From: a virus
Length of the DNA: 64,000 bases
IMG/VR virus record: IMGVR_UViG_3300036715_001783
Span: 16,695 to 80,694 of that record
Direction: 5' to 3' (one strand)
The notes beneath the pieces are model-generated. The model did no database searches. It was not told the origin of the DNA and worked only from the letters and a program-made list of their open reading frames with translations. Both the position numbers and the translations under genes were made by a program. Positions within the stretch are counted from its first letter, which is position 1; each line of letters opens with the position of its first letter. Positions 1-64,000 of the stretch are shown one piece after another.

Positions 1-68
1 CAAGATGATAACTTGAAACAGCTGCATTAATCAGCATCAGCTTCCCTATTAATTTTAATTATTAGGAG

Positions 69-392
69 ATGAATATGAGTGAACGACACCCATACACAGT
101 TATTATTGAAGGAGATGAGGGCGATGGTGATTATATCACTCACGAATTTGCTGCAACTGATGTTGATATGGCCTTATTGGTTAAATTTGTGGAATTAGCT
201 AGACCATTAAGAGGTAAGTTTCTTATTGGTGATTGTAGAATTAATGGGTCTAATCCAGAAGATATATATCCATCTTTGACGACCATTGAATTAGAACGAC
301 TTGCTGATATGTTCCCTTGTGGCGAACATGGAATACACCAAGTTCGATCTATTAAATTTGCACCCATTGTTAACTGGGTGGAAATGTTATAA
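69..392 (+). CDS. hypothetical phage protein
   Basis: 107-aa ORF with AGGAG RBS. Confidence 0.7.
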   Translation: MNMSERHPYTVIIEGDEGDGDYITHEFAATDVDMALLVKFVELARPLRGKFLIGDCRINGSNPEDIYPSLTTIELERLADMFPCGEHGIHQVRSIKFAPIVNWVEML

Positions 393-400
393 CCAAATAT

Positions 401-478
401 AAACTGTTGCACTGCACCGAAGGGTTACTTCACATATAATGAAACCAAACACCCTTTACCGCAATTATATCTCAGTTT
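401..478 (+). ncRNA. candidate Y-like (Ro60-binding) small RNA
   Basis: Nested pairings AAACTG/CAGTTT, TTGC/GCAA, AAGGGT/ACCCTT, TTCA-7nt-TGAA; CCGAAGG resembles the Y RNA Ro-binding strand; Ro60 gene 6.6 kb downstream. Confidence 0.4.
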
Positions 479-481
479 TAT

Positions 482-553
482 TCCAGCTAAATCACAAGGT
501 GTGATACTCGACTGTTAATCGATTTAAGCCAGGTTCGATTCCTGGAGTTGGAG
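482..553 (+). tRNA. tRNA-Asn(GTT)
   Basis: Acceptor TCCAGCT/AGTTGGA, anticodon arm TCGA-CTGTTAA-TCGA, T arm CCAGG-TTCGATT-CCTGG; no encoded CCA. Confidence 0.85.
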
Positions 554-578
554 CATACATTAATTTTAGGAGACACAA

Positions 579-920
579 ATGAGTAAAGTGGATCATTATA
601 AAGGTACAATTGTAAAAATACCTGATTTAGTTGGTAAATCGTTTACAGAATCGATTGATTGGTTGTTAGCTAATGGTCATGAGATTGAAGACTTCGAACT
701 TGAAGATGAATACATGAGTGATCCTAATGTGGTTGTTGTGAATGGTGAGTTTTATTTTATAACAAGAACAGAGCTGGATGACGATGATGATATTTTGTAT
801 GCAAAGTCAATTCCAGGTGGATATGAATTTGATGTGAAGTATTATAACGGTGGTGTAAGTTTTGACGAAGCACTAGAGGATGCAGTAATAGCTGCAACCA
901 ACCGGGAGATGTCTGAATGA
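579..920 (+). CDS. hypothetical acidic protein
   Basis: ORF with AGGAG RBS. Confidence 0.7.
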   Translation: MSKVDHYKGTIVKIPDLVGKSFTESIDWLLANGHEIEDFELEDEYMSDPNVVVVNGEFYFITRTELDDDDDILYAKSIPGGYEFDVKYYNGGVSFDEALEDAVIAATNREMSE

Positions 921-1264
921 ATCATTTAATAGCGCAAGCAATTGTAGTTGCAGTTGTAATATTTTTACTGTACAAAGGAGCAAAAAACGCTCCATTGCAA
1001 ATTACACCTAAACCACAAAAAACCGAATCAAAATTGTTACCAGTATTTTTTGCGTCTGGTGGTGGACAGACAACTCCTATTCATTTTACAAGTTTGGAAG
1101 AATTAAGAACTCATCCAATGTTTGATATTTGGAACAGTGAGTATGTGCTTAAACAACCCGAAGACAGTGTTAGTGTTTTCATGGTAAAAGAGGGCGATGA
1201 AGTATCTGAAGGTACAGTGGTCGGTTGGTTAGTTGAAATATCAACTAAACGATATTTTTCATAA
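917..1264 (+). CDS. hypothetical protein, N-terminal membrane anchor
   Basis: ATGA overlap with previous gene; hydrophobic N-terminus. Confidence 0.65.
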   Translation: MNHLIAQAIVVAVVIFLLYKGAKNAPLQITPKPQKTESKLLPVFFASGGGQTTPIHFTSLEELRTHPMFDIWNSEYVLKQPEDSVSVFMVKEGDEVSEGTVVGWLVEISTKRYFS

Positions 1265-1273
1265 TATAACGAT

Positions 1274-1326
1274 CATTGGTGCAGCACATCTGTTAAACCA
1301 AGCTGGTTTGAGTCCAGAGGCCAATG
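1274..1326 (+). pseudogene. truncated tRNA-like remnant
   Basis: CATTGGT/GCCAATG ends, CTGTTAA anticodon-like loop, CTGG-TTTGAGT-CCAG T-arm; no D arm. Confidence 0.45.
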
Positions 1327-1359
1327 TTAGTTAATTTTTCAATTTTTAGGAGATATTAT

Positions 1360-1593
1360 ATGTGGTTTTTAGTTTGGATTTTAGTAACAACAGTTGGTGG
1401 GTTTTACTTTGGGCTTGATGTTGCTCCACCAGGGTCTGGTATGGAATGGGTTGGGGCAATTGTAGGCTTTGTGGTTGGGTTGTTGTTGTGGGTAATGTTT
1501 AAAGCTGCTTCTGGCGAATCACTTGGAGATGCATTTGGTAGCATCGGTGAATCATTTGGTGGTGATGGTTTTGGTGATGGTGGCGGTGATTAG
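1360..1593 (+). CDS. small membrane protein with Gly-rich tail
   Basis: Two hydrophobic segments; AGGAG RBS before ATG 1360. Confidence 0.65.
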   Translation: MWFLVWILVTTVGGFYFGLDVAPPGSGMEWVGAIVGFVVGLLLWVMFKAASGESLGDAFGSIGESFGGDGFGDGGGD

Positions 1594-1646
1594 TTCAACA
1601 CATTACTTTTATAATTAGGAGATGCAAATGCATAAGTAAAAAATCG

Positions 1647-2081
1647 ATGATACTTCTAGCCTTGGTTAGTGTTGTGACAGTATTAAGTGGGTGTAAACCA
1701 GACCAACGATTTGACCATAGTACTTCAACCGCTGGTGCTCGAACATATGTGCAGTTTATCACAACAGTATTGGGGTGTTCCATTTACAAAGTGGTTGTTG
1801 AAGGTCCTACGTCAGATTTGTTTATCACTGTGTGCGACGACTCAACAAAAGCCTCTGCAGTTTCTTATATGAGTGGCAAGACTCCAGTGCATGTGGTATC
1901 AGGAAATACCCCATCTCCAACATCCACCGTGGTTCCCACCACGGTGGATACTTCATTGGATTTTAGCACAGAAGAAAAGAAAGTATTAGACCAAGCAGAC
2001 CAAATCCGTCACAAGTTTGAAATATTAGATAGGTTGTCCACAGAAGACAAGGCAACTTTAGGATTTGCAGTAAAAAAATAG
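1647..2081 (+). CDS. putative lipoprotein
   Basis: Lipobox LSGC after a hydrophobic signal. Confidence 0.6.
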   Translation: MILLALVSVVTVLSGCKPDQRFDHSTSTAGARTYVQFITTVLGCSIYKVVVEGPTSDLFITVCDDSTKASAVSYMSGKTPVHVVSGNTPSPTSTVVPTTVDTSLDFSTEEKKVLDQADQIRHKFEILDRLSTEDKATLGFAVKK

Positions 2082-2088
2082 CAACAAC

Positions 2089-2162
2089 GTCCATGTAGCT
2101 CAACAGGATAGAGCAAGACTCTTCTAAAGTCTAGGTTGGTGGATCGTGCCCACTCGTGGATG
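2089..2162 (+). tRNA. tRNA-Arg(TCT), non-canonical T loop
   Basis: Acceptor GTCCATG/CGTGGAT, D arm GCTC-AACAGGATA-GAGC, anticodon AGACT-CTTCTAA-AGTCT, T loop ATCGTGC. Confidence 0.85.
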
Positions 2163-3020
2163 CTAAGGTATGTGTAAAAGTTGTTTGATCTCAGGTAGTT
2201 TTTGTTGTGATTGATATTCCCGATGAGTAACTCGAACAACTTTCCAACCTCTACCAGTCAAATAATCATCTCTAATATCGTCCAATTGTTTTCGTTTTTT
2301 GTGGTGTGAACCATCTAATTCTATTATTAATTTTAATTTTGGAAATACAAAATCTGCCCATCCATTCTTTTTTGTATCTGGATTAAAAAATCTAACTTCC
2401 ATAAGATAACCAGATAAACTATTAGTATAATTGTGGCTAATTAACCACTGCTCAAAAGAGTGTTCCATATAAGATTGTTGATGTGGTCCTCTGATGTGTT
2501 TTCTATTTGAAACCAACCAAATAGACATCAATCTGGAGTTTCGTATTTTCATACACTCCATAGAACACAAAATGCGGTGTTTGTTTTCAGCTATAAAGCC
2601 GCCCCCACATTCAGCACATATTAGAGAATGTTCGATTTTGGATTTAATTGGCCTAATTTTTTGCTTTAGTGTGGCAGATCTTTTTGTTTTTGATTCACTG
2701 GTGTGTATTCGGGTTGTATTATTTGTAATGGTGGCACATGACCTGGAGCAGAAATTGTTGCCAGATACACTAATGTTACACTGCCTTACTGTTATGTATT
2801 TTCCACAGTTGTGACATTGTATAGTTATTGGGGGCAATTTAATTGTAATTGGTAAGTTAGCCGCTGTTAATGCATCGTTCCAAGATCCAAATCTTTGTCT
2901 AATTACAATGGGGGATATGCCTAACTGAGAGGCAGTTAAATTACAAGTTGGAACTTTGTTCGTTGTGTTGTAATAATCAACTAAACATTGTATAATAGCT
3001 TCATTGGTAAATTTTACCAT
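2163..3020 (-). CDS. free-standing endonuclease (Zn-finger repeats + DUF559/Vsr-like domain)
   Basis: RFGSWNDAL repeat, CxxC..CSxxC fingers, ADF...IIELDGSHH...D.YL...GW C-terminus; TATAAATA upstream on minus strand. Confidence 0.75.
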   Translation of the reverse strand: MVKFTNEAIIQCLVDYYNTTNKVPTCNLTASQLGISPIVIRQRFGSWNDALTAANLPITIKLPPITIQCHNCGKYITVRQCNISVSGNNFCSRSCATITNNTTRIHTSESKTKRSATLKQKIRPIKSKIEHSLICAECGGGFIAENKHRILCSMECMKIRNSRLMSIWLVSNRKHIRGPHQQSYMEHSFEQWLISHNYTNSLSGYLMEVRFFNPDTKKNGWADFVFPKLKLIIELDGSHHKKRKQLDDIRDDYLTGRGWKVVRVTHREYQSQQKLPEIKQLLHIP

Positions 3021-3063
3021 ACATAATCCTTCGAGTGACTGTGTATATTTATAACTATCAGCA

Positions 3064-3092
3064 GGTCTTGGTTCGATTCCACTCGTGGATGC
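3064..3092 (+). repeat. duplicated tRNA-Arg 3' end
   Basis: GGTTCGATTCCACTCGTGGATGC; 14 bp (3079-3092) identical to 2150-2163. Confidence 0.8.
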
Positions 3093-3130
3093 ATAGTTTT
3101 ATTCCCCAGTTATTTCAATAGGTCATTTTT

Positions 3131-3874
3131 ATGAATCGTCCAGCATTATATGTTCAAGCAGCTCCTTACAATAACAATTTAGCATTTGACTTTTGTTACT
3201 CAGCAAAGTTAGGAGCACAGGAAGCTGGAATTGAAGTATCTCATTTTGCCAACATTGTTGATGTTCCTCCTTCTCCATATAATATCATTGTGGGTTCTGT
3301 TGAAGTATGTACACAATGGTTGGCTCAATCTAGTTTTACTGTTCCCCCTGTAATAGATCTATTATTATTTAAAGATTTCCTTGGAAGACAAGTTGAAGTC
3401 TTGCCTATTTCCCAAGTCAACATTCCCGCCTTTATTAAACCTGCTTATCAACACAAAGCATTCACGGGCTTCATTGCTGATAGCAACTTAGCATTAGCAG
3501 TATGGAGTGAGGGATTTCAAGGTGACGTAATTTCACAACAAATCATCGATATTAAAAGCGAATATCGCATGTATATCAATTGCCAAAAGATTATTGGAAT
3601 GAAACACTATAGTGGGGATTGTCTTTTGTTTCCCAATAGCCAGTTCATTACGTCTTGTGTTGAAAAATCATATGAATTGTTGGATAATCATTCGTATACT
3701 CTTGATTTTGGAGTATTAGAAGATGGGACAACTGTCCTTATTGAACCAAATGATGGGTGGGCTGTAGGAAATTATGGTTTGGACCCACTTGACTATTATT
3801 ATTTTGTTCGTAATAGATGGTTACAATTAACAGGTGTACGAACACGAATGGAGCATAATTTACATGGCAGATAA
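3131..3874 (+). CDS. ATP-grasp domain protein (DUF4343/R2K-like)
   Basis: FIKP...K.FTG, SEYR, YTLDFG...LIEPNDGW..G.YG motifs. Confidence 0.75.
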   Translation: MNRPALYVQAAPYNNNLAFDFCYSAKLGAQEAGIEVSHFANIVDVPPSPYNIIVGSVEVCTQWLAQSSFTVPPVIDLLLFKDFLGRQVEVLPISQVNIPAFIKPAYQHKAFTGFIADSNLALAVWSEGFQGDVISQQIIDIKSEYRMYINCQKIIGMKHYSGDCLLFPNSQFITSCVEKSYELLDNHSYTLDFGVLEDGTTVLIEPNDGWAVGNYGLDPLDYYYFVRNRWLQLTGVRTRMEHNLHGR

Positions 3875-3910
3875 CATTTATCCCAGAAAACCAGAATAAG
3901 GAAACATACA

Positions 3911-4297
3911 ATGGAACTTAACGTATTACACGACCAAGAGATTTTAGTAATTGATCGACCTACTATTACAGGGCGAATATTTCCTCTACAAGTGTGTCAA
4001 GATATCGTGGACAAGTTTGAGGGGTGCTTTGGTCAACTTGGCATGTCGGATGACGGTAGGGTCAAAGTTGAATCTATTTCACACAAAGTAATTAACTTAC
4101 GGATTGTCGACAATCAAATAATTGGTGATGTAAAAATTCTGAACACACCATTGGGACAAATTCTTCAAGAATTACATCCTGATCAGTATAATTTTAGAAT
4201 AGCTGGTTTTTGTCATTATAAAAATGGCACATCAGAAGTTGCAGATTATCAGTTAATATCTATTAATGCGGTGAGTGTGTATGAAGTTTTGTGTTAA
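3911..4297 (+). CDS. prohead protease (T4 gp21)-like paralog, probably inactive
   Basis: GRIFP, SHKVINL...G.VKILNTPLGQIL; lacks the GELDHP His and the SSRG Ser. Confidence 0.6.
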   Translation: MELNVLHDQEILVIDRPTITGRIFPLQVCQDIVDKFEGCFGQLGMSDDGRVKVESISHKVINLRIVDNQIIGDVKILNTPLGQILQELHPDQYNFRIAGFCHYKNGTSEVADYQLISINAVSVYEVLC

Positions 4298-4466
4298 CGA
4301 AGTGGAATATGACCTAGGTTGGGGGTCAAGAGTATTAGACACCAAAGAATTTGATACTCTACAAGAAGCAAATGATTATATCGCAGAATTTAACTCACAA
4401 AACACCTGTGATCGTGTACCTGATTGGTATATGGTGGCAGTATTAGCCGGAGACTTATATGGATAA
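4281..4466 (+). CDS. hypothetical protein
   Basis: ORF; EYDLGWG...DWY motif typical of small phage proteins. Confidence 0.6.
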   Translation: MKFCVNEVEYDLGWGSRVLDTKEFDTLQEANDYIAEFNSQNTCDRVPDWYMVAVLAGDLYG

Positions 4467-4830
4467 AAATCCAGTTACCCCATTACAAATGTTATTCATT
4501 AGGGCGTGTAAATCTAATAACCCACAAAAACGATTACAGCGATTGTATCATGCTTTTTATGGGTGTTCTATAGATATCCCACAAGCTGAACTGAATATGC
4601 ACATTAGTAATAATTTAATGGACATTTGTGAACGGTATGAATTAACCAAACTCAGGGATGTGATGGCAGTAATGAACCCATCTCATTATATATCTCGGGG
4701 ATATGCGCCTGATACTCCATATTGGGAGATGGTAAGTATTACCATGTCCAATGTTATTAGATTTACAGAAGTTAAACAATTTCCTGGAATGCGATTACCT
4801 CGAAAATTCAGGACCCCCACAAGCTCATAG
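4459..4830 (+). CDS. hypothetical protein
   Basis: Overlapping ORF in operon. Confidence 0.65.
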   Translation: MDKNPVTPLQMLFIRACKSNNPQKRLQRLYHAFYGCSIDIPQAELNMHISNNLMDICERYELTKLRDVMAVMNPSHYISRGYAPDTPYWEMVSITMSNVIRFTEVKQFPGMRLPRKFRTPTSS

Positions 4831-4839
4831 GATGAACAA

Positions 4840-5277
4840 ATGTCAATACCAAAACAAGTAATAGTTATGAGAACTGATTTAAGAAATCAGGAAGGACATA
4901 AAATTAGAACTGGAAAATTAATTGCCCAAGGAGCGCATGCGTCCATGAAGGCAATTTTAGATGTTGGAACTGTTGTTCGCACGCATCCACAAGAAGATAA
5001 TCAAATGTTAATAATTGATATTACACCAGCACATTATCCTGAACGGTATGGGTGGCTAACAGACAAATTCACAAAAGTGTGTGTTAGTGTTAAGTCTGAA
5101 GAAGAATTATTAGCAATACATCAAGCAGCAGTAGATGCTGGTATTAAATGCACGTCTTTAATATTGGACGCTGGGTTAACAGAATTTGGTGGAGTTGCAA
5201 CATATACTTGTTGTGCAATAGGACCAGATTTCCCAGAAAATATCGATCCCATTACATCCCATTTGAAGTTATTTTGA
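4840..5277 (+). CDS. pth2: peptidyl-tRNA hydrolase, Pth2 family
   Basis: KQVIVMRTDL, GKLIAQGAHAS, DAGLTEF, TCCAIGP, ID.IT.HLKL. Confidence 0.92.
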   Translation: MSIPKQVIVMRTDLRNQEGHKIRTGKLIAQGAHASMKAILDVGTVVRTHPQEDNQMLIIDITPAHYPERYGWLTDKFTKVCVSVKSEEELLAIHQAAVDAGIKCTSLILDAGLTEFGGVATYTCCAIGPDFPENIDPITSHLKLF

Positions 5278-5430
5278 TATGGTGTAATTCCAGTTCCAAT
5301 ATGGGCTATTTAGTCTAACCATTATAGTAGATCGGTGTATGCCCAACGCATCTATTGCGTCTCTAACAGATTCAAACAGTACCCCATCTATATTAACTTG
5401 TTTTCTTAGGTGGGAGTGGCTTTCTGACAT
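5269..5430 (-). pseudogene. homing endonuclease remnant (NUMOD1-type HTH)
   Basis: Minus strand reads MSESH.. then, after a frameshift, DGVLFESVRDAIDALGIHRSTIMVRLNS..W.Y; CATAAATA promoter at 5452-5459. Confidence 0.55.
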
Positions 5431-5469
5431 TTGGGGTTTTTGTGTATTACGTATTTATGAAAGTTAGAG

Positions 5470-5497
5470 TTGACATAATATAGAAATGCTGTATAAT
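5470..5497 (+). promoter_or_regulatory. sigma70-type promoter
   Basis: TTGACA-16-TATAAT; similar sites at 6240, 6972, 28007, 52057, 55861. Confidence 0.75.
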
Positions 5498-5520
5498 ATA
5501 ATTTTTAACAGGAGTAAAAT

Positions 5521-5760
5521 ATGAGTACAATTACTATCAATGTGTGTGGGACCTCCGGCACTGGAAAGACAACAATAGCCTATCTACTTGCAGACTTTTT
5601 AAGCAACACTGGATTTGCGACAGAACTTAATGTCACTGAAGAGTTTGAATTAGAAACTTTCGAAGAGCATTTTGTAGACCGTCTGGAAGCACTAGAAGAA
5701 AAACAATTAAAAATTGTTGTTAATGAAGTACAATTAGCAAGGGAATCTATTCATGAATAA
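5521..5760 (+). CDS. small P-loop protein
   Basis: GTSGTGKTT Walker A. Confidence 0.65.
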   Translation: MSTITINVCGTSGTGKTTIAYLLADFLSNTGFATELNVTEEFELETFEEHFVDRLEALEEKQLKIVVNEVQLARESIHE

Positions 5761-6235
5761 TGATCTGTATACTTTCTTTTGGTCAGGAATGTTTTCACAG
5801 TGGTATGCGTCTCCATTTAAAGTAGATGGAATTCAATACAATTGTGCAGAACAATTCATGATGCACAGTAAAGCCCTGATGTTTGAGGACTATGAGACTG
5901 CTGAATTAATTATGAATACCCCTAACCCAAAAATTCAAAAGCAATTAGGTAGGCAAGTAAAGAATTTTAATGCTGATAGTTGGAATGCAGTGGCAAAAAC
6001 TGTGGTGTATATTGCTAATATTGCAAAATTCACACATAGTCCGACCCTGTTAGAAGCATTATTGGCAACAGGAGATACTTTATTGGTTGAAGCATCTCCA
6101 TATGATACCATTTGGGGCATTGGGATGGGTGAAGTAGAAGCAAGAAAAAGCACCAAAGAACAGTGGAGAGGAACTAATTGGTTGGGAGAAGTTCTTACTG
6201 CTGTTAGAGACGATATTCGTTCTGATACAGTGTAA
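5753..6235 (+). CDS. NADAR/YbiA family protein
   Basis: FSQW, AEQFMM..KA..F.D, LGRQV, LVEASPYD.IWGIG, G.NWLG..L. Confidence 0.92.
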   Translation: MNNDLYTFFWSGMFSQWYASPFKVDGIQYNCAEQFMMHSKALMFEDYETAELIMNTPNPKIQKQLGRQVKNFNADSWNAVAKTVVYIANIAKFTHSPTLLEALLATGDTLLVEASPYDTIWGIGMGEVEARKSTKEQWRGTNWLGEVLTAVRDDIRSDTV

Positions 6236-6297
6236 TTTGTTGATTTTAATGAATATTGTAGTATAATATAATTTTTAACTTGACGGAGAAATAAAAT

Positions 6298-6954
6298 ATG
6301 TTTTTAATTGAAGGTACTGGCGCTATCTTAAGTGCGATGTTTTTGAGTGGTATGTGGTCTGGGATTTTATCAGCGGTGTTTATTATTGCTGCTATTTTAT
6401 TGACAGCATCCAGAGATTTTAGTGTGGCATATGCAATATTTGTTATCTATTTAATGCTGTTTGCCTTGTTTGGGTCGGTTAACCCGTTCATGGTAATAAT
6501 TCACAATCCAGGTGATGTTATTTCATACTTTATCGGGTATTTTGTCGTAGGTGCAGCATATTCGGTCATCAAATTCTGGGATTTTGTAGCATCAGCTGTA
6601 AAAATCACAAAGACCGCAAAACAAGCGTTTATTGAGTTTCATAAATTAAAAATTGGAGTACAAGATAATATTCCAGTGGAGTACGCTGAATCCTGGACTG
6701 TATCAAGACGACAAATTTTAAGACAGTACAGTAAACACAGTTGCAACGATTTATCAGATTTTCAACCATCCAACCAAAAATCACTGATTTTAAATTGGAT
6801 TGCGTTTTGGCCATTTAGTGCTGTAGGTTTGTTTATTGCTGATCCATTGCAAGCATTGGTGGTTGGTATCTACAACCGGTTAGGTTCTGTATATGATCGC
6901 ATTTATAAGAACACTATTGCAAAAACGATCAATATGTCTGATTTGGATCAATAA
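6298..6954 (+). CDS. membrane protein
   Basis: Several hydrophobic helices, WIAFWPFS motif. Confidence 0.7.
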   Translation: MFLIEGTGAILSAMFLSGMWSGILSAVFIIAAILLTASRDFSVAYAIFVIYLMLFALFGSVNPFMVIIHNPGDVISYFIGYFVVGAAYSVIKFWDFVASAVKITKTAKQAFIEFHKLKIGVQDNIPVEYAESWTVSRRQILRQYSKHSCNDLSDFQPSNQKSLILNWIAFWPFSAVGLFIADPLQALVVGIYNRLGSVYDRIYKNTIAKTINMSDLDQ

Positions 6955-7043
6955 TTACCCCTTGTCCTATGTTGATTTTATTGTAGAGATGTGTATAATA
7001 TGCATTTCTACATTAAACAAATTTAAAATAACTCTCAAAGGAG

Positions 7044-8579
7044 ATGCACATGTCTAAACTTAACAAAGCACCAAAGAAAGTAACCAAAACTGTTGCAGTA
7101 GTTGCTGCAAAACACAATCTAACAGTTGCACATTCAGCAAACGGCAATCTACAGTTCAAAAAAGAACCACTGCAACATTTGTATGAGTTAACTGTATCCA
7201 CGTTGTTTGGTAGATCAACATTTTACCGTTCAAGTGATGCATTAGTACAAAGCTTACGAACAGAAGTACGGACTGCTGTTGAAATGGGTGCTCTTGATTT
7301 TGTCGCAAATCTTGCTATCCATGCAAGAGGTGAGATGAATATCAGAACAATTCCGATTGTTTTGGTTGTTGAATTTGCTAAAGCATTGCGTGAACAAGGT
7401 AAAACGTATCCACACTTAAGACACTTGGTTAGAGACGTTATTCAACGTGCTGATCAGATTACTGATATGTATGCTTATTCTCTTGACGTATTTGGAGAAA
7501 AAGGTAAAATCCCTATGGCCATCAAACGAGGTGTTGGTGATGCCTTCAATAATTTCGGTGAATATGCTTTTGCAAAATACAACAGAGCTGGTGCAATCAC
7601 CATTAAAGACGTGTTGCGAATTGTTCACCCTGTGGCAAACGAAGCTAAACAAGGTGCTATTTTTCAAAAAATCATTGATGAGAACCTGGAAACTCCATAC
7701 ACTTGGGAAACAGAACTGTCAAGAAACGGCCAATTACCAGAAGCTGAGCGTAAAAGCAAAGCAAAATTATGGACTGAGTTGTTGACTTCGGAAAAATTGG
7801 GATACATGGCACTGTTAAGAAACATGCGAAATATTCACGATGCAGGCGTGGCACACAATGTGGTTAAGACACATGTTGCTGATATTATTGCTGATGAACA
7901 ACGAGTTGCTGCTTCAAGACAGCTTACGTTTGATTTTTTGCAGGCCTATGATGTGATCAAACCTCTGAATTCCAGTATGGCTACTGCAGTATCAAAAGCT
8001 GTGGATATCAGTGTTAAGTACTTACCAAAAGTTGGTGAAAAAATTTGGGTAATTATTGATTACTCAGGCTCTATGAGTGGTAAAGCAATTGAAACAGCAA
8101 CGTTGTTGGCAGCAGCATTATTGAAAGCCAATGATGGATCAGAACGGTTAGCTGTAACTATGTTTGGTTCAGCAGCAAAGACCATTCATACTGTGGACAC
8201 AAATAACTCTGTGTTAGCTATCCAAAGAGAGTTGTTAACCCACCGTAGAGGGAACATTGCAGGCTCTACAGAGTTTCAAGCGGCAATGAGAGAATACCCA
8301 GGTTTAGGCTTTGTGCCTGATACCATCGTTGTGTTTACAGATGGCGAAATTAACAGATTTCACTACCCTGATTTGCAAAAAAATTCAGGCGATTCTAACA
8401 CAGTTAAACTGGTAGTTAATTTAGATGGAGCACCAACTACTCCATTCATTAAACAAGCTGGATGGTATGCAATGGCTGGCTGGACTCCTGCCATGTTTAA
8501 GTGGGTGCCTGCAATTAGAAACAAAGAAACTGTAGTGGATGCTTTATCTGGTCCATACACAGAACGAAAATCTAAGTAA
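7044..8579 (+). CDS. rsr: Ro60/Rsr TROVE domain protein with vWA domain
   Basis: FAKYNR, DVLRIVHP, TPYTWETELS, LGYMALLRNMRN, MIDAS DYSGS and FTD. Confidence 0.92.
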   Translation: MHMSKLNKAPKKVTKTVAVVAAKHNLTVAHSANGNLQFKKEPLQHLYELTVSTLFGRSTFYRSSDALVQSLRTEVRTAVEMGALDFVANLAIHARGEMNIRTIPIVLVVEFAKALREQGKTYPHLRHLVRDVIQRADQITDMYAYSLDVFGEKGKIPMAIKRGVGDAFNNFGEYAFAKYNRAGAITIKDVLRIVHPVANEAKQGAIFQKIIDENLETPYTWETELSRNGQLPEAERKSKAKLWTELLTSEKLGYMALLRNMRNIHDAGVAHNVVKTHVADIIADEQRVAASRQLTFDFLQAYDVIKPLNSSMATAVSKAVDISVKYLPKVGEKIWVIIDYSGSMSGKAIETATLLAAALLKANDGSERLAVTMFGSAAKTIHTVDTNNSVLAIQRELLTHRRGNIAGSTEFQAAMREYPGLGFVPDTIVVFTDGEINRFHYPDLQKNSGDSNTVKLVVNLDGAPTTPFIKQAGWYAMAGWTPAMFKWVPAIRNKETVVDALSGPYTERKSK

Positions 8580-8587
8580 TACCCAAC

Positions 8588-8615
8588 ACTTCACCAGAGG
8601 TCAATCTGGTGAAGT
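8588..8615 (+). terminator. hairpin after Ro60 gene
   Basis: ACTTCACCAGA/TCTGGTGAAGT stem. Confidence 0.55.
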
Positions 8616-8638
8616 TCCCTCCTATTAAGGACAATAAC

Positions 8639-9694
8639 ATGCAAGAAGACAAATCTCACGATATTCAACCATATATTGATATGGTATATACAAACCACCC
8701 ATGCTTACATCAATATAAATTAGGCAATTCTGAAATATTGGATGTGGATAATACCCCTACATTTGTATCAAACATAACATATGCAGTGTCCCGATTATTG
8801 AAAAATCAATTAAATACGTTACTTCAACAAAGTAGTATTGCAATTGAGGAATATCCAGGAGATTATGTACATAAAGTAATGGTGATATCAGCTCATATAG
8901 TATCAGAAATTATTAATATGGATAGATTGATTGGATTACAAGCTATGCACATGCCAGTAGATATGGCATATATCATGCAAACAACCATGCAAGAAGTCAC
9001 ATTAAAAAATGAACAACAATCGTGGTTAGAGTGGCAAGTGGTAGGACATCCAGTGCAAGCACAATCTCATAAATTATCAATTGTGAGCAATTCTATTGAC
9101 AATGTCCAACCCTTAGTTGTTTCCAAATTAATTATGTATACTTTTGTTGATATGTTGACAGAATATGCTGCAACTGCCCCTGATCGTAGTCATATTCACA
9201 TACCAACGGATAATTTTGATAAACTTTCCTCTGAAATTATTAAACAGTTGGAAATTAATATCAATGCACAATCGGTTAAAATTGCAGTTGGAACTAGTAG
9301 AGGAGTTGGCAATGTCATTTTAACTTCCCCAGCAGGATTTAAGGTACTGCAACAAGTATTTGTTGGGGATTATACTATTGAAATGGTGGATGGGGTGTGT
9401 AATGTGTTGTATAACAACAAAGTCAGATATACAGTGCTTGTGTCAGAGTCACCTGTGTTAGACGGCGAAACCCCAAAAGATATAAAATTTGTAGTTGGCT
9501 ACAGGGGAAAAACAACAGTGGATGCTGGAGTGGTGTTTGCACCATATACACTATTAATACCACATATACAAATTAACCAAACTACGTTTGAACAAGAACT
9601 GACATTTTCTACTAGATTTGGTACATATTTTCCTAAAGAAGGCACACCTGGTGCACACACTTATAATTTATTAACTATTACTTGTTCAAAATAA
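8639..9694 (+). CDS. divergent T4 gp23/gp24 major-capsid-like paralog
   Basis: IGLQAM..P, SRGVGN.ILTSP, VVGYRG...DAGVVFAPY, TF......STRFG. Confidence 0.65.
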   Translation: MQEDKSHDIQPYIDMVYTNHPCLHQYKLGNSEILDVDNTPTFVSNITYAVSRLLKNQLNTLLQQSSIAIEEYPGDYVHKVMVISAHIVSEIINMDRLIGLQAMHMPVDMAYIMQTTMQEVTLKNEQQSWLEWQVVGHPVQAQSHKLSIVSNSIDNVQPLVVSKLIMYTFVDMLTEYAATAPDRSHIHIPTDNFDKLSSEIIKQLEININAQSVKIAVGTSRGVGNVILTSPAGFKVLQQVFVGDYTIEMVDGVCNVLYNNKVRYTVLVSESPVLDGETPKDIKFVVGYRGKTTVDAGVVFAPYTLLIPHIQINQTTFEQELTFSTRFGTYFPKEGTPGAHTYNLLTITCSK

Positions 9695-9704
9695 GGAGAC
9701 ATGC

Positions 9705-10904
9705 ATGGCTGAATTTGAAGTAAAAATACAAAGAATTTATATTACTGAACACCCCAATGCAGATAGCTTACATATTGGACATATTGGCTCCCCTGATGGT
9801 TGGCAGGTTGTTGTTCGTAAGGGAGCATTTGCAGATCAATCTTTATGTGCATACATTGGAGAGAATGCAATTGTTCCTGATGAGATTTTACAAAAGTACA
9901 ATTATTGGAACGAAGACCAAAATAAAGGTATGTTGGCTGGAAGTAAAGGTAACCGGGTCAAGATGATCAAACTCAGAGGAGAGCCCAGTATGGGCATATG
10001 TATTCCTCTGATTGAAGAATGTAGTTGGGACGAAGAGGGAGGCACTCAATTATACGCACACACCCTTGAAGGAGAATATGTAATTGAAGGAGAGGTTGTT
10101 ACAGAATTGTTGGGTGTATACAAACACGAGCCACCAATCCCAGTTGCGATGGCAGGTGAAGTCTACAACGGTGGTACTTCTATTGGTGTGAGTTACGATA
10201 TTGAGAACTCCAAAAACTATCCAAATGTGTTTACTGAAGGTGAAGAAGTACAAGCAACTGAAAAATTGCATGGCTCGTTTTGTCAGATTGTGGTACTACC
10301 ACCAACAGACGAATTTTACAATGAAAATCATGGAGTAGGATTAGCAACCTCCGGAAAAATGGCATACATAGCTGTCTCCAGCAAAGGACTAGGGTCAAAA
10401 GGCTTGTTTCTTAAGCAGAACGAGAAAAATAACAACAATGTGTATCTCCGAGTAGCAAGACCATTGTACAGTACTCTCACAAGTGCTACGGAACAATTGT
10501 CAGATCCACTTGTACCAATCACTGTGTGTGGAGAAGTATTTGGGCATGGAGTGCAAGACTTAACATATGGGTTTTCTCAGGGCAATGTTGGGTTCAGAGT
10601 GTTTGATGTCTATGTGGGATGTCGTGGAATGGGATATTGGTTAAACGACGAAGAATTGGACGAGTGGTGTGCATTCACCTGTATTCCTCGAGTACCACTC
10701 TTATACAGAGGGCCATTTAATCTTGAGAAAATCAATGAGTTGTCCCAGAATACCCATTCTACATTTGATAAGAAACAAATACTTGAAGGGCTGGTGGTTA
10801 AATCAACGAAAGAGCGATTAGTTCATAATTTAGGTAGAGCGTGTTTGAAATACATTAATATTGCTTATTATTTACGTAAGGGCAATGCCACAGAGTTTAA
10901 TTAA
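9705..10904 (+). CDS. RNA ligase, DRB0094/Rnl2-like
   Basis: HPNAD.L, KLRGE.S.G, TEKLHG, GE.FG..VQ, FD, EG.V.K, K.I...Y. Confidence 0.88.
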   Translation: MAEFEVKIQRIYITEHPNADSLHIGHIGSPDGWQVVVRKGAFADQSLCAYIGENAIVPDEILQKYNYWNEDQNKGMLAGSKGNRVKMIKLRGEPSMGICIPLIEECSWDEEGGTQLYAHTLEGEYVIEGEVVTELLGVYKHEPPIPVAMAGEVYNGGTSIGVSYDIENSKNYPNVFTEGEEVQATEKLHGSFCQIVVLPPTDEFYNENHGVGLATSGKMAYIAVSSKGLGSKGLFLKQNEKNNNNVYLRVARPLYSTLTSATEQLSDPLVPITVCGEVFGHGVQDLTYGFSQGNVGFRVFDVYVGCRGMGYWLNDEELDEWCAFTCIPRVPLLYRGPFNLEKINELSQNTHSTFDKKQILEGLVVKSTKERLVHNLGRACLKYINIAYYLRKGNATEFN

Positions 10905-11189
10905 ATGAACGTTGTGTTGTTTATTCTCGGTGCTACGTTAGTGGAAATAGGTATTTTTTGTATATGTGCTGCCGTAACCATATTTCAAATCCCACAGCAC
11001 ACTTGGACTCAAATGGTAAGTTTTGACATGTGGAAAAATGCTGGACTTAAAAAGTATACTCCTGATTTGTATAATGACTGGAAGCAGTTTGTTAGAGATA
11101 CTTGGATAGAGTATTGGACATTCGGCCTTGGTGAGAAATTGTGTATATTTCTAACAATAGTATGGGGTGGTGTACTAATATTAATTTAA
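10905..11189 (+). CDS. small membrane protein
   Basis: Two hydrophobic segments. Confidence 0.55.
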   Translation: MNVVLFILGATLVEIGIFCICAAVTIFQIPQHTWTQMVSFDMWKNAGLKKYTPDLYNDWKQFVRDTWIEYWTFGLGEKLCIFLTIVWGGVLILI

Positions 11190-11200
11190 TTTTTACCAAC

Positions 11201-11234
11201 AAACCAGGGGAGACAACTTGTCTCCCCTGGTTTT
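11201..11234 (+). terminator. intrinsic terminator
   Basis: AAACCAGGGGAGACA/TGTCTCCCCTGGTTT stem + T. Confidence 0.75.
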
Positions 11235-11258
11235 CTGTTTTGTATGAGACCAAAAAAT

Positions 11259-11414
11259 ATGAACAACTGTCCAATCTGTGCCCGTCCTCTGGATGGTAAT
11301 TCAAACATTCAATTTCATCATCTCATTCCCAAGGCCTTTAAAGGCAAAGATGATATAAATATTCATGCTGTGTGTCATAATAAAATACACAGTGTGTATA
11401 AATACGTATATTAG
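11259..11414 (+). pseudogene. 5' fragment of small HNH gene
   Basis: MNNCPICARPL...HHLIPKAFKGK...IHAVCHNKIHS then stop; paralogous to 12321-12626. Confidence 0.75.
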
Positions 11415-11430
11415 TTAAAAGGGCACAAAA

Positions 11431-12345
11431 ATGGGAACAAAATTATCGTTAGAAACTTTTGTTAATAAGTCCACAAAAGTTCATGGTGACACGTATGATT
11501 ATTCTTTGTTTGATTATAAAAATTGGGACACTAAATCTATAATAATATGTAAGATTCATGGAAATTTTTTACAACAACCAAGACTACACATTGAAAGAAA
11601 AAGTGGTTGTCCCATATGTGGTAAACGCAAGCAAGGGATAACCAAGGCAATTAAAGAATCTGAGTTTATAGTTAAAGCAACCCAACTTCACGGTGATAAA
11701 TATGATTATTCTCAACTGGGCTATGTTAATATATCATCTCCTGTTAATATTATATGTCCCATTCATGGGATATTTCGGATTGAGTATGCATATGCTCATA
11801 CCACAAATAAAACCGGCTGTGCTAAATGTGCACAGGATAGTGGTAGAAATACTACAGAAGACTTTATAACTAAATCAAAATCGTTATATGGAGATGCATT
11901 TTCATATGAGTTATCCCAATATGTTACTGTTCATACTCAGTTAACTATAAAGTGTGCTCAACATGGATATCAAGTAATAACGCCAGCAGACCATTATAGA
12001 ATTGGGTGCTGGATATGTAAACGAAATAGATTACAAGATATTTGGTTAGATAGCTTAAATCTACCAAATACAAGAAATCACCGACAAGTTAGATTAAAAA
12101 TCAACAATAGACTACATATCGTAGATGGTTTCGACTCTACAACTAATACAGTTTATTTGTTTCACGGAGATTATTGGCACGGAAATCCAATATTATATAA
12201 ACCAACTGACGTCAACAAACGAATAGAAAAATCATTTGGAGAATTATATGTTCAAACGTTAGAATATGAAGATAGAATAAGGCACGCAGGATATAAACTT
12301 TTAGTTATGTGGGAATATGAATGGCTACAACAGAACATTGTGTAA
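11431..12345 (+). CDS. free-standing homing-type endonuclease (YDYS/Zn repeats + Vsr-like domain)
   Basis: Three HG..YDYS..Y...I.C..HG repeats; VDG....NTVY.FHGDYWHGNP...WE. Confidence 0.75.
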   Translation: MGTKLSLETFVNKSTKVHGDTYDYSLFDYKNWDTKSIIICKIHGNFLQQPRLHIERKSGCPICGKRKQGITKAIKESEFIVKATQLHGDKYDYSQLGYVNISSPVNIICPIHGIFRIEYAYAHTTNKTGCAKCAQDSGRNTTEDFITKSKSLYGDAFSYELSQYVTVHTQLTIKCAQHGYQVITPADHYRIGCWICKRNRLQDIWLDSLNLPNTRNHRQVRLKINNRLHIVDGFDSTTNTVYLFHGDYWHGNPILYKPTDVNKRIEKSFGELYVQTLEYEDRIRHAGYKLLVMWEYEWLQQNIV

Positions 12346-12626
12346 TATGTGGAAGATTATTGGGAACTATAAATATCAGCAAACATCATTTAATTCCTAA
12401 AACATTTGATAAGAGTTCTCCAACTATAGTAATCCATAATATATGCCATTCCAAAATTCATGCATCTATGAGTGAACGAGAGCTTCAACATTATTATCAT
12501 ACTGTGGATAGGTTATTAGAGCACGCTGATATGATGAAGTTTGTGGAATGGGTGAAGAACAAGCCAACATCTTATTATGACACAAATAACGAAACAAAAT
12601 CCAGATATAGAAAGCGGAGAAAGTAA
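12321..12626 (+). CDS. small HNH protein (YisB-like)
   Basis: CxxC, HHLIPK, CH.KIH, EL...Y.T...L......KFV.W. Confidence 0.75.
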   Translation: MATTEHCVICGRLLGTINISKHHLIPKTFDKSSPTIVIHNICHSKIHASMSERELQHYYHTVDRLLEHADMMKFVEWVKNKPTSYYDTNNETKSRYRKRRK

Positions 12627-12799
12627 TGAGTGCAGAACAAGATAAAATTATCAAGAAATTATCGAAAGATGTTCAGGATTTAAAAGTGATGGTATTAAGA
12701 CAAAATCGTTGTATAACAAACATGGATAAAGAAATCAGAAGGTTAAAACATCAATCAGTTGGTACAAAAAATGATATTGCAGCTATGAGGCGTACTTGA
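12626..12799 (+). CDS. small coiled-coil protein (57 aa)
   Basis: TAATG overlap; below the ORF-track cutoff. Confidence 0.5.
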   Translation: MSAEQDKIIKKLSKDVQDLKVMVLRQNRCITNMDKEIRRLKHQSVGTKNDIAAMRRT

Positions 12800-12823
12800 T
12801 AGTTGGGACAATATATGTAATAC

Positions 12824-12831
12824 TATAAATA
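12824..12831 (+). promoter_or_regulatory. T4 late-type promoter TATAAATA
   Basis: Also at 11397, 23471, 24414, 31048; CATAAATA at 21434, 25754, 49331. Confidence 0.65.
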
Positions 12832-12856
12832 CCTCTATTGATATGGAGATGGTTAT

Positions 12857-13168
12857 ATGTTACTAATTGAATTGTTTGAAGAGGATAGGAGTTTGATGGG
12901 GACACCAGCAAAACCACTTACTCCCGAAAAAACCAAAATGTGTTTTCCTAAAAAAGAGGTATGGAGACATGTGTCCGCACCTGGTAAAAAATCTGGTTGG
13001 AAAGAAGTTCATATAAAAACGGGCAAAACAAATAATACAGAAAGTGCTAAAGAAAATCACTCTGTCAAAAAATTAAACCCAAATATACTAGAGACACCAC
13101 TCCAAAAGGAAAAAGTCAACAGTATCGAAAGTATACAAGAGGAACAAACTAATGAGCGGACCAGCTAA
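12857..13168 (+). CDS. hypothetical late protein (possible internal head protein)
   Basis: Late promoter; MLLIELFE N-terminus. Confidence 0.6.
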   Translation: MLLIELFEEDRSLMGTPAKPLTPEKTKMCFPKKEVWRHVSAPGKKSGWKEVHIKTGKTNNTESAKENHSVKKLNPNILETPLQKEKVNSIESIQEEQTNERTS

Positions 13169-13907
13169 AGAAACAACTACAACAACACACAGCAAGGAAA
13201 TGAATAACGGTTCTATTCCTAAACAAATGGATAATAAGAATTTTGGAAAGAAACGTCAAGCTACATCACATAAATTTAGCGTGAAAAGCACGAAAGACGG
13301 AAAGACTTATTGGATTCCAAGCATTAAGGAAGATAATACGTTTGTTGATTTTTTATTAAAAGAAGACCAAGATTCTAAGGCCCTTGAAAAACTCACAGTA
13401 TTACCACAAGCTGTCATAGGTGAGTTAAAGAAATTAATCAACAAAGGTGCAAAAGATTTGGAGCAGAATTGGTCTGATGCTGCAGAATTGGTAAATGTTG
13501 CATACCACGTTGCTCAAATCCGTAGGCCCATACCTTCACAAAAAGGAGCATGGGCTCAATATACAGATTTGTTGAGACATGGAGTTCACCAATTGTGGAA
13601 AGAAAGAGGTAACTCAGGAGGGTGGAGAGTGGGAGCATCAAAGATGGATGAAGGGTATGTCCCCACTATTTCCCCATTGTATGAAGATATTACATCAGGG
13701 TCACGCTTTTTTGTAAAAATTCCTGGCGCAATCGATGTTGAAATTGATGGAAAGGATTTGTCTGGTGTGATTAAAGAGTTGTCAAATAAAATTCGAAGAC
13801 AGGGAGGGAGTGTAGAAGTTAGGTACCGTACTCAAGAAGGGGCCGTATTAGTGGTTCACCGAAATGGTGAAGAAGTTGAAGAAATTATAATCCAAGCAGT
13901 ATCTTAA
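13152..13907 (+). CDS. hypothetical late protein
   Basis: ORF; TFVDFLLKE and LYE motifs. Confidence 0.7.
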   Translation: MSGPAKETTTTTHSKEMNNGSIPKQMDNKNFGKKRQATSHKFSVKSTKDGKTYWIPSIKEDNTFVDFLLKEDQDSKALEKLTVLPQAVIGELKKLINKGAKDLEQNWSDAAELVNVAYHVAQIRRPIPSQKGAWAQYTDLLRHGVHQLWKERGNSGGWRVGASKMDEGYVPTISPLYEDITSGSRFFVKIPGAIDVEIDGKDLSGVIKELSNKIRRQGGSVEVRYRTQEGAVLVVHRNGEEVEEIIIQAVS

Positions 13908-14008
13908 TTGATTAATTGATTAATTGTGCAGTTGTCAATGGGTTCCCACACATAGTTGATTTTTGTGGTGCTATCTGATATACTATTACAACAATAATAG
14001 GATGTTAT

Positions 14009-15157
14009 ATGATTGATAAACAAGCTAATTGGTTAGCAAAGGCTAAAAAAATCCACGGAGACCTATATGACTATTCTCTTGTTGTATATGTGTCTCCAGA
14101 TGTTCCAGTAATTATAAACTGCCCAATTCATGGACAGTTTCACAAAAGTCCAAATGGACATACCAACAAAAAGGCTGGGTGTCCTAAATGTGGATATCTA
14201 ATTAGAGCAGTCAACAATCGGGAAAAATATGGGGTAGATAATCCAGCACAGTTGGCTATTATACAACAAAAGAAAAAACAAACTGTGTTAGCTCGGTATG
14301 GTGTGGAATATGCATCACAAAATGAAAATATACAAAACAAAACAAAACAAACTAATTTGGCAAAATATGGACACCAGAATATTGCCCACGGTACAAAGAA
14401 AGAGAAGGTGACACATACCAATTTAGAAAAATATGGCGGGCACCCAAGAAAAAATAAAGATGTACAAGAAAAACAAAAAAGAACAAATCTGGAACGGTAT
14501 GGGTACGAAAATGCTGCCCAATCAAATATTATCCAAAATAAAATAAAACAAACTAATTTAGAGCGATACGGAGTAGAGTATGCTTCGCAGAACAACATTA
14601 TCAAAGAAAAAATAAAACAAACTAATTTAGAGCGATATGGAACACAATCTTACAGCCAACAACACTTGGTGGATATTCTCCCATTGCTTGAAGATTATGG
14701 TTGGTTATTTGAACAATATATTACCCAAAATAAGACAGCTACCCAAATAGCAAACGAATTAGGGAATGTTTATTATGGAACTATAATTTCGTACTTAATG
14801 TACTATGAAATAGAAATCCAACAATATTATTGGAGTTCATACAAATGTCGACTGTGGATTGCACAACAAGACGGTGCAATAATTGAAGAGTGGAAAATAC
14901 CAAATACAAGATTCAGAGCGGATGGATATTGTGAGGCAACAAATACCATTTATGAATTTCATGGGGACTATTGGCACGGAAATCCATCAATTTACCAACC
15001 AGACGAAATAAATGAAGTAGTTGGAAAATCCATGGGTGAGCTGTATCTGAAAACATTGGACCGAGAAAGCCTAATAAAATCATTAGGTTACAATCTAGTG
15101 GTTGTGTGGGAACATGATTTTGATACGTCCATAGAATTTATGGTGCAACAACAATAA
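14009..15157 (+). CDS. free-standing endonuclease with TNLE(R/K)YG repeats
   Basis: YDYS repeat, ~7 K.K.TNLERYG-type repeats, ADGYC...NTIYEFHGDYWHGNP. Confidence 0.75.
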   Translation: MIDKQANWLAKAKKIHGDLYDYSLVVYVSPDVPVIINCPIHGQFHKSPNGHTNKKAGCPKCGYLIRAVNNREKYGVDNPAQLAIIQQKKKQTVLARYGVEYASQNENIQNKTKQTNLAKYGHQNIAHGTKKEKVTHTNLEKYGGHPRKNKDVQEKQKRTNLERYGYENAAQSNIIQNKIKQTNLERYGVEYASQNNIIKEKIKQTNLERYGTQSYSQQHLVDILPLLEDYGWLFEQYITQNKTATQIANELGNVYYGTIISYLMYYEIEIQQYYWSSYKCRLWIAQQDGAIIEEWKIPNTRFRADGYCEATNTIYEFHGDYWHGNPSIYQPDEINEVVGKSMGELYLKTLDRESLIKSLGYNLVVVWEHDFDTSIEFMVQQQ

Positions 15158-15223
15158 GTAATGTAAAGTTGACTATTCGACTCAATTATGATATAATTTC
15201 TCTTCATTTGAGGAGAAATTATA

Positions 15224-15541
15224 TTGACTACCCACCCAATCCCCCCATCACTATATTGGGAAATTCTTAAATGGTGTTCCTCATTATGTTATATAATTGG
15301 TACAATATTATTATTGTCTCCGGTTATAGCATCTACAGCAGTAACACCATGGATAGTTTTCATACTTGGAAACACTATCCAATTTGCTAATTTTGTACAT
15401 CAACGGAACGTTCCATTCATATGTTTAAGTGTGTTTTTCTTTATTTGGGATTCTCTTATAATCACACAGCGCTTGACATCCATAGAAACATTGGGTATAA
15501 TTAGCGAATTAATCAAACATTTAGACAATTTTATCATATAA
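15224..15541 (+). CDS. membrane protein
   Basis: Three hydrophobic helices; GAGGAG RBS; TTG start. Confidence 0.6.
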   Translation: MTTHPIPPSLYWEILKWCSSLCYIIGTILLLSPVIASTAVTPWIVFILGNTIQFANFVHQRNVPFICLSVFFFIWDSLIITQRLTSIETLGIISELIKHLDNFII

Positions 15542-15551
15542 AGGAGAACAT

Positions 15552-16385
15552 ATGAAAAACCTACCCACCACCCCTCAATTTTGTGTAATTGCTCCGACTA
15601 ACTATTTACAATACGCCACGGGATCAGATACACATTTGGTATTAGCACATCTGGTTGCAACAGATATTACATATAGAGATTTTTATAAAAATCTCAGTGT
15701 TGCTGGAGACTTCATTATTATGGACAATGGAGCATTTGAGCTTGGACAGAGTTATGCTCCTGATAAATTAATTAAGTTGGCCCACTTATGTGGTGCTGAT
15801 GCAATTGTGCTTCCTGACTATCCAGGAAAGCCTATTGACCAAACAATTGAAGCAGCAAAACAACTGATTCCCCTAGTCCAAGAATCTGGATTTAAAACAT
15901 TCTTTTGCCCACAAGCAGAAGTGGGAGATACAGAAGGTTGGATTTCCTCTTATGTGTGGGCTGCAAATAATCCTGATATAGATATGATTGGTATGTCTAT
16001 TCTTGCTATACCAAATGCATTACCTCACATTCCCAAGTCATATGCAAGGGTTGTTATGACTCAAATGTTGATGGACAGAGGTATTTTTGCTCACAATAAG
16101 TATCACCACTATTTGGGCCTCAACTCAGCTCCTAATATTGAGCTTCCATCATTGCTGACAATGAACGCGTTAAATAGTTGTGATAGTTCAGGTCCAGTTT
16201 GGTCTGCTATATGTGGACATAGATATAACATCACTGGTGATAGTTTTATGCCTGTGCATAAGAAGTTCTTAAGAGAAGTTGATTTTGACTATCCTTGGAC
16301 AATAAAAGATCACATTCATGAAGCGATTGATTTTAATTTACAAATTACATTTGACATTATGTGTGACCCAGAATCGTACTTATAA
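15552..16385 (+). CDS. TGT/DpdA-like TIM-barrel protein
   Basis: IIMDNGAFE, LPD, HHYLGL, SCDSS resemble guanine-transglycosylase motifs; queE and queD nearby. Confidence 0.5.
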   Translation: MKNLPTTPQFCVIAPTNYLQYATGSDTHLVLAHLVATDITYRDFYKNLSVAGDFIIMDNGAFELGQSYAPDKLIKLAHLCGADAIVLPDYPGKPIDQTIEAAKQLIPLVQESGFKTFFCPQAEVGDTEGWISSYVWAANNPDIDMIGMSILAIPNALPHIPKSYARVVMTQMLMDRGIFAHNKYHHYLGLNSAPNIELPSLLTMNALNSCDSSGPVWSAICGHRYNITGDSFMPVHKKFLREVDFDYPWTIKDHIHEAIDFNLQITFDIMCDPESYL

Positions 16386-16484
16386 ATAGTTGACTAAAAC
16401 ACGAACACACTATATTATACAGTGTGTTCGTGTGGAAAATACGAATACCACGGAAGAAATAATATAACAAAGGAGAAAGTTATT

Positions 16485-17144
16485 ATGTTTACAAACCCAA
16501 AAGATGTTATCAACAATAAATGGATTACACACCCAGATTGTACCACCCCACAACATTGGCTTGACAATAAATTTGTAAGTCCAAATGCCATCGATTTTTC
16601 CTTAGATGAACTTCTATTGGTCAAAGATACGGACACTGCCTATATTTCAAACAACAAAAAACTTGTTAAGATGAAACAATTGGTATCTGTGCACAAAATT
16701 ACAGAAGATACTGAAACTCCTTTTTGGGAATTAGAAGGTGGAAAGGTATATGATGGAACATCAAGTATGTATGTTGAAGTACCTGAAGGATATGTTTGTC
16801 TACCAATGTTCACTCGCTCTACATTTGCTCGCAATGGAACGTTCATTATGAGTGGGATTTTTGATTCTGGATACAAAGGTCATATCGGTTTTACGATTTA
16901 CACCAATGGTGGACCAATTGATATTGAAGTTGGTACTCGTATTGGGCAAATTGGTTTTGTAAAAACTGAGTATGCTCACTTGTATGATGGTGGGTATAGC
17001 CACGAGCAAGGTACACACTATGCTGACCCTATTATTATACAACCAGCACATGTTGCAATAGGCGAGCGTCAAATTCAACACAACCCAGCTAGAACTGAAC
17101 AAGGTATGGGTCCAATTCTTAACACAAACAGTGAGTTCTTATAA
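16485..17144 (+). CDS. dCTP deaminase/trimeric dUTPase
   Basis: PNAIDF, RSTFARNG, DSGYKG, RIGQ, Y.G.Y; AAGGAG RBS before 16485. Confidence 0.8.
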   Translation: MFTNPKDVINNKWITHPDCTTPQHWLDNKFVSPNAIDFSLDELLLVKDTDTAYISNNKKLVKMKQLVSVHKITEDTETPFWELEGGKVYDGTSSMYVEVPEGYVCLPMFTRSTFARNGTFIMSGIFDSGYKGHIGFTIYTNGGPIDIEVGTRIGQIGFVKTEYAHLYDGGYSHEQGTHYADPIIIQPAHVAIGERQIQHNPARTEQGMGPILNTNSEFL

Positions 17145-17146
17145 TT

Positions 17147-18244
17147 ATGAGAAAAAGATGGTCTAATTTATTGGTTGATGAGTGGTTAATATCCCACAAG
17201 TTACCTATAACTAGATTATCATTATTTGAAAATGTCAGTACTCCATTACAATATAAATGTGAAGTTTGTGATAATATATGGAGTACTGCTTGGGTTAATA
17301 TATATTCCAGGGGCACTAGATGTCCCAAGTGTGCAATTGTACGAGTGGCACACTTACACACCAATTCGTTAGATTGGTGGAATGCTAAATTGGCATTGGT
17401 ACATATACTAAATATGGAGCCTATTATACCTGGAGATAATTCAGCTATAACATGGAAATGTGAAAATTGTGAATATACTTGGATAGCAACCAAAAGCTCC
17501 ATAATATCTCCAAATTTTGGAGGATGTAAGTGTTGTACTGGAAAATTGGTTAATAACCAAATTATAGATACCAAATTATCTGATAGAAATATTACTAGGT
17601 TGGATGATTTTATAGCAACAAATACTCCAATTAGTTGGAGTTGTAATGTGTGTGACCACAAGTGGAAGACATCTCCAACCAAAATTTTAAACGAAGGTAC
17701 AGGTTGCCCAAAATGTTCTAATAGGGTTAGGCATACAAATGAAGACATTGACCACAGGTGTGGGGCTATTGGAATACGACGAGTGGGAAATTATGTTAAT
17801 ACCCATACTAAAATAGAGTGGTGTTGCAAAAAGTGTAACAATACATGGCATGCAAAACCATCTAATATATTAAACCAACATACTGGATGTCCCCATTGTC
17901 GAACTCCATCATATTCAAAGAAAGCTATCCGGTGGTTAAATCAAACGATGCAGACTGATTGTTGTTTTATTCAACATGCTGAGAATATTGGGGAATACTT
18001 AGTACCAGATATTTTAGTAAAAGTAGATGGATACTGCAAAGAAACGAACACTATATACGAATTTCATGGGGATATATTTCATGGAAATCCAAATAAATTT
18101 ACAGCAGATGAAATGTGTAGTCCATTTCATAAATTAACAGCTGGTGAACTGTACAATAAAACTAAACACAAGGAGAGTAAAATAATGAAAGCGGGATATA
18201 AATTAGTAGTTATGTGGGAGAGTGAATATGACTCAAAAAAATAA
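17147..18244 (+). CDS. free-standing endonuclease with Zn-ribbon repeats
   Basis: Four W.C..C...W......GCP.C-type repeats; VDGYC...NTIYEFHGD.FHGNP. Confidence 0.75.
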   Translation: MRKRWSNLLVDEWLISHKLPITRLSLFENVSTPLQYKCEVCDNIWSTAWVNIYSRGTRCPKCAIVRVAHLHTNSLDWWNAKLALVHILNMEPIIPGDNSAITWKCENCEYTWIATKSSIISPNFGGCKCCTGKLVNNQIIDTKLSDRNITRLDDFIATNTPISWSCNVCDHKWKTSPTKILNEGTGCPKCSNRVRHTNEDIDHRCGAIGIRRVGNYVNTHTKIEWCCKKCNNTWHAKPSNILNQHTGCPHCRTPSYSKKAIRWLNQTMQTDCCFIQHAENIGEYLVPDILVKVDGYCKETNTIYEFHGDIFHGNPNKFTADEMCSPFHKLTAGELYNKTKHKESKIMKAGYKLVVMWESEYDSKK

Positions 18245-18848
18245 CACAACAGGTTACATAACAAGGTTATTAGCGGTTGACACCGAAACTAGCGGGTTAT
18301 TCTTTAATGTAGACGATCCATCGTACAACCCAAAAACTAAACAGACTCACCAATTGTTGTCTATTGGGTTAATAGTCGTTGATGCAATTACTCTTGCACC
18401 CATTGAAGAGTTATATGTGGAAGTTAAATGGGATCCTTCTAACCAGTGGGATACCGGAGCTGAGAAGGTACATGGGTTGTCCCGTCAATACCTTGAGGAG
18501 AATGGAGTTTCAACATCTAAAGCGGTTGAGCTGATTGCTAATTTACTAATCAGTCACTGGGGTCCTTCTGCAGCTATTCATATTTTAGGACACAATCCAC
18601 AATTTGATTTAGCTTTCTTACGAAGATTATTGAGAACCGAAGAATTAGAATTTCGTTGGGGAAACAAAATGGTTGATACTAATAGTATCGGATTTGTTGT
18701 GTTTAATACTCACAATTCAGATGATTTATTTGATATGATTGGTGCAAAACATAGAGGAGAGCATAATGCTCTTGAAGATATTAGAAACACATTAAAAGTG
18801 GTTCAAGTAACTAGACAACTTGCTGATGTTATGTTAGGAGCTGAATAA
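18222..18848 (+). CDS. DEDDh 3'-5' exonuclease
   Basis: DTETSG, GHNPQFD..FL, DT, HNALED. Confidence 0.88.
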   Translation: MNMTQKNNTTGYITRLLAVDTETSGLFFNVDDPSYNPKTKQTHQLLSIGLIVVDAITLAPIEELYVEVKWDPSNQWDTGAEKVHGLSRQYLEENGVSTSKAVELIANLLISHWGPSAAIHILGHNPQFDLAFLRRLLRTEELEFRWGNKMVDTNSIGFVVFNTHNSDDLFDMIGAKHRGEHNALEDIRNTLKVVQVTRQLADVMLGAE

Positions 18849-19342
18849 TGTACCTCCCCAAATCCAGAAAGTATAATCCGTCATATGAAGATATTCACAC
18901 AGCTTGTTGGAGTATTGCATATCAATGTAAAATGATGGGGTTAGATTTACAAGGGATAGTTGGGGTAGCAAGAGGGGGGTTAGTGCCAGGAGTACTAATC
19001 TCTCACATGTTACAATTACCCTTTTTCCCCATATCATATTCATCAAAAAAGGGGGTAGGAGATGATAGAAATCATGCAAATGATTTACCTGTAGTCCCAT
19101 TTAGCAATTTTTTGATTGTAGAAGACATTATTGATAGTGGACATACTATGGCAGAAATTGCTATACATTATACCAACACCCAATGTCAGCATGGTGAGAA
19201 GATTTATACAGCTTGTTTATATTACAAGGACAATCCTCACATCTATCCTGATTTAAATTGGTTAACAATTGATGTGGACTCACCATTTGTCAACTTTCCC
19301 TGGGAAAATGCACAATTGGGTAATATACCATGTATAACATAG
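18848..19342 (+). CDS. purine phosphoribosyltransferase (Gpt-like)
   Basis: VARGGLVP, LIVEDIIDSGHT, FPWE. Confidence 0.88.
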   Translation: MYLPKSRKYNPSYEDIHTACWSIAYQCKMMGLDLQGIVGVARGGLVPGVLISHMLQLPFFPISYSSKKGVGDDRNHANDLPVVPFSNFLIVEDIIDSGHTMAEIAIHYTNTQCQHGEKIYTACLYYKDNPHIYPDLNWLTIDVDSPFVNFPWENAQLGNIPCIT

Positions 19343-19533
19343 TTAATGTAATATGGGATTTGGTCCGTGGCAAAATTGAATTTGTAAGTTCAGTTGAAGC
19401 CACAGACCGAATGGATATATGCAAAGGGTGTGAAGTTCGAAATAAAAGGCTTAATATTTGCACAGCGTGTGGGTGTTATCTCCCGTTCAAAACTAAACTC
19501 ACGAAAGCTGAATGTCCAATGCAACTATGGTAA
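19330..19533 (+). CDS. small Cys-rich protein
   Basis: R..IC..C...C..CGC....K......CP...W. Confidence 0.7.
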   Translation: MYNIVNVIWDLVRGKIEFVSSVEATDRMDICKGCEVRNKRLNICTACGCYLPFKTKLTKAECPMQLW

Positions 19534-19593
19534 TTGTTGATTAAAATACACATTTAACGTAAAATATCATTTTATATTAAGGAGAATAATAAT

Positions 19594-20142
19594 ATGATAG
19601 AATTTCCATTTATGTCATGGAATGATATGTTTGCGTTAATGGATCATCACCGGTTAACTGATGAACAATCTTGTTTAGTGTTTAATGTAACACTATCTAA
19701 GTTGAATATGGCGAAGCAATTGAGATCAGTGGGAACATTTGCTCCCACTTATCCATTTGATTATACTGTATATCAAGAGTTAATGGTAGAGGCTATTGCA
19801 TATGCTGATAAACAACTAACTACACAACAAACTGTCGTCCAACTACCAAGTACAACAAAAGAATTACCATTAACTGCAACACGAAAGGTTAAGGTAAAAG
19901 TTCCAAAGAAACGAGGAAGACAGAGTAATAGAATTGTAACTGCATTATTTGCTGTACCAAATGAACCTACTCCTATTGAACAATTTGCGATACAGCAAGA
20001 AGTATCTATTGCAGTCCTTCGCCAGTCTACCCGTTTTATGGAACATTTGTCACCAGAAGATGTCCAGAAAATTGGAAAAATACAAATCAAAAAAGTAAAA
20101 CCACATAACCAATTAATGATATGGAGAGAAGACCTACCGTGA
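19594..20142 (+). CDS. hypothetical, possible DNA-binding protein
   Basis: PKKRGR motif; AAGGAG RBS. Confidence 0.65.
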   Translation: MIEFPFMSWNDMFALMDHHRLTDEQSCLVFNVTLSKLNMAKQLRSVGTFAPTYPFDYTVYQELMVEAIAYADKQLTTQQTVVQLPSTTKELPLTATRKVKVKVPKKRGRQSNRIVTALFAVPNEPTPIEQFAIQQEVSIAVLRQSTRFMEHLSPEDVQKIGKIQIKKVKPHNQLMIWREDLP

Positions 20143-20247
20143 AAACTAATTTAAACTTCAAAATTGGCGTATTCCGAGTGGAAATCTTACCAAAATTTAA
20201 AATAGTTTTTCAATACAGAAAAACTCTAACAAAACGGAGACAATAAA

Positions 20248-20505
20248 GTGCCAAAATATAAAGATTTAGATACCACATTTGATGGCAAGTGTACTATATC
20301 CATAATGGGTAAACCATTTACGATTAGAATATTAGGTCAAAAATTTGACATTGGCCGTAATGTTAATGGAATTGCTTGGGAAGCATTAAATGCAGACGGA
20401 AAAAAGGATAAGTCACTTCAATATATTTTGATGGAAGATTATCGAGATGAAGTCGAAGAACAACTGCAAGCACATATAGATAAGCGTGAATCTTATCTTG
20501 ACTAA
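20248..20505 (+). CDS. hypothetical protein
   Basis: GGAG RBS, GTG start. Confidence 0.6.
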   Translation: MPKYKDLDTTFDGKCTISIMGKPFTIRILGQKFDIGRNVNGIAWEALNADGKKDKSLQYILMEDYRDEVEEQLQAHIDKRESYLD

Positions 20506-20519
20506 TTAAGGAAAAACAA

Positions 20520-21413
20520 ATGGCAAAATATTCATGGAGTGAAGTATTCACTTCAATCGAAGGAGAAGGAATCTGGTCCGGAACACCCACAGTTTATGTT
20601 AGATTTACTGGGTGTAATTTTACTTGTAGTGGTTTTAATAACCCTGAGAATGTAGATACCACCACAATTGAAACTTTAGGGTTTGATCCAAAAGATTACA
20701 CTAACATTTATGACATCCCTGTGATATCTAAGGGTTGTGATAGCATATATAGTTGGGACAATAAGTTTAAACATATGTGGGAAACTGGTGACGAAAATCA
20801 GTTAGCTGGAGCTATAATGGCACACGTTCCACGTGGTTCATGGCAACATCCTGTAACAGGGCAGCCTGTTATATTAAGTTTGACCGGAGGGGAACCCACA
20901 TTACGAGCTAAACACCTATTAACAATATTGAATCACCCCGACCTTGTTGGCTTGACAAAATTGTTAATTGAAACAAATTGTTCAGTGCCATTAACAAGAG
21001 AGTTTATTGATGGTTTATATGCTTGGGGGCAACAACGTCCAGATAGACAAGTAATTTGGAGTAATAGTCCAAAATTATCTGTTAGTGGTGAGCCTTGGGA
21101 AAAGGCTATTAGACCAGATATTGCATTACAACAAACTACTTATATGTTTTGTAGAGATGCAAATATACAACAATATTTTAAGTTTGTTTGTGGTCCATCA
21201 TCAGAAGATTTTGATGAGGTGGATAGAGCAATGGAACAATATTATGCAGGTCATGTGTGTAAGGGTGTAGGTGTGTATATCATGCCTGTAGCATGTCAAC
21301 AGTTAGATCAAACAGAAATTTCAGCACAAGTTGCTCGTATGTGTATAGAACGTGGGTATACATATTGCCATCGAGTCCATCTGGACGTGTTTGGTAACGC
21401 TGTAGGAACCTAA
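20520..21413 (+). CDS. queE: 7-carboxy-7-deazaguanine synthase (radical SAM)
   Basis: EVF.SIEGEG...G.P.V.VRF.GCN..C, CDS, LTGGEP, ETN, SPKL, R.H. Confidence 0.88.
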   Translation: MAKYSWSEVFTSIEGEGIWSGTPTVYVRFTGCNFTCSGFNNPENVDTTTIETLGFDPKDYTNIYDIPVISKGCDSIYSWDNKFKHMWETGDENQLAGAIMAHVPRGSWQHPVTGQPVILSLTGGEPTLRAKHLLTILNHPDLVGLTKLLIETNCSVPLTREFIDGLYAWGQQRPDRQVIWSNSPKLSVSGEPWEKAIRPDIALQQTTYMFCRDANIQQYFKFVCGPSSEDFDEVDRAMEQYYAGHVCKGVGVYIMPVACQQLDQTEISAQVARMCIERGYTYCHRVHLDVFGNAVGT

Positions 21414-21468
21414 ACATACTTTGTATTGGTGTGCATAAATACAAGCAACAGGCATTTAACTATAAATT

Positions 21469-22311
21469 ATGAAATTTATTATATATAAACACACCAATAC
21501 AATAACAAAAAAATCATATATTGGTTATACCAGTAGTACTTTAGAAAAGCGTTTAAATAGACATTTTCAAGACGCAAAAAGAGGTTCTAATCAATATTTT
21601 CACCGTGCTATCAGAAAATATGGACAAGATTGTTGGATAAGTGAAATACTTGCTGAATGTGAAATAATTCAGCAAGCTCATAAATTAGAATGTTCGTTGA
21701 TATTAGAACACAACACTTTTGGAATAAATGGATATAACATGACTATTGGTGGGGAAGGTACAACTGGTAGAATAGTATCTGAGGAAAGTAGACAAAGGTT
21801 AAGAGCCCAGCATCTTAATTTTAGACATACAACCAAAAGTAAACAAACCATGGTTGAAAAATTTACTATATTAAGAGGACGAAAAGTAAATCAATATACC
21901 AAATCTGGACAATATATTGCTACATATGATTCATGCACACAAGCAGCTCAACAAGTATTAAATAATAAAAACTTGAGTGGTAGCATACACCAATTATGTG
22001 CTGGAACTTTTTCTAATTGGAATCAGGAATTGGTTAAGGGATTTCAGTGGAAATTTGATAACCTAGACAATCGCACAGATGTATCTCCGATTGTCGGGTT
22101 AAAGGATACTCATATAAAAAATCTGGTCAAGCGCAATAGCCAACAGGCCAAAAAAGTACAACAATTATCAACAAACGATGAATTGATATCCAGTTATACA
22201 AGCGCAAAAGAGGCCAGCCTACTTACAGGGATATACATATCAGGCATACAACGATGTTGTATAGGAAGATTATTAACAGCTGGTGGATATAAATGGGCCT
22301 ATATCAATTAA
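21469..22311 (+). CDS. GIY-YIG homing endonuclease with NUMOD domains
   Basis: IIY..TN....K.YIG, GYN...GG, NUMOD1 repeats, AGGYKW. Confidence 0.85.
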   Translation: MKFIIYKHTNTITKKSYIGYTSSTLEKRLNRHFQDAKRGSNQYFHRAIRKYGQDCWISEILAECEIIQQAHKLECSLILEHNTFGINGYNMTIGGEGTTGRIVSEESRQRLRAQHLNFRHTTKSKQTMVEKFTILRGRKVNQYTKSGQYIATYDSCTQAAQQVLNNKNLSGSIHQLCAGTFSNWNQELVKGFQWKFDNLDNRTDVSPIVGLKDTHIKNLVKRNSQQAKKVQQLSTNDELISSYTSAKEASLLTGIYISGIQRCCIGRLLTAGGYKWAYIN

Positions 22312-22332
22312 CAATTACCAAGGAGAAATAAA

Positions 22333-22782
22333 ATGATGGATTTACCACAACCACACGACCACAAAATTTTGATTTATAGAGCTGGTCTAGTTCCATATAT
22401 CATTGAAAGCGGTAAGATATTAATGATGTTTATGAAACCGTCTGATCCTGCGTTTGGAGGAGATGAGTTTCAAATAGCTAAGGGTAAAGTTGAGGACGAA
22501 GATGATAGTTTTCAAGACGCTGCGCTCAGAGAAGCTAAAGAGGAAATTGGGCTATTTGAAGGAAATGTTATCAAAACCGAAGAAGTTGGAACATTTATGG
22601 GGCGAACTACTGTATTTGTATCAAAAGTGAAAAACAAAGATATGTTTGGGATGCCTTCATTTGAAACTGGGGATGTTAGTTGGATGACTCCAGAACAATT
22701 TCAATTGGATGGTAGAATTCTTCACCGTCCTGTGATTGCTGCTGTTGTTCGTAAAATCAAACAAATGGAAGGTATGGAGTAA
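22333..22782 (+). CDS. NUDIX hydrolase
   Basis: KG.VE......AALREAKEEIG Nudix box. Confidence 0.88.
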   Translation: MMDLPQPHDHKILIYRAGLVPYIIESGKILMMFMKPSDPAFGGDEFQIAKGKVEDEDDSFQDAALREAKEEIGLFEGNVIKTEEVGTFMGRTTVFVSKVKNKDMFGMPSFETGDVSWMTPEQFQLDGRILHRPVIAAVVRKIKQMEGME

Positions 22783-22783
22783 C

Positions 22784-23074
22784 ATGAAACATCGAATAGT
22801 AACACATTTTACTGCTCCGTTAGACCAACCTAATATTGTACAACAAAACTTAGCTGGTAATATTATTGAAGCAGATAATGTATCCATACAATTTGTTGAT
22901 GATGTACACACCAGGTATTCAGAAAATAATGGAAACATTGTTGGATTAAATATCAATGCTCCTGTGTGTTTAACTGGAAAACTAGTTAAGTGGTTAAACT
23001 ATACTGGAGACCCAACCACAATAGATCAAGAAGCTACAAATTATGAGTATTTTGAAATGGTTAAATTATCTTAA
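22784..23074 (+). CDS. hypothetical protein
   Basis: GGAG RBS; ATG after NUDIX stop. Confidence 0.55.
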   Translation: MKHRIVTHFTAPLDQPNIVQQNLAGNIIEADNVSIQFVDDVHTRYSENNGNIVGLNINAPVCLTGKLVKWLNYTGDPTTIDQEATNYEYFEMVKLS

Positions 23075-23077
23075 TTT

Positions 23078-23386
23078 ATGAAAAAATTAATATTAGTATT
23101 GTTGTGGCTATGTTCTACGGCTGTGTTTGCCCATGGTAGTAGTCATGTATATCATTTTACAGCTGGCAAGGATAATATAGGAAATAGTTACTTGCATTGT
23201 AAAGATATTTACATTGCAGAAGTTGATTTGTTGTACTTAACTTGGAGTTATCCAACCCCACATGATTATAAGATACAACCTTATAAAGTGGCTTCACATC
23301 AATTATCTAGGCTACAATCAGATTTTGATGATACCAATTGTCAAACATACAACACCCCAAAATATGACTTAAACCAATATCAATAA
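23078..23386 (+). CDS. secreted hypothetical protein
   Basis: Signal peptide MKK...AVFA. Confidence 0.65.
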   Translation: MKKLILVLLWLCSTAVFAHGSSHVYHFTAGKDNIGNSYLHCKDIYIAEVDLLYLTWSYPTPHDYKIQPYKVASHQLSRLQSDFDDTNCQTYNTPKYDLNQYQ

Positions 23387-23509
23387 AACGGAATTTACTA
23401 AACATATACCCAGCATTGGCTACAGTTAATGTTGGGATTTCAAATAAATGGGGCAGTTATTTGAAACTTTTATAAATATATGTTTAGAAACAATTAAAAG
23501 GAGATTTAC

Positions 23510-24355
23510 ATGAGTAACCCATGGGATTTAGAACATTTACGCAAAATTGCTGGTATTCCAGAAACCACACAATCAGTCCGTGCCTTACACGAAAGTTGGG
23601 ACGATGGTGATGATGACGATGAAGATGAAGACGTAAAGCATGCTGACGATGAAGCAAAAAAACGTAAGATCAAATTACCAAGTGCTGGTAAGGTTGATCC
23701 AGATAAAGACCTGCACGATTTAGCAGCAAGTAAACAAAAAGCAAAAGCGAAAGTAGAAGAAGATAAGCCAAAACCAAGAGCTGGTGGAGTTGCTGATTTG
23801 GCTGCCCGCCAATCAAACACTGCTGAGTTTGAAAAAAAGCAACAAGCTAAAAAAGAAGCGGAAAAGGCAGCAGCAGCTGAAAAAAAGAAAAACGTGGATC
23901 CTGATGCACCAAAGAAAAAAAGAGGCAAAGCAGAAAGTGAAACTTCTAAATCTGGACAATTGCGTGCATTTATCCAACGTCATATTGATGATGGCCAAGA
24001 CGCAAAGCAATTAAGAAAAGCAGCTTGGAAATGGGCTTCAGAAGAATGTGAACCACCTTTCACCCCAGCTGGTTTTAGTACTATCTTTCAAAGTATCAAA
24101 TCAAAAAATGCAAAAAAACTTGCTGATAATGCAGAAGCAGCTAACGAGTGTTGGATTCTACGTCACCCTGCAATCCCTTCCTTTATTTTGAAAGAAGACA
24201 CTGCAATGGGTATGTATCAATGGATTTCAGACAATGATGTAATGGGTGAGCCATTAGTATTTGAATCAGAAGCAGAAGCATTACAAGTTGCAAATTATTT
24301 AAAACAATTTAAAAACCAAAATGTTGATGTGGAATGGGTTGATTTAGATTACTAA
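23510..24355 (+). CDS. late, charged protein (possible internal head protein)
   Basis: TATAAATA promoter; LRKIAGI and LHE motifs. Confidence 0.7.
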   Translation: MSNPWDLEHLRKIAGIPETTQSVRALHESWDDGDDDDEDEDVKHADDEAKKRKIKLPSAGKVDPDKDLHDLAASKQKAKAKVEEDKPKPRAGGVADLAARQSNTAEFEKKQQAKKEAEKAAAAEKKKNVDPDAPKKKRGKAESETSKSGQLRAFIQRHIDDGQDAKQLRKAAWKWASEECEPPFTPAGFSTIFQSIKSKNAKKLADNAEAANECWILRHPAIPSFILKEDTAMGMYQWISDNDVMGEPLVFESEAEALQVANYLKQFKNQNVDVEWVDLDY

Positions 24356-24370
24356 ACAACACCAGTCTCC

Positions 24371-24410
24371 AAAAAATCCCTATCATAGAAATATGGTAGG
24401 GATTTTTTTT
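24371..24410 (+). terminator. intrinsic terminator
   Basis: ATCCCTATCAT/ATGGTAGGGAT stem + T run. Confidence 0.75.
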
Positions 24411-24448
24411 GTTTATAAATACCAAGAATCATTTTATGTGGAGATTTT

Positions 24449-24946
24449 ATGAATATATTTTTATTACTTGGTCTATTAATCGCTATCCCAGCATCCGCTG
24501 ATATATCCCCTCCTATTTTACCTAGTCCGTTACTTACTCCTGGTGCTACTTATACATCTGATGCTACAGTCGCATGTAACACTAATACCGGAGGTGAATC
24601 TGATAGTATTAGATCTGTATCGGATAAAGTTAGACAGTCAGTATTTGCTGCATATAGTATACCAGCGGGAAACAAAACGGGATATTGTGAAGACAAGGGA
24701 TGTGAATTGGACCATTTAATTAGTTTGAAATTAGGTGGTAGCAACGATGAAAAAAACTTATGGCCCCAAAGCTATGCTGGTACAAAGAATGCTATTATGA
24801 AGGACAATTTGGAAAAAAGGTTGATTGCTAGAGTGTGTAGAACTTCCAAATTGCATCCAGTACGCCTAAGTTTGAAAGAAGCGCAACATGCAATTGCCAC
24901 TGATTGGGTAAAAGCATACAAAACGTATGTAACAAATAATCAGTAG
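24449..24946 (+). CDS. secreted HNH-type nuclease
   Basis: Signal peptide; LTPGA, ELDHLISL.LGG....NLWP, KD.LE. Confidence 0.75.
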   Translation: MNIFLLLGLLIAIPASADISPPILPSPLLTPGATYTSDATVACNTNTGGESDSIRSVSDKVRQSVFAAYSIPAGNKTGYCEDKGCELDHLISLKLGGSNDEKNLWPQSYAGTKNAIMKDNLEKRLIARVCRTSKLHPVRLSLKEAQHAIATDWVKAYKTYVTNNQ

Positions 24947-25015
24947 AGTTGTTTTATTATCAAAATTATTGTATAATATTATTATTATTATTATTATCAA
25001 CAAGGAGAGTATAAT

Positions 25016-25681
25016 ATGGCAACACACAAAATATCAAAGAGTATGAATTTTTCTTACGGACATCGGGTATACACCCAAAACTTAATTGAAGAATTTAGTT
25101 GCGATACCTCGTGTAAATGTAAATATTTACATGGACATAACGCAGACGTAACGGTGTATTTCGAAGCTGAGGAATTGGTACGAGGGTTTGTAACAGATTT
25201 TAAACATGCAAATTGGATCAATAAATTTTTGGACACTTATGTTGACCATAGATTTATTTTAGGGTTAGAAGACCCATGGTTTAATAAAATCATCAATGGA
25301 CACATTGTTGGGCAGATGGAATTGTTGAATGGTATTCCAACAGGGAAATTTACTAAAATGGAATCTTTACAGCTTCCACGAGAAAACGGTGAGAATAGAT
25401 ATATTCCATTGCTGCCTGTATATATTCCTGAGACGGACGTAATAGTAGCACATATTCTTGATGTGAATGCATCGTGTGGGTTAGGTAAAGAAATTTTCCT
25501 AGATGGACCTGAAAAAGAATTTTATGAAGGGTTTATTTTAGTTGATTTTGTTCCAACTAGTGAATATTTATCCAAATGGATATATGATTTAGTTACTGTG
25601 AAAATGGCAAAAATTGGAATTACCGTATCACAAGTTGATTTCAGTGAGACCCCAAAAACATTAGCATCATACATTGGGTAG
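25016..25681 (+). CDS. queD: 6-carboxy-5,6,7,8-tetrahydropterin synthase
   Basis: GHRV, C..LHGHN, DF, DH, PTSE, ET. Confidence 0.88.
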   Translation: MATHKISKSMNFSYGHRVYTQNLIEEFSCDTSCKCKYLHGHNADVTVYFEAEELVRGFVTDFKHANWINKFLDTYVDHRFILGLEDPWFNKIINGHIVGQMELLNGIPTGKFTKMESLQLPRENGENRYIPLLPVYIPETDVIVAHILDVNASCGLGKEIFLDGPEKEFYEGFILVDFVPTSEYLSKWIYDLVTVKMAKIGITVSQVDFSETPKTLASYIG

Positions 25682-25700
25682 AGTTAATTAACCAGTACAT

Positions 25701-25727
25701 AAAAAGGAGCATTCATGCTCCTTTTTT
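25701..25727 (+). terminator. intrinsic terminator
   Basis: AAAAAGGAGCA/TGCTCCTTTTT. Confidence 0.75.
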
Positions 25728-25790
25728 GTATCTAATAGTTTTAAATCTTGAAGCATAAATATAGTATAATTATATTCAGGAGAATACCAA

Positions 25791-26909
25791 ATGTCATTTA
25801 AGTTACTAACAGAAGCAATTCATGAAGCTCGTTTTGATGGGCAAACAAAACAATCCGTTAAGGTACTAGAAAAAGCTATAGGAAAAGATAAGGCCCGCCG
25901 CATAGTGGAAGGATATCAGATCTCACCTAAAGATTACAAAAAATGGTTAGGTGTGGTTAAGGGGTATGCACAAAGTGAAGGAATTAGATTGAGCACAAAA
26001 GCTGCTTTTGTTGAAGTTGCACACGCTGTACTCGAAAATGATCCAGCTCCAATTGATGTATCCATGCAAGATGCTATTGCTGAAACTTTATGGGCTCATT
26101 TTAAAGCTGAACAACAACACTCAAAAGTACAAAAAATTACCAGAGCACATGAGGAAGAAGAACAACTATCATATGCACTTAAACAGATGCGTGGTGGATG
26201 TGAGGAAGAGGAAGAGGAAGATTACCAATCAGATGACTTTGACGATATCGATAATGACGAAGAAGATTTTGATGACATTGGAGATGACGAAACTGATTTT
26301 GGTGGTAGTGGATTTGATGATGACCTTGATGATTTCGAAGACGATGATTTCGAAGACGATGATTTCGAAGACGATGATTTCGAAGACGATGACCAATTTA
26401 GTGACGAAGGCGAATTTGAGGACGATGATGAATTTGAAATAGAAGATGAAGAGGCTTCTAGTCCATTTACATATGGACAATTAGTTCAATATAAAAAGGA
26501 CAACGGAACGTATAAAGTTGAAATCCCTGATGGTCCTGGAGATAATGTTGGTATTATGATGGGGAGCCGTATTAGAATGATTCCTAGTAAAGATTTGATT
26601 GTTCCAAAAGCTGACGAAGATGAAGAGGTAAATCAATTTACTAGTGAACGTCCAAAAATTTCTGGACTGTCTGATATTTTATCCGGTGCAAATTCTCAAC
26701 AACATTTAAAACAGTTACAAAATGAAATTGAAACTACTGCAGCCAATGCTTGGACAAAACATCATGCTAAGTTGCCACCAAACCCACACCCAAGAGGTAG
26801 TTTAGCTGCAAAAGCCTGGGAACGTGGTATTAAAAAAGCTGCATCTGAAGTTTGGGCTCCGAAACCAGTTGTTGACCCAAAACTGAAACCAAAACCTAAG
26901 AAAAAATAA
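25791..26909 (+). CDS. late acidic protein (possible head core/internal protein)
   Basis: CATAAATA promoter; MSFKLLTEAIHE; long D/E tract. Confidence 0.7.
   Translation: MSFKLLTEAIHEARFDGQTKQSVKVLEKAIGKDKARRIVEGYQISPKDYKKWLGVVKGYAQSEGIRLSTKAAFVEVAHAVLENDPAPIDVSMQDAIAETLWAHFKAEQQHSKVQKITRAHEEEEQLSYALKQMRGGCEEEEEEDYQSDDFDDIDNDEEDFDDIGDDETDFGGSGFDDDLDDFEDDDFEDDDFEDDDFEDDDQFSDEGEFEDDDEFEIEDEEASSPFTYGQLVQYKKDNGTYKVEIPDGPGDNVGIMMGSRIRMIPSKDLIVPKADEDEEVNQFTSERPKISGLSDILSGANSQQHLKQLQNEIETTAANAWTKHHAKLPPNPHPRGSLAAKAWERGIKKAASEVWAPKPVVDPKLKPKPKKK
26328..26387 (+). repeat. 15-bp tandem repeat x4 (DDFED)
   Basis: GATGATTTCGAAGAC x4. Confidence 0.9.
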
Positions 26910-27349
26910 TTACCATTATCTCCCCCCACCATAATATACTAACCAACAGATACTTAATAATATTGTTGGTTGGTATTATCCACCCCCACCCCCACCAAGC
27001 ATACCCACCACTTTTTATATTATAGTACCAGTTCATGGACAGAACTGGTTTGGGTGTGGTGTATTTTATTAGCCATATAGACCCGGTTCAGGTTGGACTG
27101 GATAGGTCATGTCAATCGTTGCACCAGCTCAAATTGTATCCACTTTAAAAATTTTGAATTCCGTTTTCCAAAAATCAACCGATAAGTCAAATAGGGAACA
27201 TTTTTTGTCCCCATTGACTTTATACTTCATTCGTGTATAATATGATTTTTCCATCAACAAATATATGAGAGAATATAACCATGGAATCAGTTGAGATTTT
27301 ACCTATTGAAGATGTATTGACAGTGTACCAAACTTGTAAACAAGGATAA

Positions 27350-27976
27350 ATGTTTGATGCTGGGGGCCATAGTTTCCGAGTCACTAAGCTACTTGCGGTT
27401 ATTAGAAGAAATGGTATTACCTGTGCTGGATGTAATGCATCTGCACTATTTTTCACCACTGTTGACCAAAAACATCTTGCTAACAACATGGATGTAGGGT
27501 TAGCTTTGGTGTTTGAGCATACTGATCACGATAGTTCATATGTAGTAATGACAAAAGACCATATTATTCCAAGAGCTATAGGTGGTCCAAACAGTATGGT
27601 TAACTTACAGCCAATGTGTAGTAAGTGTAACACCGATAAAGGACATGGATTTGATATTACCAATGTTCCCGATGCAGTTGCTCATTTACTTGATGACGAT
27701 GGCAATGTTAAGCCTCAAGTAACATCAACATCCAGTCACCCAAGTGCATTACAAATTATATTTTATAAGGGATATATTAGATGGTATACACAAGCGTGCC
27801 ACCCAAATACTACATTACATGGGTGGAACACAACGGTAAAACTCAACATAACAAAAAGACTCAAGGCAACGACCACAGACTTTAGCTCTGTGTTGTTTGA
27901 ACTGGCATTTAAACAATTACGCTACCAAATAGTCAATCAGACAAAAAAGCTAGACAACCAAAAACACACAACCTGA
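27350..27976 (+). CDS. HNH endonuclease
   Basis: CxxC, TKDHIIPR..GG.....NLQPMC..CN..K; in-frame upstream ATG 27281 separated by a TAA. Confidence 0.75.
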   Translation: MFDAGGHSFRVTKLLAVIRRNGITCAGCNASALFFTTVDQKHLANNMDVGLALVFEHTDHDSSYVVMTKDHIIPRAIGGPNSMVNLQPMCSKCNTDKGHGFDITNVPDAVAHLLDDDGNVKPQVTSTSSHPSALQIIFYKGYIRWYTQACHPNTTLHGWNTTVKLNITKRLKATTTDFSSVLFELAFKQLRYQIVNQTKKLDNQKHTT

Positions 27977-28065
27977 AACCAGCCAAGTGGTTTAAGTACA
28001 ATTGAGTTGATTAATATTCAATTTGAAGTATAATAATGAAATATTCAATAACAAAGGAGTAATAT

Positions 28066-30192
28066 ATGACAGAAGTTACAAGTCCAAAAACCCACTATTT
28101 ACGGACGGGGAACAGTATTAGAGTGGTAAGTGCTGCAAATATCAACATTTGTGATGGGTTACCTCCTGGTAATTATATTGTACAGTTTGACCAACAATCT
28201 GGTGAATATTTTTTGGAAACAGTTGATAACTTTACTATTCCAACAAAATTGTACGGTAATGTATTTGACCAAGCAGAGCGTATTATCTCTACGTTTATGG
28301 ATCGGCCTAATACAACTGGAGTATTGTTAACTGGTGAGAAAGGTAGTGGTAAAGCACTTCGTGTTGACCAATCTGTGTATACTCCAATGGGAGAACGTAA
28401 AATTGGTGAGTTGGTTGTAGGTGATATGATTTATGGTGCAGATGGTAAATTAACAACTGTATTGGGAGTATACCCACAAGGTGTGCGAGATATGTTTGAA
28501 GTTACATTTAACGATGGTAGCCAAGTTATTGCAGATGGTGAACATTTATGGGATGTAAAACAAACAACTCGTAGCCAAGTCGGATTTCCAAAACAATCCA
28601 CCAAAAATCGAATTAAATCAACTATCCCAAAAATTCTTACAACAGCACAAATTAAACAGGCACTAAACGCAGGGGTTAAACATGTGGTGCCTTTATGTGG
28701 CCCTGTAGAATTTCCAAAAAGTGATGTTGATGCTGATAGATATACAATTGGGTTGTTGATAGGGGATGGTTGTTTGTGTAATCCAACATTAACAATTAGC
28801 TCAAATGATCCAGCTATCGTAGAACACTTACAGATAGACAATATAATTAAATATACAAGTGGTGTTGATTATAGATTTGTTGACTGTAAACATTTAGTGG
28901 ACCAACTAACTTTGTTGGGGTTAAGAGGTACAAGAAGTAATACTAAGTTTATCCCCGAAAAATTAAAGTACGATTCGGTGGAAAACCGTTTTGCATTATT
29001 ACAAGGGCTAATGGACTCTGATGGAACAGTTAGTAAAAGAGGGGGCATTACATACACCACCGTTAGTAATATCTTAGCAAATGACATGGTGTGGTTGGCA
29101 AGATCTCTCGGATTCAGAAGTTCAATCCAACACACTCGTGCACCTTCATATACACACAATGGAATTAAAAAAATTGGACAATTAGCATATACAGTCCAAT
29201 TAACTGGAGAGCATACTGATAAGGTCTTTCGTTTAGAAAGAAAACAGGCAAGAGTTAAACCATGCTCATCAAATACTAAAACTATTGTGGATATTAAATC
29301 AGTTGCTCCCGATGAAGCTGTATGTATTTTGGTAGACAATGAATCTCATTTGTTTGTAACAAACGATTTTACAGTAACTCACAACACAATGCTCACAAAA
29401 GTCATCAGTACAACATTAGCTGCCAAAGGAATTTCAACAGTCGTTATTAACGAGTGTATGTATGGAGACTTATTCAACAAATTTATTCAGATGATTGATT
29501 CTGAATGTGTAGTGTTATTTGATGAGTTCGAAAAAGTATATCCAACAGATGTCCAAGAAAAAATGCTGACATTGTTGGATGGGGTATTTCCATCAAAGAA
29601 ATTATTCTTATTCACTAGCAATTCATCTAGCCGGATTAATTCACACCTGATGAACCGTCCTGGTCGTATTTTTTATGTGTTGAAATATGCTGGCCTAGAC
29701 AGTGAGTATATTACTCAATACTGTAATGATGTGCTTGTCGATAAGTCTTATATTGATGAAATTTGTCGATTGTCACTATTGTTCTCTGCATTTAACTTTG
29801 ATATGCTTAAAGCATTAGTTGAAGATATGAACAGATATAACGAATCTCCAACTCAAGTTATGAAGCTGTTGAATGCCATTCCAGAAGATACTGGAAACAA
29901 TAGTTTTGATGTTGAATTGTCGTACAAAGGTGAATGGTTTAACAAAGGTCAGTTGGATGATCATGGCGCTTGGAGTGGCAATCCACTGGATCCACGAGGG
30001 GTTGGTATTGAATACCGCAATCCAAACCCAAACGAAGATAATGATTCCAATTATTGGTTAACAGTTCTCCTGTTTAGTGAGAACCTCACCAGAGTGGACA
30101 TCGAAACTGGTACGTTTGAATATGCAAAAGATGATTTTGTACTTCGACTGAAACGAAGCAAAACATTGTCGTACCAATACTCTGCTTTCTAA
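28066..30192 (+). CDS. AAA ATPase containing an intein
   Basis: GEKGSGK|T Walker A split by intein; VLFDEFEK Walker B; NRPGR. Confidence 0.88.
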   Translation: MTEVTSPKTHYLRTGNSIRVVSAANINICDGLPPGNYIVQFDQQSGEYFLETVDNFTIPTKLYGNVFDQAERIISTFMDRPNTTGVLLTGEKGSGKALRVDQSVYTPMGERKIGELVVGDMIYGADGKLTTVLGVYPQGVRDMFEVTFNDGSQVIADGEHLWDVKQTTRSQVGFPKQSTKNRIKSTIPKILTTAQIKQALNAGVKHVVPLCGPVEFPKSDVDADRYTIGLLIGDGCLCNPTLTISSNDPAIVEHLQIDNIIKYTSGVDYRFVDCKHLVDQLTLLGLRGTRSNTKFIPEKLKYDSVENRFALLQGLMDSDGTVSKRGGITYTTVSNILANDMVWLARSLGFRSSIQHTRAPSYTHNGIKKIGQLAYTVQLTGEHTDKVFRLERKQARVKPCSSNTKTIVDIKSVAPDEAVCILVDNESHLFVTNDFTVTHNTMLTKVISTTLAAKGISTVVINECMYGDLFNKFIQMIDSECVVLFDEFEKVYPTDVQEKMLTLLDGVFPSKKLFLFTSNSSSRINSHLMNRPGRIFYVLKYAGLDSEYITQYCNDVLVDKSYIDEICRLSLLFSAFNFDMLKALVEDMNRYNESPTQVMKLLNAIPEDTGNNSFDVELSYKGEWFNKGQLDDHGAWSGNPLDPRGVGIEYRNPNPNEDNDSNYWLTVLLFSENLTRVDIETGTFEYAKDDFVLRLKRSKTLSYQYSAF
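28354..29385 (+). mobile_element. class 3 intein with LAGLIDADG endonuclease (344 aa)
   Basis: Starts with Ala, ends THN|T; HLW, AVCI, VTHN (WCT); GLLIGDG and GLMDSDG. Confidence 0.85.
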
Positions 30193-30205
30193 GTAAGGGT
30201 TAGTT

Positions 30206-30231
30206 AAAGCGGTGAGCATGCTCACCGCTTT
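30206..30231 (+). terminator. intrinsic terminator
   Basis: AAAGCGGTGAGCATGCTCACCGCTTT palindrome. Confidence 0.7.
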
Positions 30232-30255
30232 CCTTTTATAACAATTCGGAAAACT

Positions 30256-30708
30256 ATGAAAAAATTAATGTGCTGTGTTTTATTGTGTATTTCCACCTCA
30301 GTAGCAGCATTTGATCAAGAATTAAATTCTGTTGCAGAACAAAATATTAAAACATTCAAGATGTCCCAGTCAGAACCTGGAGACATTCAATGTGGAGTTC
30401 AAAAATTACCAATACACCAATTAAACAATACAATTGGTATTCAAGTATTCACATTAACTGAATGTGGTGGTGGCAACCATGCTGAGCAATATGTTATGGT
30501 TTTGACAAAACACACAATGTGGAAAACAGCTATCATTTCTCTAGTTGGGAATGATATGGGATTTACGGCAGACTTCATCCGAACCAACTCATCCAATATA
30601 TTTACATTATATGGTTCAGTGCTCATGGAAAATGATGCACATTGTTGCCCTTCTGGAAAAACGCATCATACATACCAATGGAAGAACAATAAGTTGTATA
30701 CAAAATAG
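30256..30708 (+). CDS. secreted protein, LppP/LprE-like
   Basis: Signal peptide; GGN; D.HCCPS motif. Confidence 0.55.
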   Translation: MKKLMCCVLLCISTSVAAFDQELNSVAEQNIKTFKMSQSEPGDIQCGVQKLPIHQLNNTIGIQVFTLTECGGGNHAEQYVMVLTKHTMWKTAIISLVGNDMGFTADFIRTNSSNIFTLYGSVLMENDAHCCPSGKTHHTYQWKNNKLYTK

Positions 30709-30711
30709 CCT

Positions 30712-31041
30712 TTAACTTTCTTTGTAATATTCAGCAATTAACTGTAAGTCACTTTCAGATGCGTTATTTTTCAGTCTATTTGCTTTCCAACTAATCACAC
30801 AAATATTATCTTTTGAGTATCCAAGAGATGAATCTTTCCTATCAATGCTGTATGAGTTATCCATAGCCTTTCCTCTATTAAACTTTAATGGTATATTAAG
30901 GATGGGGCAAGTAATAGGATAGCTTAACTCGTACAAATCTGTAACTTCCAAATCAAAAGATATGTTTCTTTTCTTCGCACTCATTTTCAATCTGTTATAT
31001 ATCAACTTAATGTCTGGTAAATAATCCATTAACAACTCCAT
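30712..31041 (-). CDS. small His-Me-finger-type endonuclease
   Basis: CP.L, SIDR.DS..GY..DN..VIS..AN..K. Confidence 0.7.
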   Translation of the reverse strand: MELLMDYLPDIKLIYNRLKMSAKKRNISFDLEVTDLYELSYPITCPILNIPLKFNRGKAMDNSYSIDRKDSSLGYSKDNICVISWKANRLKNNASESDLQLIAEYYKES

Positions 31042-31086
31042 TGTTTGTATAAATATTTAGTAAGATACATTAAGGGAGAATTTCAA

Positions 31087-31722
31087 ATGAACTATCTACA
31101 AACATATCAACAAGCTCACGGATTAACACCAGATGGAGTTATTGGTAAACAAACAGCAAAAGTTATGATGGAAGACCTTGGCATTACGTCTATAGTGGAG
31201 TTCTGTCATTTTATAGCTCAAGTCGAACATGAATCTGGACACTTCACAGCAGGTAGAGAAAATTTAAACTACAGTGCAAATGGATTGGTTGCCACATTTG
31301 GAAAATATTTTAGTCCTGGTGAGGTTGCTAGTTATGCAAGACACCCAGAAAAGATTGCCAACCGAGTGTATGCAAATCGTATGGGCAATGGTGATGAGGC
31401 ATCAGGGGATGGTTGGAGAAATAGGGGAGTTGGTGCACTACAGTTAACTGGTGCTGATAATATCCAACAATTTCTTAAATCAGAAAACTTACCATTGGAT
31501 ACCAATCCAGAAGTGTTGATTCAACCAGATTTTTATTTTAAAACAGCAAAGTATTTCTTTGATGTTAATCAGGTGTGGAAAAACTGTCAAGGTGGTGCAG
31601 ACCTTAACATTATTAAAGTGTCTAAACATATTAATTTGGGTAATGCTGATAGTATCCGTAAGCCAAATGGGCTAGCTGAACGAATTACACTCACCAAAAA
31701 ATACTTACATGCATTAACATAA
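31087..31722 (+). CDS. endolysin, PG-binding + glycoside hydrolase 19
   Basis: Q..HGL.PDG.IG..T; F.AQ..HES, ENLNYS, IANRVYA.RMGNG, RG.G..QLTG. Confidence 0.9.
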   Translation: MNYLQTYQQAHGLTPDGVIGKQTAKVMMEDLGITSIVEFCHFIAQVEHESGHFTAGRENLNYSANGLVATFGKYFSPGEVASYARHPEKIANRVYANRMGNGDEASGDGWRNRGVGALQLTGADNIQQFLKSENLPLDTNPEVLIQPDFYFKTAKYFFDVNQVWKNCQGGADLNIIKVSKHINLGNADSIRKPNGLAERITLTKKYLHALT

Positions 31723-31724
31723 TT

Positions 31725-32270
31725 ATGAAACTATCTGATTTGGGAGTACCTCCTTTACTTGAAATAATTCAAGGAGGTAGTCAACCATTGGGGTTGATAA
31801 ATTCTATGATACTTAAACAATTAACAAATACTGGGCAAACTATTGAAGGGTTAGAGTTGTATGCTGCTTCTTTTAACCAAGATGATATTATTTTTGCTCT
31901 TAAACAGAATAATAAATTTGTTACTTTATTGATTGGTGAATTTATTTCAGATTTCCCAGGTACTAAGAAAACAATAGTTATCCATAGAACATACACTACA
32001 AAATTATTAAGAGGTAAAGGGTACTCTCCTGCACTGATGTATGGATTATCCCAATTGGGGTATAGGCTAATATCCGATGGTCAATTATCATCGGATGCTA
32101 TGAAGGTGTGGAGTAAGTTAAAAGACAAAAAACCGGTAACAGCATTTGATACAGACACTCAACAATTTACTACACTTGACCCCCAACAATACCCATCTGT
32201 TCGATATGTATTAGAAGCTACTTATATTAACAAGAATTTGCTATTACTAGATTCAAACCATTTTACATAA
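31725..32270 (+). CDS. GNAT-like protein
   Basis: RGKGY acetyl-CoA-like motif; SD..LS......W. Confidence 0.5.
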   Translation: MKLSDLGVPPLLEIIQGGSQPLGLINSMILKQLTNTGQTIEGLELYAASFNQDDIIFALKQNNKFVTLLIGEFISDFPGTKKTIVIHRTYTTKLLRGKGYSPALMYGLSQLGYRLISDGQLSSDAMKVWSKLKDKKPVTAFDTDTQQFTTLDPQQYPSVRYVLEATYINKNLLLLDSNHFT

Positions 32271-32427
32271 ACAATTGATTTGTTGACAACGATCGTGTAT
32301 AATATCTTTTTATAAACAACATAGGGGATATTATACAAGGAGTTACATTTATTTGGTGCAGAAATACTGGTGTAACAATAAGTATTATTGTTAGATGTAA
32401 AATAAATCAACGTTAAGGAATAACATT

Positions 32428-33162
32428 ATGAGCAGAGTTAAAGTTAAACGTAAATCCGAGATTAGAAGATACACCAACACCCAAGAGACAGAAACAACTT
32501 ATGATGACCACCAACCACATAGTTATCATGAAAAAGTAAGTTTTGAACCTGTCAAACCAATGAATAAATCACAGGAACGATACATCAATGCTATCAATGG
32601 AAATATTATTACATTTGGAGTTGGTTGTGCTGGTACTGGTAAAAGTTTTGTTGCAGCAGGAGTTGCAGCAGATATGCTCAGAGAATGTCACATTGATAAA
32701 ATCATCATCACCCGTCCAGTATGTGAAACTGGTAGAAATCTAGGTGCCCTTCCTGGTGAATTAAATGAAAAATATGCTCCTTACATTGAACCTTTAATGG
32801 ACGCCCTTAATAAACAATTAGGAGCTAGTTGGGTTCGCAATCTAGTTAAAAATAACAAAATTATTGCAGCTCCAATGGAGTTTATGCGGGGCAAAACGTT
32901 TGATAATTGTGTTGTCATTATTGATGAAAGTCAGAATACCACACCAGAGCAAATGAAAATGATGCTCACCCGTATAGGCAAAAATTGTAAAATGGTAATC
33001 ACTGGTGATACAAAACAAAGTGATTTAAAGCAACACAATGGATTAACTTATGCTGTTAGTAGAATAGGACGAGTTGATGGAGTTAGTGTTGTGGAATTTG
33101 GTCTCAATGATATTGTTAGACATGGTATTGTTAGAGATGTCCTTATAGCTTGGGAGGACTAA
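32428..33162 (+). CDS. phoH: PhoH family protein
   Basis: GCAGTGKS, ITRP, G.LPG...EK, FMRGKTF, DESQN, TRIG, GD..QSD. Confidence 0.95.
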   Translation: MSRVKVKRKSEIRRYTNTQETETTYDDHQPHSYHEKVSFEPVKPMNKSQERYINAINGNIITFGVGCAGTGKSFVAAGVAADMLRECHIDKIIITRPVCETGRNLGALPGELNEKYAPYIEPLMDALNKQLGASWVRNLVKNNKIIAAPMEFMRGKTFDNCVVIIDESQNTTPEQMKMMLTRIGKNCKMVITGDTKQSDLKQHNGLTYAVSRIGRVDGVSVVEFGLNDIVRHGIVRDVLIAWED

Positions 33163-33504
33163 TCCCATTGACTTTTAATATATAATCCCATATAATCCTC
33201 TTTTAATATATCTAAAGGGGATTATTATGAACGGCATTGAAATAGATAGTACAGTAACAGCACTTGTTGATTTTGGCGAAGTTAAAGCAGGTGATGTTGG
33301 AGCAGTCGAAGATATTCAACCCAACCCCACACCTGACAAGTGAGTATAAAATCAATGAAGATAAATCCAATTTTGATGTTGATTATACTCGTGATAGCTG
33401 CGGTAGCGACTGGCAAAAAGATAATCAACAATACTAATGCTAAATCTATTTGGCAAGATATTATCATTGTTATCACAAACGAATAACTTATTAAGGAGTT
33501 CAAA

Positions 33505-33739
33505 TATGTCTGACAATAAACATTATAAAATTAACTTGTGGAAGGTATTAGCTGTTGTGGTATTGTTAGCTGTTATTGACTTGTTAATTTCAAATTACAC
33601 ATCATACCAATCAAAAATTGATTGGTATGATGTGTGGTATTCCATCACAAATTTCATATACGATGACAGTGTTCCTGTTGAAACTTGTATGAAAACTCAA
33701 TGTGATGACCCCAAGCTTCCTTTTTGGAGCAAATTATGA
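33505..33739 (+). CDS. small membrane protein
   Basis: AAGGAG RBS; one TM helix; start approximate. Confidence 0.55.
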
Positions 33740-33927
33740 CTGAAACAATTGATAGTAAACATAAGCAAGGCGATATCGTGTATTTTGCAACTGATAGCAC
33801 CAGAATGGTAGTGTTATTAGTTAAAAACCCTCAAGGTGATGTGTGATATATGTGTGGTTGATTATACACCCGTAACCATTATCAAATGGCTGATTTACCT
33901 GAGTGTGCATTACGGAGTAGAGCATGA
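33736..33927 (+). pseudogene. YodC/DUF2158-like gene with two in-frame TGA codons
   Basis: ATGA-coupled at both ends; GDIV...RMVV...DV*YMCG*LY. Confidence 0.6.
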
Positions 33928-34193
33928 TTACTAAAACTGATGGAACAAATCCATACGAAACTGGTGATGTAGTTCAATTAAAGTCTGGTGGTCCAGCAAT
34001 GACAGTTATCTGGCCAAGTACTGTTCGACCTTCTTTATTGGAGTGTAATTGGTATGACATTAAAGGTAGGCTGCAACATGGCTCATTTCATTTTAAAATG
34101 TTAAGAATTGTTCCCAATCAACATCTCAGTGATCGATGTCCCGACCAAACTTCTGTTGTGTTACATGGATATGCGTATCCTGTATACAAATGA
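33924..34193 (+). CDS. YodC/DUF2158 family protein
   Basis: GDVVQLKSGGPAMTV, C.W. Confidence 0.8.
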   Translation: MITKTDGTNPYETGDVVQLKSGGPAMTVIWPSTVRPSLLECNWYDIKGRLQHGSFHFKMLRIVPNQHLSDRCPDQTSVVLHGYAYPVYK

Positions 34194-34198
34194 TTTGT

Positions 34199-34264
34199 CC
34201 CCCTATTGACATTTAATTTATTTCATGTATAATAGGGTTTTTAAATTAATCAAAAGGAGATAAT
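34199..34264 (+). repeat. 66-bp direct repeat, copy 1 (promoter + RBS of cas operon)
   Basis: 65/66 identical to 42363-42428; TTGACA-16-TATAAT, AAGGAG. Confidence 0.92.
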
Positions 34265-34265
34265 T

Positions 34266-35339
34266 GTGACAAAAGAAAAGGTTCCAAAGGTAAAAACCTG
34301 GGATGAGAAGTGGGGGAATTTAACAGATGATGCTATACTGGTGTCTGGTAATAATGCTGTTCACTATTCATTCAAATATATCAATTCAAACTTACAAGGT
34401 GGAATAAGATTATCTCCATCTGATGTGATATTAGATTCACCATATGTTTCTGGTATAACTGCTATGTGTTATCAACAACTACCTGTTGAATACTTTGCGT
34501 CATCTGTTATCACAATTTATAGTTATTTAGATTACCTTAATAACTCAAATCCAAGTCACCCACACGTTTCACTATTTACAACCAACCATACAGCTAGGTA
34601 TGAATATGGTACAACTGATTTATCTGGAACAAATTGTCGAATGAGACAAGTTTTGATACCTATTGGTGATGGGTACATAAGTGCTACACCAGTTAGTCCA
34701 GCAGGATTTAATTACCTAATGAAACAATTGAATGACCAAATTGAACCCAAAGAACGGTTAACTACTTATTTCATCACGTATGGTGGTGCAAATGGACGGA
34801 ATGTTGGGTGGGAAGCATGCAAAAAACATACCTATGCACTGTGTATGTCAGCTCCAACTGAGGATAGAAACATCCAACATGCGTATTCTATTTTTTACAA
34901 AGGTGTTGACTTGTCTTTGCCTAAACATATTGTACGTGAGTTATTTAATTTGCGACTACACCCCGACATGGTGGGATATACCAAAAAAGAAAATGATATA
35001 TTATCAAGTTTCATCAATGTGGTGTTGCACAAAGCTGTATTAGCTCGAGACATATTAATATCACAGAAGGATGCATTATATGATGCAGAACTATTTGAAA
35101 ATGTTACTGCACCACATAGTTATATTTTTGAATTACATGAGTCAGTAACAAACGATCTTATACAAAGTGGACTAATAAATCCAACTAAACGGAATAAGGA
35201 ATGGAAAGGGTTGTTGGCAACTAAGATTGTGAGCATGTTGGTGGATGAGAAGATCACTATTAGTGGGCAAACACGGTCATTAAATCTTGATGATGACCAA
35301 ATTGCTGAACTATCAGATAAGATGAGAAAAATGCTATGA
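34266..35339 (+). CDS. cas8f: type I-F Cas8f (Csy1), divergent
   Basis: RQVLIP..DGY...TP and YGGAN..NVG motifs; first gene of csy operon. Confidence 0.75.
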   Translation: MTKEKVPKVKTWDEKWGNLTDDAILVSGNNAVHYSFKYINSNLQGGIRLSPSDVILDSPYVSGITAMCYQQLPVEYFASSVITIYSYLDYLNNSNPSHPHVSLFTTNHTARYEYGTTDLSGTNCRMRQVLIPIGDGYISATPVSPAGFNYLMKQLNDQIEPKERLTTYFITYGGANGRNVGWEACKKHTYALCMSAPTEDRNIQHAYSIFYKGVDLSLPKHIVRELFNLRLHPDMVGYTKKENDILSSFINVVLHKAVLARDILISQKDALYDAELFENVTAPHSYIFELHESVTNDLIQSGLINPTKRNKEWKGLLATKIVSMLVDEKITISGQTRSLNLDDDQIAELSDKMRKML

Positions 35340-36139
35340 ACAATATATTAATAATTCCAAGAATTGAAGTGGTCAAATATAATGTATTGGCTTCTCAGTG
35401 GTTAATTTCACCAACCCCTGTACATGCCATAAACATGTTTGTCCACAATTTACAACTTAAAACTGGTATTGTATGCTCACGGGTATCCATTGTGCACCAT
35501 GATTTTTCATACAAGGCTGCTATTGGGAAATATAATGCACCCGCATTTGAAAAGCCAAAGGGAGCATCGTTTATTGATAAGTTAGATTATCCAAGTGACG
35601 GAAAGCCATTAATAGGGCCAAAATCACTATCATTTCAACCTAATTTTTATGGAGACATGACTATTAGTTTGATTATCGAAATTGACGATAGTGATAAGCA
35701 CACAGACGTGGAAGATTTTCTACATACAGCAAAAATTGCTGGTGGGGATATTATATCACACAAACCAATAAAGGTGTGTAATATCGCTGATGTATTTAAC
35801 CACATCAAAACTGGTTTCTTCGTCGAAGATTATAGCCACCTAATTGACCCTTCAAAAAATCAATTAGAACAATTGGTTACAACAATATCTAATAGCAAAG
35901 ATTGGATAAGTGCTGCCACATTGGGGTATGCTAAACTAACACAAGAGATTCACAAGCCAGGAGTACGAAATGGTGTTAAACATTGTTTCGTAGAGCCTTT
36001 AGTGGGGCTAATAAAATATATTCCAATTCACAACACCAAGGATGTTTCTGATATTCGATTTTGGAATTATGAGTGGAACACCCCATCAACTTTTATATGC
36101 AAACAAGAAGCCCTAATTTTAAATTCAGAGGAGAATTAA
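35336..36139 (+). CDS. cas5f: type I-F Cas5f (Csy2)
   Basis: IPRIEV...N, F.H.L, SL.IE, KIAGG.I, GY, H.FVEPL.G. Confidence 0.85.
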   Translation: MNNILIIPRIEVVKYNVLASQWLISPTPVHAINMFVHNLQLKTGIVCSRVSIVHHDFSYKAAIGKYNAPAFEKPKGASFIDKLDYPSDGKPLIGPKSLSFQPNFYGDMTISLIIEIDDSDKHTDVEDFLHTAKIAGGDIISHKPIKVCNIADVFNHIKTGFFVEDYSHLIDPSKNQLEQLVTTISNSKDWISAATLGYAKLTQEIHKPGVRNGVKHCFVEPLVGLIKYIPIHNTKDVSDIRFWNYEWNTPSTFICKQEALILNSEEN

Positions 36140-36140
36140 T

Positions 36141-37196
36141 ATGTCAAAACAAGTTTTTAAAAAGACCCCAAGTGTGTTAGCATTTCAACGGGCTGTATTA
36201 GCAACCGATGCTTTAATTTACAGTGTGTTGGATACCGGTATTGAGTTACCAGTACAAGTGACAGAAGTTGGAATCAGAGGTACTCAAAATATTAATGGTT
36301 CAATAAAAGAAGAAGTGCGAAATCTTCAATTGGTGGACGCTGCTAAAACTGCACCAAATACAAAGTTTGTTAAATTTGTATTTGGTATTAAGTTTATTGA
36401 TATAAGAAAATCATTACACTCCATCGCAAGTGGTAAAGAGGATAGCAAACAAGACGTAAGTGATTTCAAACAAAGTTTAGATGAATTTTTGAACAGAGTA
36501 ACTGGTCAAGAAGATGGAGAATTAGAAATCACTGGTAGTGATGGAATTTTAGATGTTGCAACTCGTTATGCCAGAAATATTGCAAATGCAAAGTGGTTGT
36601 GGCGTAATCGGTTATATGCTTCATCAATCACAACAACCGTTTCTGTTACTGATATCAAATCAAAACAGGCTCCTACAGTGTTTGTGTTTGATTCACTTGA
36701 GGTAGAATCTAAACATTTTGATGATTTTACTAAGGACGAAGAAGAACTTGGTAAACTAATCAACGATAGCTTATTAGGTACACGATTGTTAACCATCGAA
36801 GTATCAAGTGTTGTGGATTTTGGGGTTACAGGCGTGTTTGAAGTATTCCCATCCCAGTTATTCATTGATACTGATGCACTACCAAAAAATAAAAAAGGTA
36901 AATTTTTGTATGCAATCAAAAATAGCAATGATAGCATTGGCCAAGCAGCCATTAGAGATCAAAAAATAACCAATGCGTTGAGAACAATTGATACTTGGTA
37001 CAAAGAATTTGATCAAGTAAAAGATCCTATTCCAGTTGAACCAAATGGTGCAAGTTTAACCCATATGGTCTTTTTTAGAAAAGGTGCAGAATCGTCCTTT
37101 GATATTATTAAACGATTGAACACCATTGATGTTGATAGTGATGAAGGTAAGTTCTTTATATCCGCATTAATTCGTGGCGGCGTTTATTCATCATAA
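36141..37196 (+). CDS. cas7f: type I-F Cas7f (Csy3)
   Basis: SVLAFQR, RGT, N.Q.VD.A, RYA.NIAN..WLWRN, V.PSQ, QKI.NALRTIDTWY, LIRGGV. Confidence 0.95.
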   Translation: MSKQVFKKTPSVLAFQRAVLATDALIYSVLDTGIELPVQVTEVGIRGTQNINGSIKEEVRNLQLVDAAKTAPNTKFVKFVFGIKFIDIRKSLHSIASGKEDSKQDVSDFKQSLDEFLNRVTGQEDGELEITGSDGILDVATRYARNIANAKWLWRNRLYASSITTTVSVTDIKSKQAPTVFVFDSLEVESKHFDDFTKDEEELGKLINDSLLGTRLLTIEVSSVVDFGVTGVFEVFPSQLFIDTDALPKNKKGKFLYAIKNSNDSIGQAAIRDQKITNALRTIDTWYKEFDQVKDPIPVEPNGASLTHMVFFRKGAESSFDIIKRLNTIDVDSDEGKFFISALIRGGVYSS

Positions 37197-37207
37197 GGAA
37201 TAATAAC

Positions 37208-37780
37208 ATGACAATTTTGCATTATGTTGATTTAACACACTCCCGGTTCAATAATATTCCACAAGATAAGTCTAATATATTCAGACTATTGCATGGTATT
37301 TTTAAATCAGATAATCATTTATACAACGTATTCGGGTTAGCTTTTATTAAAAATGGAGTTAGAGTGTTTTGTGAAGATATTGGTGGGTTAGAAGATTTGT
37401 GGACAGAACTAAAAAATAACGATTCTGTAAAAGAATCATTTTATTTAGATAGACCAAATTCTGTTAATTTATCAAAATATATTGGCGGATGGATTTCGCA
37501 TTCAAGGTTCTCTATCCCAACAAGAAAACAAGATAGACACCCAACAGGTCCACTACGAAGAAAACGATTATTAGAAGCAGATGAAAATCCTAACATTTCA
37601 TATGTAAATGTTGGTTCAAAATCACAACAAACCCATTTCAGATATTATGTGAATCATCAATTCCATAATGATTGGAATTATGAGAGTGGTTGGGAAACTA
37701 ATGGTTATGGATTGTCATCATCTACAAGGTTGGTTGCTTTTCCATATTCAATTGGTAGAGAGTATCCGATTTATGAATGA
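37208..37780 (+). CDS. cas6f: type I-F Cas6f (Csy4)
   Basis: HYVD, LLH (catalytic His position), Arg-rich helix, S.S, YGLS. Confidence 0.82.
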   Translation: MTILHYVDLTHSRFNNIPQDKSNIFRLLHGIFKSDNHLYNVFGLAFIKNGVRVFCEDIGGLEDLWTELKNNDSVKESFYLDRPNSVNLSKYIGGWISHSRFSIPTRKQDRHPTGPLRRKRLLEADENPNISYVNVGSKSQQTHFRYYVNHQFHNDWNYESGWETNGYGLSSSTRLVAFPYSIGREYPIYE

Positions 37781-38318
37781 CCCAACATTCACAGGGATAA
37801 TGTTATCTAAGCATTAGTCATCGTGTAGATGATTTAGAAATCCCATTGATAAAGTTAGAGGACAAGTGAACAAATCTACTAATGTGAATGAATTGATGGG
37901 ACATGAAGGAGCATTTGCAAAGAAACTATTTTCACTGTTAGCAACTGGTTTCAACATAACTAATTTTTCAAGACAACGAAATGAACAAGATTCTACACAA
38001 TCTATTAATGTTATGATTAATAACTATTTAGATTATGGTAATTATTTGGCCTATGGATACGCTGCTGTAGTTCTAAATGGGTTGGGATTGAATCATGGGT
38101 TTCCGTTGTTGCACGGTACAACCAGAAGAGATGCTTTAATTTTTGATGTAGCTGATTTATTCAAAGATGGGCATATAATGCCCACTGCTTTCGAATATGC
38201 TACATCAGGAACAAAACAAACAGGACAACTATATAGACAATTAGTTACCAAACATTGCTACGATTCAGGGGTGTTAGATGACGCATTTTTATCCATGAAA
38301 TCCATCGTTTCTTTGTGA
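37773..38318 (+). pseudogene. cas1: cas1 (type I-F) with internal deletion and CRISPR repeat insert
   Basis: N-terminus MNDPTFTGIMLSK-C| then repeat; C-terminal half has EG, LDYGNYLAYG.AA, LHG.TRR.ALIFDVADL.KD. Confidence 0.85.
37813..37840 (+). CRISPR. orphan CRISPR repeat inside cas1
   Basis: Identical to array repeat ATTAGTCATCGTGTAGATGATTTAGAAA. Confidence 0.95.
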
Positions 38319-38333
38319 TTGTTACCTATGTTG

Positions 38334-38362
38334 TTGATTTTAGCAGTAAAATGTGCTAAACT
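38334..38362 (+). promoter_or_regulatory. array promoter in 49-bp leader
   Basis: TTGATT-17-TAAACT ending 5 bp before repeat 1. Confidence 0.55.
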
Positions 38363-38367
38363 ACAGC

Positions 38368-39355
38368 ATTAGTCATCGTGTAGATGATTTAGAAACGCAT
38401 GAATAACGCTACGCGGCATACCGTCATATTAGTCATCGTGTAGATGATTTAGAAATGACATGACAGTTGACATGACAGGTGATGTGAATTAGTCATCGTG
38501 TAGATGATTTAGAAATGATGATGTGATGTTGTCATACAGTCGTGATAATTAGTCATCGTGTAGATGATTTAGAAACAAACAAACCATGCCTGTTTTACCC
38601 ACTACTTATTAGTCATCGTGTAGATGATTTAGAAAAATTCGGTAGTGGCTCTTCAGCACAATCAATGATTAGTCATCGTGTAGATGATTTAGAAAACCAT
38701 ATGAAGGAGTGGTAGCACCATCGGGGCATTAGTCATCGTGTAGATGATTTAGAAACACTTGGAGGATATTTCTTAGATGGACACAAAATTAGTCATCGTG
38801 TAGATGATTTAGAAATAGACCCATTGTCTGTTCCACCAGTATGGTAAATTAGTCATCGTGTAGATGATTTAGAAAATCAAATAATAAAATATTTTTGATT
38901 GATAAATATTAGTCATCGTGTAGATGATTTAGAAAAATGGAGTAATAGTGAGTTTGACAGCTGATGTATTAGTCATCGTGTAGATGATTTAGAAATCAAA
39001 GTATCGCCATATAATCAGCTCCTTCTAATTAGTCATCGTGTAGATGATTTAGAAAATTATATGCAAAAGGTAGATTTACGTTAGTTGATTAGTCATCGTG
39101 TAGATGATTTAGAAAACATAAGTACACATATGGGTATTTGGTTAATAATTAGTCATCGTGTAGATGATTTAGAAAAATCAATTTTTGATATAGATGTGTA
39201 ATTTGAAATTAGTCATCGTGTAGATGATTTAGAAAAGCATACGGGTACAAAGGAGAAGTTGGATTCAATTAGTCATCGTGTAGATGATTTAGAAAACATG
39301 AATAATATACAATCATCGTCTGCAATAATTAGTCATCGTGTAGATGATTTAGAAA
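38368..39355 (+). CRISPR. type I-F CRISPR array, 17 repeats / 16 spacers
   Basis: 28-bp identical repeats (TCATC-GTGTA-GATGA hairpin, TTAGAAA end), 32-bp spacers, exact 60-bp period. Confidence 0.99.
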
Positions 39356-39379
39356 TGTTATAACAATCGGAGGGTAATA

Positions 39380-42358
39380 ATGTTTATAGTAATTGTATCA
39401 TCATGTATTAAGAAAGCAAAAGGTAGAACAAGAAGAGTATTAGATCAATATGCTACCCGGATAGAGTCGAATGCTTGGCAAACACCAATAACCAATATTG
39501 GATTACAACAACTGCACAAGGACCTAAAAAAGGTAGCAACTAGACACACATCAGTAACTTGTTTTGTTAATAGTGGGTACAAACAACTTCAAAAATTATG
39601 GACTGTTGGATCTGAAGCTAGCAAATACAACTTCCAACAAAGTGTGTTCAAGACTAAAGATGGTAGCTCATACCGGTCAACTGTCCCACCACACATCCGC
39701 AAAATTTCATTATTATCCAAAACCGCTGGATATGCTCATGATTTGGGCAAAGCCTCTGTTAAATTTCAAAATAAATTAATAGGGAAGGGTTCCATTGGAG
39801 ATGATATCCGACATGAGTGGATATCAATGAGAGTTCTCCAACAACTTAGAAAAGGAAAATCTTGGCAACAGGCATGGGACTCCCCTATAAACATTGAGTT
39901 TGATGGGTTTATGAAAAATGGGATGACTCAGATCAACGATGTGTTGGATTTTTGTGTGGCTACTCATCATGGACTATTCTGCAAGTATGACACAGAGACT
40001 CGGGAAATAAACAACGATGTAAATAATTTTCACGTAAGAAATGTAAATTTTAAATCATCAGATTTTCAAGTAGCTGGTAACATTGACCCTGATTTATTAT
40101 CTAAAATATCATCAGGTGAAAAAAGATTAAACAAAATGATTTCGGGGGCAACTCCTCTTGAATTGGAATACCTAGCTTGGATTTCCAGAGCTATGTTAAT
40201 TATGGCAGACCAAGTTGTTTCTGCAACACACAAAAACAAATACAAAAAAAGTGAGTTATACGCTAATACCGATAGAATACTAGGTCAAAAAAATGGTCCA
40301 CTTAATCAACCATTAGATTATCATTTAACTAATGTTGGTGAGTATGCATCTAATTATGCATACAAGTTTCTAACAGAAGTTGACTATCCAGCTTTATCCT
40401 CACAAACTATCAGCAATATTTTAACAAAATCAACAGATACCAGATTTGTTTGGCAGGATATTGCTTGTGAACATTTTATAGCTCAACCTGAATCAAATTT
40501 TTTAATTTTCAATATTGCAAATACAGGATGTGGGAAAACTCTAGCAAACCTAAAACTTGCAACAACTATTTCAAAAAATGAAGAACAAACAAGAATATCT
40601 ATCTGCCTCAATTTACGCTCTCTAACTCTACAAACTGGTAGAGAATATAACCGTATATTGAACCCACATGAAATAGACGCATTTGCTGTCCTTATAGGGG
40701 ACAAAACTACCCAACAACTATTTGATAATGACTGCGACGAAAATATTACCGAACCTAATATTGACATCGACGAAAACTTCCATATAAACAAGGAGTTACC
40801 TGAATGGTTGGAATTATTTTGTGATCTGTCATCAAATAGGAACACTATATTAGCGGCACCATTATTAGTGTCCACTGTAGATTATTTAATAAAAGCAGCT
40901 ACCCCAAGTGCACAAGGCCACCATGTTGCAAGTTTAATTAGAGCAGCCTCATCTGATTTAATATTAGATGAAGTTGACGGATATGAACCTAATCAATTGG
41001 TAATTATATGTAAATTGATTGAATTAGTTTCTTTTTTCGGTAGAAACGTAATATGCTCGACCGCTACTTTATCCACACCTGTTGCTGATTTAATATTGAT
41101 AGCGTTTAATAGAGGTAGAGAAGCTCGACAATTGTTGATTGATAGTAATCACACATCCCAATTTGGAATTGTGGATAATATAATTAAACCATCATCAATA
41201 TCATTTGGGGAAGATGTAAAAACTCATTACATGAACACAATAACAACCAAAAATAATTTAAACAATCAAGTAATAACAAAACTTGCAAAATTAACTCGTG
41301 TTCCAGAGGTAACAGAAGAATGTTGGTTTAATTCAATAGCAGAGGATTGTGTTGAACACCATAACAACCACCAGTGGATATACAAAGAAGCAACAGTTTC
41401 AATTGGATTGATACGAGTTGCTAATATTAAACATGGAATTGCCTTATCCAAATTCTTGACACAAACCCTATCAAACGTAAAGGTATGTTTTTATCACGCA
41501 AATGATTTCAAAATCGCTAGGTTTCACAAAGAACAAATATTAGATAGATTATTAACTAGAAAAAATCCCAACAAGGTGTATTCGGATTTGGATAGTGAAT
41601 TGGAGCCTGGAAAAGATATAATGTTTATAGTTGTAGCAACTCCTGTTGAAGAAATAGGAAGAGACCATGATTTTGATTGGGCTATTATTGAGCCATCAAG
41701 TTGCTCATCTATTATACAAACAGCTGGTCGAGTCAATCGACACCGTCTAATTAAGCAAACAGTTCCTAATATTAGTATATTGCAATACAATCATCGAAAT
41801 ATTAACAACCACAACAAATCAACAAAGATATCATTTGTGAGACCTGGATTGGAATGTCAATTAATTGGAGGAACATCTCACCCATCCAAAGATATAGAAC
41901 AATTATTGCCATGGGATAATGATGTATTGCAAATATCGTCAACGTTAAGATTTAATAGTGTGTTTGCAAGTTGTGATGATACAGCAATATCAAATACCAC
42001 TACTCACGCTATTAAAAGGTTTTTTTCTACTAAGCACACCCTATTATTAAAAAATAAATTTTATAATGACTATAGGTTGCGTGATAATGAACAACAAACT
42101 GAAATTATATTAGGCTGGGAAAATGGTGACACTTATAAATTTTGTGAGTATAAACAACTACCCGTTATAAGGACCAATAAAGTATTAGTTGATCCACCAT
42201 ATGGAAATACTTGGCTATCATTATCACACCTCGAGTTGAATAAAAAATGTAAGGCTAATGATGTTCCATACTATATTGGTAAATCATTATCCGTAAGAAA
42301 AGTTAAAGACGAAACAAGCCTTCACCACGATTGGTCATTTGGTTGGTGGATGGAATAA
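39380..42358 (+). CDS. cas3: type I-F Cas2-Cas3 fusion
   Basis: Cas2 N-terminus (KKA...TRRVLDQ.A.R....WQTPIT), HDLGK, RHE, THH, AD..VS, TGCGKT, DEVD, Q.AGRV.RH. Confidence 0.95.
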   Translation: MFIVIVSSCIKKAKGRTRRVLDQYATRIESNAWQTPITNIGLQQLHKDLKKVATRHTSVTCFVNSGYKQLQKLWTVGSEASKYNFQQSVFKTKDGSSYRSTVPPHIRKISLLSKTAGYAHDLGKASVKFQNKLIGKGSIGDDIRHEWISMRVLQQLRKGKSWQQAWDSPINIEFDGFMKNGMTQINDVLDFCVATHHGLFCKYDTETREINNDVNNFHVRNVNFKSSDFQVAGNIDPDLLSKISSGEKRLNKMISGATPLELEYLAWISRAMLIMADQVVSATHKNKYKKSELYANTDRILGQKNGPLNQPLDYHLTNVGEYASNYAYKFLTEVDYPALSSQTISNILTKSTDTRFVWQDIACEHFIAQPESNFLIFNIANTGCGKTLANLKLATTISKNEEQTRISICLNLRSLTLQTGREYNRILNPHEIDAFAVLIGDKTTQQLFDNDCDENITEPNIDIDENFHINKELPEWLELFCDLSSNRNTILAAPLLVSTVDYLIKAATPSAQGHHVASLIRAASSDLILDEVDGYEPNQLVIICKLIELVSFFGRNVICSTATLSTPVADLILIAFNRGREARQLLIDSNHTSQFGIVDNIIKPSSISFGEDVKTHYMNTITTKNNLNNQVITKLAKLTRVPEVTEECWFNSIAEDCVEHHNNHQWIYKEATVSIGLIRVANIKHGIALSKFLTQTLSNVKVCFYHANDFKIARFHKEQILDRLLTRKNPNKVYSDLDSELEPGKDIMFIVVATPVEEIGRDHDFDWAIIEPSSCSSIIQTAGRVNRHRLIKQTVPNISILQYNHRNINNHNKSTKISFVRPGLECQLIGGTSHPSKDIEQLLPWDNDVLQISSTLRFNSVFASCDDTAISNTTTHAIKRFFSTKHTLLLKNKFYNDYRLRDNEQQTEIILGWENGDTYKFCEYKQLPVIRTNKVLVDPPYGNTWLSLSHLELNKKCKANDVPYYIGKSLSVRKVKDETSLHHDWSFGWWME

Positions 42359-42362
42359 TATA

Positions 42363-42428
42363 CCCCCTATTGACATTTAATTTATTTCGTGTATAATAGG
42401 GTTTTTAAATTAATCAAAAGGAGATAAT
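42363..42428 (+). repeat. 66-bp direct repeat, copy 2
   Basis: One mismatch versus 34199-34264. Confidence 0.92.
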
Positions 42429-42431
42429 ATC

Positions 42432-42635
42432 ATGTGGAACAGAGTTTTAAGATTAGCAGCCTTTCTTGCACTATTGTGGTTAATCATCACAGTATTTTTA
42501 TGTGTTGGAATGTGGAATAATGGTTTTGCTCCTCATGATTATCTCGAAAATGAGCATGTCGATCGTTCATCTTTCATCAAACAAAAGAAAGCAGAACAAG
42601 ACCAACGATTCAGAGACAGAGGATGGATTAAATAA
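42432..42635 (+). CDS. small membrane protein
   Basis: Follows repeat promoter/RBS; one TM helix. Confidence 0.65.
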   Translation: MWNRVLRLAAFLALLWLIITVFLCVGMWNNGFAPHDYLENEHVDRSSFIKQKKAEQDQRFRDRGWIK

Positions 42636-42790
42636 TGAATTGAAATATTTTGTGGGCAATTGCTATAGTTGGGTGGTTAGCCATCACCTGTGATTTAATA
42701 TGGGAAGATGTGTTTCATTCATCCAACACCACTATCCAACTGCAGCAGAGAGCAATAAACTATGAGCCAAGATATATTTGGTCTAGTTGA
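42635..42790 (+). pseudogene. small membrane gene with in-frame TGA at codon 3
   Basis: TAATG coupling; MN*NILWAIAIVGWL. Confidence 0.4.
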
Positions 42791-43156
42791 AGATATTAAT
42801 AACCAACTAGGAACGAAATTAGATTCAGTTGGAAGTTATTATTTGACTTCGTATGCTCACAATGGATTACAATGTTATGCACTGAGAACTATTGTGTTTA
42901 ATGAACCGCAATAACGTTGACATTAATGCAAAATTAGATGATGGGGACTATACAGTTCCTGATGGAATGTTGTTAGTTGTTTGCATCCAGAGTTAATTGG
43001 TTTTGTAATTGGTAACACACCTGATTGGTGTGCTGATCACTTAGATCAAATTTGTGCTTTGATGCACAAACATAAAGTGATAAATAAGGTGTGTGATGTA
43101 TATAACATTACATATTGTAAGTATGATGTGTGGGCTCGATTAAGAGTGTATAGTTA

Positions 43157-43433
43157 GCAATACCCTGACTGTTGTCTACTAATGGAAATTAGTAGATAAT
43201 AACTAAAATTATAAGAATGATTGTGATGACTCAATCGGCAACAGGTGATACCCTTCTCCCTGTCAAGTAGGAACAGAAGTGCAAGGATGCACTTAACGTA
43301 GCCTTTAGGATGATGCCTATAAAGTTGACCTACTTGGGAGCTATGTCAACTATAGTTAAATATAATAAACATGTGATATTCATGTCGCCAGGTACTTCCA
43401 ATCAACTGCGTTAATGTGGGGGCAGGGATATGT
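43157..43433 (+). ncRNA. candidate structured RNA, family unknown
   Basis: Closing helix plus several internal hairpins including a GGAA tetraloop; no long ORF. Confidence 0.4.
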
Positions 43434-43467
43434 TTTAAGAGCAGATATTATTAGTTAATTAGTAAAC

Positions 43468-43518
43468 AAGATAACCAATTAACTTTCGCATCAAATGCGA
43501 AAGTTAATTGGTTATCTT
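43468..43518. repeat. 24-bp perfect inverted repeat
   Basis: AAGATAACCAATTAACTTTCGCAT-caa-ATGCGAAAGTTAATTGGTTATCTT. Confidence 0.9.
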
Positions 43519-43838
43519 ACGCAGTCAGATGTATTGATTGTGTCTAAATCAAAACCATTACTCATAAGGAATCATTATGGTTGAAACACCAACACCAATA
43601 CCAATTACGGAAATATTATCTTGGTTGATACATGAACCAGTAGCTTATTATCCACATGTGGATTTTTTATTCCATTCCACCATATTTGATTTGGTCATTA
43701 GATAATAAACTCATTACCCATATATATGTGGAAGATGTTGAGGGTATTGAAGTCGTTATAATGGAGGTCCATCTGATTTTCGATGTGATGTAGCAGGTGT
43801 AATCACATCGGTTAAAAATTTACACAGAACAAAAATCA

Positions 43839-44114
43839 TTGTTCAGTCATATTTTAACTGGTTGTAAAGCACAACAAAAACCACGAACTGGTTTTAATAT
43901 TTTTGCTTACTTGACAGAAGAATTTGGTGAGGTAGCCACAGAAATTAATATTGAGCAAGGATATTCAACAAAACCACCTGGTAAAGATGGTATTATTGGT
44001 GAATGTGTTGATGTTATGGTATGTGTTATTGATTTGATTCGCCATTATTACCCAGACGTAACTGAACAAGAACTAGTTGATATAGCAACCAACAAATTAG
44101 CCAAGTGGAAATAA
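43839..44114 (+). CDS. MazG-like NTP pyrophosphohydrolase
   Basis: EE.GEVA, E.VD, KLAKW; start uncertain. Confidence 0.7.
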   Translation: MFSHILTGCKAQQKPRTGFNIFAYLTEEFGEVATEINIEQGYSTKPPGKDGIIGECVDVMVCVIDLIRHYYPDVTEQELVDIATNKLAKWK

Positions 44115-44115
44115 T

Positions 44116-44340
44116 ATGACAGGACAATATAGAAATTTGCGAGATTTACTAGGAAACTCTCCAAGTGTAGTTATCACTAATCCTAAGAACACACTGTTTG
44201 ATATCGGTGCTATTGGTGAATTAACACATATTACAAGAGGTGAATTTCCAATCCAGGTATGGGCAGTAACAAAAACAAATCGTGGCTGGATTAATATTGA
44301 AAATGTGGAGGTGATTAATGACTCCAAATCAATTAATTGA
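44116..44340 (+). CDS. hypothetical protein
   Basis: Coupled ORF. Confidence 0.55.
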   Translation: MTGQYRNLRDLLGNSPSVVITNPKNTLFDIGAIGELTHITRGEFPIQVWAVTKTNRGWINIENVEVINDSKSIN

Positions 44341-44836
44341 TTTACTGAGACAAGATTTGTGCCCAGGAGAACCAACTAATACCTATCTTGCCTCTTGTTG
44401 GAAAGCAGGGGCAAGATTTTACAATTATCCAATAACACAAATCTGGACATTGGATGATGAAGTAATAACACATATTTGTGTGGTTCGAGATGCACGTAGC
44501 AATCCAATATTATTAGTTGTTGGATATGATGACACGAATAGCGTGTTTTTGTTTACTGAAAATATTGATGAAAATCGTATTAGAATTTACACAGACAACC
44601 TGGCCGAAAAACAGCTCAGCACAAACCAAATAAGTGCACCTGATTGGTCTGATGCTCCTGAATGGGCCACATTTCTTGCCCAAGACCAGAGTGGTGATTG
44701 GTATTGGTTTTGGAAAGAACCTACCATATCAGATACAGGTATGTGGGAATCGGACACAATTTATTGTAAAGCGTATAGGGTCTCTAATTGGGAGGACACC
44801 TTACAACCTAAACCTATCGAAGAGGGCAAAAAATGA
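44318..44836 (+). CDS. hypothetical protein with DW..APEWA...AQD..G.W domain
   Basis: Same domain partly repeated in the next, frameshifted ORF (to 45047). Confidence 0.6.
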   Translation: MTPNQLIDLLRQDLCPGEPTNTYLASCWKAGARFYNYPITQIWTLDDEVITHICVVRDARSNPILLVVGYDDTNSVFLFTENIDENRIRIYTDNLAEKQLSTNQISAPDWSDAPEWATFLAQDQSGDWYWFWKEPTISDTGMWESDTIYCKAYRVSNWEDTLQPKPIEEGKK

Positions 44837-45237
44837 CCGAATTAGAAAATTCAATAATTGGTGGGAAAAATACTATGACAAATATGATTTTCATGGACCC
44901 GAATGGTCCATAGCACACAGTGTGTGGATGGCAAGAGCCACACTTATTACTCCATTTCCTGATTGGACTGGTGCACCTGATTGGGCTAATCATGTTGCCC
45001 AAGACGGAAATGGAAAGTGGTCTCAAGGTTTGTACTCGTGTAGATGAGGCCTGGCAGGTTGGAACCATGACAGAAGCTGATTTCTTGAATGCAGATGACG
45101 ATATGGATACCATTCATAATGTTGAGGCATTAATAAGAGAGTTAATCGAAATTTTGTAACCCGTTGAAGTAATTTAATTTTACTGTATAATACTCTTCAT
45201 CAGTTAAGTAATTCAATTCACACAAAAGGCATTCATT

Positions 45238-46386
45238 ATGAGTAATAAAACATCTAAATCGGCTCCAGTTGTAATTGATGAAGTAGAGCTCTTTGGGGAA
45301 CGTGCGGTACGGTGGTATCAGATAGCAGCCAGAAATGAGGTGGCTGAAGCATTGGAAGAAAATCCAGTTGCTCGTATTTTAGTTGTGATGCCAACAGGTA
45401 CTGGTAAAACAGTAACATCTGGTTTAATCTTCTCTTCTGAACGTGTTCGTGCTGCAATTGGTGTTAAGCCTGGTGCTCCACTCAGATTGTTGTTCATTGC
45501 ACATAAACACAGATTATTGACTCAAGCAGAACAAGCATATGCTGATGCTGAGAATGTTACATTCATTCAACAAAGTGCCTTTTCTGATATTCCACAATCT
45601 GTATTGGATGCAGATTGGGATATTACTTGTATTGATGAGGCACATCATGAAGCTATGTCATCTATCCAATACCACTTGGAACTATTAGGTGAAAAACCAT
45701 TAATTGGTTTAACAGCAACACCTGACAGAGCTGATGGATGTTTAATCAAATTTGACATTGTTGTTAATCCAATTTCAAGAGAACAAGCAGTGGCAGAAGG
45801 TCATTTGGCTGAAACAAGAATTCATACATTTGTTGATGTACCATCTAAATCAAAAACAGTTGTATTGACTGACTTGTTGGAGAATTACATTCACCAAATG
45901 GGTCAAACAATGATTTTTGTTAAGACCAAACAAGAAGTTCGTGAAATAACAGCTGTTATCAATGAACTTGGTTACATTGCGGTTGGTATTTTAGACCAAT
46001 CAAACAAAGAATTGGATGTTATTCTGAATTTGTTCTCAGAAGGAAAAATAGAGTTCTTAGTTAATTGTGCCAAAATATCTGAAGGAGTGGATGTTAAGGG
46101 GTGTACTGATGTTATCCTTGGTAGACAAATTGGTTCATACTCACAACTGAACCAAATTATTGGTCGTGCAGCACGACCAGATTCAACCTGTAATGTTTGG
46201 GAACTTATCAATCCATTATCTGGTACAAATCTTGATTCAACTGTTGTGGTTGGGACTCCAGCCTTTCACAGATTGGTATCAAAACGCAAAGACAATTGGG
46301 TCGAAAATGTATTCGACTATGTTACACACAAAACCAGTAAACAACTTGGTATTGCATCTGGTATCAGAATTGGTGCAGGTCGGTAG
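45238..46386 (+). CDS. SF2 DNA helicase (DEAH)
   Basis: PTGTGKT, DEAHH, GLTATP.R, EGVD, Q..GRA.R. Confidence 0.9.
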   Translation: MSNKTSKSAPVVIDEVELFGERAVRWYQIAARNEVAEALEENPVARILVVMPTGTGKTVTSGLIFSSERVRAAIGVKPGAPLRLLFIAHKHRLLTQAEQAYADAENVTFIQQSAFSDIPQSVLDADWDITCIDEAHHEAMSSIQYHLELLGEKPLIGLTATPDRADGCLIKFDIVVNPISREQAVAEGHLAETRIHTFVDVPSKSKTVVLTDLLENYIHQMGQTMIFVKTKQEVREITAVINELGYIAVGILDQSNKELDVILNLFSEGKIEFLVNCAKISEGVDVKGCTDVILGRQIGSYSQLNQIIGRAARPDSTCNVWELINPLSGTNLDSTVVVGTPAFHRLVSKRKDNWVENVFDYVTHKTSKQLGIASGIRIGAGR

Positions 46387-46480
46387 TCACACCAACCGGG
46401 GGGATTAATTATCCCCCTTTTCTTTTGTGTAAAATGTAGTATAATAGTATTTTATTCATCATTAATAGGAAGTACATCAA

Positions 46481-47392
46481 ATGTTATTATCTAAACAATT
46501 ATTAAAAAATCTGCAAGCCTGTGATACTGGCATTGCTTTTTGTGAACGAAACCAGTTGTTCGGATTTGATTTAGATCTGTTGCACACTGTTACTGGTGAC
46601 TATCACTTTTTTGTATCTTGGCTAAGAGACAATTTGGGAGAGAATGAGTTTGATAATAATGAGAATCGTATCAAACGAGTTAATGGATCTGACCAACCAA
46701 CATTGTGGGTGTATGATGATAACCGTAACTTGTTATCGTACACCAATGGTAGTATACATGAATTATACACTTACAATGAGTTTGGTAAACTATCAACTTT
46801 TGTTGATAGAACAAAATCAAAAACCTTCAAATATGATGATGACCAAAATATGGTTCGATTTGATTCCTATATGGGCCAACATCACTATTGGGAAGAATGG
46901 ACATATAGTAAGACTGGTAAAGAATTAACATACCTGGATTCATACAAAAATCAACATGTGTGGACGTATGATGAACATGACAATCAGGTGTCTCAGAGTA
47001 CCACCCGTGGTGTTAATGGAAGTATTGAATTAATTGAGGCAACTTATGATGATAAAGGTAGAGTAGCCTCAAAAACTCATAACTCTGGTAAAGAAGAATA
47101 TTGGGAGTATGATGACATGGACAATGTCTTATCATACAAAGAAGTGTATCCTGATCCTAATGGTGAAGTGTATCATCTAACACAAACATTTGATTCCAAA
47201 GGAAACAGATTAACTGCATGTTGGAATGGTGACGGTATTGAGCGGTGGGTATATGACGACCACAACAACATAGTTTCATACTTCACCAATGATGATCCAG
47301 TTGATCGTTTCAAAAATGAATACGAATACTATCCAAATGGACAATTAAAACGAGCTAATGGCTTACATATCCCATTGATTGATAAGGAATAA
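46481..47392 (+). CDS. YD/RHS-like repeat protein A
   Basis: YD..GN-type repeats; N- and C-termini shared with next gene. Confidence 0.7.
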   Translation: MLLSKQLLKNLQACDTGIAFCERNQLFGFDLDLLHTVTGDYHFFVSWLRDNLGENEFDNNENRIKRVNGSDQPTLWVYDDNRNLLSYTNGSIHELYTYNEFGKLSTFVDRTKSKTFKYDDDQNMVRFDSYMGQHHYWEEWTYSKTGKELTYLDSYKNQHVWTYDEHDNQVSQSTTRGVNGSIELIEATYDDKGRVASKTHNSGKEEYWEYDDMDNVLSYKEVYPDPNGEVYHLTQTFDSKGNRLTACWNGDGIERWVYDDHNNIVSYFTNDDPVDRFKNEYEYYPNGQLKRANGLHIPLIDKE

Positions 47393-47396
47393 TAAC

Positions 47397-48368
47397 ATGA
47401 TTTTAACAAAAGAAATGTTGCAACAATTGGGTGCTTGTGCTGATGGTATTGAATGGTGTGAGCGAAACAAATTGTTTGGTTTAGATTTATCGTTATTACC
47501 AAAACAACCCACAAAAGATCCACTTGGTTACATTCAGTGGTTAACCAGCAAAACAGTTGGTTATGTGTTCAATGATAAATTTCAGCCACTATCATTCACC
47601 AATGAACGTGGCAAAACCATGTTTTGGAAATATGATAACAGAGGCAACAAAATTGAGTTCATAAGTTCAACTGGGAGTACGCAGCGTTGGACTTATGATG
47701 ATAATAATAACATACTCACTTATGATGACGATTTAGGTTTTAAAAATGTGTATGCTTATGATGAACATAGTAATCGAGTGTCAAAAGGGGTTTGTTCCCC
47801 CAACCACCCAGATTGGACTCTGTTTGCATTTGAATATAACGACAACCATCAATTAATTCGTACAACAGGTGAGATGTATGTTATATCATGTGAATATGAT
47901 GTGAATGGTAACCTGGTATACCGAGCTTATTTTGATGCGACAGGTACACATCTTACGACCTGGGAACGTTGGGAGTATAACAAAGATGGGAATCTCACAA
48001 AACATTGGCTCTCCAGCGGAGAATGGCAATATCGAAAATATGATGAAGAAGGAAGGATTGTGGAAATCAAAGATAGTAGTGGGCAGGACTGTGTCACCAC
48101 ATATCAAACCAGTTTCGAGCCCATTCCACCTCCACAAATAGAAGGATCTATCCGACAATTTTTGGTTGGACCATCTGGGCAATTATTACCACTTCGACAA
48201 TTTGAAGATGGTGAAGTGGTGGATCGTTATGTATATGATGACCACTTTAATTGTATTGAACATGAATCGTGGGGGGATAGTTCGTATTCACTATGTGAAT
48301 ATTGGCCTAATGGCCAATTAAAACAATGGGTGGGTATTGATATTCCCCTTATCGATAATTCTCTGTAA
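47397..48368 (+). CDS. YD/RHS-like repeat protein B
   Basis: Paralog of previous gene; AAGGA RBS. Confidence 0.7.
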   Translation: MILTKEMLQQLGACADGIEWCERNKLFGLDLSLLPKQPTKDPLGYIQWLTSKTVGYVFNDKFQPLSFTNERGKTMFWKYDNRGNKIEFISSTGSTQRWTYDDNNNILTYDDDLGFKNVYAYDEHSNRVSKGVCSPNHPDWTLFAFEYNDNHQLIRTTGEMYVISCEYDVNGNLVYRAYFDATGTHLTTWERWEYNKDGNLTKHWLSSGEWQYRKYDEEGRIVEIKDSSGQDCVTTYQTSFEPIPPPQIEGSIRQFLVGPSGQLLPLRQFEDGEVVDRYVYDDHFNCIEHESWGDSSYSLCEYWPNGQLKQWVGIDIPLIDNSL

Positions 48369-48863
48369 TATATCTAATAAGATATGTGACTCAAAAAACG
48401 GAATTCTAATCAATTGAATTCCGTTTTTTTCTGCGTATTGTGTTTTTATTTCATCATTTTTCTGAGTACGTTTAAGTGCTTCTTCACCATGTATCGGATT
48501 ATAGTGATACTCCCCATCATACTCAATAATTAGGTTATGCTCAGGTAAATAAAAATCATATCGCAATTGTATATTATGATCGCTAATTAAATCATCAAAT
48601 CTTTGTTGTGGAATGAATTTGATGTTATTACCTGACAGGAATAATGATATTATCTTCTCCTTACTGCTTAGTGGAGTGTTACACGAAACGCATCCTTGTT
48701 TGTGTGAAGTTAAATGATAAGGTCTAATCCAAAAACTCCCATGATCAGGACAAACAATATTTACTTTGGTGCTGTTATTAACATAAACCACCTGTGAGTA
48801 ATCAAACTTGTGTCCATGAACAGCAACTGCCCTTTCAATAAACTCATCAGTTGATAATACCAT
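48318..48863 (-). CDS. free-standing endonuclease (DYS repeat + PD-(D/E)XK/Vsr-like)
   Basis: HG..FDYS, C..HG, L.YDFYLP....IEYDG..H, L.RIP. Confidence 0.75.
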   Translation of the reverse strand: MVLSTDEFIERAVAVHGHKFDYSQVVYVNNSTKVNIVCPDHGSFWIRPYHLTSHKQGCVSCNTPLSSKEKIISLFLSGNNIKFIPQQRFDDLISDHNIQLRYDFYLPEHNLIIEYDGEYHYNPIHGEEALKRTQKNDEIKTQYAEKNGIQLIRIPFFESHILLDILQRIIDKGNINTHPLF

Positions 48864-49363
48864 TGTTGATTTCCTATGATTTATAGAGTAATATAATATT
48901 ATTTATTACACACTAAAAAGGGGGAGTTTATGCATACAACCACTCGAGTATTAACAACAGATGACACCACTTGGTTATTAGAAGGGGTAAAACAAGAATT
49001 GTCACAACTACAAGAACAGGTTAATCAATTAAGAAAAGAGAACCAACAGTTGAATAATAGAGTGAATACTCTTACTAAAGCGGTTCATCACCAAACACAA
49101 GGGATGTATTAATGAGACTCCTGTCAAGTATGTTGTGGGCATCGGATAATATACAAATAGGGAATATTGGAGCCAGACACTACATCAAATTCACATTACA
49201 TACACCAAAACAAAAAGATAGTCTAGTTGATTATTATGTGGAAAGTTATCACTCTATTGAAGATATGTTAATTGAAGCTAACCATTTTATTATAACCAAT
49301 GCTAAACCCTCTTGTGTTCCAAAGTGACATCATAAATATCTGTATACTCAAAATGGATATGAT

Positions 49364-49582
49364 ATGGACTACGAGAGATTATTAGATTTGGCTGGAATTG
49401 ATGGAATTGATTCCACAAATAAAAGAGCAAATAGGTTAGCTCGTGAAATTTTAGTATCAGCTACCCCTTTGGTCGAACGAACACATGATGTGCTTCAAAA
49501 CCTTGATCCTGTTAAGGATAAGTTGATAAGGGAAACGGTTGTTAATAATTTATTAAGAGCAATCAAACAACAATTATTATAG
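49364..49582 (+). CDS. small late protein
   Basis: CATAAATA promoter; RLLDLAGI motif. Confidence 0.6.
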   Translation: MDYERLLDLAGIDGIDSTNKRANRLAREILVSATPLVERTHDVLQNLDPVKDKLIRETVVNNLLRAIKQQLL

Positions 49583-49877
49583 TATAAGGAACATACCATG
49601 ACTCAAGCAGACACAATTACCAAAATTACCAACTATTTACACAATAACAATACCCAATTGGTGGATGTGCATGTTGGAACTATGATATGTTTCATTGTTA
49701 AACATGCTGAACCATTTGTTTTGGACAGTTTACCCACATTCAACTCATCCATTAATGTAAGACACATATTACCATCCGTTAAAGAAAAATATCATTATAT
49801 TTTGGTTGATAAGGTATAGTTGATTTTGTTGTTATTATTCTCTATAATGATGTTTTACATCAATATGGAGAATAATA

Positions 49878-52067
49878 ATGATACTCACTACAGCCACCAC
49901 TGTTGTTGAACGGTCTGGTACTACCCAAGAACATGCATTTACGATTAAAGCAACTGCATCTGCCTTCCAAATTCTTTCTTCTGGTTTATATAGCGATAAG
50001 ATTCTTGCAATTATTCGAGAATTGAGTGCCAATGCATATGATTCCCATGTTGCAGCTGGTAAAAAGCATGTACCAATTGAAGTTAAACTACCAAGCACGT
50101 TTGATGCTACCTTTTATGTTAAAGATTTTGGTATTGGATTAAGCCATGAGCAAGTTATCTCATTGTATTCCACCTACTTCGACTCCACAAAACAAGATAG
50201 TAACGACTTTATTGGTGCACTTGGTTTGGGAAGTAAAAGTCCTTTTAGTTATACCACTGCATTCAATGTTGAATCAAGGTATGATGGTATTCGCCATGTG
50301 TACTCCTGTTTTATTAATGAGAATCAGTTACCGTCTATCGTAAAGTTGAGTGAAGTTGCAATGGTTCCTGGTGAAGAAAATGGAATGACTATTTCGTTGT
50401 CAGCTAAACAGGATGATTTTTCTCGTTTTGAAACAGCTGCCAAGAAAACGTATATGTATTATGACCCATTACCTGAAATAGTTGGTCGCTCCACATTTGC
50501 TCCATATTCATTATCTCACACTGTTGTTGGTTCCAATTGGAAAATTAGACACAGTGACTATTATGCGTCAATGTATGGACCACATGTGGTTCAAGGATTT
50601 ATTACATATCCAATTGATAGATCAGCAATAACAGCACAAGGGTTGTCAGTAACCGCACAAGCACTGGTAGATGTTGCAATTGACTTTACAGTTCCAATTG
50701 GACAAGTTGAGGTAGCAGCTTCAAGAGAAGCACTATCATATAGCAAACAAACCACCAGTAACATTGTAAACATATTTGAAGTTGCTGCCACAGAAATTTA
50801 TGAGTCGTTCCAAGTGGCATTTGACAAATGTTCCTCTTTGTGGGAAGTTGGGTTGTTGTTTGAAGAACTAACCACCTCTCCATCGAAAGAGTTTAACGAG
50901 TTGTTTCTTAAATTTGACAAGTCCCAACCATTTACATGGAAGGGCCATATTGTACGAGATAAGATTAGAATAGACCTATCCAACATCACCTATACAAAAA
51001 TACAACAATTTAGTGTTATTAATGGTGGTTCGAGAATATCCATGAACCGAGACTGGTTGCCTGGCAGGGGTAGTGATAGTTTTGACATTCCAATCGGTAA
51101 AAATGTGCGTGTTATGGTTGATGATACATTTGTTGCAACTCGTGAAGTGTGTCGCAAATATATCAACTCTTTTTCGGTAGGTAAGATTACATTAATTGTA
51201 ATCAAACCTATTATTAAAAAACATAAAAACCAACTAGAACTTGACCGTATATTGGAAAGTATTGGTATAGAGGAGTATGTATTAGCATCTGATTGTGTTG
51301 ATAGTGTAGATGTTAAACCTCGTTCCAAACCAATCAAACGAGAAAAAACTGAACGGTTAGTTTGGACTCCAGTTGAAACCGTTGATCGATACTATCAATA
51401 TCCAACACATGGTAAGAATCATTGGGACCTTGATAGTATTGATATTAGTGCAGGTGGATATTATGTTGCTGTTAATCGATATACTCCATATTATAACAAC
51501 CAACCATATACAGTATTTAAAGACTTAATTAAGTACAGCACTCTTATTGGTTTAATTCCAAAAGGAACTCCTATTTACGGTTTACCAATAGCAGAAGTAG
51601 CTAAACTTGGCACTGGTTCTCAATGGATCAATGTTGTGGATATGTTAAAAACACAATTTGAGCAATTCTTGCTTGATACTAATGATGGTATCAATGCCTG
51701 TTACGAGGTTACAGATTTCAAAAGCAAAATAGGAGCTACCACTCATCATGTGTTGTGTAGCTATCATGATACAAAAAGTCCTTGGACCTTTGTTGGAGAT
51801 TTTAACACCTTTTGGGATAATGTGGTCCGAATTACTAACACTGCTCAATCAATAAATCGTGATCATGTGAATAAAGTGGCTAATGTGTTCCAGATTAAAT
51901 TGAACAGTTATACCAGTACGAATTCACTATATGAACAGTGGACCAAATTAAAAGATACCTATTCAATGTTGAGTTTTGTTGAAGATGGTGGGCTTGATAC
52001 AGAAGATGATGTACAAAAACTGGTAACTTATATTAATTTGGTAGATCTCCCATCTATTGACATTTAG
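49878..52067 (+). CDS. rIIA: rIIA lysis inhibition protein
   Basis: F.ILS..LYS.K..A.IREL..NA.DSH, DFG.G, STK..SN..IG.LGLGSKSPFSY, SRE.L. Confidence 0.92.
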   Translation: MILTTATTVVERSGTTQEHAFTIKATASAFQILSSGLYSDKILAIIRELSANAYDSHVAAGKKHVPIEVKLPSTFDATFYVKDFGIGLSHEQVISLYSTYFDSTKQDSNDFIGALGLGSKSPFSYTTAFNVESRYDGIRHVYSCFINENQLPSIVKLSEVAMVPGEENGMTISLSAKQDDFSRFETAAKKTYMYYDPLPEIVGRSTFAPYSLSHTVVGSNWKIRHSDYYASMYGPHVVQGFITYPIDRSAITAQGLSVTAQALVDVAIDFTVPIGQVEVAASREALSYSKQTTSNIVNIFEVAATEIYESFQVAFDKCSSLWEVGLLFEELTTSPSKEFNELFLKFDKSQPFTWKGHIVRDKIRIDLSNITYTKIQQFSVINGGSRISMNRDWLPGRGSDSFDIPIGKNVRVMVDDTFVATREVCRKYINSFSVGKITLIVIKPIIKKHKNQLELDRILESIGIEEYVLASDCVDSVDVKPRSKPIKREKTERLVWTPVETVDRYYQYPTHGKNHWDLDSIDISAGGYYVAVNRYTPYYNNQPYTVFKDLIKYSTLIGLIPKGTPIYGLPIAEVAKLGTGSQWINVVDMLKTQFEQFLLDTNDGINACYEVTDFKSKIGATTHHVLCSYHDTKSPWTFVGDFNTFWDNVVRITNTAQSINRDHVNKVANVFQIKLNSYTSTNSLYEQWTKLKDTYSMLSFVEDGGLDTEDDVQKLVTYINLVDLPSIDI

Positions 52068-52116
52068 ATATTATCAGTATATAATAACGACTTGAAATGA
52101 CAAAAAGGAGAAAAAT

Positions 52117-53511
52117 ATGACGGACAGTAATAACTCATTCATCATTACACCTTCCGCTTTATCGGTGGTAATTGATGGTAAACCGTATGCTGTAGACAAT
52201 CAGCATCCTAATTATGAACAAATTGTGAATGCCATCAAACGGGGTGTTTGGGGAATTGTTCCTAATTTGATTAACGTTGGAAAAACCTTCCAAACATTTG
52301 CTGAAAACACAGATATTTTGGTGGATATGGCAGGTGAATCTATTTGGTACAAGGGTGAACGAGTCCATAACACTATGGTTCAACATATTTTGAGTATGAT
52401 TAAGGAAGGGTTTGATGCTACACCAATGACCAATTTCTTACAAAATATGTATGATAATGTTTCCAAGAAAGCCATTAACGAGTTGTATTCGTTCTTGGAA
52501 TATGGCAAGATGCCCATCACAGGTGATGGCTATTTTTTAGCTTACAAACGTGTAAATGTTGACTATACCAGTTGTTTTGATGGAGTTACAGAAAACAAAA
52601 TTGGTACTGTTGTTGATATGCCACGAAACCAAGTTGATGATAGAAGTCATGTAACTTGTTCTCAAGGGCTTCATATCTGCTCATTTGAGTACCTGCGACA
52701 TTATCGTGGTGCAAGAGTTATTGTGGTAAAGGTAAATCCTGCTGATGTGGTTAGTATTCCAACTGATTACAATAATACAAAAGCTCGTGTGTGTCGATAT
52801 GAAGTGGTTGGAGAATTAACATTTGAAGAAGCTGGTTTAGATTCCCACACATTCGGAAAATCTGTTATCAATGAATTTGACCAAGGGGTAACAAAACCTT
52901 ATGTGGATGAACTTATTGAACCAGTAGATATTATTCAAGTGCCTCCATTTAAAACTGATGATGGCTCATTATTCCCATCTCATTTTGAACTGGATGCTCC
53001 AGAAGAATTACAAGAAGTGATACAATCTGGTGAGTTATCTGACTGGCTACAAGAACAGATAACATCTGGAGCTGCAACCATTCTGGCAATAGATACTGGT
53101 GATGCATTTGATAGTACTTTGTCAGCATTAACAGCCTCTAACGAAGCAGAAACAGGTCTTGTTGAATTCTTAAGATATTGTATTGCTGCTGATAAAGAAG
53201 GTTCTGTAATCATGCCTAGCGATGGTAGTGATGGTGGTACTGTAAAAATTAAGTGGCCAGAATTGGATACTTCTGCCACTGATATGTTAGCTACCACGTT
53301 TCACACAAGTGTATCTAATTATTACAAGGTTGGCTATACAAATGGATATCGACATGGTAGGGATAAATTACCAGTTGCTTGTGCGTCAACCACAGTATCT
53401 GCACCCGATTTGACGGTACAGGATATTATGGATTTGAATGCTGGCTACAGTATTGGTTATGTTGATGGCAAAACCACAAAAAACGTAAATTTGAAAAAAC
53501 AAGTGAAGTAA
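52117..53511 (+). CDS. rIIB: rIIB lysis inhibition protein
   Basis: EL..FL....PIT.DG.FLAYK, MPR..VDD.....CS.GLH, VNP.DVVSIP.DY...K.R.C.Y.V. Confidence 0.92.
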   Translation: MTDSNNSFIITPSALSVVIDGKPYAVDNQHPNYEQIVNAIKRGVWGIVPNLINVGKTFQTFAENTDILVDMAGESIWYKGERVHNTMVQHILSMIKEGFDATPMTNFLQNMYDNVSKKAINELYSFLEYGKMPITGDGYFLAYKRVNVDYTSCFDGVTENKIGTVVDMPRNQVDDRSHVTCSQGLHICSFEYLRHYRGARVIVVKVNPADVVSIPTDYNNTKARVCRYEVVGELTFEEAGLDSHTFGKSVINEFDQGVTKPYVDELIEPVDIIQVPPFKTDDGSLFPSHFELDAPEELQEVIQSGELSDWLQEQITSGAATILAIDTGDAFDSTLSALTASNEAETGLVEFLRYCIAADKEGSVIMPSDGSDGGTVKIKWPELDTSATDMLATTFHTSVSNYYKVGYTNGYRHGRDKLPVACASTTVSAPDLTVQDIMDLNAGYSIGYVDGKTTKNVNLKKQVK

Positions 53512-53532
53512 CAACACTGAAATAAACCAATC

Positions 53533-53562
53533 GAATGAGGTGGCTTGATACCCACCTCATTC
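53533..53562 (+). terminator. hairpin after rIIB
   Basis: GAATGAGGTGG/CCACCTCATTC. Confidence 0.6.
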
Positions 53563-53592
53563 ACATATTATCACAACTATAAGGAACAACAC

Positions 53593-54155
53593 ATGAAAAA
53601 AATATTAAGAATTGCAACATTGTTATTAGCCATGGTGTTAGTTCCAACTGCATCATTCGCTGACAACTCAGCCATACCAGGTTGGGACAATTTAAATGAT
53701 GCACAGCAGTTGACAAACAAGAAACACACAAAGAAACACAAAAACCAATCATTAGTCCTGATAATGTGAATAGTTGGGTAGATGTTGGTAAGAATATTGG
53801 ATTGGCTTTTGGTGGTGCAGCTAAAGAATTGGGGTTGGCCGTAAATGAGTTCATTCATTCCCCAATTGGTGTATTGGCAGTGGTACTAATTGTGTGGAAT
53901 TTTATTGGAGGCGCTATATTGCATATTTTAGCGGGTTTGGTTATCCTTTTGTTTGCAGTTTGGTTCGTACGATGGCACTACGATGTTACAACCAATAAAA
54001 TAATTGTGTATGACCCAATTACAAAGAACATTTTTGGTAATAGAGTTGTTACTGGTATACAACGTGATGGTGTTGACGGTGATTGGGCAGGGATATATGT
54101 TGCTATCTATTTTATTACTGGTGCTGTATCTATCATACTGTTTGTCTCGGCCTAA
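53593..54155 (+). pseudogene. membrane protein gene, apparently frameshifted near 53710-53766
   Basis: Signal peptide in one frame; GLAFGGAAKELG..VNEF...P.G TM part in another. Confidence 0.55.
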
Positions 54156-54159
54156 TATT

Positions 54160-54780
54160 ATGAGACCGTATTCTCAGACATTAGATGGTTACCTGAAAAG
54201 AGCCTACGAAATTATGTCACAGTTGGCTAAGTATCACACTACCCCAGAAGCTGATATACTAATAAAACATATGTCTGATACATTGATCGCCATTGCTAAT
54301 AATCCAAATGGCGATCGGTACATGGAGTTCTCTGAATATAACACCAGATATGGATATGCCAACTCAATTGTTGGCATAGTCGGAGAATCAATTGTTGCAC
54401 TAAATCTGATGGGGCTGTCTGATGGCCCCATCAGAATTGCAACAACAGATATTGACCAGGATATAAATGCAACTGATATGTGGTTCATTGTTGGTAGCAC
54501 TGAACAATCAGTCCAAGTCAAATCTGTTATAATGGTGAATGAGTTGTTAACTAGACCAACTCAATATCTTAACATGAAAACAGATTGGATATCATTAATC
54601 GATATTGATGAGTATCATCACTATTTGTGTACCCCTCAAATGTTGAACCTATTGATACACAAAGGAGTAACTAATCACGAAGGGCTAAAAGAAATTGGAG
54701 CATATTGGGACAATCTGGACCTATATGGGACTCCAGCTGATAGGTTGGTTCGTAATATTAAACATAAACAAGGTGGATAG
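54160..54780 (+). CDS. hypothetical protein, weak PD-(D/E)XK-like motif
   Basis: GE...TD......VQVKS. Confidence 0.55.
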   Translation: MRPYSQTLDGYLKRAYEIMSQLAKYHTTPEADILIKHMSDTLIAIANNPNGDRYMEFSEYNTRYGYANSIVGIVGESIVALNLMGLSDGPIRIATTDIDQDINATDMWFIVGSTEQSVQVKSVIMVNELLTRPTQYLNMKTDWISLIDIDEYHHYLCTPQMLNLLIHKGVTNHEGLKEIGAYWDNLDLYGTPADRLVRNIKHKQGG

Positions 54781-54828
54781 CTGATGAAACCATTAGAATG
54801 ATTTATACAAGAAGCTGTAACATACGAG

Positions 54829-55134
54829 TTGGGTCCAATTGAAATTAAAGATGATTTGCGAAGTCATCGAACACTAACATTGGATATTTGTGGTGAACCA
54901 TTAGTCGATGCTATCTTCTTATATGGTAAAGAAGCTGCTATTAAAATGATTAGTGAGCACCTGGTTAATTTGTTTATCACCAACAATGTTGGTATTGATT
55001 GGTGTATGGCTCCAGATCAGTTGGAGGAGTTGCTCCAACCAATAAAACGAATTCCAGCCATACAAAACAAATTGCAGGAAATTCATGATTCAGAACAAGC
55101 TGTTAACAAAATTATAAGAAACTTACAATTATAG
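54829..55134 (+). CDS. hypothetical protein
   Basis: In-frame ATG 54784 lies upstream across a TGA. Confidence 0.55.
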   Translation: MGPIEIKDDLRSHRTLTLDICGEPLVDAIFLYGKEAAIKMISEHLVNLFITNNVGIDWCMAPDQLEELLQPIKRIPAIQNKLQEIHDSEQAVNKIIRNLQL

Positions 55135-55200
55135 TGTGTTGATTTGTGTTTAAAAGATGAGTAAAATATCAATTTTATCATAGTTTATAGGAGTATTAAC

Positions 55201-55506
55201 ATGAGTATTGCAGTGACAAATGACGAATTGGCAAATATCATTCGTCTATATAATAAGTCGCAAATTTTTAGTGTGACTTTCGTCAAAAGAACAACTGGCA
55301 CTACCCGTAGGATGGTTTGCAGAAAAGGTGTTCATTCATATACAACTGGTGGGTCACTTCCATATGAACCAACTAATATGGGATTGGTTGGTGTGTTTGA
55401 TTTCTTCAAACGAGCCTACCGAATGGTGAATCTGGAAGACCTAACAGAAGCAAAAATCGCAGGGAACCATTATATTGTAACTCCCCAACAAATTACCCCC
55501 AATTGA
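55201..55506 (+). CDS. conserved phage protein (SH3/WYL-like)
   Basis: FSV.F.K...G..R.M..R.GV, V.D.....YR..N. Confidence 0.65.
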   Translation: MSIAVTNDELANIIRLYNKSQIFSVTFVKRTTGTTRRMVCRKGVHSYTTGGSLPYEPTNMGLVGVFDFFKRAYRMVNLEDLTEAKIAGNHYIVTPQQITPN

Positions 55507-55565
55507 TTTACTCAATTATTTGAGTATAATACATCACATAGAGTTAATCACACAGAAGCTTTAAG

Positions 55566-55868
55566 ATGGTTTGGGAAACAGAAACTTTTGAAGGGCCAGT
55601 AGATGATTGGAAAAACCAAATCATTAGTGAAATTGGTGAACAATTTGTTTATTTCAGAGAAACGGGTGCTCAAGGATGGAGTAAATTGGTAGTTAACAAT
55701 GGTGTGCCTGACTTTGAACCATCAAGTGGCCCACACTACATTGATGTTGCACCAAGAAATGATCATCCTTTTCAATCAGCTTGTAAATTGGTTGGAACGT
55801 ACAATGTGTACACATCTGTTGGTAAATTTTTTCGTTGGGTGGTTATCAAATCTTCTCCTGTTGATTAA
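55566..55868 (+). CDS. hypothetical protein
   Basis: ORF after sigma70 promoter. Confidence 0.55.
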   Translation: MVWETETFEGPVDDWKNQIISEIGEQFVYFRETGAQGWSKLVVNNGVPDFEPSSGPHYIDVAPRNDHPFQSACKLVGTYNVYTSVGKFFRWVVIKSSPVD

Positions 55869-55930
55869 ATGATAAATTGCAGTATAATACGACTTATAGT
55901 ATTTCATTCATAAATAAAGAGTAATTCATC

Positions 55931-57109
55931 ATGATTAAATTTGACAAAACAAAATTAACAACACAAATAGTATTGTTAAAAAGTGTAACTCAAGCATTGG
56001 GTGGAGCCATCTCAGTAATTGATGAAGAAAAATCAATTGACAGAAAAGAGGTTACAATTCGTATTCCAGTTCCTCTGTCTGTTGCAAGAGCGTTTATAAT
56101 TCGTCACAAAAAAGTGACAAAGTACCTTAAACCAGTACTAACTGCTTTAGTTATGTATGAAGGACGTGTTATATCTATGGAACGCCATGCAATGGGTTCG
56201 ATGGGTGAATTGATGCATGAAGGGTTTGGTGGTGAGATGGTTATGTGGGAACCATACAGTGTTTCTAACTTAAACCAACTAATCTATCCATTAATGGCAG
56301 CCAGTAATAAAGATTGGTATATTGATGGTCGTTATGTGTATTCATTTGAAAGTTTCAACCTTGACAGGTTGGTGGATGAAGCTCCTACAATGACAGCTGA
56401 TGCACATTTTCGTAAATTATCTGTAACAGCTATTGACTTTCAAGAAATATCAAATGCAGACAAGTTGCAGCCAACTAATCGGTCATGTTTGGTGTACAAA
56501 GCAACAACAGGCGAATTCATTATTTCACCTCCAATTTGGAAAGAATTGGGTGGTGTTGGTGCTTCGAAAAGAAGCGAAGATGATGCCGCAGCACCTGTTG
56601 CGTCTTTTGATGAAATTGACGAAAATATGTGTGTCAATTTAAACTTTGCACTTACAGCAGGTAAACAAATTGGTGCTATGTTTGGGTATGAAGAAGTAGA
56701 ACCACTTCAGTTGCCACGTTTGATGATTGAGTTACATACAGTCAATCTCCCAAACATTCCGTCACAAGTGAAATCGACATATGATATTGGAATGTCATTT
56801 ACTCATACACTAGCTTGGTTGATGGGTTTATCAAGACAAGCTGATACATTGGATGCGTATATCATGATCAGATCACTTTTGAAGTATCTGACCACAAAAG
56901 GGATTTATAGATCCAACCTGTTTCAAGTAGAACAAGTATTTGTTGAAGGTACGACTTTATCGACCTTGAAAATGAAAAGTTTAGATGATTTGATGGCTGA
57001 TCCAGATATTACTGGTTCCGCAATCAGAAGCATCCTAAACAAAACCAAAAAATCATCCACCCAACAAGTTAATGTTGTTGCTGGTCTATTAACTGAAAAG
57101 GACATCTAG
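55931..57109 (+). CDS. hypothetical protein
   Basis: 392-aa ORF with promoter and downstream hairpin (57139-57167). Confidence 0.75.
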   Translation: MIKFDKTKLTTQIVLLKSVTQALGGAISVIDEEKSIDRKEVTIRIPVPLSVARAFIIRHKKVTKYLKPVLTALVMYEGRVISMERHAMGSMGELMHEGFGGEMVMWEPYSVSNLNQLIYPLMAASNKDWYIDGRYVYSFESFNLDRLVDEAPTMTADAHFRKLSVTAIDFQEISNADKLQPTNRSCLVYKATTGEFIISPPIWKELGGVGASKRSEDDAAAPVASFDEIDENMCVNLNFALTAGKQIGAMFGYEEVEPLQLPRLMIELHTVNLPNIPSQVKSTYDIGMSFTHTLAWLMGLSRQADTLDAYIMIRSLLKYLTTKGIYRSNLFQVEQVFVEGTTLSTLKMKSLDDLMADPDITGSAIRSILNKTKKSSTQQVNVVAGLLTEKDI

Positions 57110-57284
57110 ATGGTGTTGTGTACAACTAACTATCTTTAAACTTGGGGCAATGTATTCGCCCCAAGTTCGTTCCATATTGAAATCATGTATAGTGTCCATA
57201 TTAGATATATGGGCTGCATTATACATATTAAAACTTGTTGTGTATGTCGCACAACATTATATTACTACTTAAGGGAGTACTTAT

Positions 57285-57593
57285 ATGCTTACAAAATGTC
57301 GAATGTTGTTAATTGACTGGTGGAACGAATTAAAATATCGGTATAATAATACATCTGAGTTTAATTGGGAAACTGCTTTCTGGGTTGTTATGGCTCTAAT
57401 TGCTATTTGTTTTATTATTGGTGGTATTGTGGTGGCTATACTGTGGCCACTGATATTTGTTTGGGCGATCAATTACATGTTTGGAACCACCATTCCTATG
57501 ACCTTTCTTACCTGGTTGGCTGTGGTTATTATTGCCACTGTATGTAACTCACTGTTTGGTGGATCCTTATTTAAAGTAACCATCAAAAGATAA
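57285..57593 (+). CDS. membrane protein
   Basis: Hydrophobic; GGGAG RBS. Confidence 0.65.
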   Translation: MLTKCRMLLIDWWNELKYRYNNTSEFNWETAFWVVMALIAICFIIGGIVVAILWPLIFVWAINYMFGTTIPMTFLTWLAVVIIATVCNSLFGGSLFKVTIKR

Positions 57594-57738
57594 CCACTGT
57601 TACGACCAAGTAATTATTTAGAATATCGATATACTCAATGCAAAATCAATTTGTCATTGAGTATATCGCATATTTGACGTGATTTTTGATGATAATATAA
57701 GAGTATATTATCATTAAAACTTACTTATTGGAGTAAAA

Positions 57739-58200
57739 ATGGCACAACAGGTATACCTCGACCTAGAGGAAACAATTATCGATAGTTGGGATAGTGGTTT
57801 ACTTATTAACACTTCTTACATCAAAAAATGGTTAGATACAAACCATCTTGGTGATATTCATATTTGGTCATTTGCTATCTATCATGAACGAGACAAGAAA
57901 GATTTTGTATTACATTTACAAGATCGAATCTGTCGCATCTTAAAAAGACAAGTATTATCCTTTCCTTCCATGGAAGAATCTATGAAGGTTGTCAGTAAGT
58001 ATGAAAGTGTTCAGTATGATTCCAGATTCGAGTACGCTCAATTAAATGGTAAGCACTGGTCCTTCTTTAAATATTGTATGAGCCAACATGTTGGTGATCA
58101 CTGTATTCTGATTGATGACGCAGTCCCGTCTTGGACCCTAACAGACCACAAAACAGGAACAACAATTGAATTAATTAATATATTGGATATCAAATCATGA
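57739..58200 (+). CDS. HAD-like protein
   Basis: YLDLEETII, WS, LIDD. Confidence 0.55.
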   Translation: MAQQVYLDLEETIIDSWDSGLLINTSYIKKWLDTNHLGDIHIWSFAIYHERDKKDFVLHLQDRICRILKRQVLSFPSMEESMKVVSKYESVQYDSRFEYAQLNGKHWSFFKYCMSQHVGDHCILIDDAVPSWTLTDHKTGTTIELINILDIKS

Positions 58201-58390
58201 TACAATTGGAACCTGGAGATGCAGTTCATCTAACCAATTCTATTTTTAGATTGGGCATTATTAAAACTCGCATAAATGATGCGTTTTATAGGGTGGAGGA
58301 ACAATATCCAATTGCTAAATACCACCCAAGAACCATAATAGTGCCAAGGACCAATATTTTAACTGGTGATGGTTAATTATCACATATTAA

Positions 58391-58558
58391 TATTGCCCCA
58401 TTGATTAAAAATGAAAAATGTGTATAATATGTTTTGTTGATTAAGTAATTTGATTAACAAAACGCATATTTTTGTTCAACGCTTGATTTTATTGCCCCGT
58501 TGATTAAAAATGAAAAATGTGTATAATATGTCTTGTTGATTAAGTATCTTAATTAACA
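58391..58558 (+). repeat. tandem duplicated promoter (69 bp x2, 99-bp period)
   Basis: 58391-58459 versus 58490-58558, ~5 mismatches, each TTGATT-16-TATAAT. Confidence 0.85.
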
Positions 58559-58605
58559 TTAAAGATAACACATAACTATAACGTACATCGAAATAGGAAT
58601 ATATT

Positions 58606-59715
58606 ATGACCGACTCAATTCAAGTTTCAGCTGCTCCAGCAATCGTCGCACATTTAGGTATGCATAAATTATACAAAAATGCTCACGTGACTGTTGTTAA
58701 ACAGTTTGACGAAAAACATCGTCCACTTGCTGCAATTACTGTTAATGGTGAACTGCAGCACATCTTCCCACATACCAGCCGTGTGAGTCAACATTTGGAT
58801 GTAATGGATGCTGACAGTTTAGCACGTCGTCTTTCAGGTGGTTCATTTTTCTCAGTAGAAAACCAATTGGTTGACTTCAGAGATGGTTCATACAAAGGTT
58901 TCATTCACACTGATGCCAATATCCAAATGTTTATGGATTTGTTGGGGTACCAGCATAAAAATGAGCTGAACTTGGTTCACATGCAAAAAGATACAGATGA
59001 AAATGATTCACCAATTGTTCTGAGAAAAATTTGGGATAAGAACGAAATCATGGTCCCTGGTTATGCTTCTGGCGGCGAATTCAATTCTGTACTGTCTTTC
59101 ACTTGGAACCCTTATGTTAAAACTGTTAATACAGTATTTGACTTAGTCAGATTGATCTGTACAAATGGTATGGTTGGGTTAACCAACTTTGTTAACTCAA
59201 AAGTTCCATTGGAAAACAGATTCGAAGAACATTTGAACATTGCAGCCAGATTAATTCAAAACAAAGTGAATGGTATTGTTGTTGAACGTGTTGGACAGAT
59301 GGCTAAAGAACATTGTTCAGTTGCAGACCTGTTGTTATTGGAAAGTCATGCAACAGAAAGATTACAAACAACTGTTGATTCTATTGAACATGCAAAATTG
59401 TCCAATATCATCCATGCAGTATCTCCAAGTCTTCAACTGGCTGATATTTACAGACCATCTGTTTTCGAAGATAAAAACTTGGCTGCTCAATTACCAGGCC
59501 ATTTATCAGCCTTTGATGTGTTCAATGTTGCAACTGAAATGAGAACACACATTCTACCATCTACAAAAAGTTCTGATTTTGCATTGGACAAATTTGCAAA
59601 CGGTAAGTTGTTCGACAGTCAAGACAACTATAATGTTGTTGCAGGTCGTGCAAGTGCACAACAAATGGATTCATTCGAATCTTCACAACAAGCCTTCTTT
59701 GGCAACATGGCTTAA
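58606..59715 (+). CDS. DUF932-like protein
   Basis: RLICTNGM motif; FDVFN..TE...H. Confidence 0.55.
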   Translation: MTDSIQVSAAPAIVAHLGMHKLYKNAHVTVVKQFDEKHRPLAAITVNGELQHIFPHTSRVSQHLDVMDADSLARRLSGGSFFSVENQLVDFRDGSYKGFIHTDANIQMFMDLLGYQHKNELNLVHMQKDTDENDSPIVLRKIWDKNEIMVPGYASGGEFNSVLSFTWNPYVKTVNTVFDLVRLICTNGMVGLTNFVNSKVPLENRFEEHLNIAARLIQNKVNGIVVERVGQMAKEHCSVADLLLLESHATERLQTTVDSIEHAKLSNIIHAVSPSLQLADIYRPSVFEDKNLAAQLPGHLSAFDVFNVATEMRTHILPSTKSSDFALDKFANGKLFDSQDNYNVVAGRASAQQMDSFESSQQAFFGNMA

Positions 59716-59725
59716 ATAACAGAAT

Positions 59726-59754
59726 AGGTGAGAGAAGTAGTTTCTCTCACCTTT
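59726..59754 (+). terminator. intrinsic terminator
   Basis: AGGTGAGAGAA/TTCTCTCACCT + T. Confidence 0.7.
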
Positions 59755-60004
59755 CCCTTCCCTCTTGTATGAGCATACACCATAATGAGCATTACTTCCT
59801 TAATGAGCCTTTTAAATATTTTTTCAGAAGGTATTCCAGCACTAGGCACTTTACCATCAACTGTGCTCGGACCAGAAAAACGAAGAATCATCCAGAAATT
59901 AGAACTACTAATTGAGCAGATCAAAGAACTATAGGTCAATTACCCATATTGACTTTTCTCTTTTAGTATCGTATAATATCTTTTTAATTCAACTGAGATG
60001 AAAA

Positions 60005-60328
60005 ATGAAAAAATTATTAATGGTACCTTTACTAATACTAGCATCTCCAGTCCAAGCATTGACTGGACTTGAATTACAACAAATGGGACATTCAATCACG
60101 GATGAAGCTGCAATGTTTCAGGGATATGTTATTGGGGTGTATGATAGTACCAAATCAATACATAAAAAAACAGCATGCCTTCCAATTGAGATTACAAATC
60201 AAATTGTACTTGATACAGTACTGGATTATCTGGATACACATGTTGCAAAACTACAAGAACCAGCTGACAAATTAATAGTGAAAGCAATTACCAATCAGTT
60301 CCCTTGTAACAAACCACCACCTAAATAA
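60005..60328 (+). CDS. Rap1a/Tai-like periplasmic immunity protein
   Basis: Signal peptide; TG..L, GYV.GV.D, C.P...T......V..YL..H...L...A..L...A....FPC. Confidence 0.7.
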   Translation: MKKLLMVPLLILASPVQALTGLELQQMGHSITDEAAMFQGYVIGVYDSTKSIHKKTACLPIEITNQIVLDTVLDYLDTHVAKLQEPADKLIVKAITNQFPCNKPPPK

Positions 60329-60356
60329 CCAATTAACTGATACAAGGAATGTTATC

Positions 60357-61238
60357 ATGTACGAACCTATTATTAAAAATCAATACCATCACCACTACGA
60401 AACTAATACATTAGGTAGAGATTTCGTAGTTGGTGACCTGCACGGTGTTTATACACACCTCATGAACGCCCTCACATCACTCAATTTCAACTTCCAAACC
60501 GATAGACTGTTCTCAGTTGGGGATTTGTGTGACAGAGGACCAGAAAATGTTGAATGCGCCTCCCTTATGTTCGAACCTTGGTTCATTCCAACTCAAGGCA
60601 ACCACGAAATGCTTATGTGGAAGTCCCTTCTCGAACAAGACAACCAATATATCAACTGTTGGCTTATGAACGGTGGCGAATGGTTCCAACACGAACCAGT
60701 TCCACAACTCAAATTCATATCAGAATATATGAAAAAATTGCCACTCATAATTTCCGTTGGCAATAATAATGACAGATTTAATGTCGTTCACGCGGAAATT
60801 CTTCGATTTAACAATGCCAAAGTGATTCCTGTGACAAATGACGATATTGACAAATGGCAATTCTCAGACACAGATATTAATAATATGTTATGGGGAAGAT
60901 ACATTATTGGAATGCATACGAATGATCGGACATATAAGTTAGAACAAAGTCCTGTTCCAACCACTAAATTTCAATCCGATGATTTATCAATTACGTTTTG
61001 TGGGCATTCTGTTGTTCCTGGAGAACCGATTAAGATTCAGAGACAAATTTACATTGATACTGGATGTGTGAATGGAACTAAACCAAAAAATAGATACCAC
61101 CAGTCTAAGTATCCATTAACTATTGCCTGTCCAAAAGAACAAGTGTGCTACTCATACGATAACCACACAAATAACTTAACTACCATTCCTTTCTCCAACA
61201 TTGTGGAATATAAATATCATGCCACAAATAAGTTATAA
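60357..61238 (+). CDS. Ser/Thr protein phosphatase (lambda NinI/PphA-like)
   Basis: GDLHG, VGDL.DRG, GNHE, NGG.W, HA, GH, IDTG. Confidence 0.9.
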   Translation: MYEPIIKNQYHHHYETNTLGRDFVVGDLHGVYTHLMNALTSLNFNFQTDRLFSVGDLCDRGPENVECASLMFEPWFIPTQGNHEMLMWKSLLEQDNQYINCWLMNGGEWFQHEPVPQLKFISEYMKKLPLIISVGNNNDRFNVVHAEILRFNNAKVIPVTNDDIDKWQFSDTDINNMLWGRYIIGMHTNDRTYKLEQSPVPTTKFQSDDLSITFCGHSVVPGEPIKIQRQIYIDTGCVNGTKPKNRYHQSKYPLTIACPKEQVCYSYDNHTNNLTTIPFSNIVEYKYHATNKL

Positions 61239-61249
61239 GGAAGAAATAT

Positions 61250-61450
61250 ATGCCAGTTCCATTAAACAACCAACCACTAGCACTCGAAACTCGTGTTAAA
61301 GCTAATAAACCAAGATGTGCCTGTCGAGGTGGAGGCCACGAAGTAGTTGTGGGCGTAATTAAAAAAGTAATAACAAATCATACCGGAAATTGGTATTACC
61401 TCTCAAACGGTAGTACTGTTTCCGAGAATTGGATCACCGAAACACTTTAA
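61250..61450 (+). CDS. small hypothetical protein
   Basis: AAGGA RBS. Confidence 0.6.
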   Translation: MPVPLNNQPLALETRVKANKPRCACRGGGHEVVVGVIKKVITNHTGNWYYLSNGSTVSENWITETL

Positions 61451-61463
61451 AAGGACTTAAATA

Positions 61464-62069
61464 ATGCACTTCGCCTACCATATCATCTTTGCAACCATTA
61501 CATTGATTCTTAGCTACTCATTAATAATCTTCTACCTCTTCGGTAAAGATATTCATGAACAACTACTAATCGCAACTAACCCCAACATTATCCATAAATT
61601 AGATGGACCAACTCAACAAACAACTTTTAAACGAGCTGCTAAAACAGTTGAGTGGCTATATCGTTTAGTTCTACCACTTGCTGCCGTATCCACATCCATT
61701 ACTGTATTCACTTGGATATATGTTGGCTTGTACGACGAAATGATATGGGGCATAAACTATATCGGACCAATTATTATTGCCCTCTATGCCACTATTGTTC
61801 TTAATACAGATACAGACCCTGAATGGCTCCTTCATTGGGAAAACCTCCACGAACATACAATCAAACTTATCTATATCGAATTCATCGAACACCGACTTCA
61901 CGAACTTAAACTATTACTTCAAGATGCCCAGAACGGCACCCACTTCGACCCAGAAGAACTAAAAGATATTAAACTAGAAAGCCTCGTCCTCTCTCAAGAA
62001 GCCTTCTACCTCAACGGCGAACATCAAGCAGCAGATGACCTTCAACCCCTAATCGATTCATTCGATTAA
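61464..62069 (+). CDS. membrane protein
   Basis: Three TM segments; C-rich codon usage. Confidence 0.65.
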   Translation: MHFAYHIIFATITLILSYSLIIFYLFGKDIHEQLLIATNPNIIHKLDGPTQQTTFKRAAKTVEWLYRLVLPLAAVSTSITVFTWIYVGLYDEMIWGINYIGPIIIALYATIVLNTDTDPEWLLHWENLHEHTIKLIYIEFIEHRLHELKLLLQDAQNGTHFDPEELKDIKLESLVLSQEAFYLNGEHQAADDLQPLIDSFD

Positions 62070-62073
62070 TAAT

Positions 62074-62101
62074 AAGGGGGGGGGCTTTTTTAGCCCCCTT
62101 T
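62074..62101. terminator. terminator between convergent genes
   Basis: AAGGGGG..GGCT/AGCCCCCTTT. Confidence 0.55.
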
Positions 62102-62359
62102 GTTGAAAATGATGTCAACTCTTTCAACCGAACCTGGCGCAAACACAACCAACTTACTAATCTCATGACACCATATCGATATCCCCATCCCCCCTACCCT
62201 AACTATTTCAACTTCCTCCATAACCTCTTCTAACATTTCCATCGGAATAGCACTAGACCTCTGCACCTTACCAACACTATATACCTCAATAATAAACGAC
62301 TTACCAACCTCAACACTATCCTGATAACTCCTCAACCCAACATAATATCCCTCACTCAT
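62090..62359 (-). CDS. hypothetical protein
   Basis: Overlap-coupled to 62352-62816. Confidence 0.5.
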   Translation of the reverse strand: MSEGYYVGLRSYQDSVEVGKSFIIEVYSVGKVQRSSAIPMEMLEEVMEEVEIVRVGGMGISIWCHEISKLVVFAPGSVERVDIIFNKGG

Positions 62360-62816
62360 CTTCCCTACCTACTATAATATCACTAAACGATTCACTGTCA
62401 AATATAATTACATTCACCCAATCTATCTCCCTTCGTACCTGATCCATAAACATTCGAACACCAACATCATATAAAAAACTTCCCCCTATTACCATATCAC
62501 TTATTAAGATATACGTCCTCCCACTAAATGGCTTAACCCCTTCCGGCAAACTAACATTAACATAATATACCAACTTCAAACTCCCATTCAACCAAAATAC
62601 CTTACTCGGAATATATCCACTTACCTCCCCATACCCATCCAAATTACATAACAATCCCCCTACCTCCCCTCTCCCTTCCCCTTTCTCATAATCAAACTTA
62701 GTTTCTACCTTAACCCACTGAACATCCACCAAATCAATACATACTACCCTCATCTTACTATTTCTCAACTCCTCCCCCAGTTCATCAAAACTAGGCAATA
62801 CACTCTCCATTTCCAT
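62352..62816 (-). CDS. hypothetical protein
   Basis: AAGGAG RBS on minus strand. Confidence 0.55.
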   Translation of the reverse strand: MEMESVLPSFDELGEELRNSKMRVVCIDLVDVQWVKVETKFDYEKGEGRGEVGGLLCNLDGYGEVSGYIPSKVFWLNGSLKLVYYVNVSLPEGVKPFSGRTYILISDMVIGGSFLYDVGVRMFMDQVRREIDWVNVIIFDSESFSDIIVGREDE

Positions 62817-63368
62817 AACTACTACTCCTTTTAATTATTTAACCGGTACTCTTTAGTCAATTCATTCAGTACCTATTCTTATATACCCGTAACTTATTTC
62901 ACTTTTATATACTTATTCACATCTCAGTAACACATTAATGGGGTTAACAATACTACCCATTAGAATAACACATAACAACTTACATCTAATAGTAAACAAA
63001 CTTTACCTTTTTATATTCAACTAGTTATACTATTAAATAGTTCAACACACTAAAACTGCAGTGTAGAACACTATATCACTAACCATATATCTACTAGTAA
63101 TCAACCAAATCAATAACAACTTATCTATCAAAAATTGCACCACATCCCTCCTTTATAACTAATATATTATGAAGGGGGATCACACTTTTGGGGGGGCTTA
63201 TATAACAAAAGGTGGTATTATTGTGCACCAACCTGCAGTTTCTGTGGTGTTGAGAGCAACCACCTTTTTGGTTGTTTATATGGTTGTGTATATTTTGGAT
63301 GTTGAGCCGGTAGAAAACCGTACTGAACGGTAGAATGGGGGTTGAGGTATGGTTGGGGTGTATGGTTG

Positions 63369-63945
63369 GATACTTCCCCCAATGAAAAACTAGTCGATTG
63401 GTTTATTATTTTGGTGGGGTGTGCAGAAACTGTGGTTCTGTTCAATCTGGTTGAGTAGGATAAAATAGAAAAATGGTTGAATGAAGTGGTTAGGACATTT
63501 CTTTGGAGCGCAGACCAGCGTGCCACCATTAAAAAGTGGTTCAGGTTGTTTCAGTTTGATTGACCAATTGTTTATTATATGGTCTTTTCTAAATGTCAAC
63601 GGTGGCCAATTGCCCCATTGTTAATCGTGCTAAATTCGTGGTGTTGACATTCAGAGAAATATATTATACGGGAACCATGAGAAAAAATCAAATGAGTCGG
63701 GAGGTAGATCAACAGTGCATGTTCGGGGTATTAACCTGTTGATAAAGTGAATAAAATAGTGTATAATGGAGTGGGGTCAATCCCGGCGAGACATGTGGGT
63801 TGGTCTATATTTTATTTTAGACAACGTTGCCAGTTTTATGAAGACCAGTTAATTAGCCTTGTGATGTCTTTCCTGACTTCATGTAGTATATTATACATCA
63901 AATTGATGATTTATCAACGGGGCGATACTTCCCCCAATGAAAAAC
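63369..63945 (+). repeat. 22-bp direct repeat pair
   Basis: GATACTTCCCCCAATGAAAAAC at 63369-63390 and 63924-63945; GATACTT at the window end may start a third copy. Confidence 0.85.
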
Positions 63946-64000
63946 CACTCCAACGAGAGAATGTGGTGTTGAGGTATGTGGTTCAAATAAATCGATACTT

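Follow-up and report, generated by a model that had tools for sequence, protein, structure and literature searches.

Positions 34199-42428 of the window, a 64,000-nt stretch of an 80.7-kb IMG/VR virus contig, hold a CRISPR-Cas cassette made up, in order, of cas8f, cas5f, cas7f, cas6f, a cas1 stub, a solo CRISPR repeat, the 3' half of cas1, a CRISPR array and cas2/3, all on the + strand and bracketed by two 66-nt direct repeats. The contig, estimated by CheckV to represent about 30% of the phage genome, also carries rIIA/rIIB, endolysin, PhoH and RNA ligase genes, and its genes run in one direction; together with the IMG/VR virus record, this bears out the preliminary description, which had placed the system in a phage. 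The phage is probably lytic and jumbo-sized, and no relatives of it were returned by searches of IMG/VR and GenBank. Judged by its sequence, the system is of type I-F (I-F1): Cas2 and Cas3 are fused, cas8f, cas5f, cas7f and cas6f are separate genes, repeats and spacers have the expected format, and the PAM is CC. A functional Cas1f is lacking, which reflects the loss of a module and is no argument against the subtype.

The five interference genes look intact, being of full length and matching their families. cas8f (csy1; 34266-35339) starts with GTG and encodes 357 aa, identified solely by a PADLOC Cas8f profile (8e-21) and by hhalign to the 392-aa Cas8f of the related locus L011 (prob 99.3 over residues 22-342, almost the full length); its sole close homologue, P0122, is 43% identical. 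cas5f (csy2; 35336-36139; 267 aa) matches Pfam Cas_Csy2 (3e-12) and PADLOC Cas5f (2.8e-27), while cas7f (csy3; 36141-37196; 351 aa) matches TIGR02566 above cut-off (3e-66), its closest relatives being 57% identical. cas6f (csy4; 37208-37780; 190 aa) is weak as a single sequence; a 39-sequence profile matches solved Csy4 structures in the PDB at 5.5e-16, with the catalytic His29 present and invariant, and the top Foldseek matches of its AF2 model (pLDDT 90.9) are the Csy4 structures 2xli/2xlj (prob 1.00). cas2/3 (39380-42358; 992 aa), whose ATG follows a GGAGG ribosome-binding site and lies 24 nt past the last repeat, matches TIGR02562 above cut-off (3e-186) and PADLOC Cas3f over residues 1-990 (1.8e-201). 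Residues 1-78 form the Pfam Cas3_I-F_Cas2 domain, and in an alignment with P. aeruginosa Cas2/3 (8flj) the residues of the HD, Walker A, DEVD and VI motifs have their counterparts. Family profiles and motif alignments thus uphold the earlier claim of intact cas8f/5f/7f/6f and of a cas2/3 with HD and helicase motifs. The AF2 model of Cas8f has a pLDDT of 34, and the helical bundle that recruits Cas2/3 is not demonstrable from it. Should this bundle be absent, as in ICP1, interference might need a full Cas1, which would leave the system dead; such a bridging need for full Cas1, where Csy1 is without a recruiting domain, is described for ICP1 (bioRxiv 10.1101/2024.03.09.584257).

The cas1 gene is broken, as had been claimed. 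Its 5' stub (37773-37812) overlaps the cas6f stop and consists of 13 codons (37773-37811, MNDPTFTGIMLSK) plus one base; it encodes "GIMLSK", and in P0165 and P0166, relatives with a full-length gene, the corresponding motif reads GIMLSKR. The stub runs into a solo CRISPR repeat (37813-37840), which brings in-frame stops. The cas1 3' half (37833-38318), in the frame of the stub and with a first GTG at 37866, is an open frame of 161 codons that covers only positions 167-305 of the 307 in the Cas1f profile TIGR03637 (5.8e-40). Alignments to solved Cas1 structures and to P0163-P0167 show that the catalytic Glu, His, Asp and Asp are retained, and the similarity of this half to relatives (52-54%) is about like that of Cas7f. 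Some 145 cas1 codons (residues about 15-160) have therefore been replaced by exactly one repeat. In P0165 and P0166 cas1 is complete, at 307-308 aa, and the lesion is thus peculiar to the phage studied here. The 80.7 kb of contig, some 30% of the genome, contain no second cas1, and the description of the system as adaptation-dead holds for that stretch. The locus captures the loss of an adaptation gene while it is under way, one repeat marking the scar.

Between cas1 and the first repeat of the array lies a leader remnant of 49 nt (38319-38367), whose shortness speaks against a working system and in which we read a weak promoter-like TTGATT-17-TAAACT. In the array itself (38368-39355), 16 spacers, each 32 nt long, alternate with 17 identical repeats of 28 nt (ATTAGTCATCGTGTAGATGATTTAGAAA). 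The 17 undegenerated repeats of the preliminary description were confirmed, and to them is added the identical solo repeat, absent from its finding text, so that all 18 repeats are alike. Each can form a Csy4-type hairpin (-6.6 kcal/mol, z -3.8) followed by the 8-nt handle UUUAGAAA.

Two of the 16 spacers have identifiable targets. Spacer 1 (38396-38427), which adjoins the leader, matches a Methylococcales CheB-CheR fusion gene with a 5'-CC PAM, at 30 of 32 positions in genome G001 (L107; 33-kb contig) and at 29 of 32 in the 223-kb JGI contig L026. Foreign contigs that match it also occur in X2-X4, three of the four metagenomes containing the phage, and there the match is preceded by ...AACC. 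Spacer 4 (38576-38607) matches a di-haem cytochrome c peroxidase gene (Pfam CCP_MauG, 8.5e-64) at 29 of 32 positions in G001 (L112) and at 28 of 32 in G002 (L109); both sites are flanked by GTTCCC, again a 5'-CC PAM. The best matches of the two spacers thus fall in one and the same Methylococcales genome, and by our calculation such matches are expected by chance about 4e-6 times across the five fully scored genomes. The PAM is CC in every homologue with five mismatches or fewer for both protospacers, a statement that concerns two spacers with near matches, none of them exact; the CC anticipated in the preliminary description was thus recovered at both sites. No perfect protospacer was found for any spacer, and 14 of the 16 are without a match. 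The presumed host, from these sequence matches, is a Methylococcales methanotroph, which gives a host prediction for an otherwise orphan phage. The array is a natural example of one whose identifiable guides are directed, with the correct PAM, against core genes of the host.

The left 66-nt direct repeat (34199-34264) contains a perfect TTGACA-16-TATAAT promoter in a stem (CCCTATT...AATAGGG; hairpin -10.4 kcal/mol), followed by a T-run and the ribosome-binding site GGAG; this promoter is predicted to drive cas8f. The right repeat (42363-42428) is a copy of promoter and ribosome-binding site with one mismatch (G at 42389), and it is predicted to drive the next gene, an ORF of 67 aa (42432-42635) with no PHROG match. 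This ORF is the gene that the promoter would serve were the cassette not there. In 33800-43000, promoter matches of 12 out of 12 positions occur only twice, both in the 66-nt repeats, and a scan of the same interval found no terminator-like site inside the cassette. The arrangement, an early promoter in a stem-loop with a T-run and direct repeats flanking a variable block, is that of the PeSL cassettes of T4-like phages (PMC2839356; PMC4122927). There, too, composite early promoters of this kind flank a variable gene block in phages with rIIA/rIIB, and recombination between copies would cleanly insert or delete the block. PeSL copies differ in being numerous, in hyperplastic regions, whereas here two near-identical copies exist and the other promoters of the contig share just the CCC..ATTGAC start; moreover, T4-like kinship of the phage itself is at most a possibility. 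A relative without the cassette, which would prove mobility, was not found in IMG/VR or GenBank. Packaged between two promoters, the whole CRISPR-Cas operon is a unit that a single recombination could relocate or remove.

Together, these observations point to what is probably a working, interference-only type I-F cassette of a lytic, probably jumbo, Methylococcales phage. Transcription of the whole 8.1-kb unit would start at a single early promoter within the left 66-nt repeat, and Cas6f would cut the transcript at the 18 repeats into the csy mRNA, a cas1-fragment RNA, 16 crRNAs and the cas2/3 mRNA. Cas8f, Cas5f, Cas7f and Cas6f would then take up the crRNAs and locate targets flanked by CC, whereupon Cas2/3 would degrade the target DNA processively. 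Both identified targets are unremarkable genes on the chromosome of the presumed host, so that the system would act, at least in part, by cutting and shredding host DNA during infection. The phage might benefit from this through host shut-off or, as in ICP1, by reaching anti-phage islands. The spacers would have been acquired, with the correct PAM, while Cas1 worked; later, the approximately 145 cas1 codons would have given way to one repeat, leaving the array frozen.

A more far-reaching version of this account is conceivable, though we consider it rather unlikely. The cassette would be a programmable Cas2/3 shredder for routine degradation of host DNA, in which guides at the leader end, copied from the host chromosome, set off the processive destruction of the methanotroph genome early in infection. 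The array-derived repeat that knocked out cas1 would be the trace of a mis-directed integrase or recombination event, and the lesion would have been kept since an active integrase would, while the lytic phage replicates, load suicidal self-spacers. The catalytic half of Cas1, its message excised by Cas6f between two repeats, could yet be produced and have a modulating effect on Cas2/3.

The preliminary description had instead proposed an anti-competitor or anti-satellite weapon. In that case the system would be kept mainly to destroy a defensive island, satellite, plasmid or rival phage, and the chromosomal spacers would have arisen incidentally, through primed acquisition beside such an element, as in ICP1/PLE. 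Fourteen spacers are indeed unmatched, and the eight distal ones have a mean GC of 28.9%, unlike host loci (42-48%) and unlike the eight leader-proximal spacers (mean 44.5%; p=0.0075 for the difference), which resemble the host loci and so favour the host-targeting reading. Iteron-like words common to spacers 2 and 3 would fit an origin in a single repetitive region. ICP1 itself acquires chromosomal spacers that cluster near PLE and act via processive Cas2/3 degradation (bioRxiv 10.1101/381962). However, only Methylococcales chromosomal targets were found and no competitor phage, plasmid or satellite: none of the spacers matched among 50,697 phage and 72,556 plasmid records, and the three tried against IMG/VR were matchless as well. 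Both matched genes are of a housekeeping type conserved across many Methylococcales genomes, and they lie on separate contigs of a fragmented genome, on which proximity to an island is not judgeable. The targets identified thus lend the proposal no support; for the 14 unmatched spacers, or by way of ICP1-like chromosomal targeting beside an island, such a use is conceivable, and as an account of the main role of the system we consider it unlikely.

The interference-only reading also has to be weighed against the idea that the cassette is a decaying relic, a recently captured and inactive passenger whose loss has begun with the cas1 lesion. cas1 is certainly destroyed, and the 66-nt direct repeats could delete the cassette in one recombination step. 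Against this, the roughly 7.4 kb of cas coding sequence is, the cas1 lesion apart, without frameshift or stop and keeps its catalytic motifs, 18 of 18 repeats are identical, the cas1 3' half is still open over its 161 codons and about as similar to relatives as Cas7f, and the same sequence recurs in four runs (X1-X4) with almost no differences. We therefore regard decay as very improbable. Even less probable is that the array is not frozen and that a Cas1-Cas2/3 encoded by the host, or a second one of the phage, adds spacers in trans. The available sequence covers just about 30% of the phage genome, and a related repeat family exists elsewhere (L011, GTTACTCATCGCCCAGATGATTTAGAAA), but the 80.7 kb contain no second Cas1 and the 401 Methylococcales genomes searched contain no array of this repeat family, all 19 hits being single sites with two mismatches; the suggestion that the array borrows a host Cas1 accordingly found no support.

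Finally, the cassette might have been joined to the phage by mis-assembly through the shared 66-nt sequence, and the Logan contigs of all runs do end exactly at the 39-nt stretch common to both copies (34235-34255 / 42399-42419), leaving the borders unbridged. The GC content of the cassette (34.1%) equals that of its flanks (35-36%), and in two runs the cassette contigs are as deep as those around them (8.0 / 6.8 / 8.5 / 7.9 in X1; 5.9 / 6.9 / 6.4 / 7.3 in X2), from which we conclude that the cassette belongs to the phage. With cassette and flanks also occurring together in all four runs, a promoter style (CCC..ATTGAC) shared with the rest of the contig, a copy-specific base on each flank contig (A at 34225, G at 42389) and two wrong joins being needed, a chimera is scarcely credible.

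Adaptation-less phage CRISPR systems and host-targeting spacers are already known (PMC7162821; bioRxiv 10.1101/381962), and the locus does not overturn current ideas. The systems of huge phages (Al-Shayeb 2020, PMC7162821) mostly lack Cas1, Cas2 and Cas4, and some target host chromosomes. Like the present system they belong to large uncultured phages, combine an array and interference genes that keep catalytic residues with the lack of a working Cas1, and carry some spacers that match bacteria of the same sample, taken as hosts. They differ in usually having no cas1 at all and compact arrays (median six repeats), whereas here cas1 is half-deleted, the Cas2 domain persists in Cas2/3 and the array has 17 repeats. 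ICP1 (Seed et al. 2013; KC152959) is likewise a lytic phage with type I-F cas2/3, csy1-4 and 28-nt repeats. Its natural and laboratory arrays can hold host-chromosome spacers, with processive Cas2/3 degradation as the proposed effect, and an engineered Cas1-deficient ICP1, unable to acquire spacers, had the same plaquing phenotype (bioRxiv 10.1101/381962). Beyond the subtype the two are unrelated: Cas7f is 30.6% identical, and ICP1 has the order cas1, cas2/3, csy1-4 with cas1 intact, a Csy1 of 180 aa (csy1 540 nt) that needs the Cas1 bridge, a GA PAM and a Vibrio host. Here, the order is csy1-4, cas1, array, cas2/3, with cas1 broken and the array inside the operon, Cas8f has 357 aa (its bundle not shown by the model), the PAM is CC and the host probably a methanotroph. 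Among 50,697 GenBank phage records Cas7f occurs in 50, 48 of them from Vibrio phages (mostly ICP1) and two from Acinetobacter phages; the cassette would be a rare phage type I-F system from a different I-F branch and an independent capture. If so, that branch has entered a phage of environmentally important methane oxidisers.

With bacterial I-F1 systems (P. aeruginosa PA14, Pectobacterium; 8flj, 6ne0, 2xli) the cassette shares the protein set, the Cas2-Cas3 fusion, 28-nt repeats, 32-nt spacers, the Csy4 hairpin, an 8-nt handle ending in AGAAA and the 5'-CC PAM. It differs in its gene order, its truncated cas1, its location in a phage, and a Cas8f and Cas6f beyond the reach of Pfam models. A related layout is that of L011 and L013, two IMG/VR contigs of uncertain nature in which csy1-4 are directly followed by cas1 and then the array. 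L011 also has nearly the same repeat, TCATCG...AGATGATTTAGAAA being common to both, although Cas7f is only about 40% identical to those of L011 and L013, cas1 is intact in both, and cas2/3 lies upstream (divergent in L011, co-directional in L013). Thus, of the gene order called unusual in the preliminary description, csy1-4, cas1 and array prove normal for this branch, and it is the position of cas2/3 behind the array that is special.

The preliminary description had placed a phage-borne type I-F CRISPR-Cas locus with a broken cas1 in this DNA, and this observation was confirmed. Three details proved instructive: a cas1 gene scarred by a repeat, a cas2/3 gene lying behind the array, and brackets resembling the promoter stem-loop (PeSL) cassettes of T4-like phages. 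The locus also provides a host prediction for the phage. The interference genes are cas8f (window 34266-35339; PADLOC, 8e-21), cas5f (35336-36139; PADLOC, 2.8e-27), cas7f (36141-37196; TIGR02566, 3e-66, above cut-off), cas6f (37208-37780) and cas2/3 (39380-42358; TIGR02562, 3e-186, above cut-off). Aligned to the P. aeruginosa enzyme, Cas2/3 contains the HD motif (HDLGK), Walker A (GCGKT), DEVD and motif VI. Single-sequence support for Cas6f was weak, and phmmer searches of the PDB returned no match for the Cas6f or Cas8f sequence. The identity of Cas6f was confirmed by a 39-homologue profile, which matches solved Csy4 chains at 5.5e-16 and in which His29 is invariant; its structural model (pLDDT 90.9) has Csy4 structures as best fold matches. 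For Cas8f, which has a single close homologue, no usable AF2 model could be obtained from an alignment of two sequences (pLDDT 34); its residues 22-342 align with the 392-aa Cas8f of L011, a related I-F locus on an IMG/VR contig. The closest Cas7f relatives, P0002 and P0003 (57% identity) and P0004 (48%), are found on contigs of 140.8, 8.0 and 120.4 kb, respectively.

The cas1 gene starts at 37773, overlapping the cas6f stop, and its stub reads MNDPTFTGIMLSK, matching the GIMLSKR motif of full-length relatives. The stub is followed by exactly one repeat with in-frame stops and then, in the same phase, by the C-terminal half (37866-38318), which matches positions 167-305 of the 307 in the Cas1f profile at 5.8e-40. 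The gap spans about 145 codons, and the catalytic residues (Glu, His and two Asp) are all kept in what remains. No other Cas1 match was found across the 80.7-kb contig. The remnant shares 52-54% identity with full-length Cas1 proteins (307-308 aa), which probably share their contigs (7,979 and 140,814 bp) with the nearest, 57%-identical Cas7f relatives. Since Cas1 is full-length in these relatives, its loss is specific to this phage, and either occurred recently or has left a remnant that selection still maintains. As to how a single perfect repeat came to occupy the gap, we can only offer conjectures: template switching, with AGC microhomology at the left junction, or the integrase acting aberrantly. 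The solo repeat was also considered as an RNA anti-CRISPR (Racr, PMC10651486), which we rejected as the main reading because it does not differ from the repeats of the phage itself and because a search of 401 Methylococcales genomes yielded no host array of the family. A possible start for the 3' half of cas1 consists of AGAGGA, 3 nt and GTG (37857-37868); lying between two Cas6f sites, this half could be freed as a separate RNA and translated.

The 28-nt repeat occurs in 18 unchanged copies, 17 in the array (38368-39355) and the solo one at 37813-37840. As in Csy4 substrates, a stem with a 5-nt loop is formed, followed by the tail UUUAGAAA. Every spacer is 32 nt long. Mean GC content is 44.5% (host-like) for spacers 1-8 and 28.9% (not host-like) for spacers 9-16, spacer 9 having a GC of 9% (Mann-Whitney p=0.0075; 38396-39327). 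This gradient suggests that the class of target has changed over time. Spacer 2 contains TGACATGACAG twice in tandem, and spacers 2 and 3 (38456-38547) have the words GATGTGA and TGTCAT in common, which are absent elsewhere in the contig. By sequence, it is as if both had come from one iteron-like repetitive region of some target.

The order of the genes had been described as unusual, with the csy genes first and the array separating cas1 from cas2/3. The Vibrio phage ICP1, which also carries a type I-F system, shows the canonical order of cas1, cas2/3 and csy1-4. In contrast, in L011 and L013, another related I-F locus, csy1-4 are directly followed by cas1 and then by the array, and the repeat family is common to L011 and the phage array. 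Thus, the order csy, cas1, array is typical of this branch, and it is the position of cas2/3 behind the array that is special. cas2/3 begins 24 nt past the last repeat with a GGAGG ribosome-binding site, leaving no space for a promoter of its own. A scan of 33800-43000 detected two perfect sigma-70 promoters, both in the 66-nt direct repeats that bracket the cassette, and no terminator-like site inside the cassette. We infer from this layout a single long transcript, which Cas6f would cut into mRNAs and crRNAs. L011, whose contig has a GC content of 37%, contains a long array (13210-16835 of that contig) with repeats that drift from one end to the other (GTTACTCATCGCCC..., GTTGCTCATCGCAT..., ...TCATCGCGTAG...); given its PAAR-like and UmuC/DinB-like neighbouring genes, L011 could represent a bacterial island instead of a phage.

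The CRISPR systems of huge phages were reported to be almost all devoid of Cas1, Cas2 and Cas4 (Al-Shayeb et al., PMC7162821). In ICP1, engineered Cas1-deficient phages, which cannot acquire spacers, showed an unchanged plaquing phenotype (bioRxiv 10.1101/381962). The Cas8f of ICP1 is short, and the link between Cas2/3 and the Csy complex is made there by the Cas1 protein (bioRxiv 10.1101/2024.03.09.584257). The Cas8f described here is twice the length of that of ICP1 and collinear with long Cas8f proteins, and recruitment of Cas2/3 would therefore be expected to be independent of Cas1.

The 66-nt direct repeats (34199-34264 and 42363-42428) differ by one mismatch. Each contains a promoter within a stem, then a T-run and a ribosome-binding site, the left copy serving cas8f and the right copy a 67-aa ORF. 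This design is shared with the PeSL promoter-terminator cassettes of T4-like phages, which mediate block exchange (PMC2839356, PMC4122927), and the cassette may likewise be mobile. No cassette-free relative was found by megablast against GenBank phages or by IMG/VR searches with Cas7f, PhoH or the 66-nt motif. The other promoters of the contig have only the CCC..ATTGAC start in common with the 66-nt repeat. Those at 27214, 33168, 52057 and 59949, all intergenic and on the + strand, carry the upstream signature CCC(A/T)..ATTGAC(A/T)TT and seem to form a family of early phage promoters.

We considered whether the cassette could have been joined to the phage by a chimeric assembly. The locus is present in four public metagenomic runs (two from microbial mats, two from sediment) belonging to four studies, possibly of a single campaign; no RNA dataset is listed among the runs containing it. 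Logan contigs, the public assemblies of these runs, match the locus at 99% or more but break exactly at the 39 nt common to both repeat copies, and thus do not bridge the borders. However, contig depth in the cassette equals that of its surroundings in each of the two well-covered runs, the copy-specific base is present in each flank contig, and the GC content of the cassette (34.1%) equals that of its flanks, making a chimera very improbable. Short joints of 20-22 nt in the run contigs were taken to stem from unrelated organisms.

The source record, of which the window covers bases 16695-80694, is a linear IMG/VR virus contig of 80,694 bp with a CheckV completeness estimate of 30%, so that the full genome would be well over 200 kb. 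GC content is 34-38% over its whole length and nearly every gene is on the + strand. PHROG matches include rIIA and rIIB (49878-53511), endolysin (31045), PhoH (32428), RNA ligase, helicases, homing endonucleases and a MazG-like protein, indicating that the phage setting is real. Protein identity to the nearest GenBank phages is only about 30%, and the locus had no megablast match among GenBank phages. Searches of IMG/VR via Cas7f, PhoH or the 66-nt motif returned no close relatives, and all loci found by the Cas7f alignment search were at 40% identity or less. The early genes include two for homing or HNH endonucleases (14009-15157 and 17147-18244; PHROG 3339 and 559).

Spacers were compared with phage, plasmid and host sequences. 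The whole array gave only chance or repeat-level matches, none convincing, against 50,697 phage and 72,556 plasmid records, and no self-target was found in the 80.7-kb contig (best match, 9 mismatches). Spacers 1, 10 and 13 were without match in IMG/VR, as was spacer 1 itself among JGI metagenome contigs and a codon-degenerate spacer-1 pattern among GTDB genomes. In three of the four runs (X2, X3 and X4), foreign sequences match spacer 1, beyond which they are unlike the window in both directions. Upstream, their flank ends in ...GGCATAACC, a 5'-CC PAM, and their opposite strand encodes a CheB-like peptide. Only via a flank pattern taken from these foreign contigs was the target located, in a CheB-CheR fusion gene of L026, a 223-kb JGI contig (29/32, CC PAM). 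The genomes closest to this target are Methylococcales MAGs (88-89% protein identity), one of which, G001, matches spacer 1 at 30/32, again with a CC PAM. In a whole-array BLAST of five Methylococcales genomes, spacer 4 matched G001 at 29/32 and a second genome at 28/32, both times flanked by GTTCCC and within a di-haem cytochrome c peroxidase gene; we calculated a chance expectation of about 4e-6 for such matches in five genomes. Both matched spacers thus have the 5'-CC PAM that had been expected, and together they indicate that the host of the phage is very probably a Methylococcales methanotroph.

Such host-chromosome spacers would have been acquired, with correct PAM selection, while Cas1 was still functional. 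Some huge-phage spacers target bacteria of the same sample, taken as hosts (Al-Shayeb et al., PMC7162821), and ICP1 has chromosomal spacers both in the laboratory and in nature, its Cas2/3 processively degrading the chromosome (bioRxiv 10.1101/381962). The preliminary description had proposed an anti-competitor or anti-satellite weapon whose array is frozen or borrows host Cas1. This interpretation is supported in part; borrowing is unsupported, since none of the 401 Methylococcales genomes searched was found to have an array of this repeat family. When the 401 genomes were searched for spacer targets, two candidates per genome were scored, so further weak spacer matches may have been missed. 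Spacer 6 gave periodic 9-nt matches, which brought to light about 13 head-to-tail copies of a 9-nt unit at the very start of the contig (1-122 of the record, outside the window); these may represent either a terminal repeat or an artefact at the end of the assembly.

Follow-up and report, generated by a model that had tools for sequence, protein, structure and literature searches.

An apparent replacement of the core of cas1 by one CRISPR repeat in a type I-F1 locus carried by a phage

CRISPR systems carried by phages commonly lose their adaptation genes, as surveys of huge phages have found. Off-target integration duplicates the local target as a pseudo-repeat and inserts a spacer. Such "neo-CRISPR" events, brought about by Cas1–Cas2, are said to have been described by Nivala et al. 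in 2018. Single CRISPR repeats also occur in viral genomes as Racrs, solitary repeat units that act as RNA anti-CRISPRs (Camara-Wilpert et al. 2023, PMC10651486); they are intergenic, unlinked to cas genes or arrays and directly downstream of their own promoter, and they mimic the host repeat to poison host complexes. A lone I-F repeat was bound and cut by Cas6f, and a working crRNA needed a second repeat (PMC10651486). Within I-F loci, autoregulatory mini-arrays, or cr-like RNAs, have been reported between cas2/3 and cas8f (Shmakov et al. 2023, bioRxiv 10.1101/2023.03.03.530964); each consists of two degenerate repeats flanking a short spacer with a partial match to the cas8 promoter by a PAM, and close relatives conserve them. 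Adaptation-less phage systems, solitary viral repeats and standalone repeats in cas loci are each already known separately. New in the locus described here is a canonical repeat that precisely replaces the core of cas1, which is a variant of these themes and not a new kind of system. We did not find such an exact repeat-for-gene replacement described as a form of decay.

The locus lies on an 80.7-kb IMG/VR virus record (IMGVR_UViG_3300036715_001783) that is an estimated ~30% complete. The record is a fragment of a huge phage, whose whole genome is estimated at ~270 kb (80.7 kb at ~30% completeness). Coordinates refer to the window, the stretch of 64,000 nt analyzed here (positions 16,695 to 80,694 of the record). 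The DNA of this phage was found in microbial-mat and sediment metagenomes, and no RNA data set was listed as containing the locus. Close relatives of the phage or its locus were found neither among GenBank phages nor in IMG/VR (queried with the repeat, Cas7f and Cas1 P0004), and JGI metagenomes yielded Cas7f relatives at 29–39% identity and nothing closer. Upstream of the CRISPR–Cas genes, an AAA ATPase gene with a LAGLIDADG/Hom_end intein-like insertion and a PhoH-like gene (28066–30192 and 32428–33162) represent typical large-phage cargo.

The CRISPR–Cas genes form an 8.1-kb cassette, all on one strand (plus), flanked by a 66-bp direct repeat whose two copies lie at 34199–34264 and 42363–42428 (65/66 identical). 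Both copies hold a perfect TTGACA-16-TATAAT promoter and a ribosome-binding site (RBS), so that one such unit stands at each end of the cassette. The promoter of the first copy (34206–34233), which is accompanied by the RBS of cas8f, likely drives the whole locus, and no terminator-like site was detected between the two copies. The GC content of the cassette (0.33–0.355) equals that of the neighboring phage DNA. The first gene is a putative cas8f (csy1; 357 aa, 34266–35339), assigned from its position and from a weak resemblance to relatives' cas8f in tblastn; it has no match in Pfam or NCBIfam. It is followed by cas5f (csy2; 267 aa, 35336–36139; PF09614, E = 3e-12; TIGR02565), cas7f (csy3; 351 aa, 36141–37196; PF09615, E = 4e-60; TIGR02566, E = 3e-66) and a divergent cas6f (csy4; 190 aa, 37208–37780), whose PF09618 match (E = 0.0055) falls under the family cutoff and whose assignment is also backed by position and by tblastn matches to the cas6f of relatives. 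At the distal end, cas2/3 (992 aa, 39380–42358) encodes a Cas2 domain, an HD nuclease and a helicase (profile matches to Cas3_I-F_Cas2, HD and helicase; TIGR02562, E = 3e-186).

The effector genes are those of a type I-F1 system, comprising Csy3, Csy2, a weak Csy4 and a Cas2–Cas3 fusion, with Cas8f weakly assigned. The array is likewise of this type, with 28-nt repeats, a hairpin with a 5-nt loop, an 8-nt handle ending in AGAAA and 32-nt spacers. An intact cas1, which belongs to the adaptation module of type I-F1, is missing. Judged from its gene content, the phage appears to retain the full interference set (Csy complex genes, array and Cas2/3), and the addition of spacers by its own Cas1 would be impossible.

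What is left of cas1 consists of two parts in the same reading frame. The N-terminal stub (37773–37812; 13 codons plus 1 nt) starts at an ATG that overlaps the cas6f stop and reads MNDPTFTGIMLSK followed by C, exactly as the original prediction had claimed. Its identity as Cas1 is borne out by alignment to residues 1–13 of the closest full-length Cas1f (xxGIMLSKRANV; consensus GIMLSKRANV). The stub runs directly into a solitary CRISPR repeat, hereafter R0 (37813–37840), which is 28/28 identical to the array repeats and, as proposed, brings stop codons into frame: a TAG at 37815–37817, where the stub ORF terminates, and a TGA at 37830–37832. An alternative genetic code was considered and rejected, with TGA and TAA terminating cas genes and both TAG and TGA in frame within R0.

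The C-terminal half (37842–38318; 158 codons) resumes after the repeat, in agreement with the earlier reading, as PIDKVRGQVNK...GHEG...LLHG...FDVAD up to the stop at 38318. It contains no internal stop, offers GTG 37866 and ATG 37896 as candidate internal starts, and places GHEG, LLHG and FDVAD in nearly invariant Cas1f columns. The α-helical catalytic domain of Cas1f is thus represented with all four metal-binding residues (E, H, D and D) retained (TIGR03637/PF01867). The match to TIGR03637 covers positions 161–305 of 307 (E = 1e-40) at 140 bits, below the 150-bit cutoff of that model; the segment corresponds to residues 182–306 of Pseudomonas aeruginosa Cas1 (3GOD) and is 51–53% identical to the closest full-length Cas1f proteins (P0001–P0004). 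The earlier estimate that roughly half of Cas1 is missing agrees with the TIGR03637 and 3GOD alignments, in which ~147 of the 307 model positions are absent. Lost are the entire β-strand domain and the helices with which the catalytic domain begins, so that the single ORF of ~305–325 aa with an N-terminal β-strand domain (the dimer and Cas2 interface) typical of Cas1f does not exist here. The missing middle (model positions ~14–160) is encoded nowhere else in the 80.7-kb record, and among 5.8 billion proteins we found no Cas1f family consisting of the C-terminal half alone, only edge-truncated fragments. With a genuine Cas1f stub, two in-frame stops and the β-strand domain gone, the claim that the integrase had been knocked out holds.

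The 28-nt repeat occurs in 18 mismatch-free copies in the 80.7-kb record, namely R0 and the 17 array copies, and R0 sits 527 nt upstream of the array. R0 forms the same hairpin as the array repeats, with a 7-bp stem, a 5-nt loop and a 6-nt single-stranded tail (z = -3.8). By-eye, position-by-position alignment to the canonical I-F repeat, from which a U–A stem base pair in the phage repeat differs (C–G in the canonical one), sets the 8-nt handle UUUAGAAA at 37833–37840, and Cas6f should accordingly be predicted to cut after 37832. R0 is probably transcribed, given a single consensus promoter for the operon and the lack of a terminator within it; being identical to the array repeats, it should therefore be cut by Cas6f if the array is. 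Such a cut would end the cas8f–cas6f mRNA in a Cas6f-bound hairpin and would release a 555-nt RNA carrying the handle, the C-terminal half of cas1, the leader and the first array hairpin. The suggestion that the left junction mimics the leader junction did not hold up: CTAAGC|ATT and the leader's CTACAGC|ATT have AGC alone in common, a shared suffix at least this long was found at 48 of 5000 random genome sites, and gapped similarity of 25 nt is at chance level (1132/5000).

Like the Racrs, R0 is one CRISPR repeat carried by a virus, with predicted Cas6f binding and cutting; unlike them, it interrupts a cas gene that belongs to the phage's own system, a short distance from that system's array. 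Its classification as a Racr was rejected on this position within cas1 and the cas operon, on its proximity to a 17-repeat array and on the lack of a close promoter. With the mini-arrays of Shmakov et al. it shares the standing of a standalone repeat in a type I-F cas locus, and it differs in being perfect, single and intragenic and in having no detectable target. It was also rejected as a regulatory mini-array, having neither a second repeat before the array nor, within the 80.7 kb searched, a target with a CC PAM in a cas or cargo promoter.

Cas7f relatives at 36–42% identity define an I-F1 sublineage, some twenty members of which have the order cas6f–cas1–leader–array. It includes Oxalobacter, Zoogloea, Thauera, Azovibrio, Bilophila, Thiobaca, a Methylococcales MAG and three IMG/VR records. 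These loci are arranged as cas2/3 (on either strand), cas8f–cas5f–cas7f–cas6f, cas1, a leader of 110–125 nt and the array, with a second array ahead of cas2/3 in some members. In the intact Oxalobacter locus L030, the cas6f stop overlaps the cas1 start as it does in the phage. The gene order of the phage (csy genes, cas1, array, cas2/3) corresponds to the nearest bacterial order after circular permutation, which would fit a captured circle that had been excised via recombination between two flanking arrays.

A parallel to the stub is found in L010 (metagenome contig Ga0075157_10026917, region 1675–1880; L009 is the same organism), a member of the same sublineage with cas7f, cas6f, a Cas1 N-terminal ORF over the cas6f stop and then repeats. 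This ORF (57 codons) carries the Cas1 N-terminus SIPLWQRANVILIEQARVLQKDG and the array starts 4 nt past its stop, with a repeat 19/28 identical to that of the phage. Unlike in the phage, Cas1 similarity ends near residue 31, ~31 nt before the first repeat (the final eight codons of that ORF, its stop and the 4 nt), and neither the C-terminal half of cas1 nor a leader follows. The L010 stub looks like a plain deletion, an event independent of the one in the phage. Two Halomonadaceae loci, L029 and L032, have no cas1, a 940-aa Cas3 without a Cas2 domain and an array directly after cas6f, and cas1 is lost more than once in the sublineage. Their hosts are Halomonas sp. SpR8 and Modicisalibacter tunisiensis, and in L029 the system lies at 3075–9728. 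In Halomonas sp. SpR8 there is, in addition, a complete canonical I-F1 locus (L066), which could serve its cas1-less locus as an in-trans source of adaptation.

Copies of the repeat within a cas gene were found in 0 of 73 other I-F loci with arrays. In seven loci of the sublineage, a lone repeat lies where cas2/3 and cas8f diverge, in the orientation of cas8f (L031:5901, L032:5754, L033:5868, L037:5901, L039:5877, L040:5803 and L046:3867), with up to 4/28 mismatches in the four loci checked over the full repeat. The canonical I-F1 loci L060, L085, L099 and L100 each have one repeat of opposite orientation at ~5200–5600, a placement made by coordinates only. These lone repeats probably represent the autoregulatory mini-arrays that Shmakov et al. 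(2023) reported.

The order of the two cas1 parts around R0 was checked against Logan k=31 contigs of one metagenome run, X1, which may be the source sample itself. In that independent assembly one contig corresponds to 37035–37839 and the next to 37811–38394, so that both R0 junctions are present. The contigs break at R0 because the 31-mer at which they meet, AGC plus the repeat, also occurs at the first array repeat. The concern voiced with the original prediction, a repeat-driven misassembly, is thereby answered in part: both junctions recur and no branch toward an intact cas1 leaves 37812 or 37841 in the X1 k=31 contigs, whereas no contig or single read bridging R0 was seen. In runs X2–X4, no cover was listed for 37755–37871, which speaks neither for nor against the junctions. 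An artefact would mean that two true junctions were joined through the 28-nt repeat, either over a collapsed second array between stub and C-terminal half or from mixed forms, one a deletion form running cas1N–repeat–spacer 1 and the other running leader–repeat–cas1C. The low depth of X1 (about 6–7x), the ambiguity of short-k graphs at the shared 31-mer and the missing bridging record would all be in keeping with this; De Bruijn assemblers, however, do not invent junction k-mers. The X1 contig from 37811 begins with GC, the repeat and T and ends at a branching node, and the sequence before the cas1C-side repeat must end in AGC, as do the stub, the leader or a 1-in-64 spacer. The alternative pairing would also turn cas1C–leader–repeat into a closed 555-bp cycle without entry, yet its depth is that of its surroundings (7.5 for the cas1C–leader segment against 6.1 and 6.8 in the flanks), and at equal depth the sole linear path using this segment is the assembled one. 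We regard an artefact as very unlikely and are confident, short of certainty, that the assembled order cas1N–R0–cas1C is real.

The reading that we favor, with a probability of roughly 0.6, is that of a dead cas1 in a phage I-F1 cassette, produced by a rearrangement that handled the repeat as a unit, with R0 an incidental extra Cas6f site. The ancestor would have had the order cas8f–cas5f–cas7f–cas6f–cas1–leader–array with cas2/3 alongside, as in the nearest bacterial relatives, and one rearrangement or two linked ones would have removed cas1 codons ~14–160 and left exactly one array repeat instead. A simple deletion is not expected to produce exact repeat borders; here the edges of the insert are the edges of the repeat on both sides, which makes it most likely that the event dealt with the repeat as one block, be it through repeat–repeat recombination of rearranged intermediates, integrase joining chemistry at the borders, or both. 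No simple known mechanism yields cas1N–repeat–cas1C in one step. The original prediction had offered ectopic repeat integration or recombination; recombination between repeats remains a candidate, whereas ectopic spacer integration does not fit as the direct cause, since it duplicates the local target and deposits no canonical repeat. Neo-CRISPR integration resembles this case in that integrase marks outside the array are a candidate source of the scar, and differs in that it neither places a canonical repeat nor deletes ~440 bp. A break in cas1 mended by microhomology-mediated template switching, with the exact borders a coincidence, is another route: the CTAAGC end would prime on the CAGC of the leader–repeat junction, copy ~28 nt and rejoin via A-rich microhomology. 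The AGC at the left junction, with its infrequent suffix, the donor repeat just 555 nt away and a right border ending in AGAAA within an AT-rich gene, where microhomology could be hidden, all speak for such a switch, but by a rough estimate both borders would fall on repeat edges by chance about once in several hundred cases, and we consider it unlikely. The inactivation looks recent from sequence, because R0 is unmutated, the 158-codon C-terminal half is open with its four catalytic residues and the Cas2 domain is kept. A perfect R0 together with an uninterrupted 158-codon ORF would also be compatible with a selected function, in which case R0 would be maintained as an RNA element because Cas6f cleavage there is useful: by separating and stabilizing the cas8f–cas6f mRNA, by feedback on Cas6f/Cas7f levels, or by giving a cr-like RNA of cas1 sequence that could direct the complex to intact cas1 genes in rival phages or hosts. 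R0 does fold in context within a terminator-free operon, the last array repeat 24 nt before cas2/3 means that repeat-defined mRNA ends are already present, and standalone regulatory or inhibitory repeats are documented in type I-F (bioRxiv 10.1101/2023.03.03.530964; PMC10651486). The non-canonical guide that had been envisaged did not find support, however. No second repeat-like sequence lies 20–40 nt downstream or anywhere between R0 and the array (best 17/28, equal to background), and the Racr study needed an added repeat for a working crRNA (PMC10651486). For the 32 nt after R0, the 80.7 kb searched of the estimated ~270-kb genome contain no partial target that combines a seed with a PAM; the best match, 22/32 at 34358, has mismatches at seed positions 2–4, no CC PAM and a score that the array spacers reach by chance (21–23/32). 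No promoter-like site was found within ~165 nt upstream of R0 (the nearest, a weak 9/12 at 37621–37648, is inside cas6f) or between R0 and the array, and nothing comparable occurs in the 73 other loci. A selected role for R0 is quite improbable on this evidence, and its processing is probably a tolerated side effect rather than a trait under selection.

A bolder version of the rearrangement, which we hold to be very doubtful, is that the integrase acted on its own gene. A break or a Cas3-made gap in cas1 would come first; Cas1–Cas2/3 would then have joined the broken ends to the borders of the first repeat, as it does a prespacer, and end-joining with repeat–repeat recombination would have given cas1N–repeat–cas1C–leader–repeat. 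Were this true, the 527 bp of cas1C plus leader would be an oversized, self-derived spacer and the integrase would have destroyed itself. CRISPR loci on mobile elements would then have a natural way of being rearranged, permuted and stripped of adaptation genes, namely the joining of long DNA ends at repeat borders.

With adaptation-deficient systems of phages and mobile elements the locus shares a phage-borne interference module, its own array and the loss of the acquisition gene. In the type I-F system of Vibrio phage ICP1, cas1 is kept, whereas here it is gutted; most huge-phage systems are simply without cas1, whereas here a datable scar was left, in which one repeat separates a 13-codon stub from an intact catalytic half. 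The locus offers a dated snapshot of a phage CRISPR system that is losing learning and keeping killing, with cas1 alone gutted and the interference genes, the array and the Cas2 domain intact. The scar may point to repeats, and perhaps to the integrase itself, as drivers of rearrangement in these loci. Annotators should treat such a system as interference-only. R0 is, moreover, a simple test case for Cas6f processing of a lone in-operon repeat and for its effect on cas mRNA; if it is a mere accident, it is a curiosity of a single uncultured phage.

Downstream of cas1, the 49 nt (38319–38367) that separate its stop from the first array repeat are a leader remnant, compared with 110–125 nt in relatives. 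In the array (38368–39355), 17 copies of the 28-nt repeat, all identical, alternate with 16 spacers, each 32 nt long. Terminal CRISPR repeats usually degenerate; the terminal repeat here (39328–39382 region) is perfect, with no degeneration. The cas2/3 start codon follows the last repeat after 24 nt that include an RBS, GGAGGG, and Cas6f cleavage at this repeat would set the 5' end of the cas2/3 mRNA.

At the end of cas6f (37734–37765), a deeper contig in runs X1 and X3 shares ~31 nt with the phage and then continues as unrelated sequence; its letters before 37734 are CTTTATTTTCGAATACTAATTGCAGAGCTT, the 30 letters of this loose end are absent from the window, and its depth is roughly 20–40x as estimated from bin depths. 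Spacer 1 (38396–38427) has no exact match in IMG/VR. A GC-rich matching sequence, preceded by CC, the type I-F PAM, is present in Logan contigs of all four runs, with 3 mismatches in X4. The spacers at 38756, 38876 and 39296 also match foreign contigs from the same samples. Spacer GC content spans 0.09 to 0.56, and given this wide range the targets of the phage seem to include both GC-rich DNA, possibly of the host or a host element, and AT-rich DNA, possibly of another phage.
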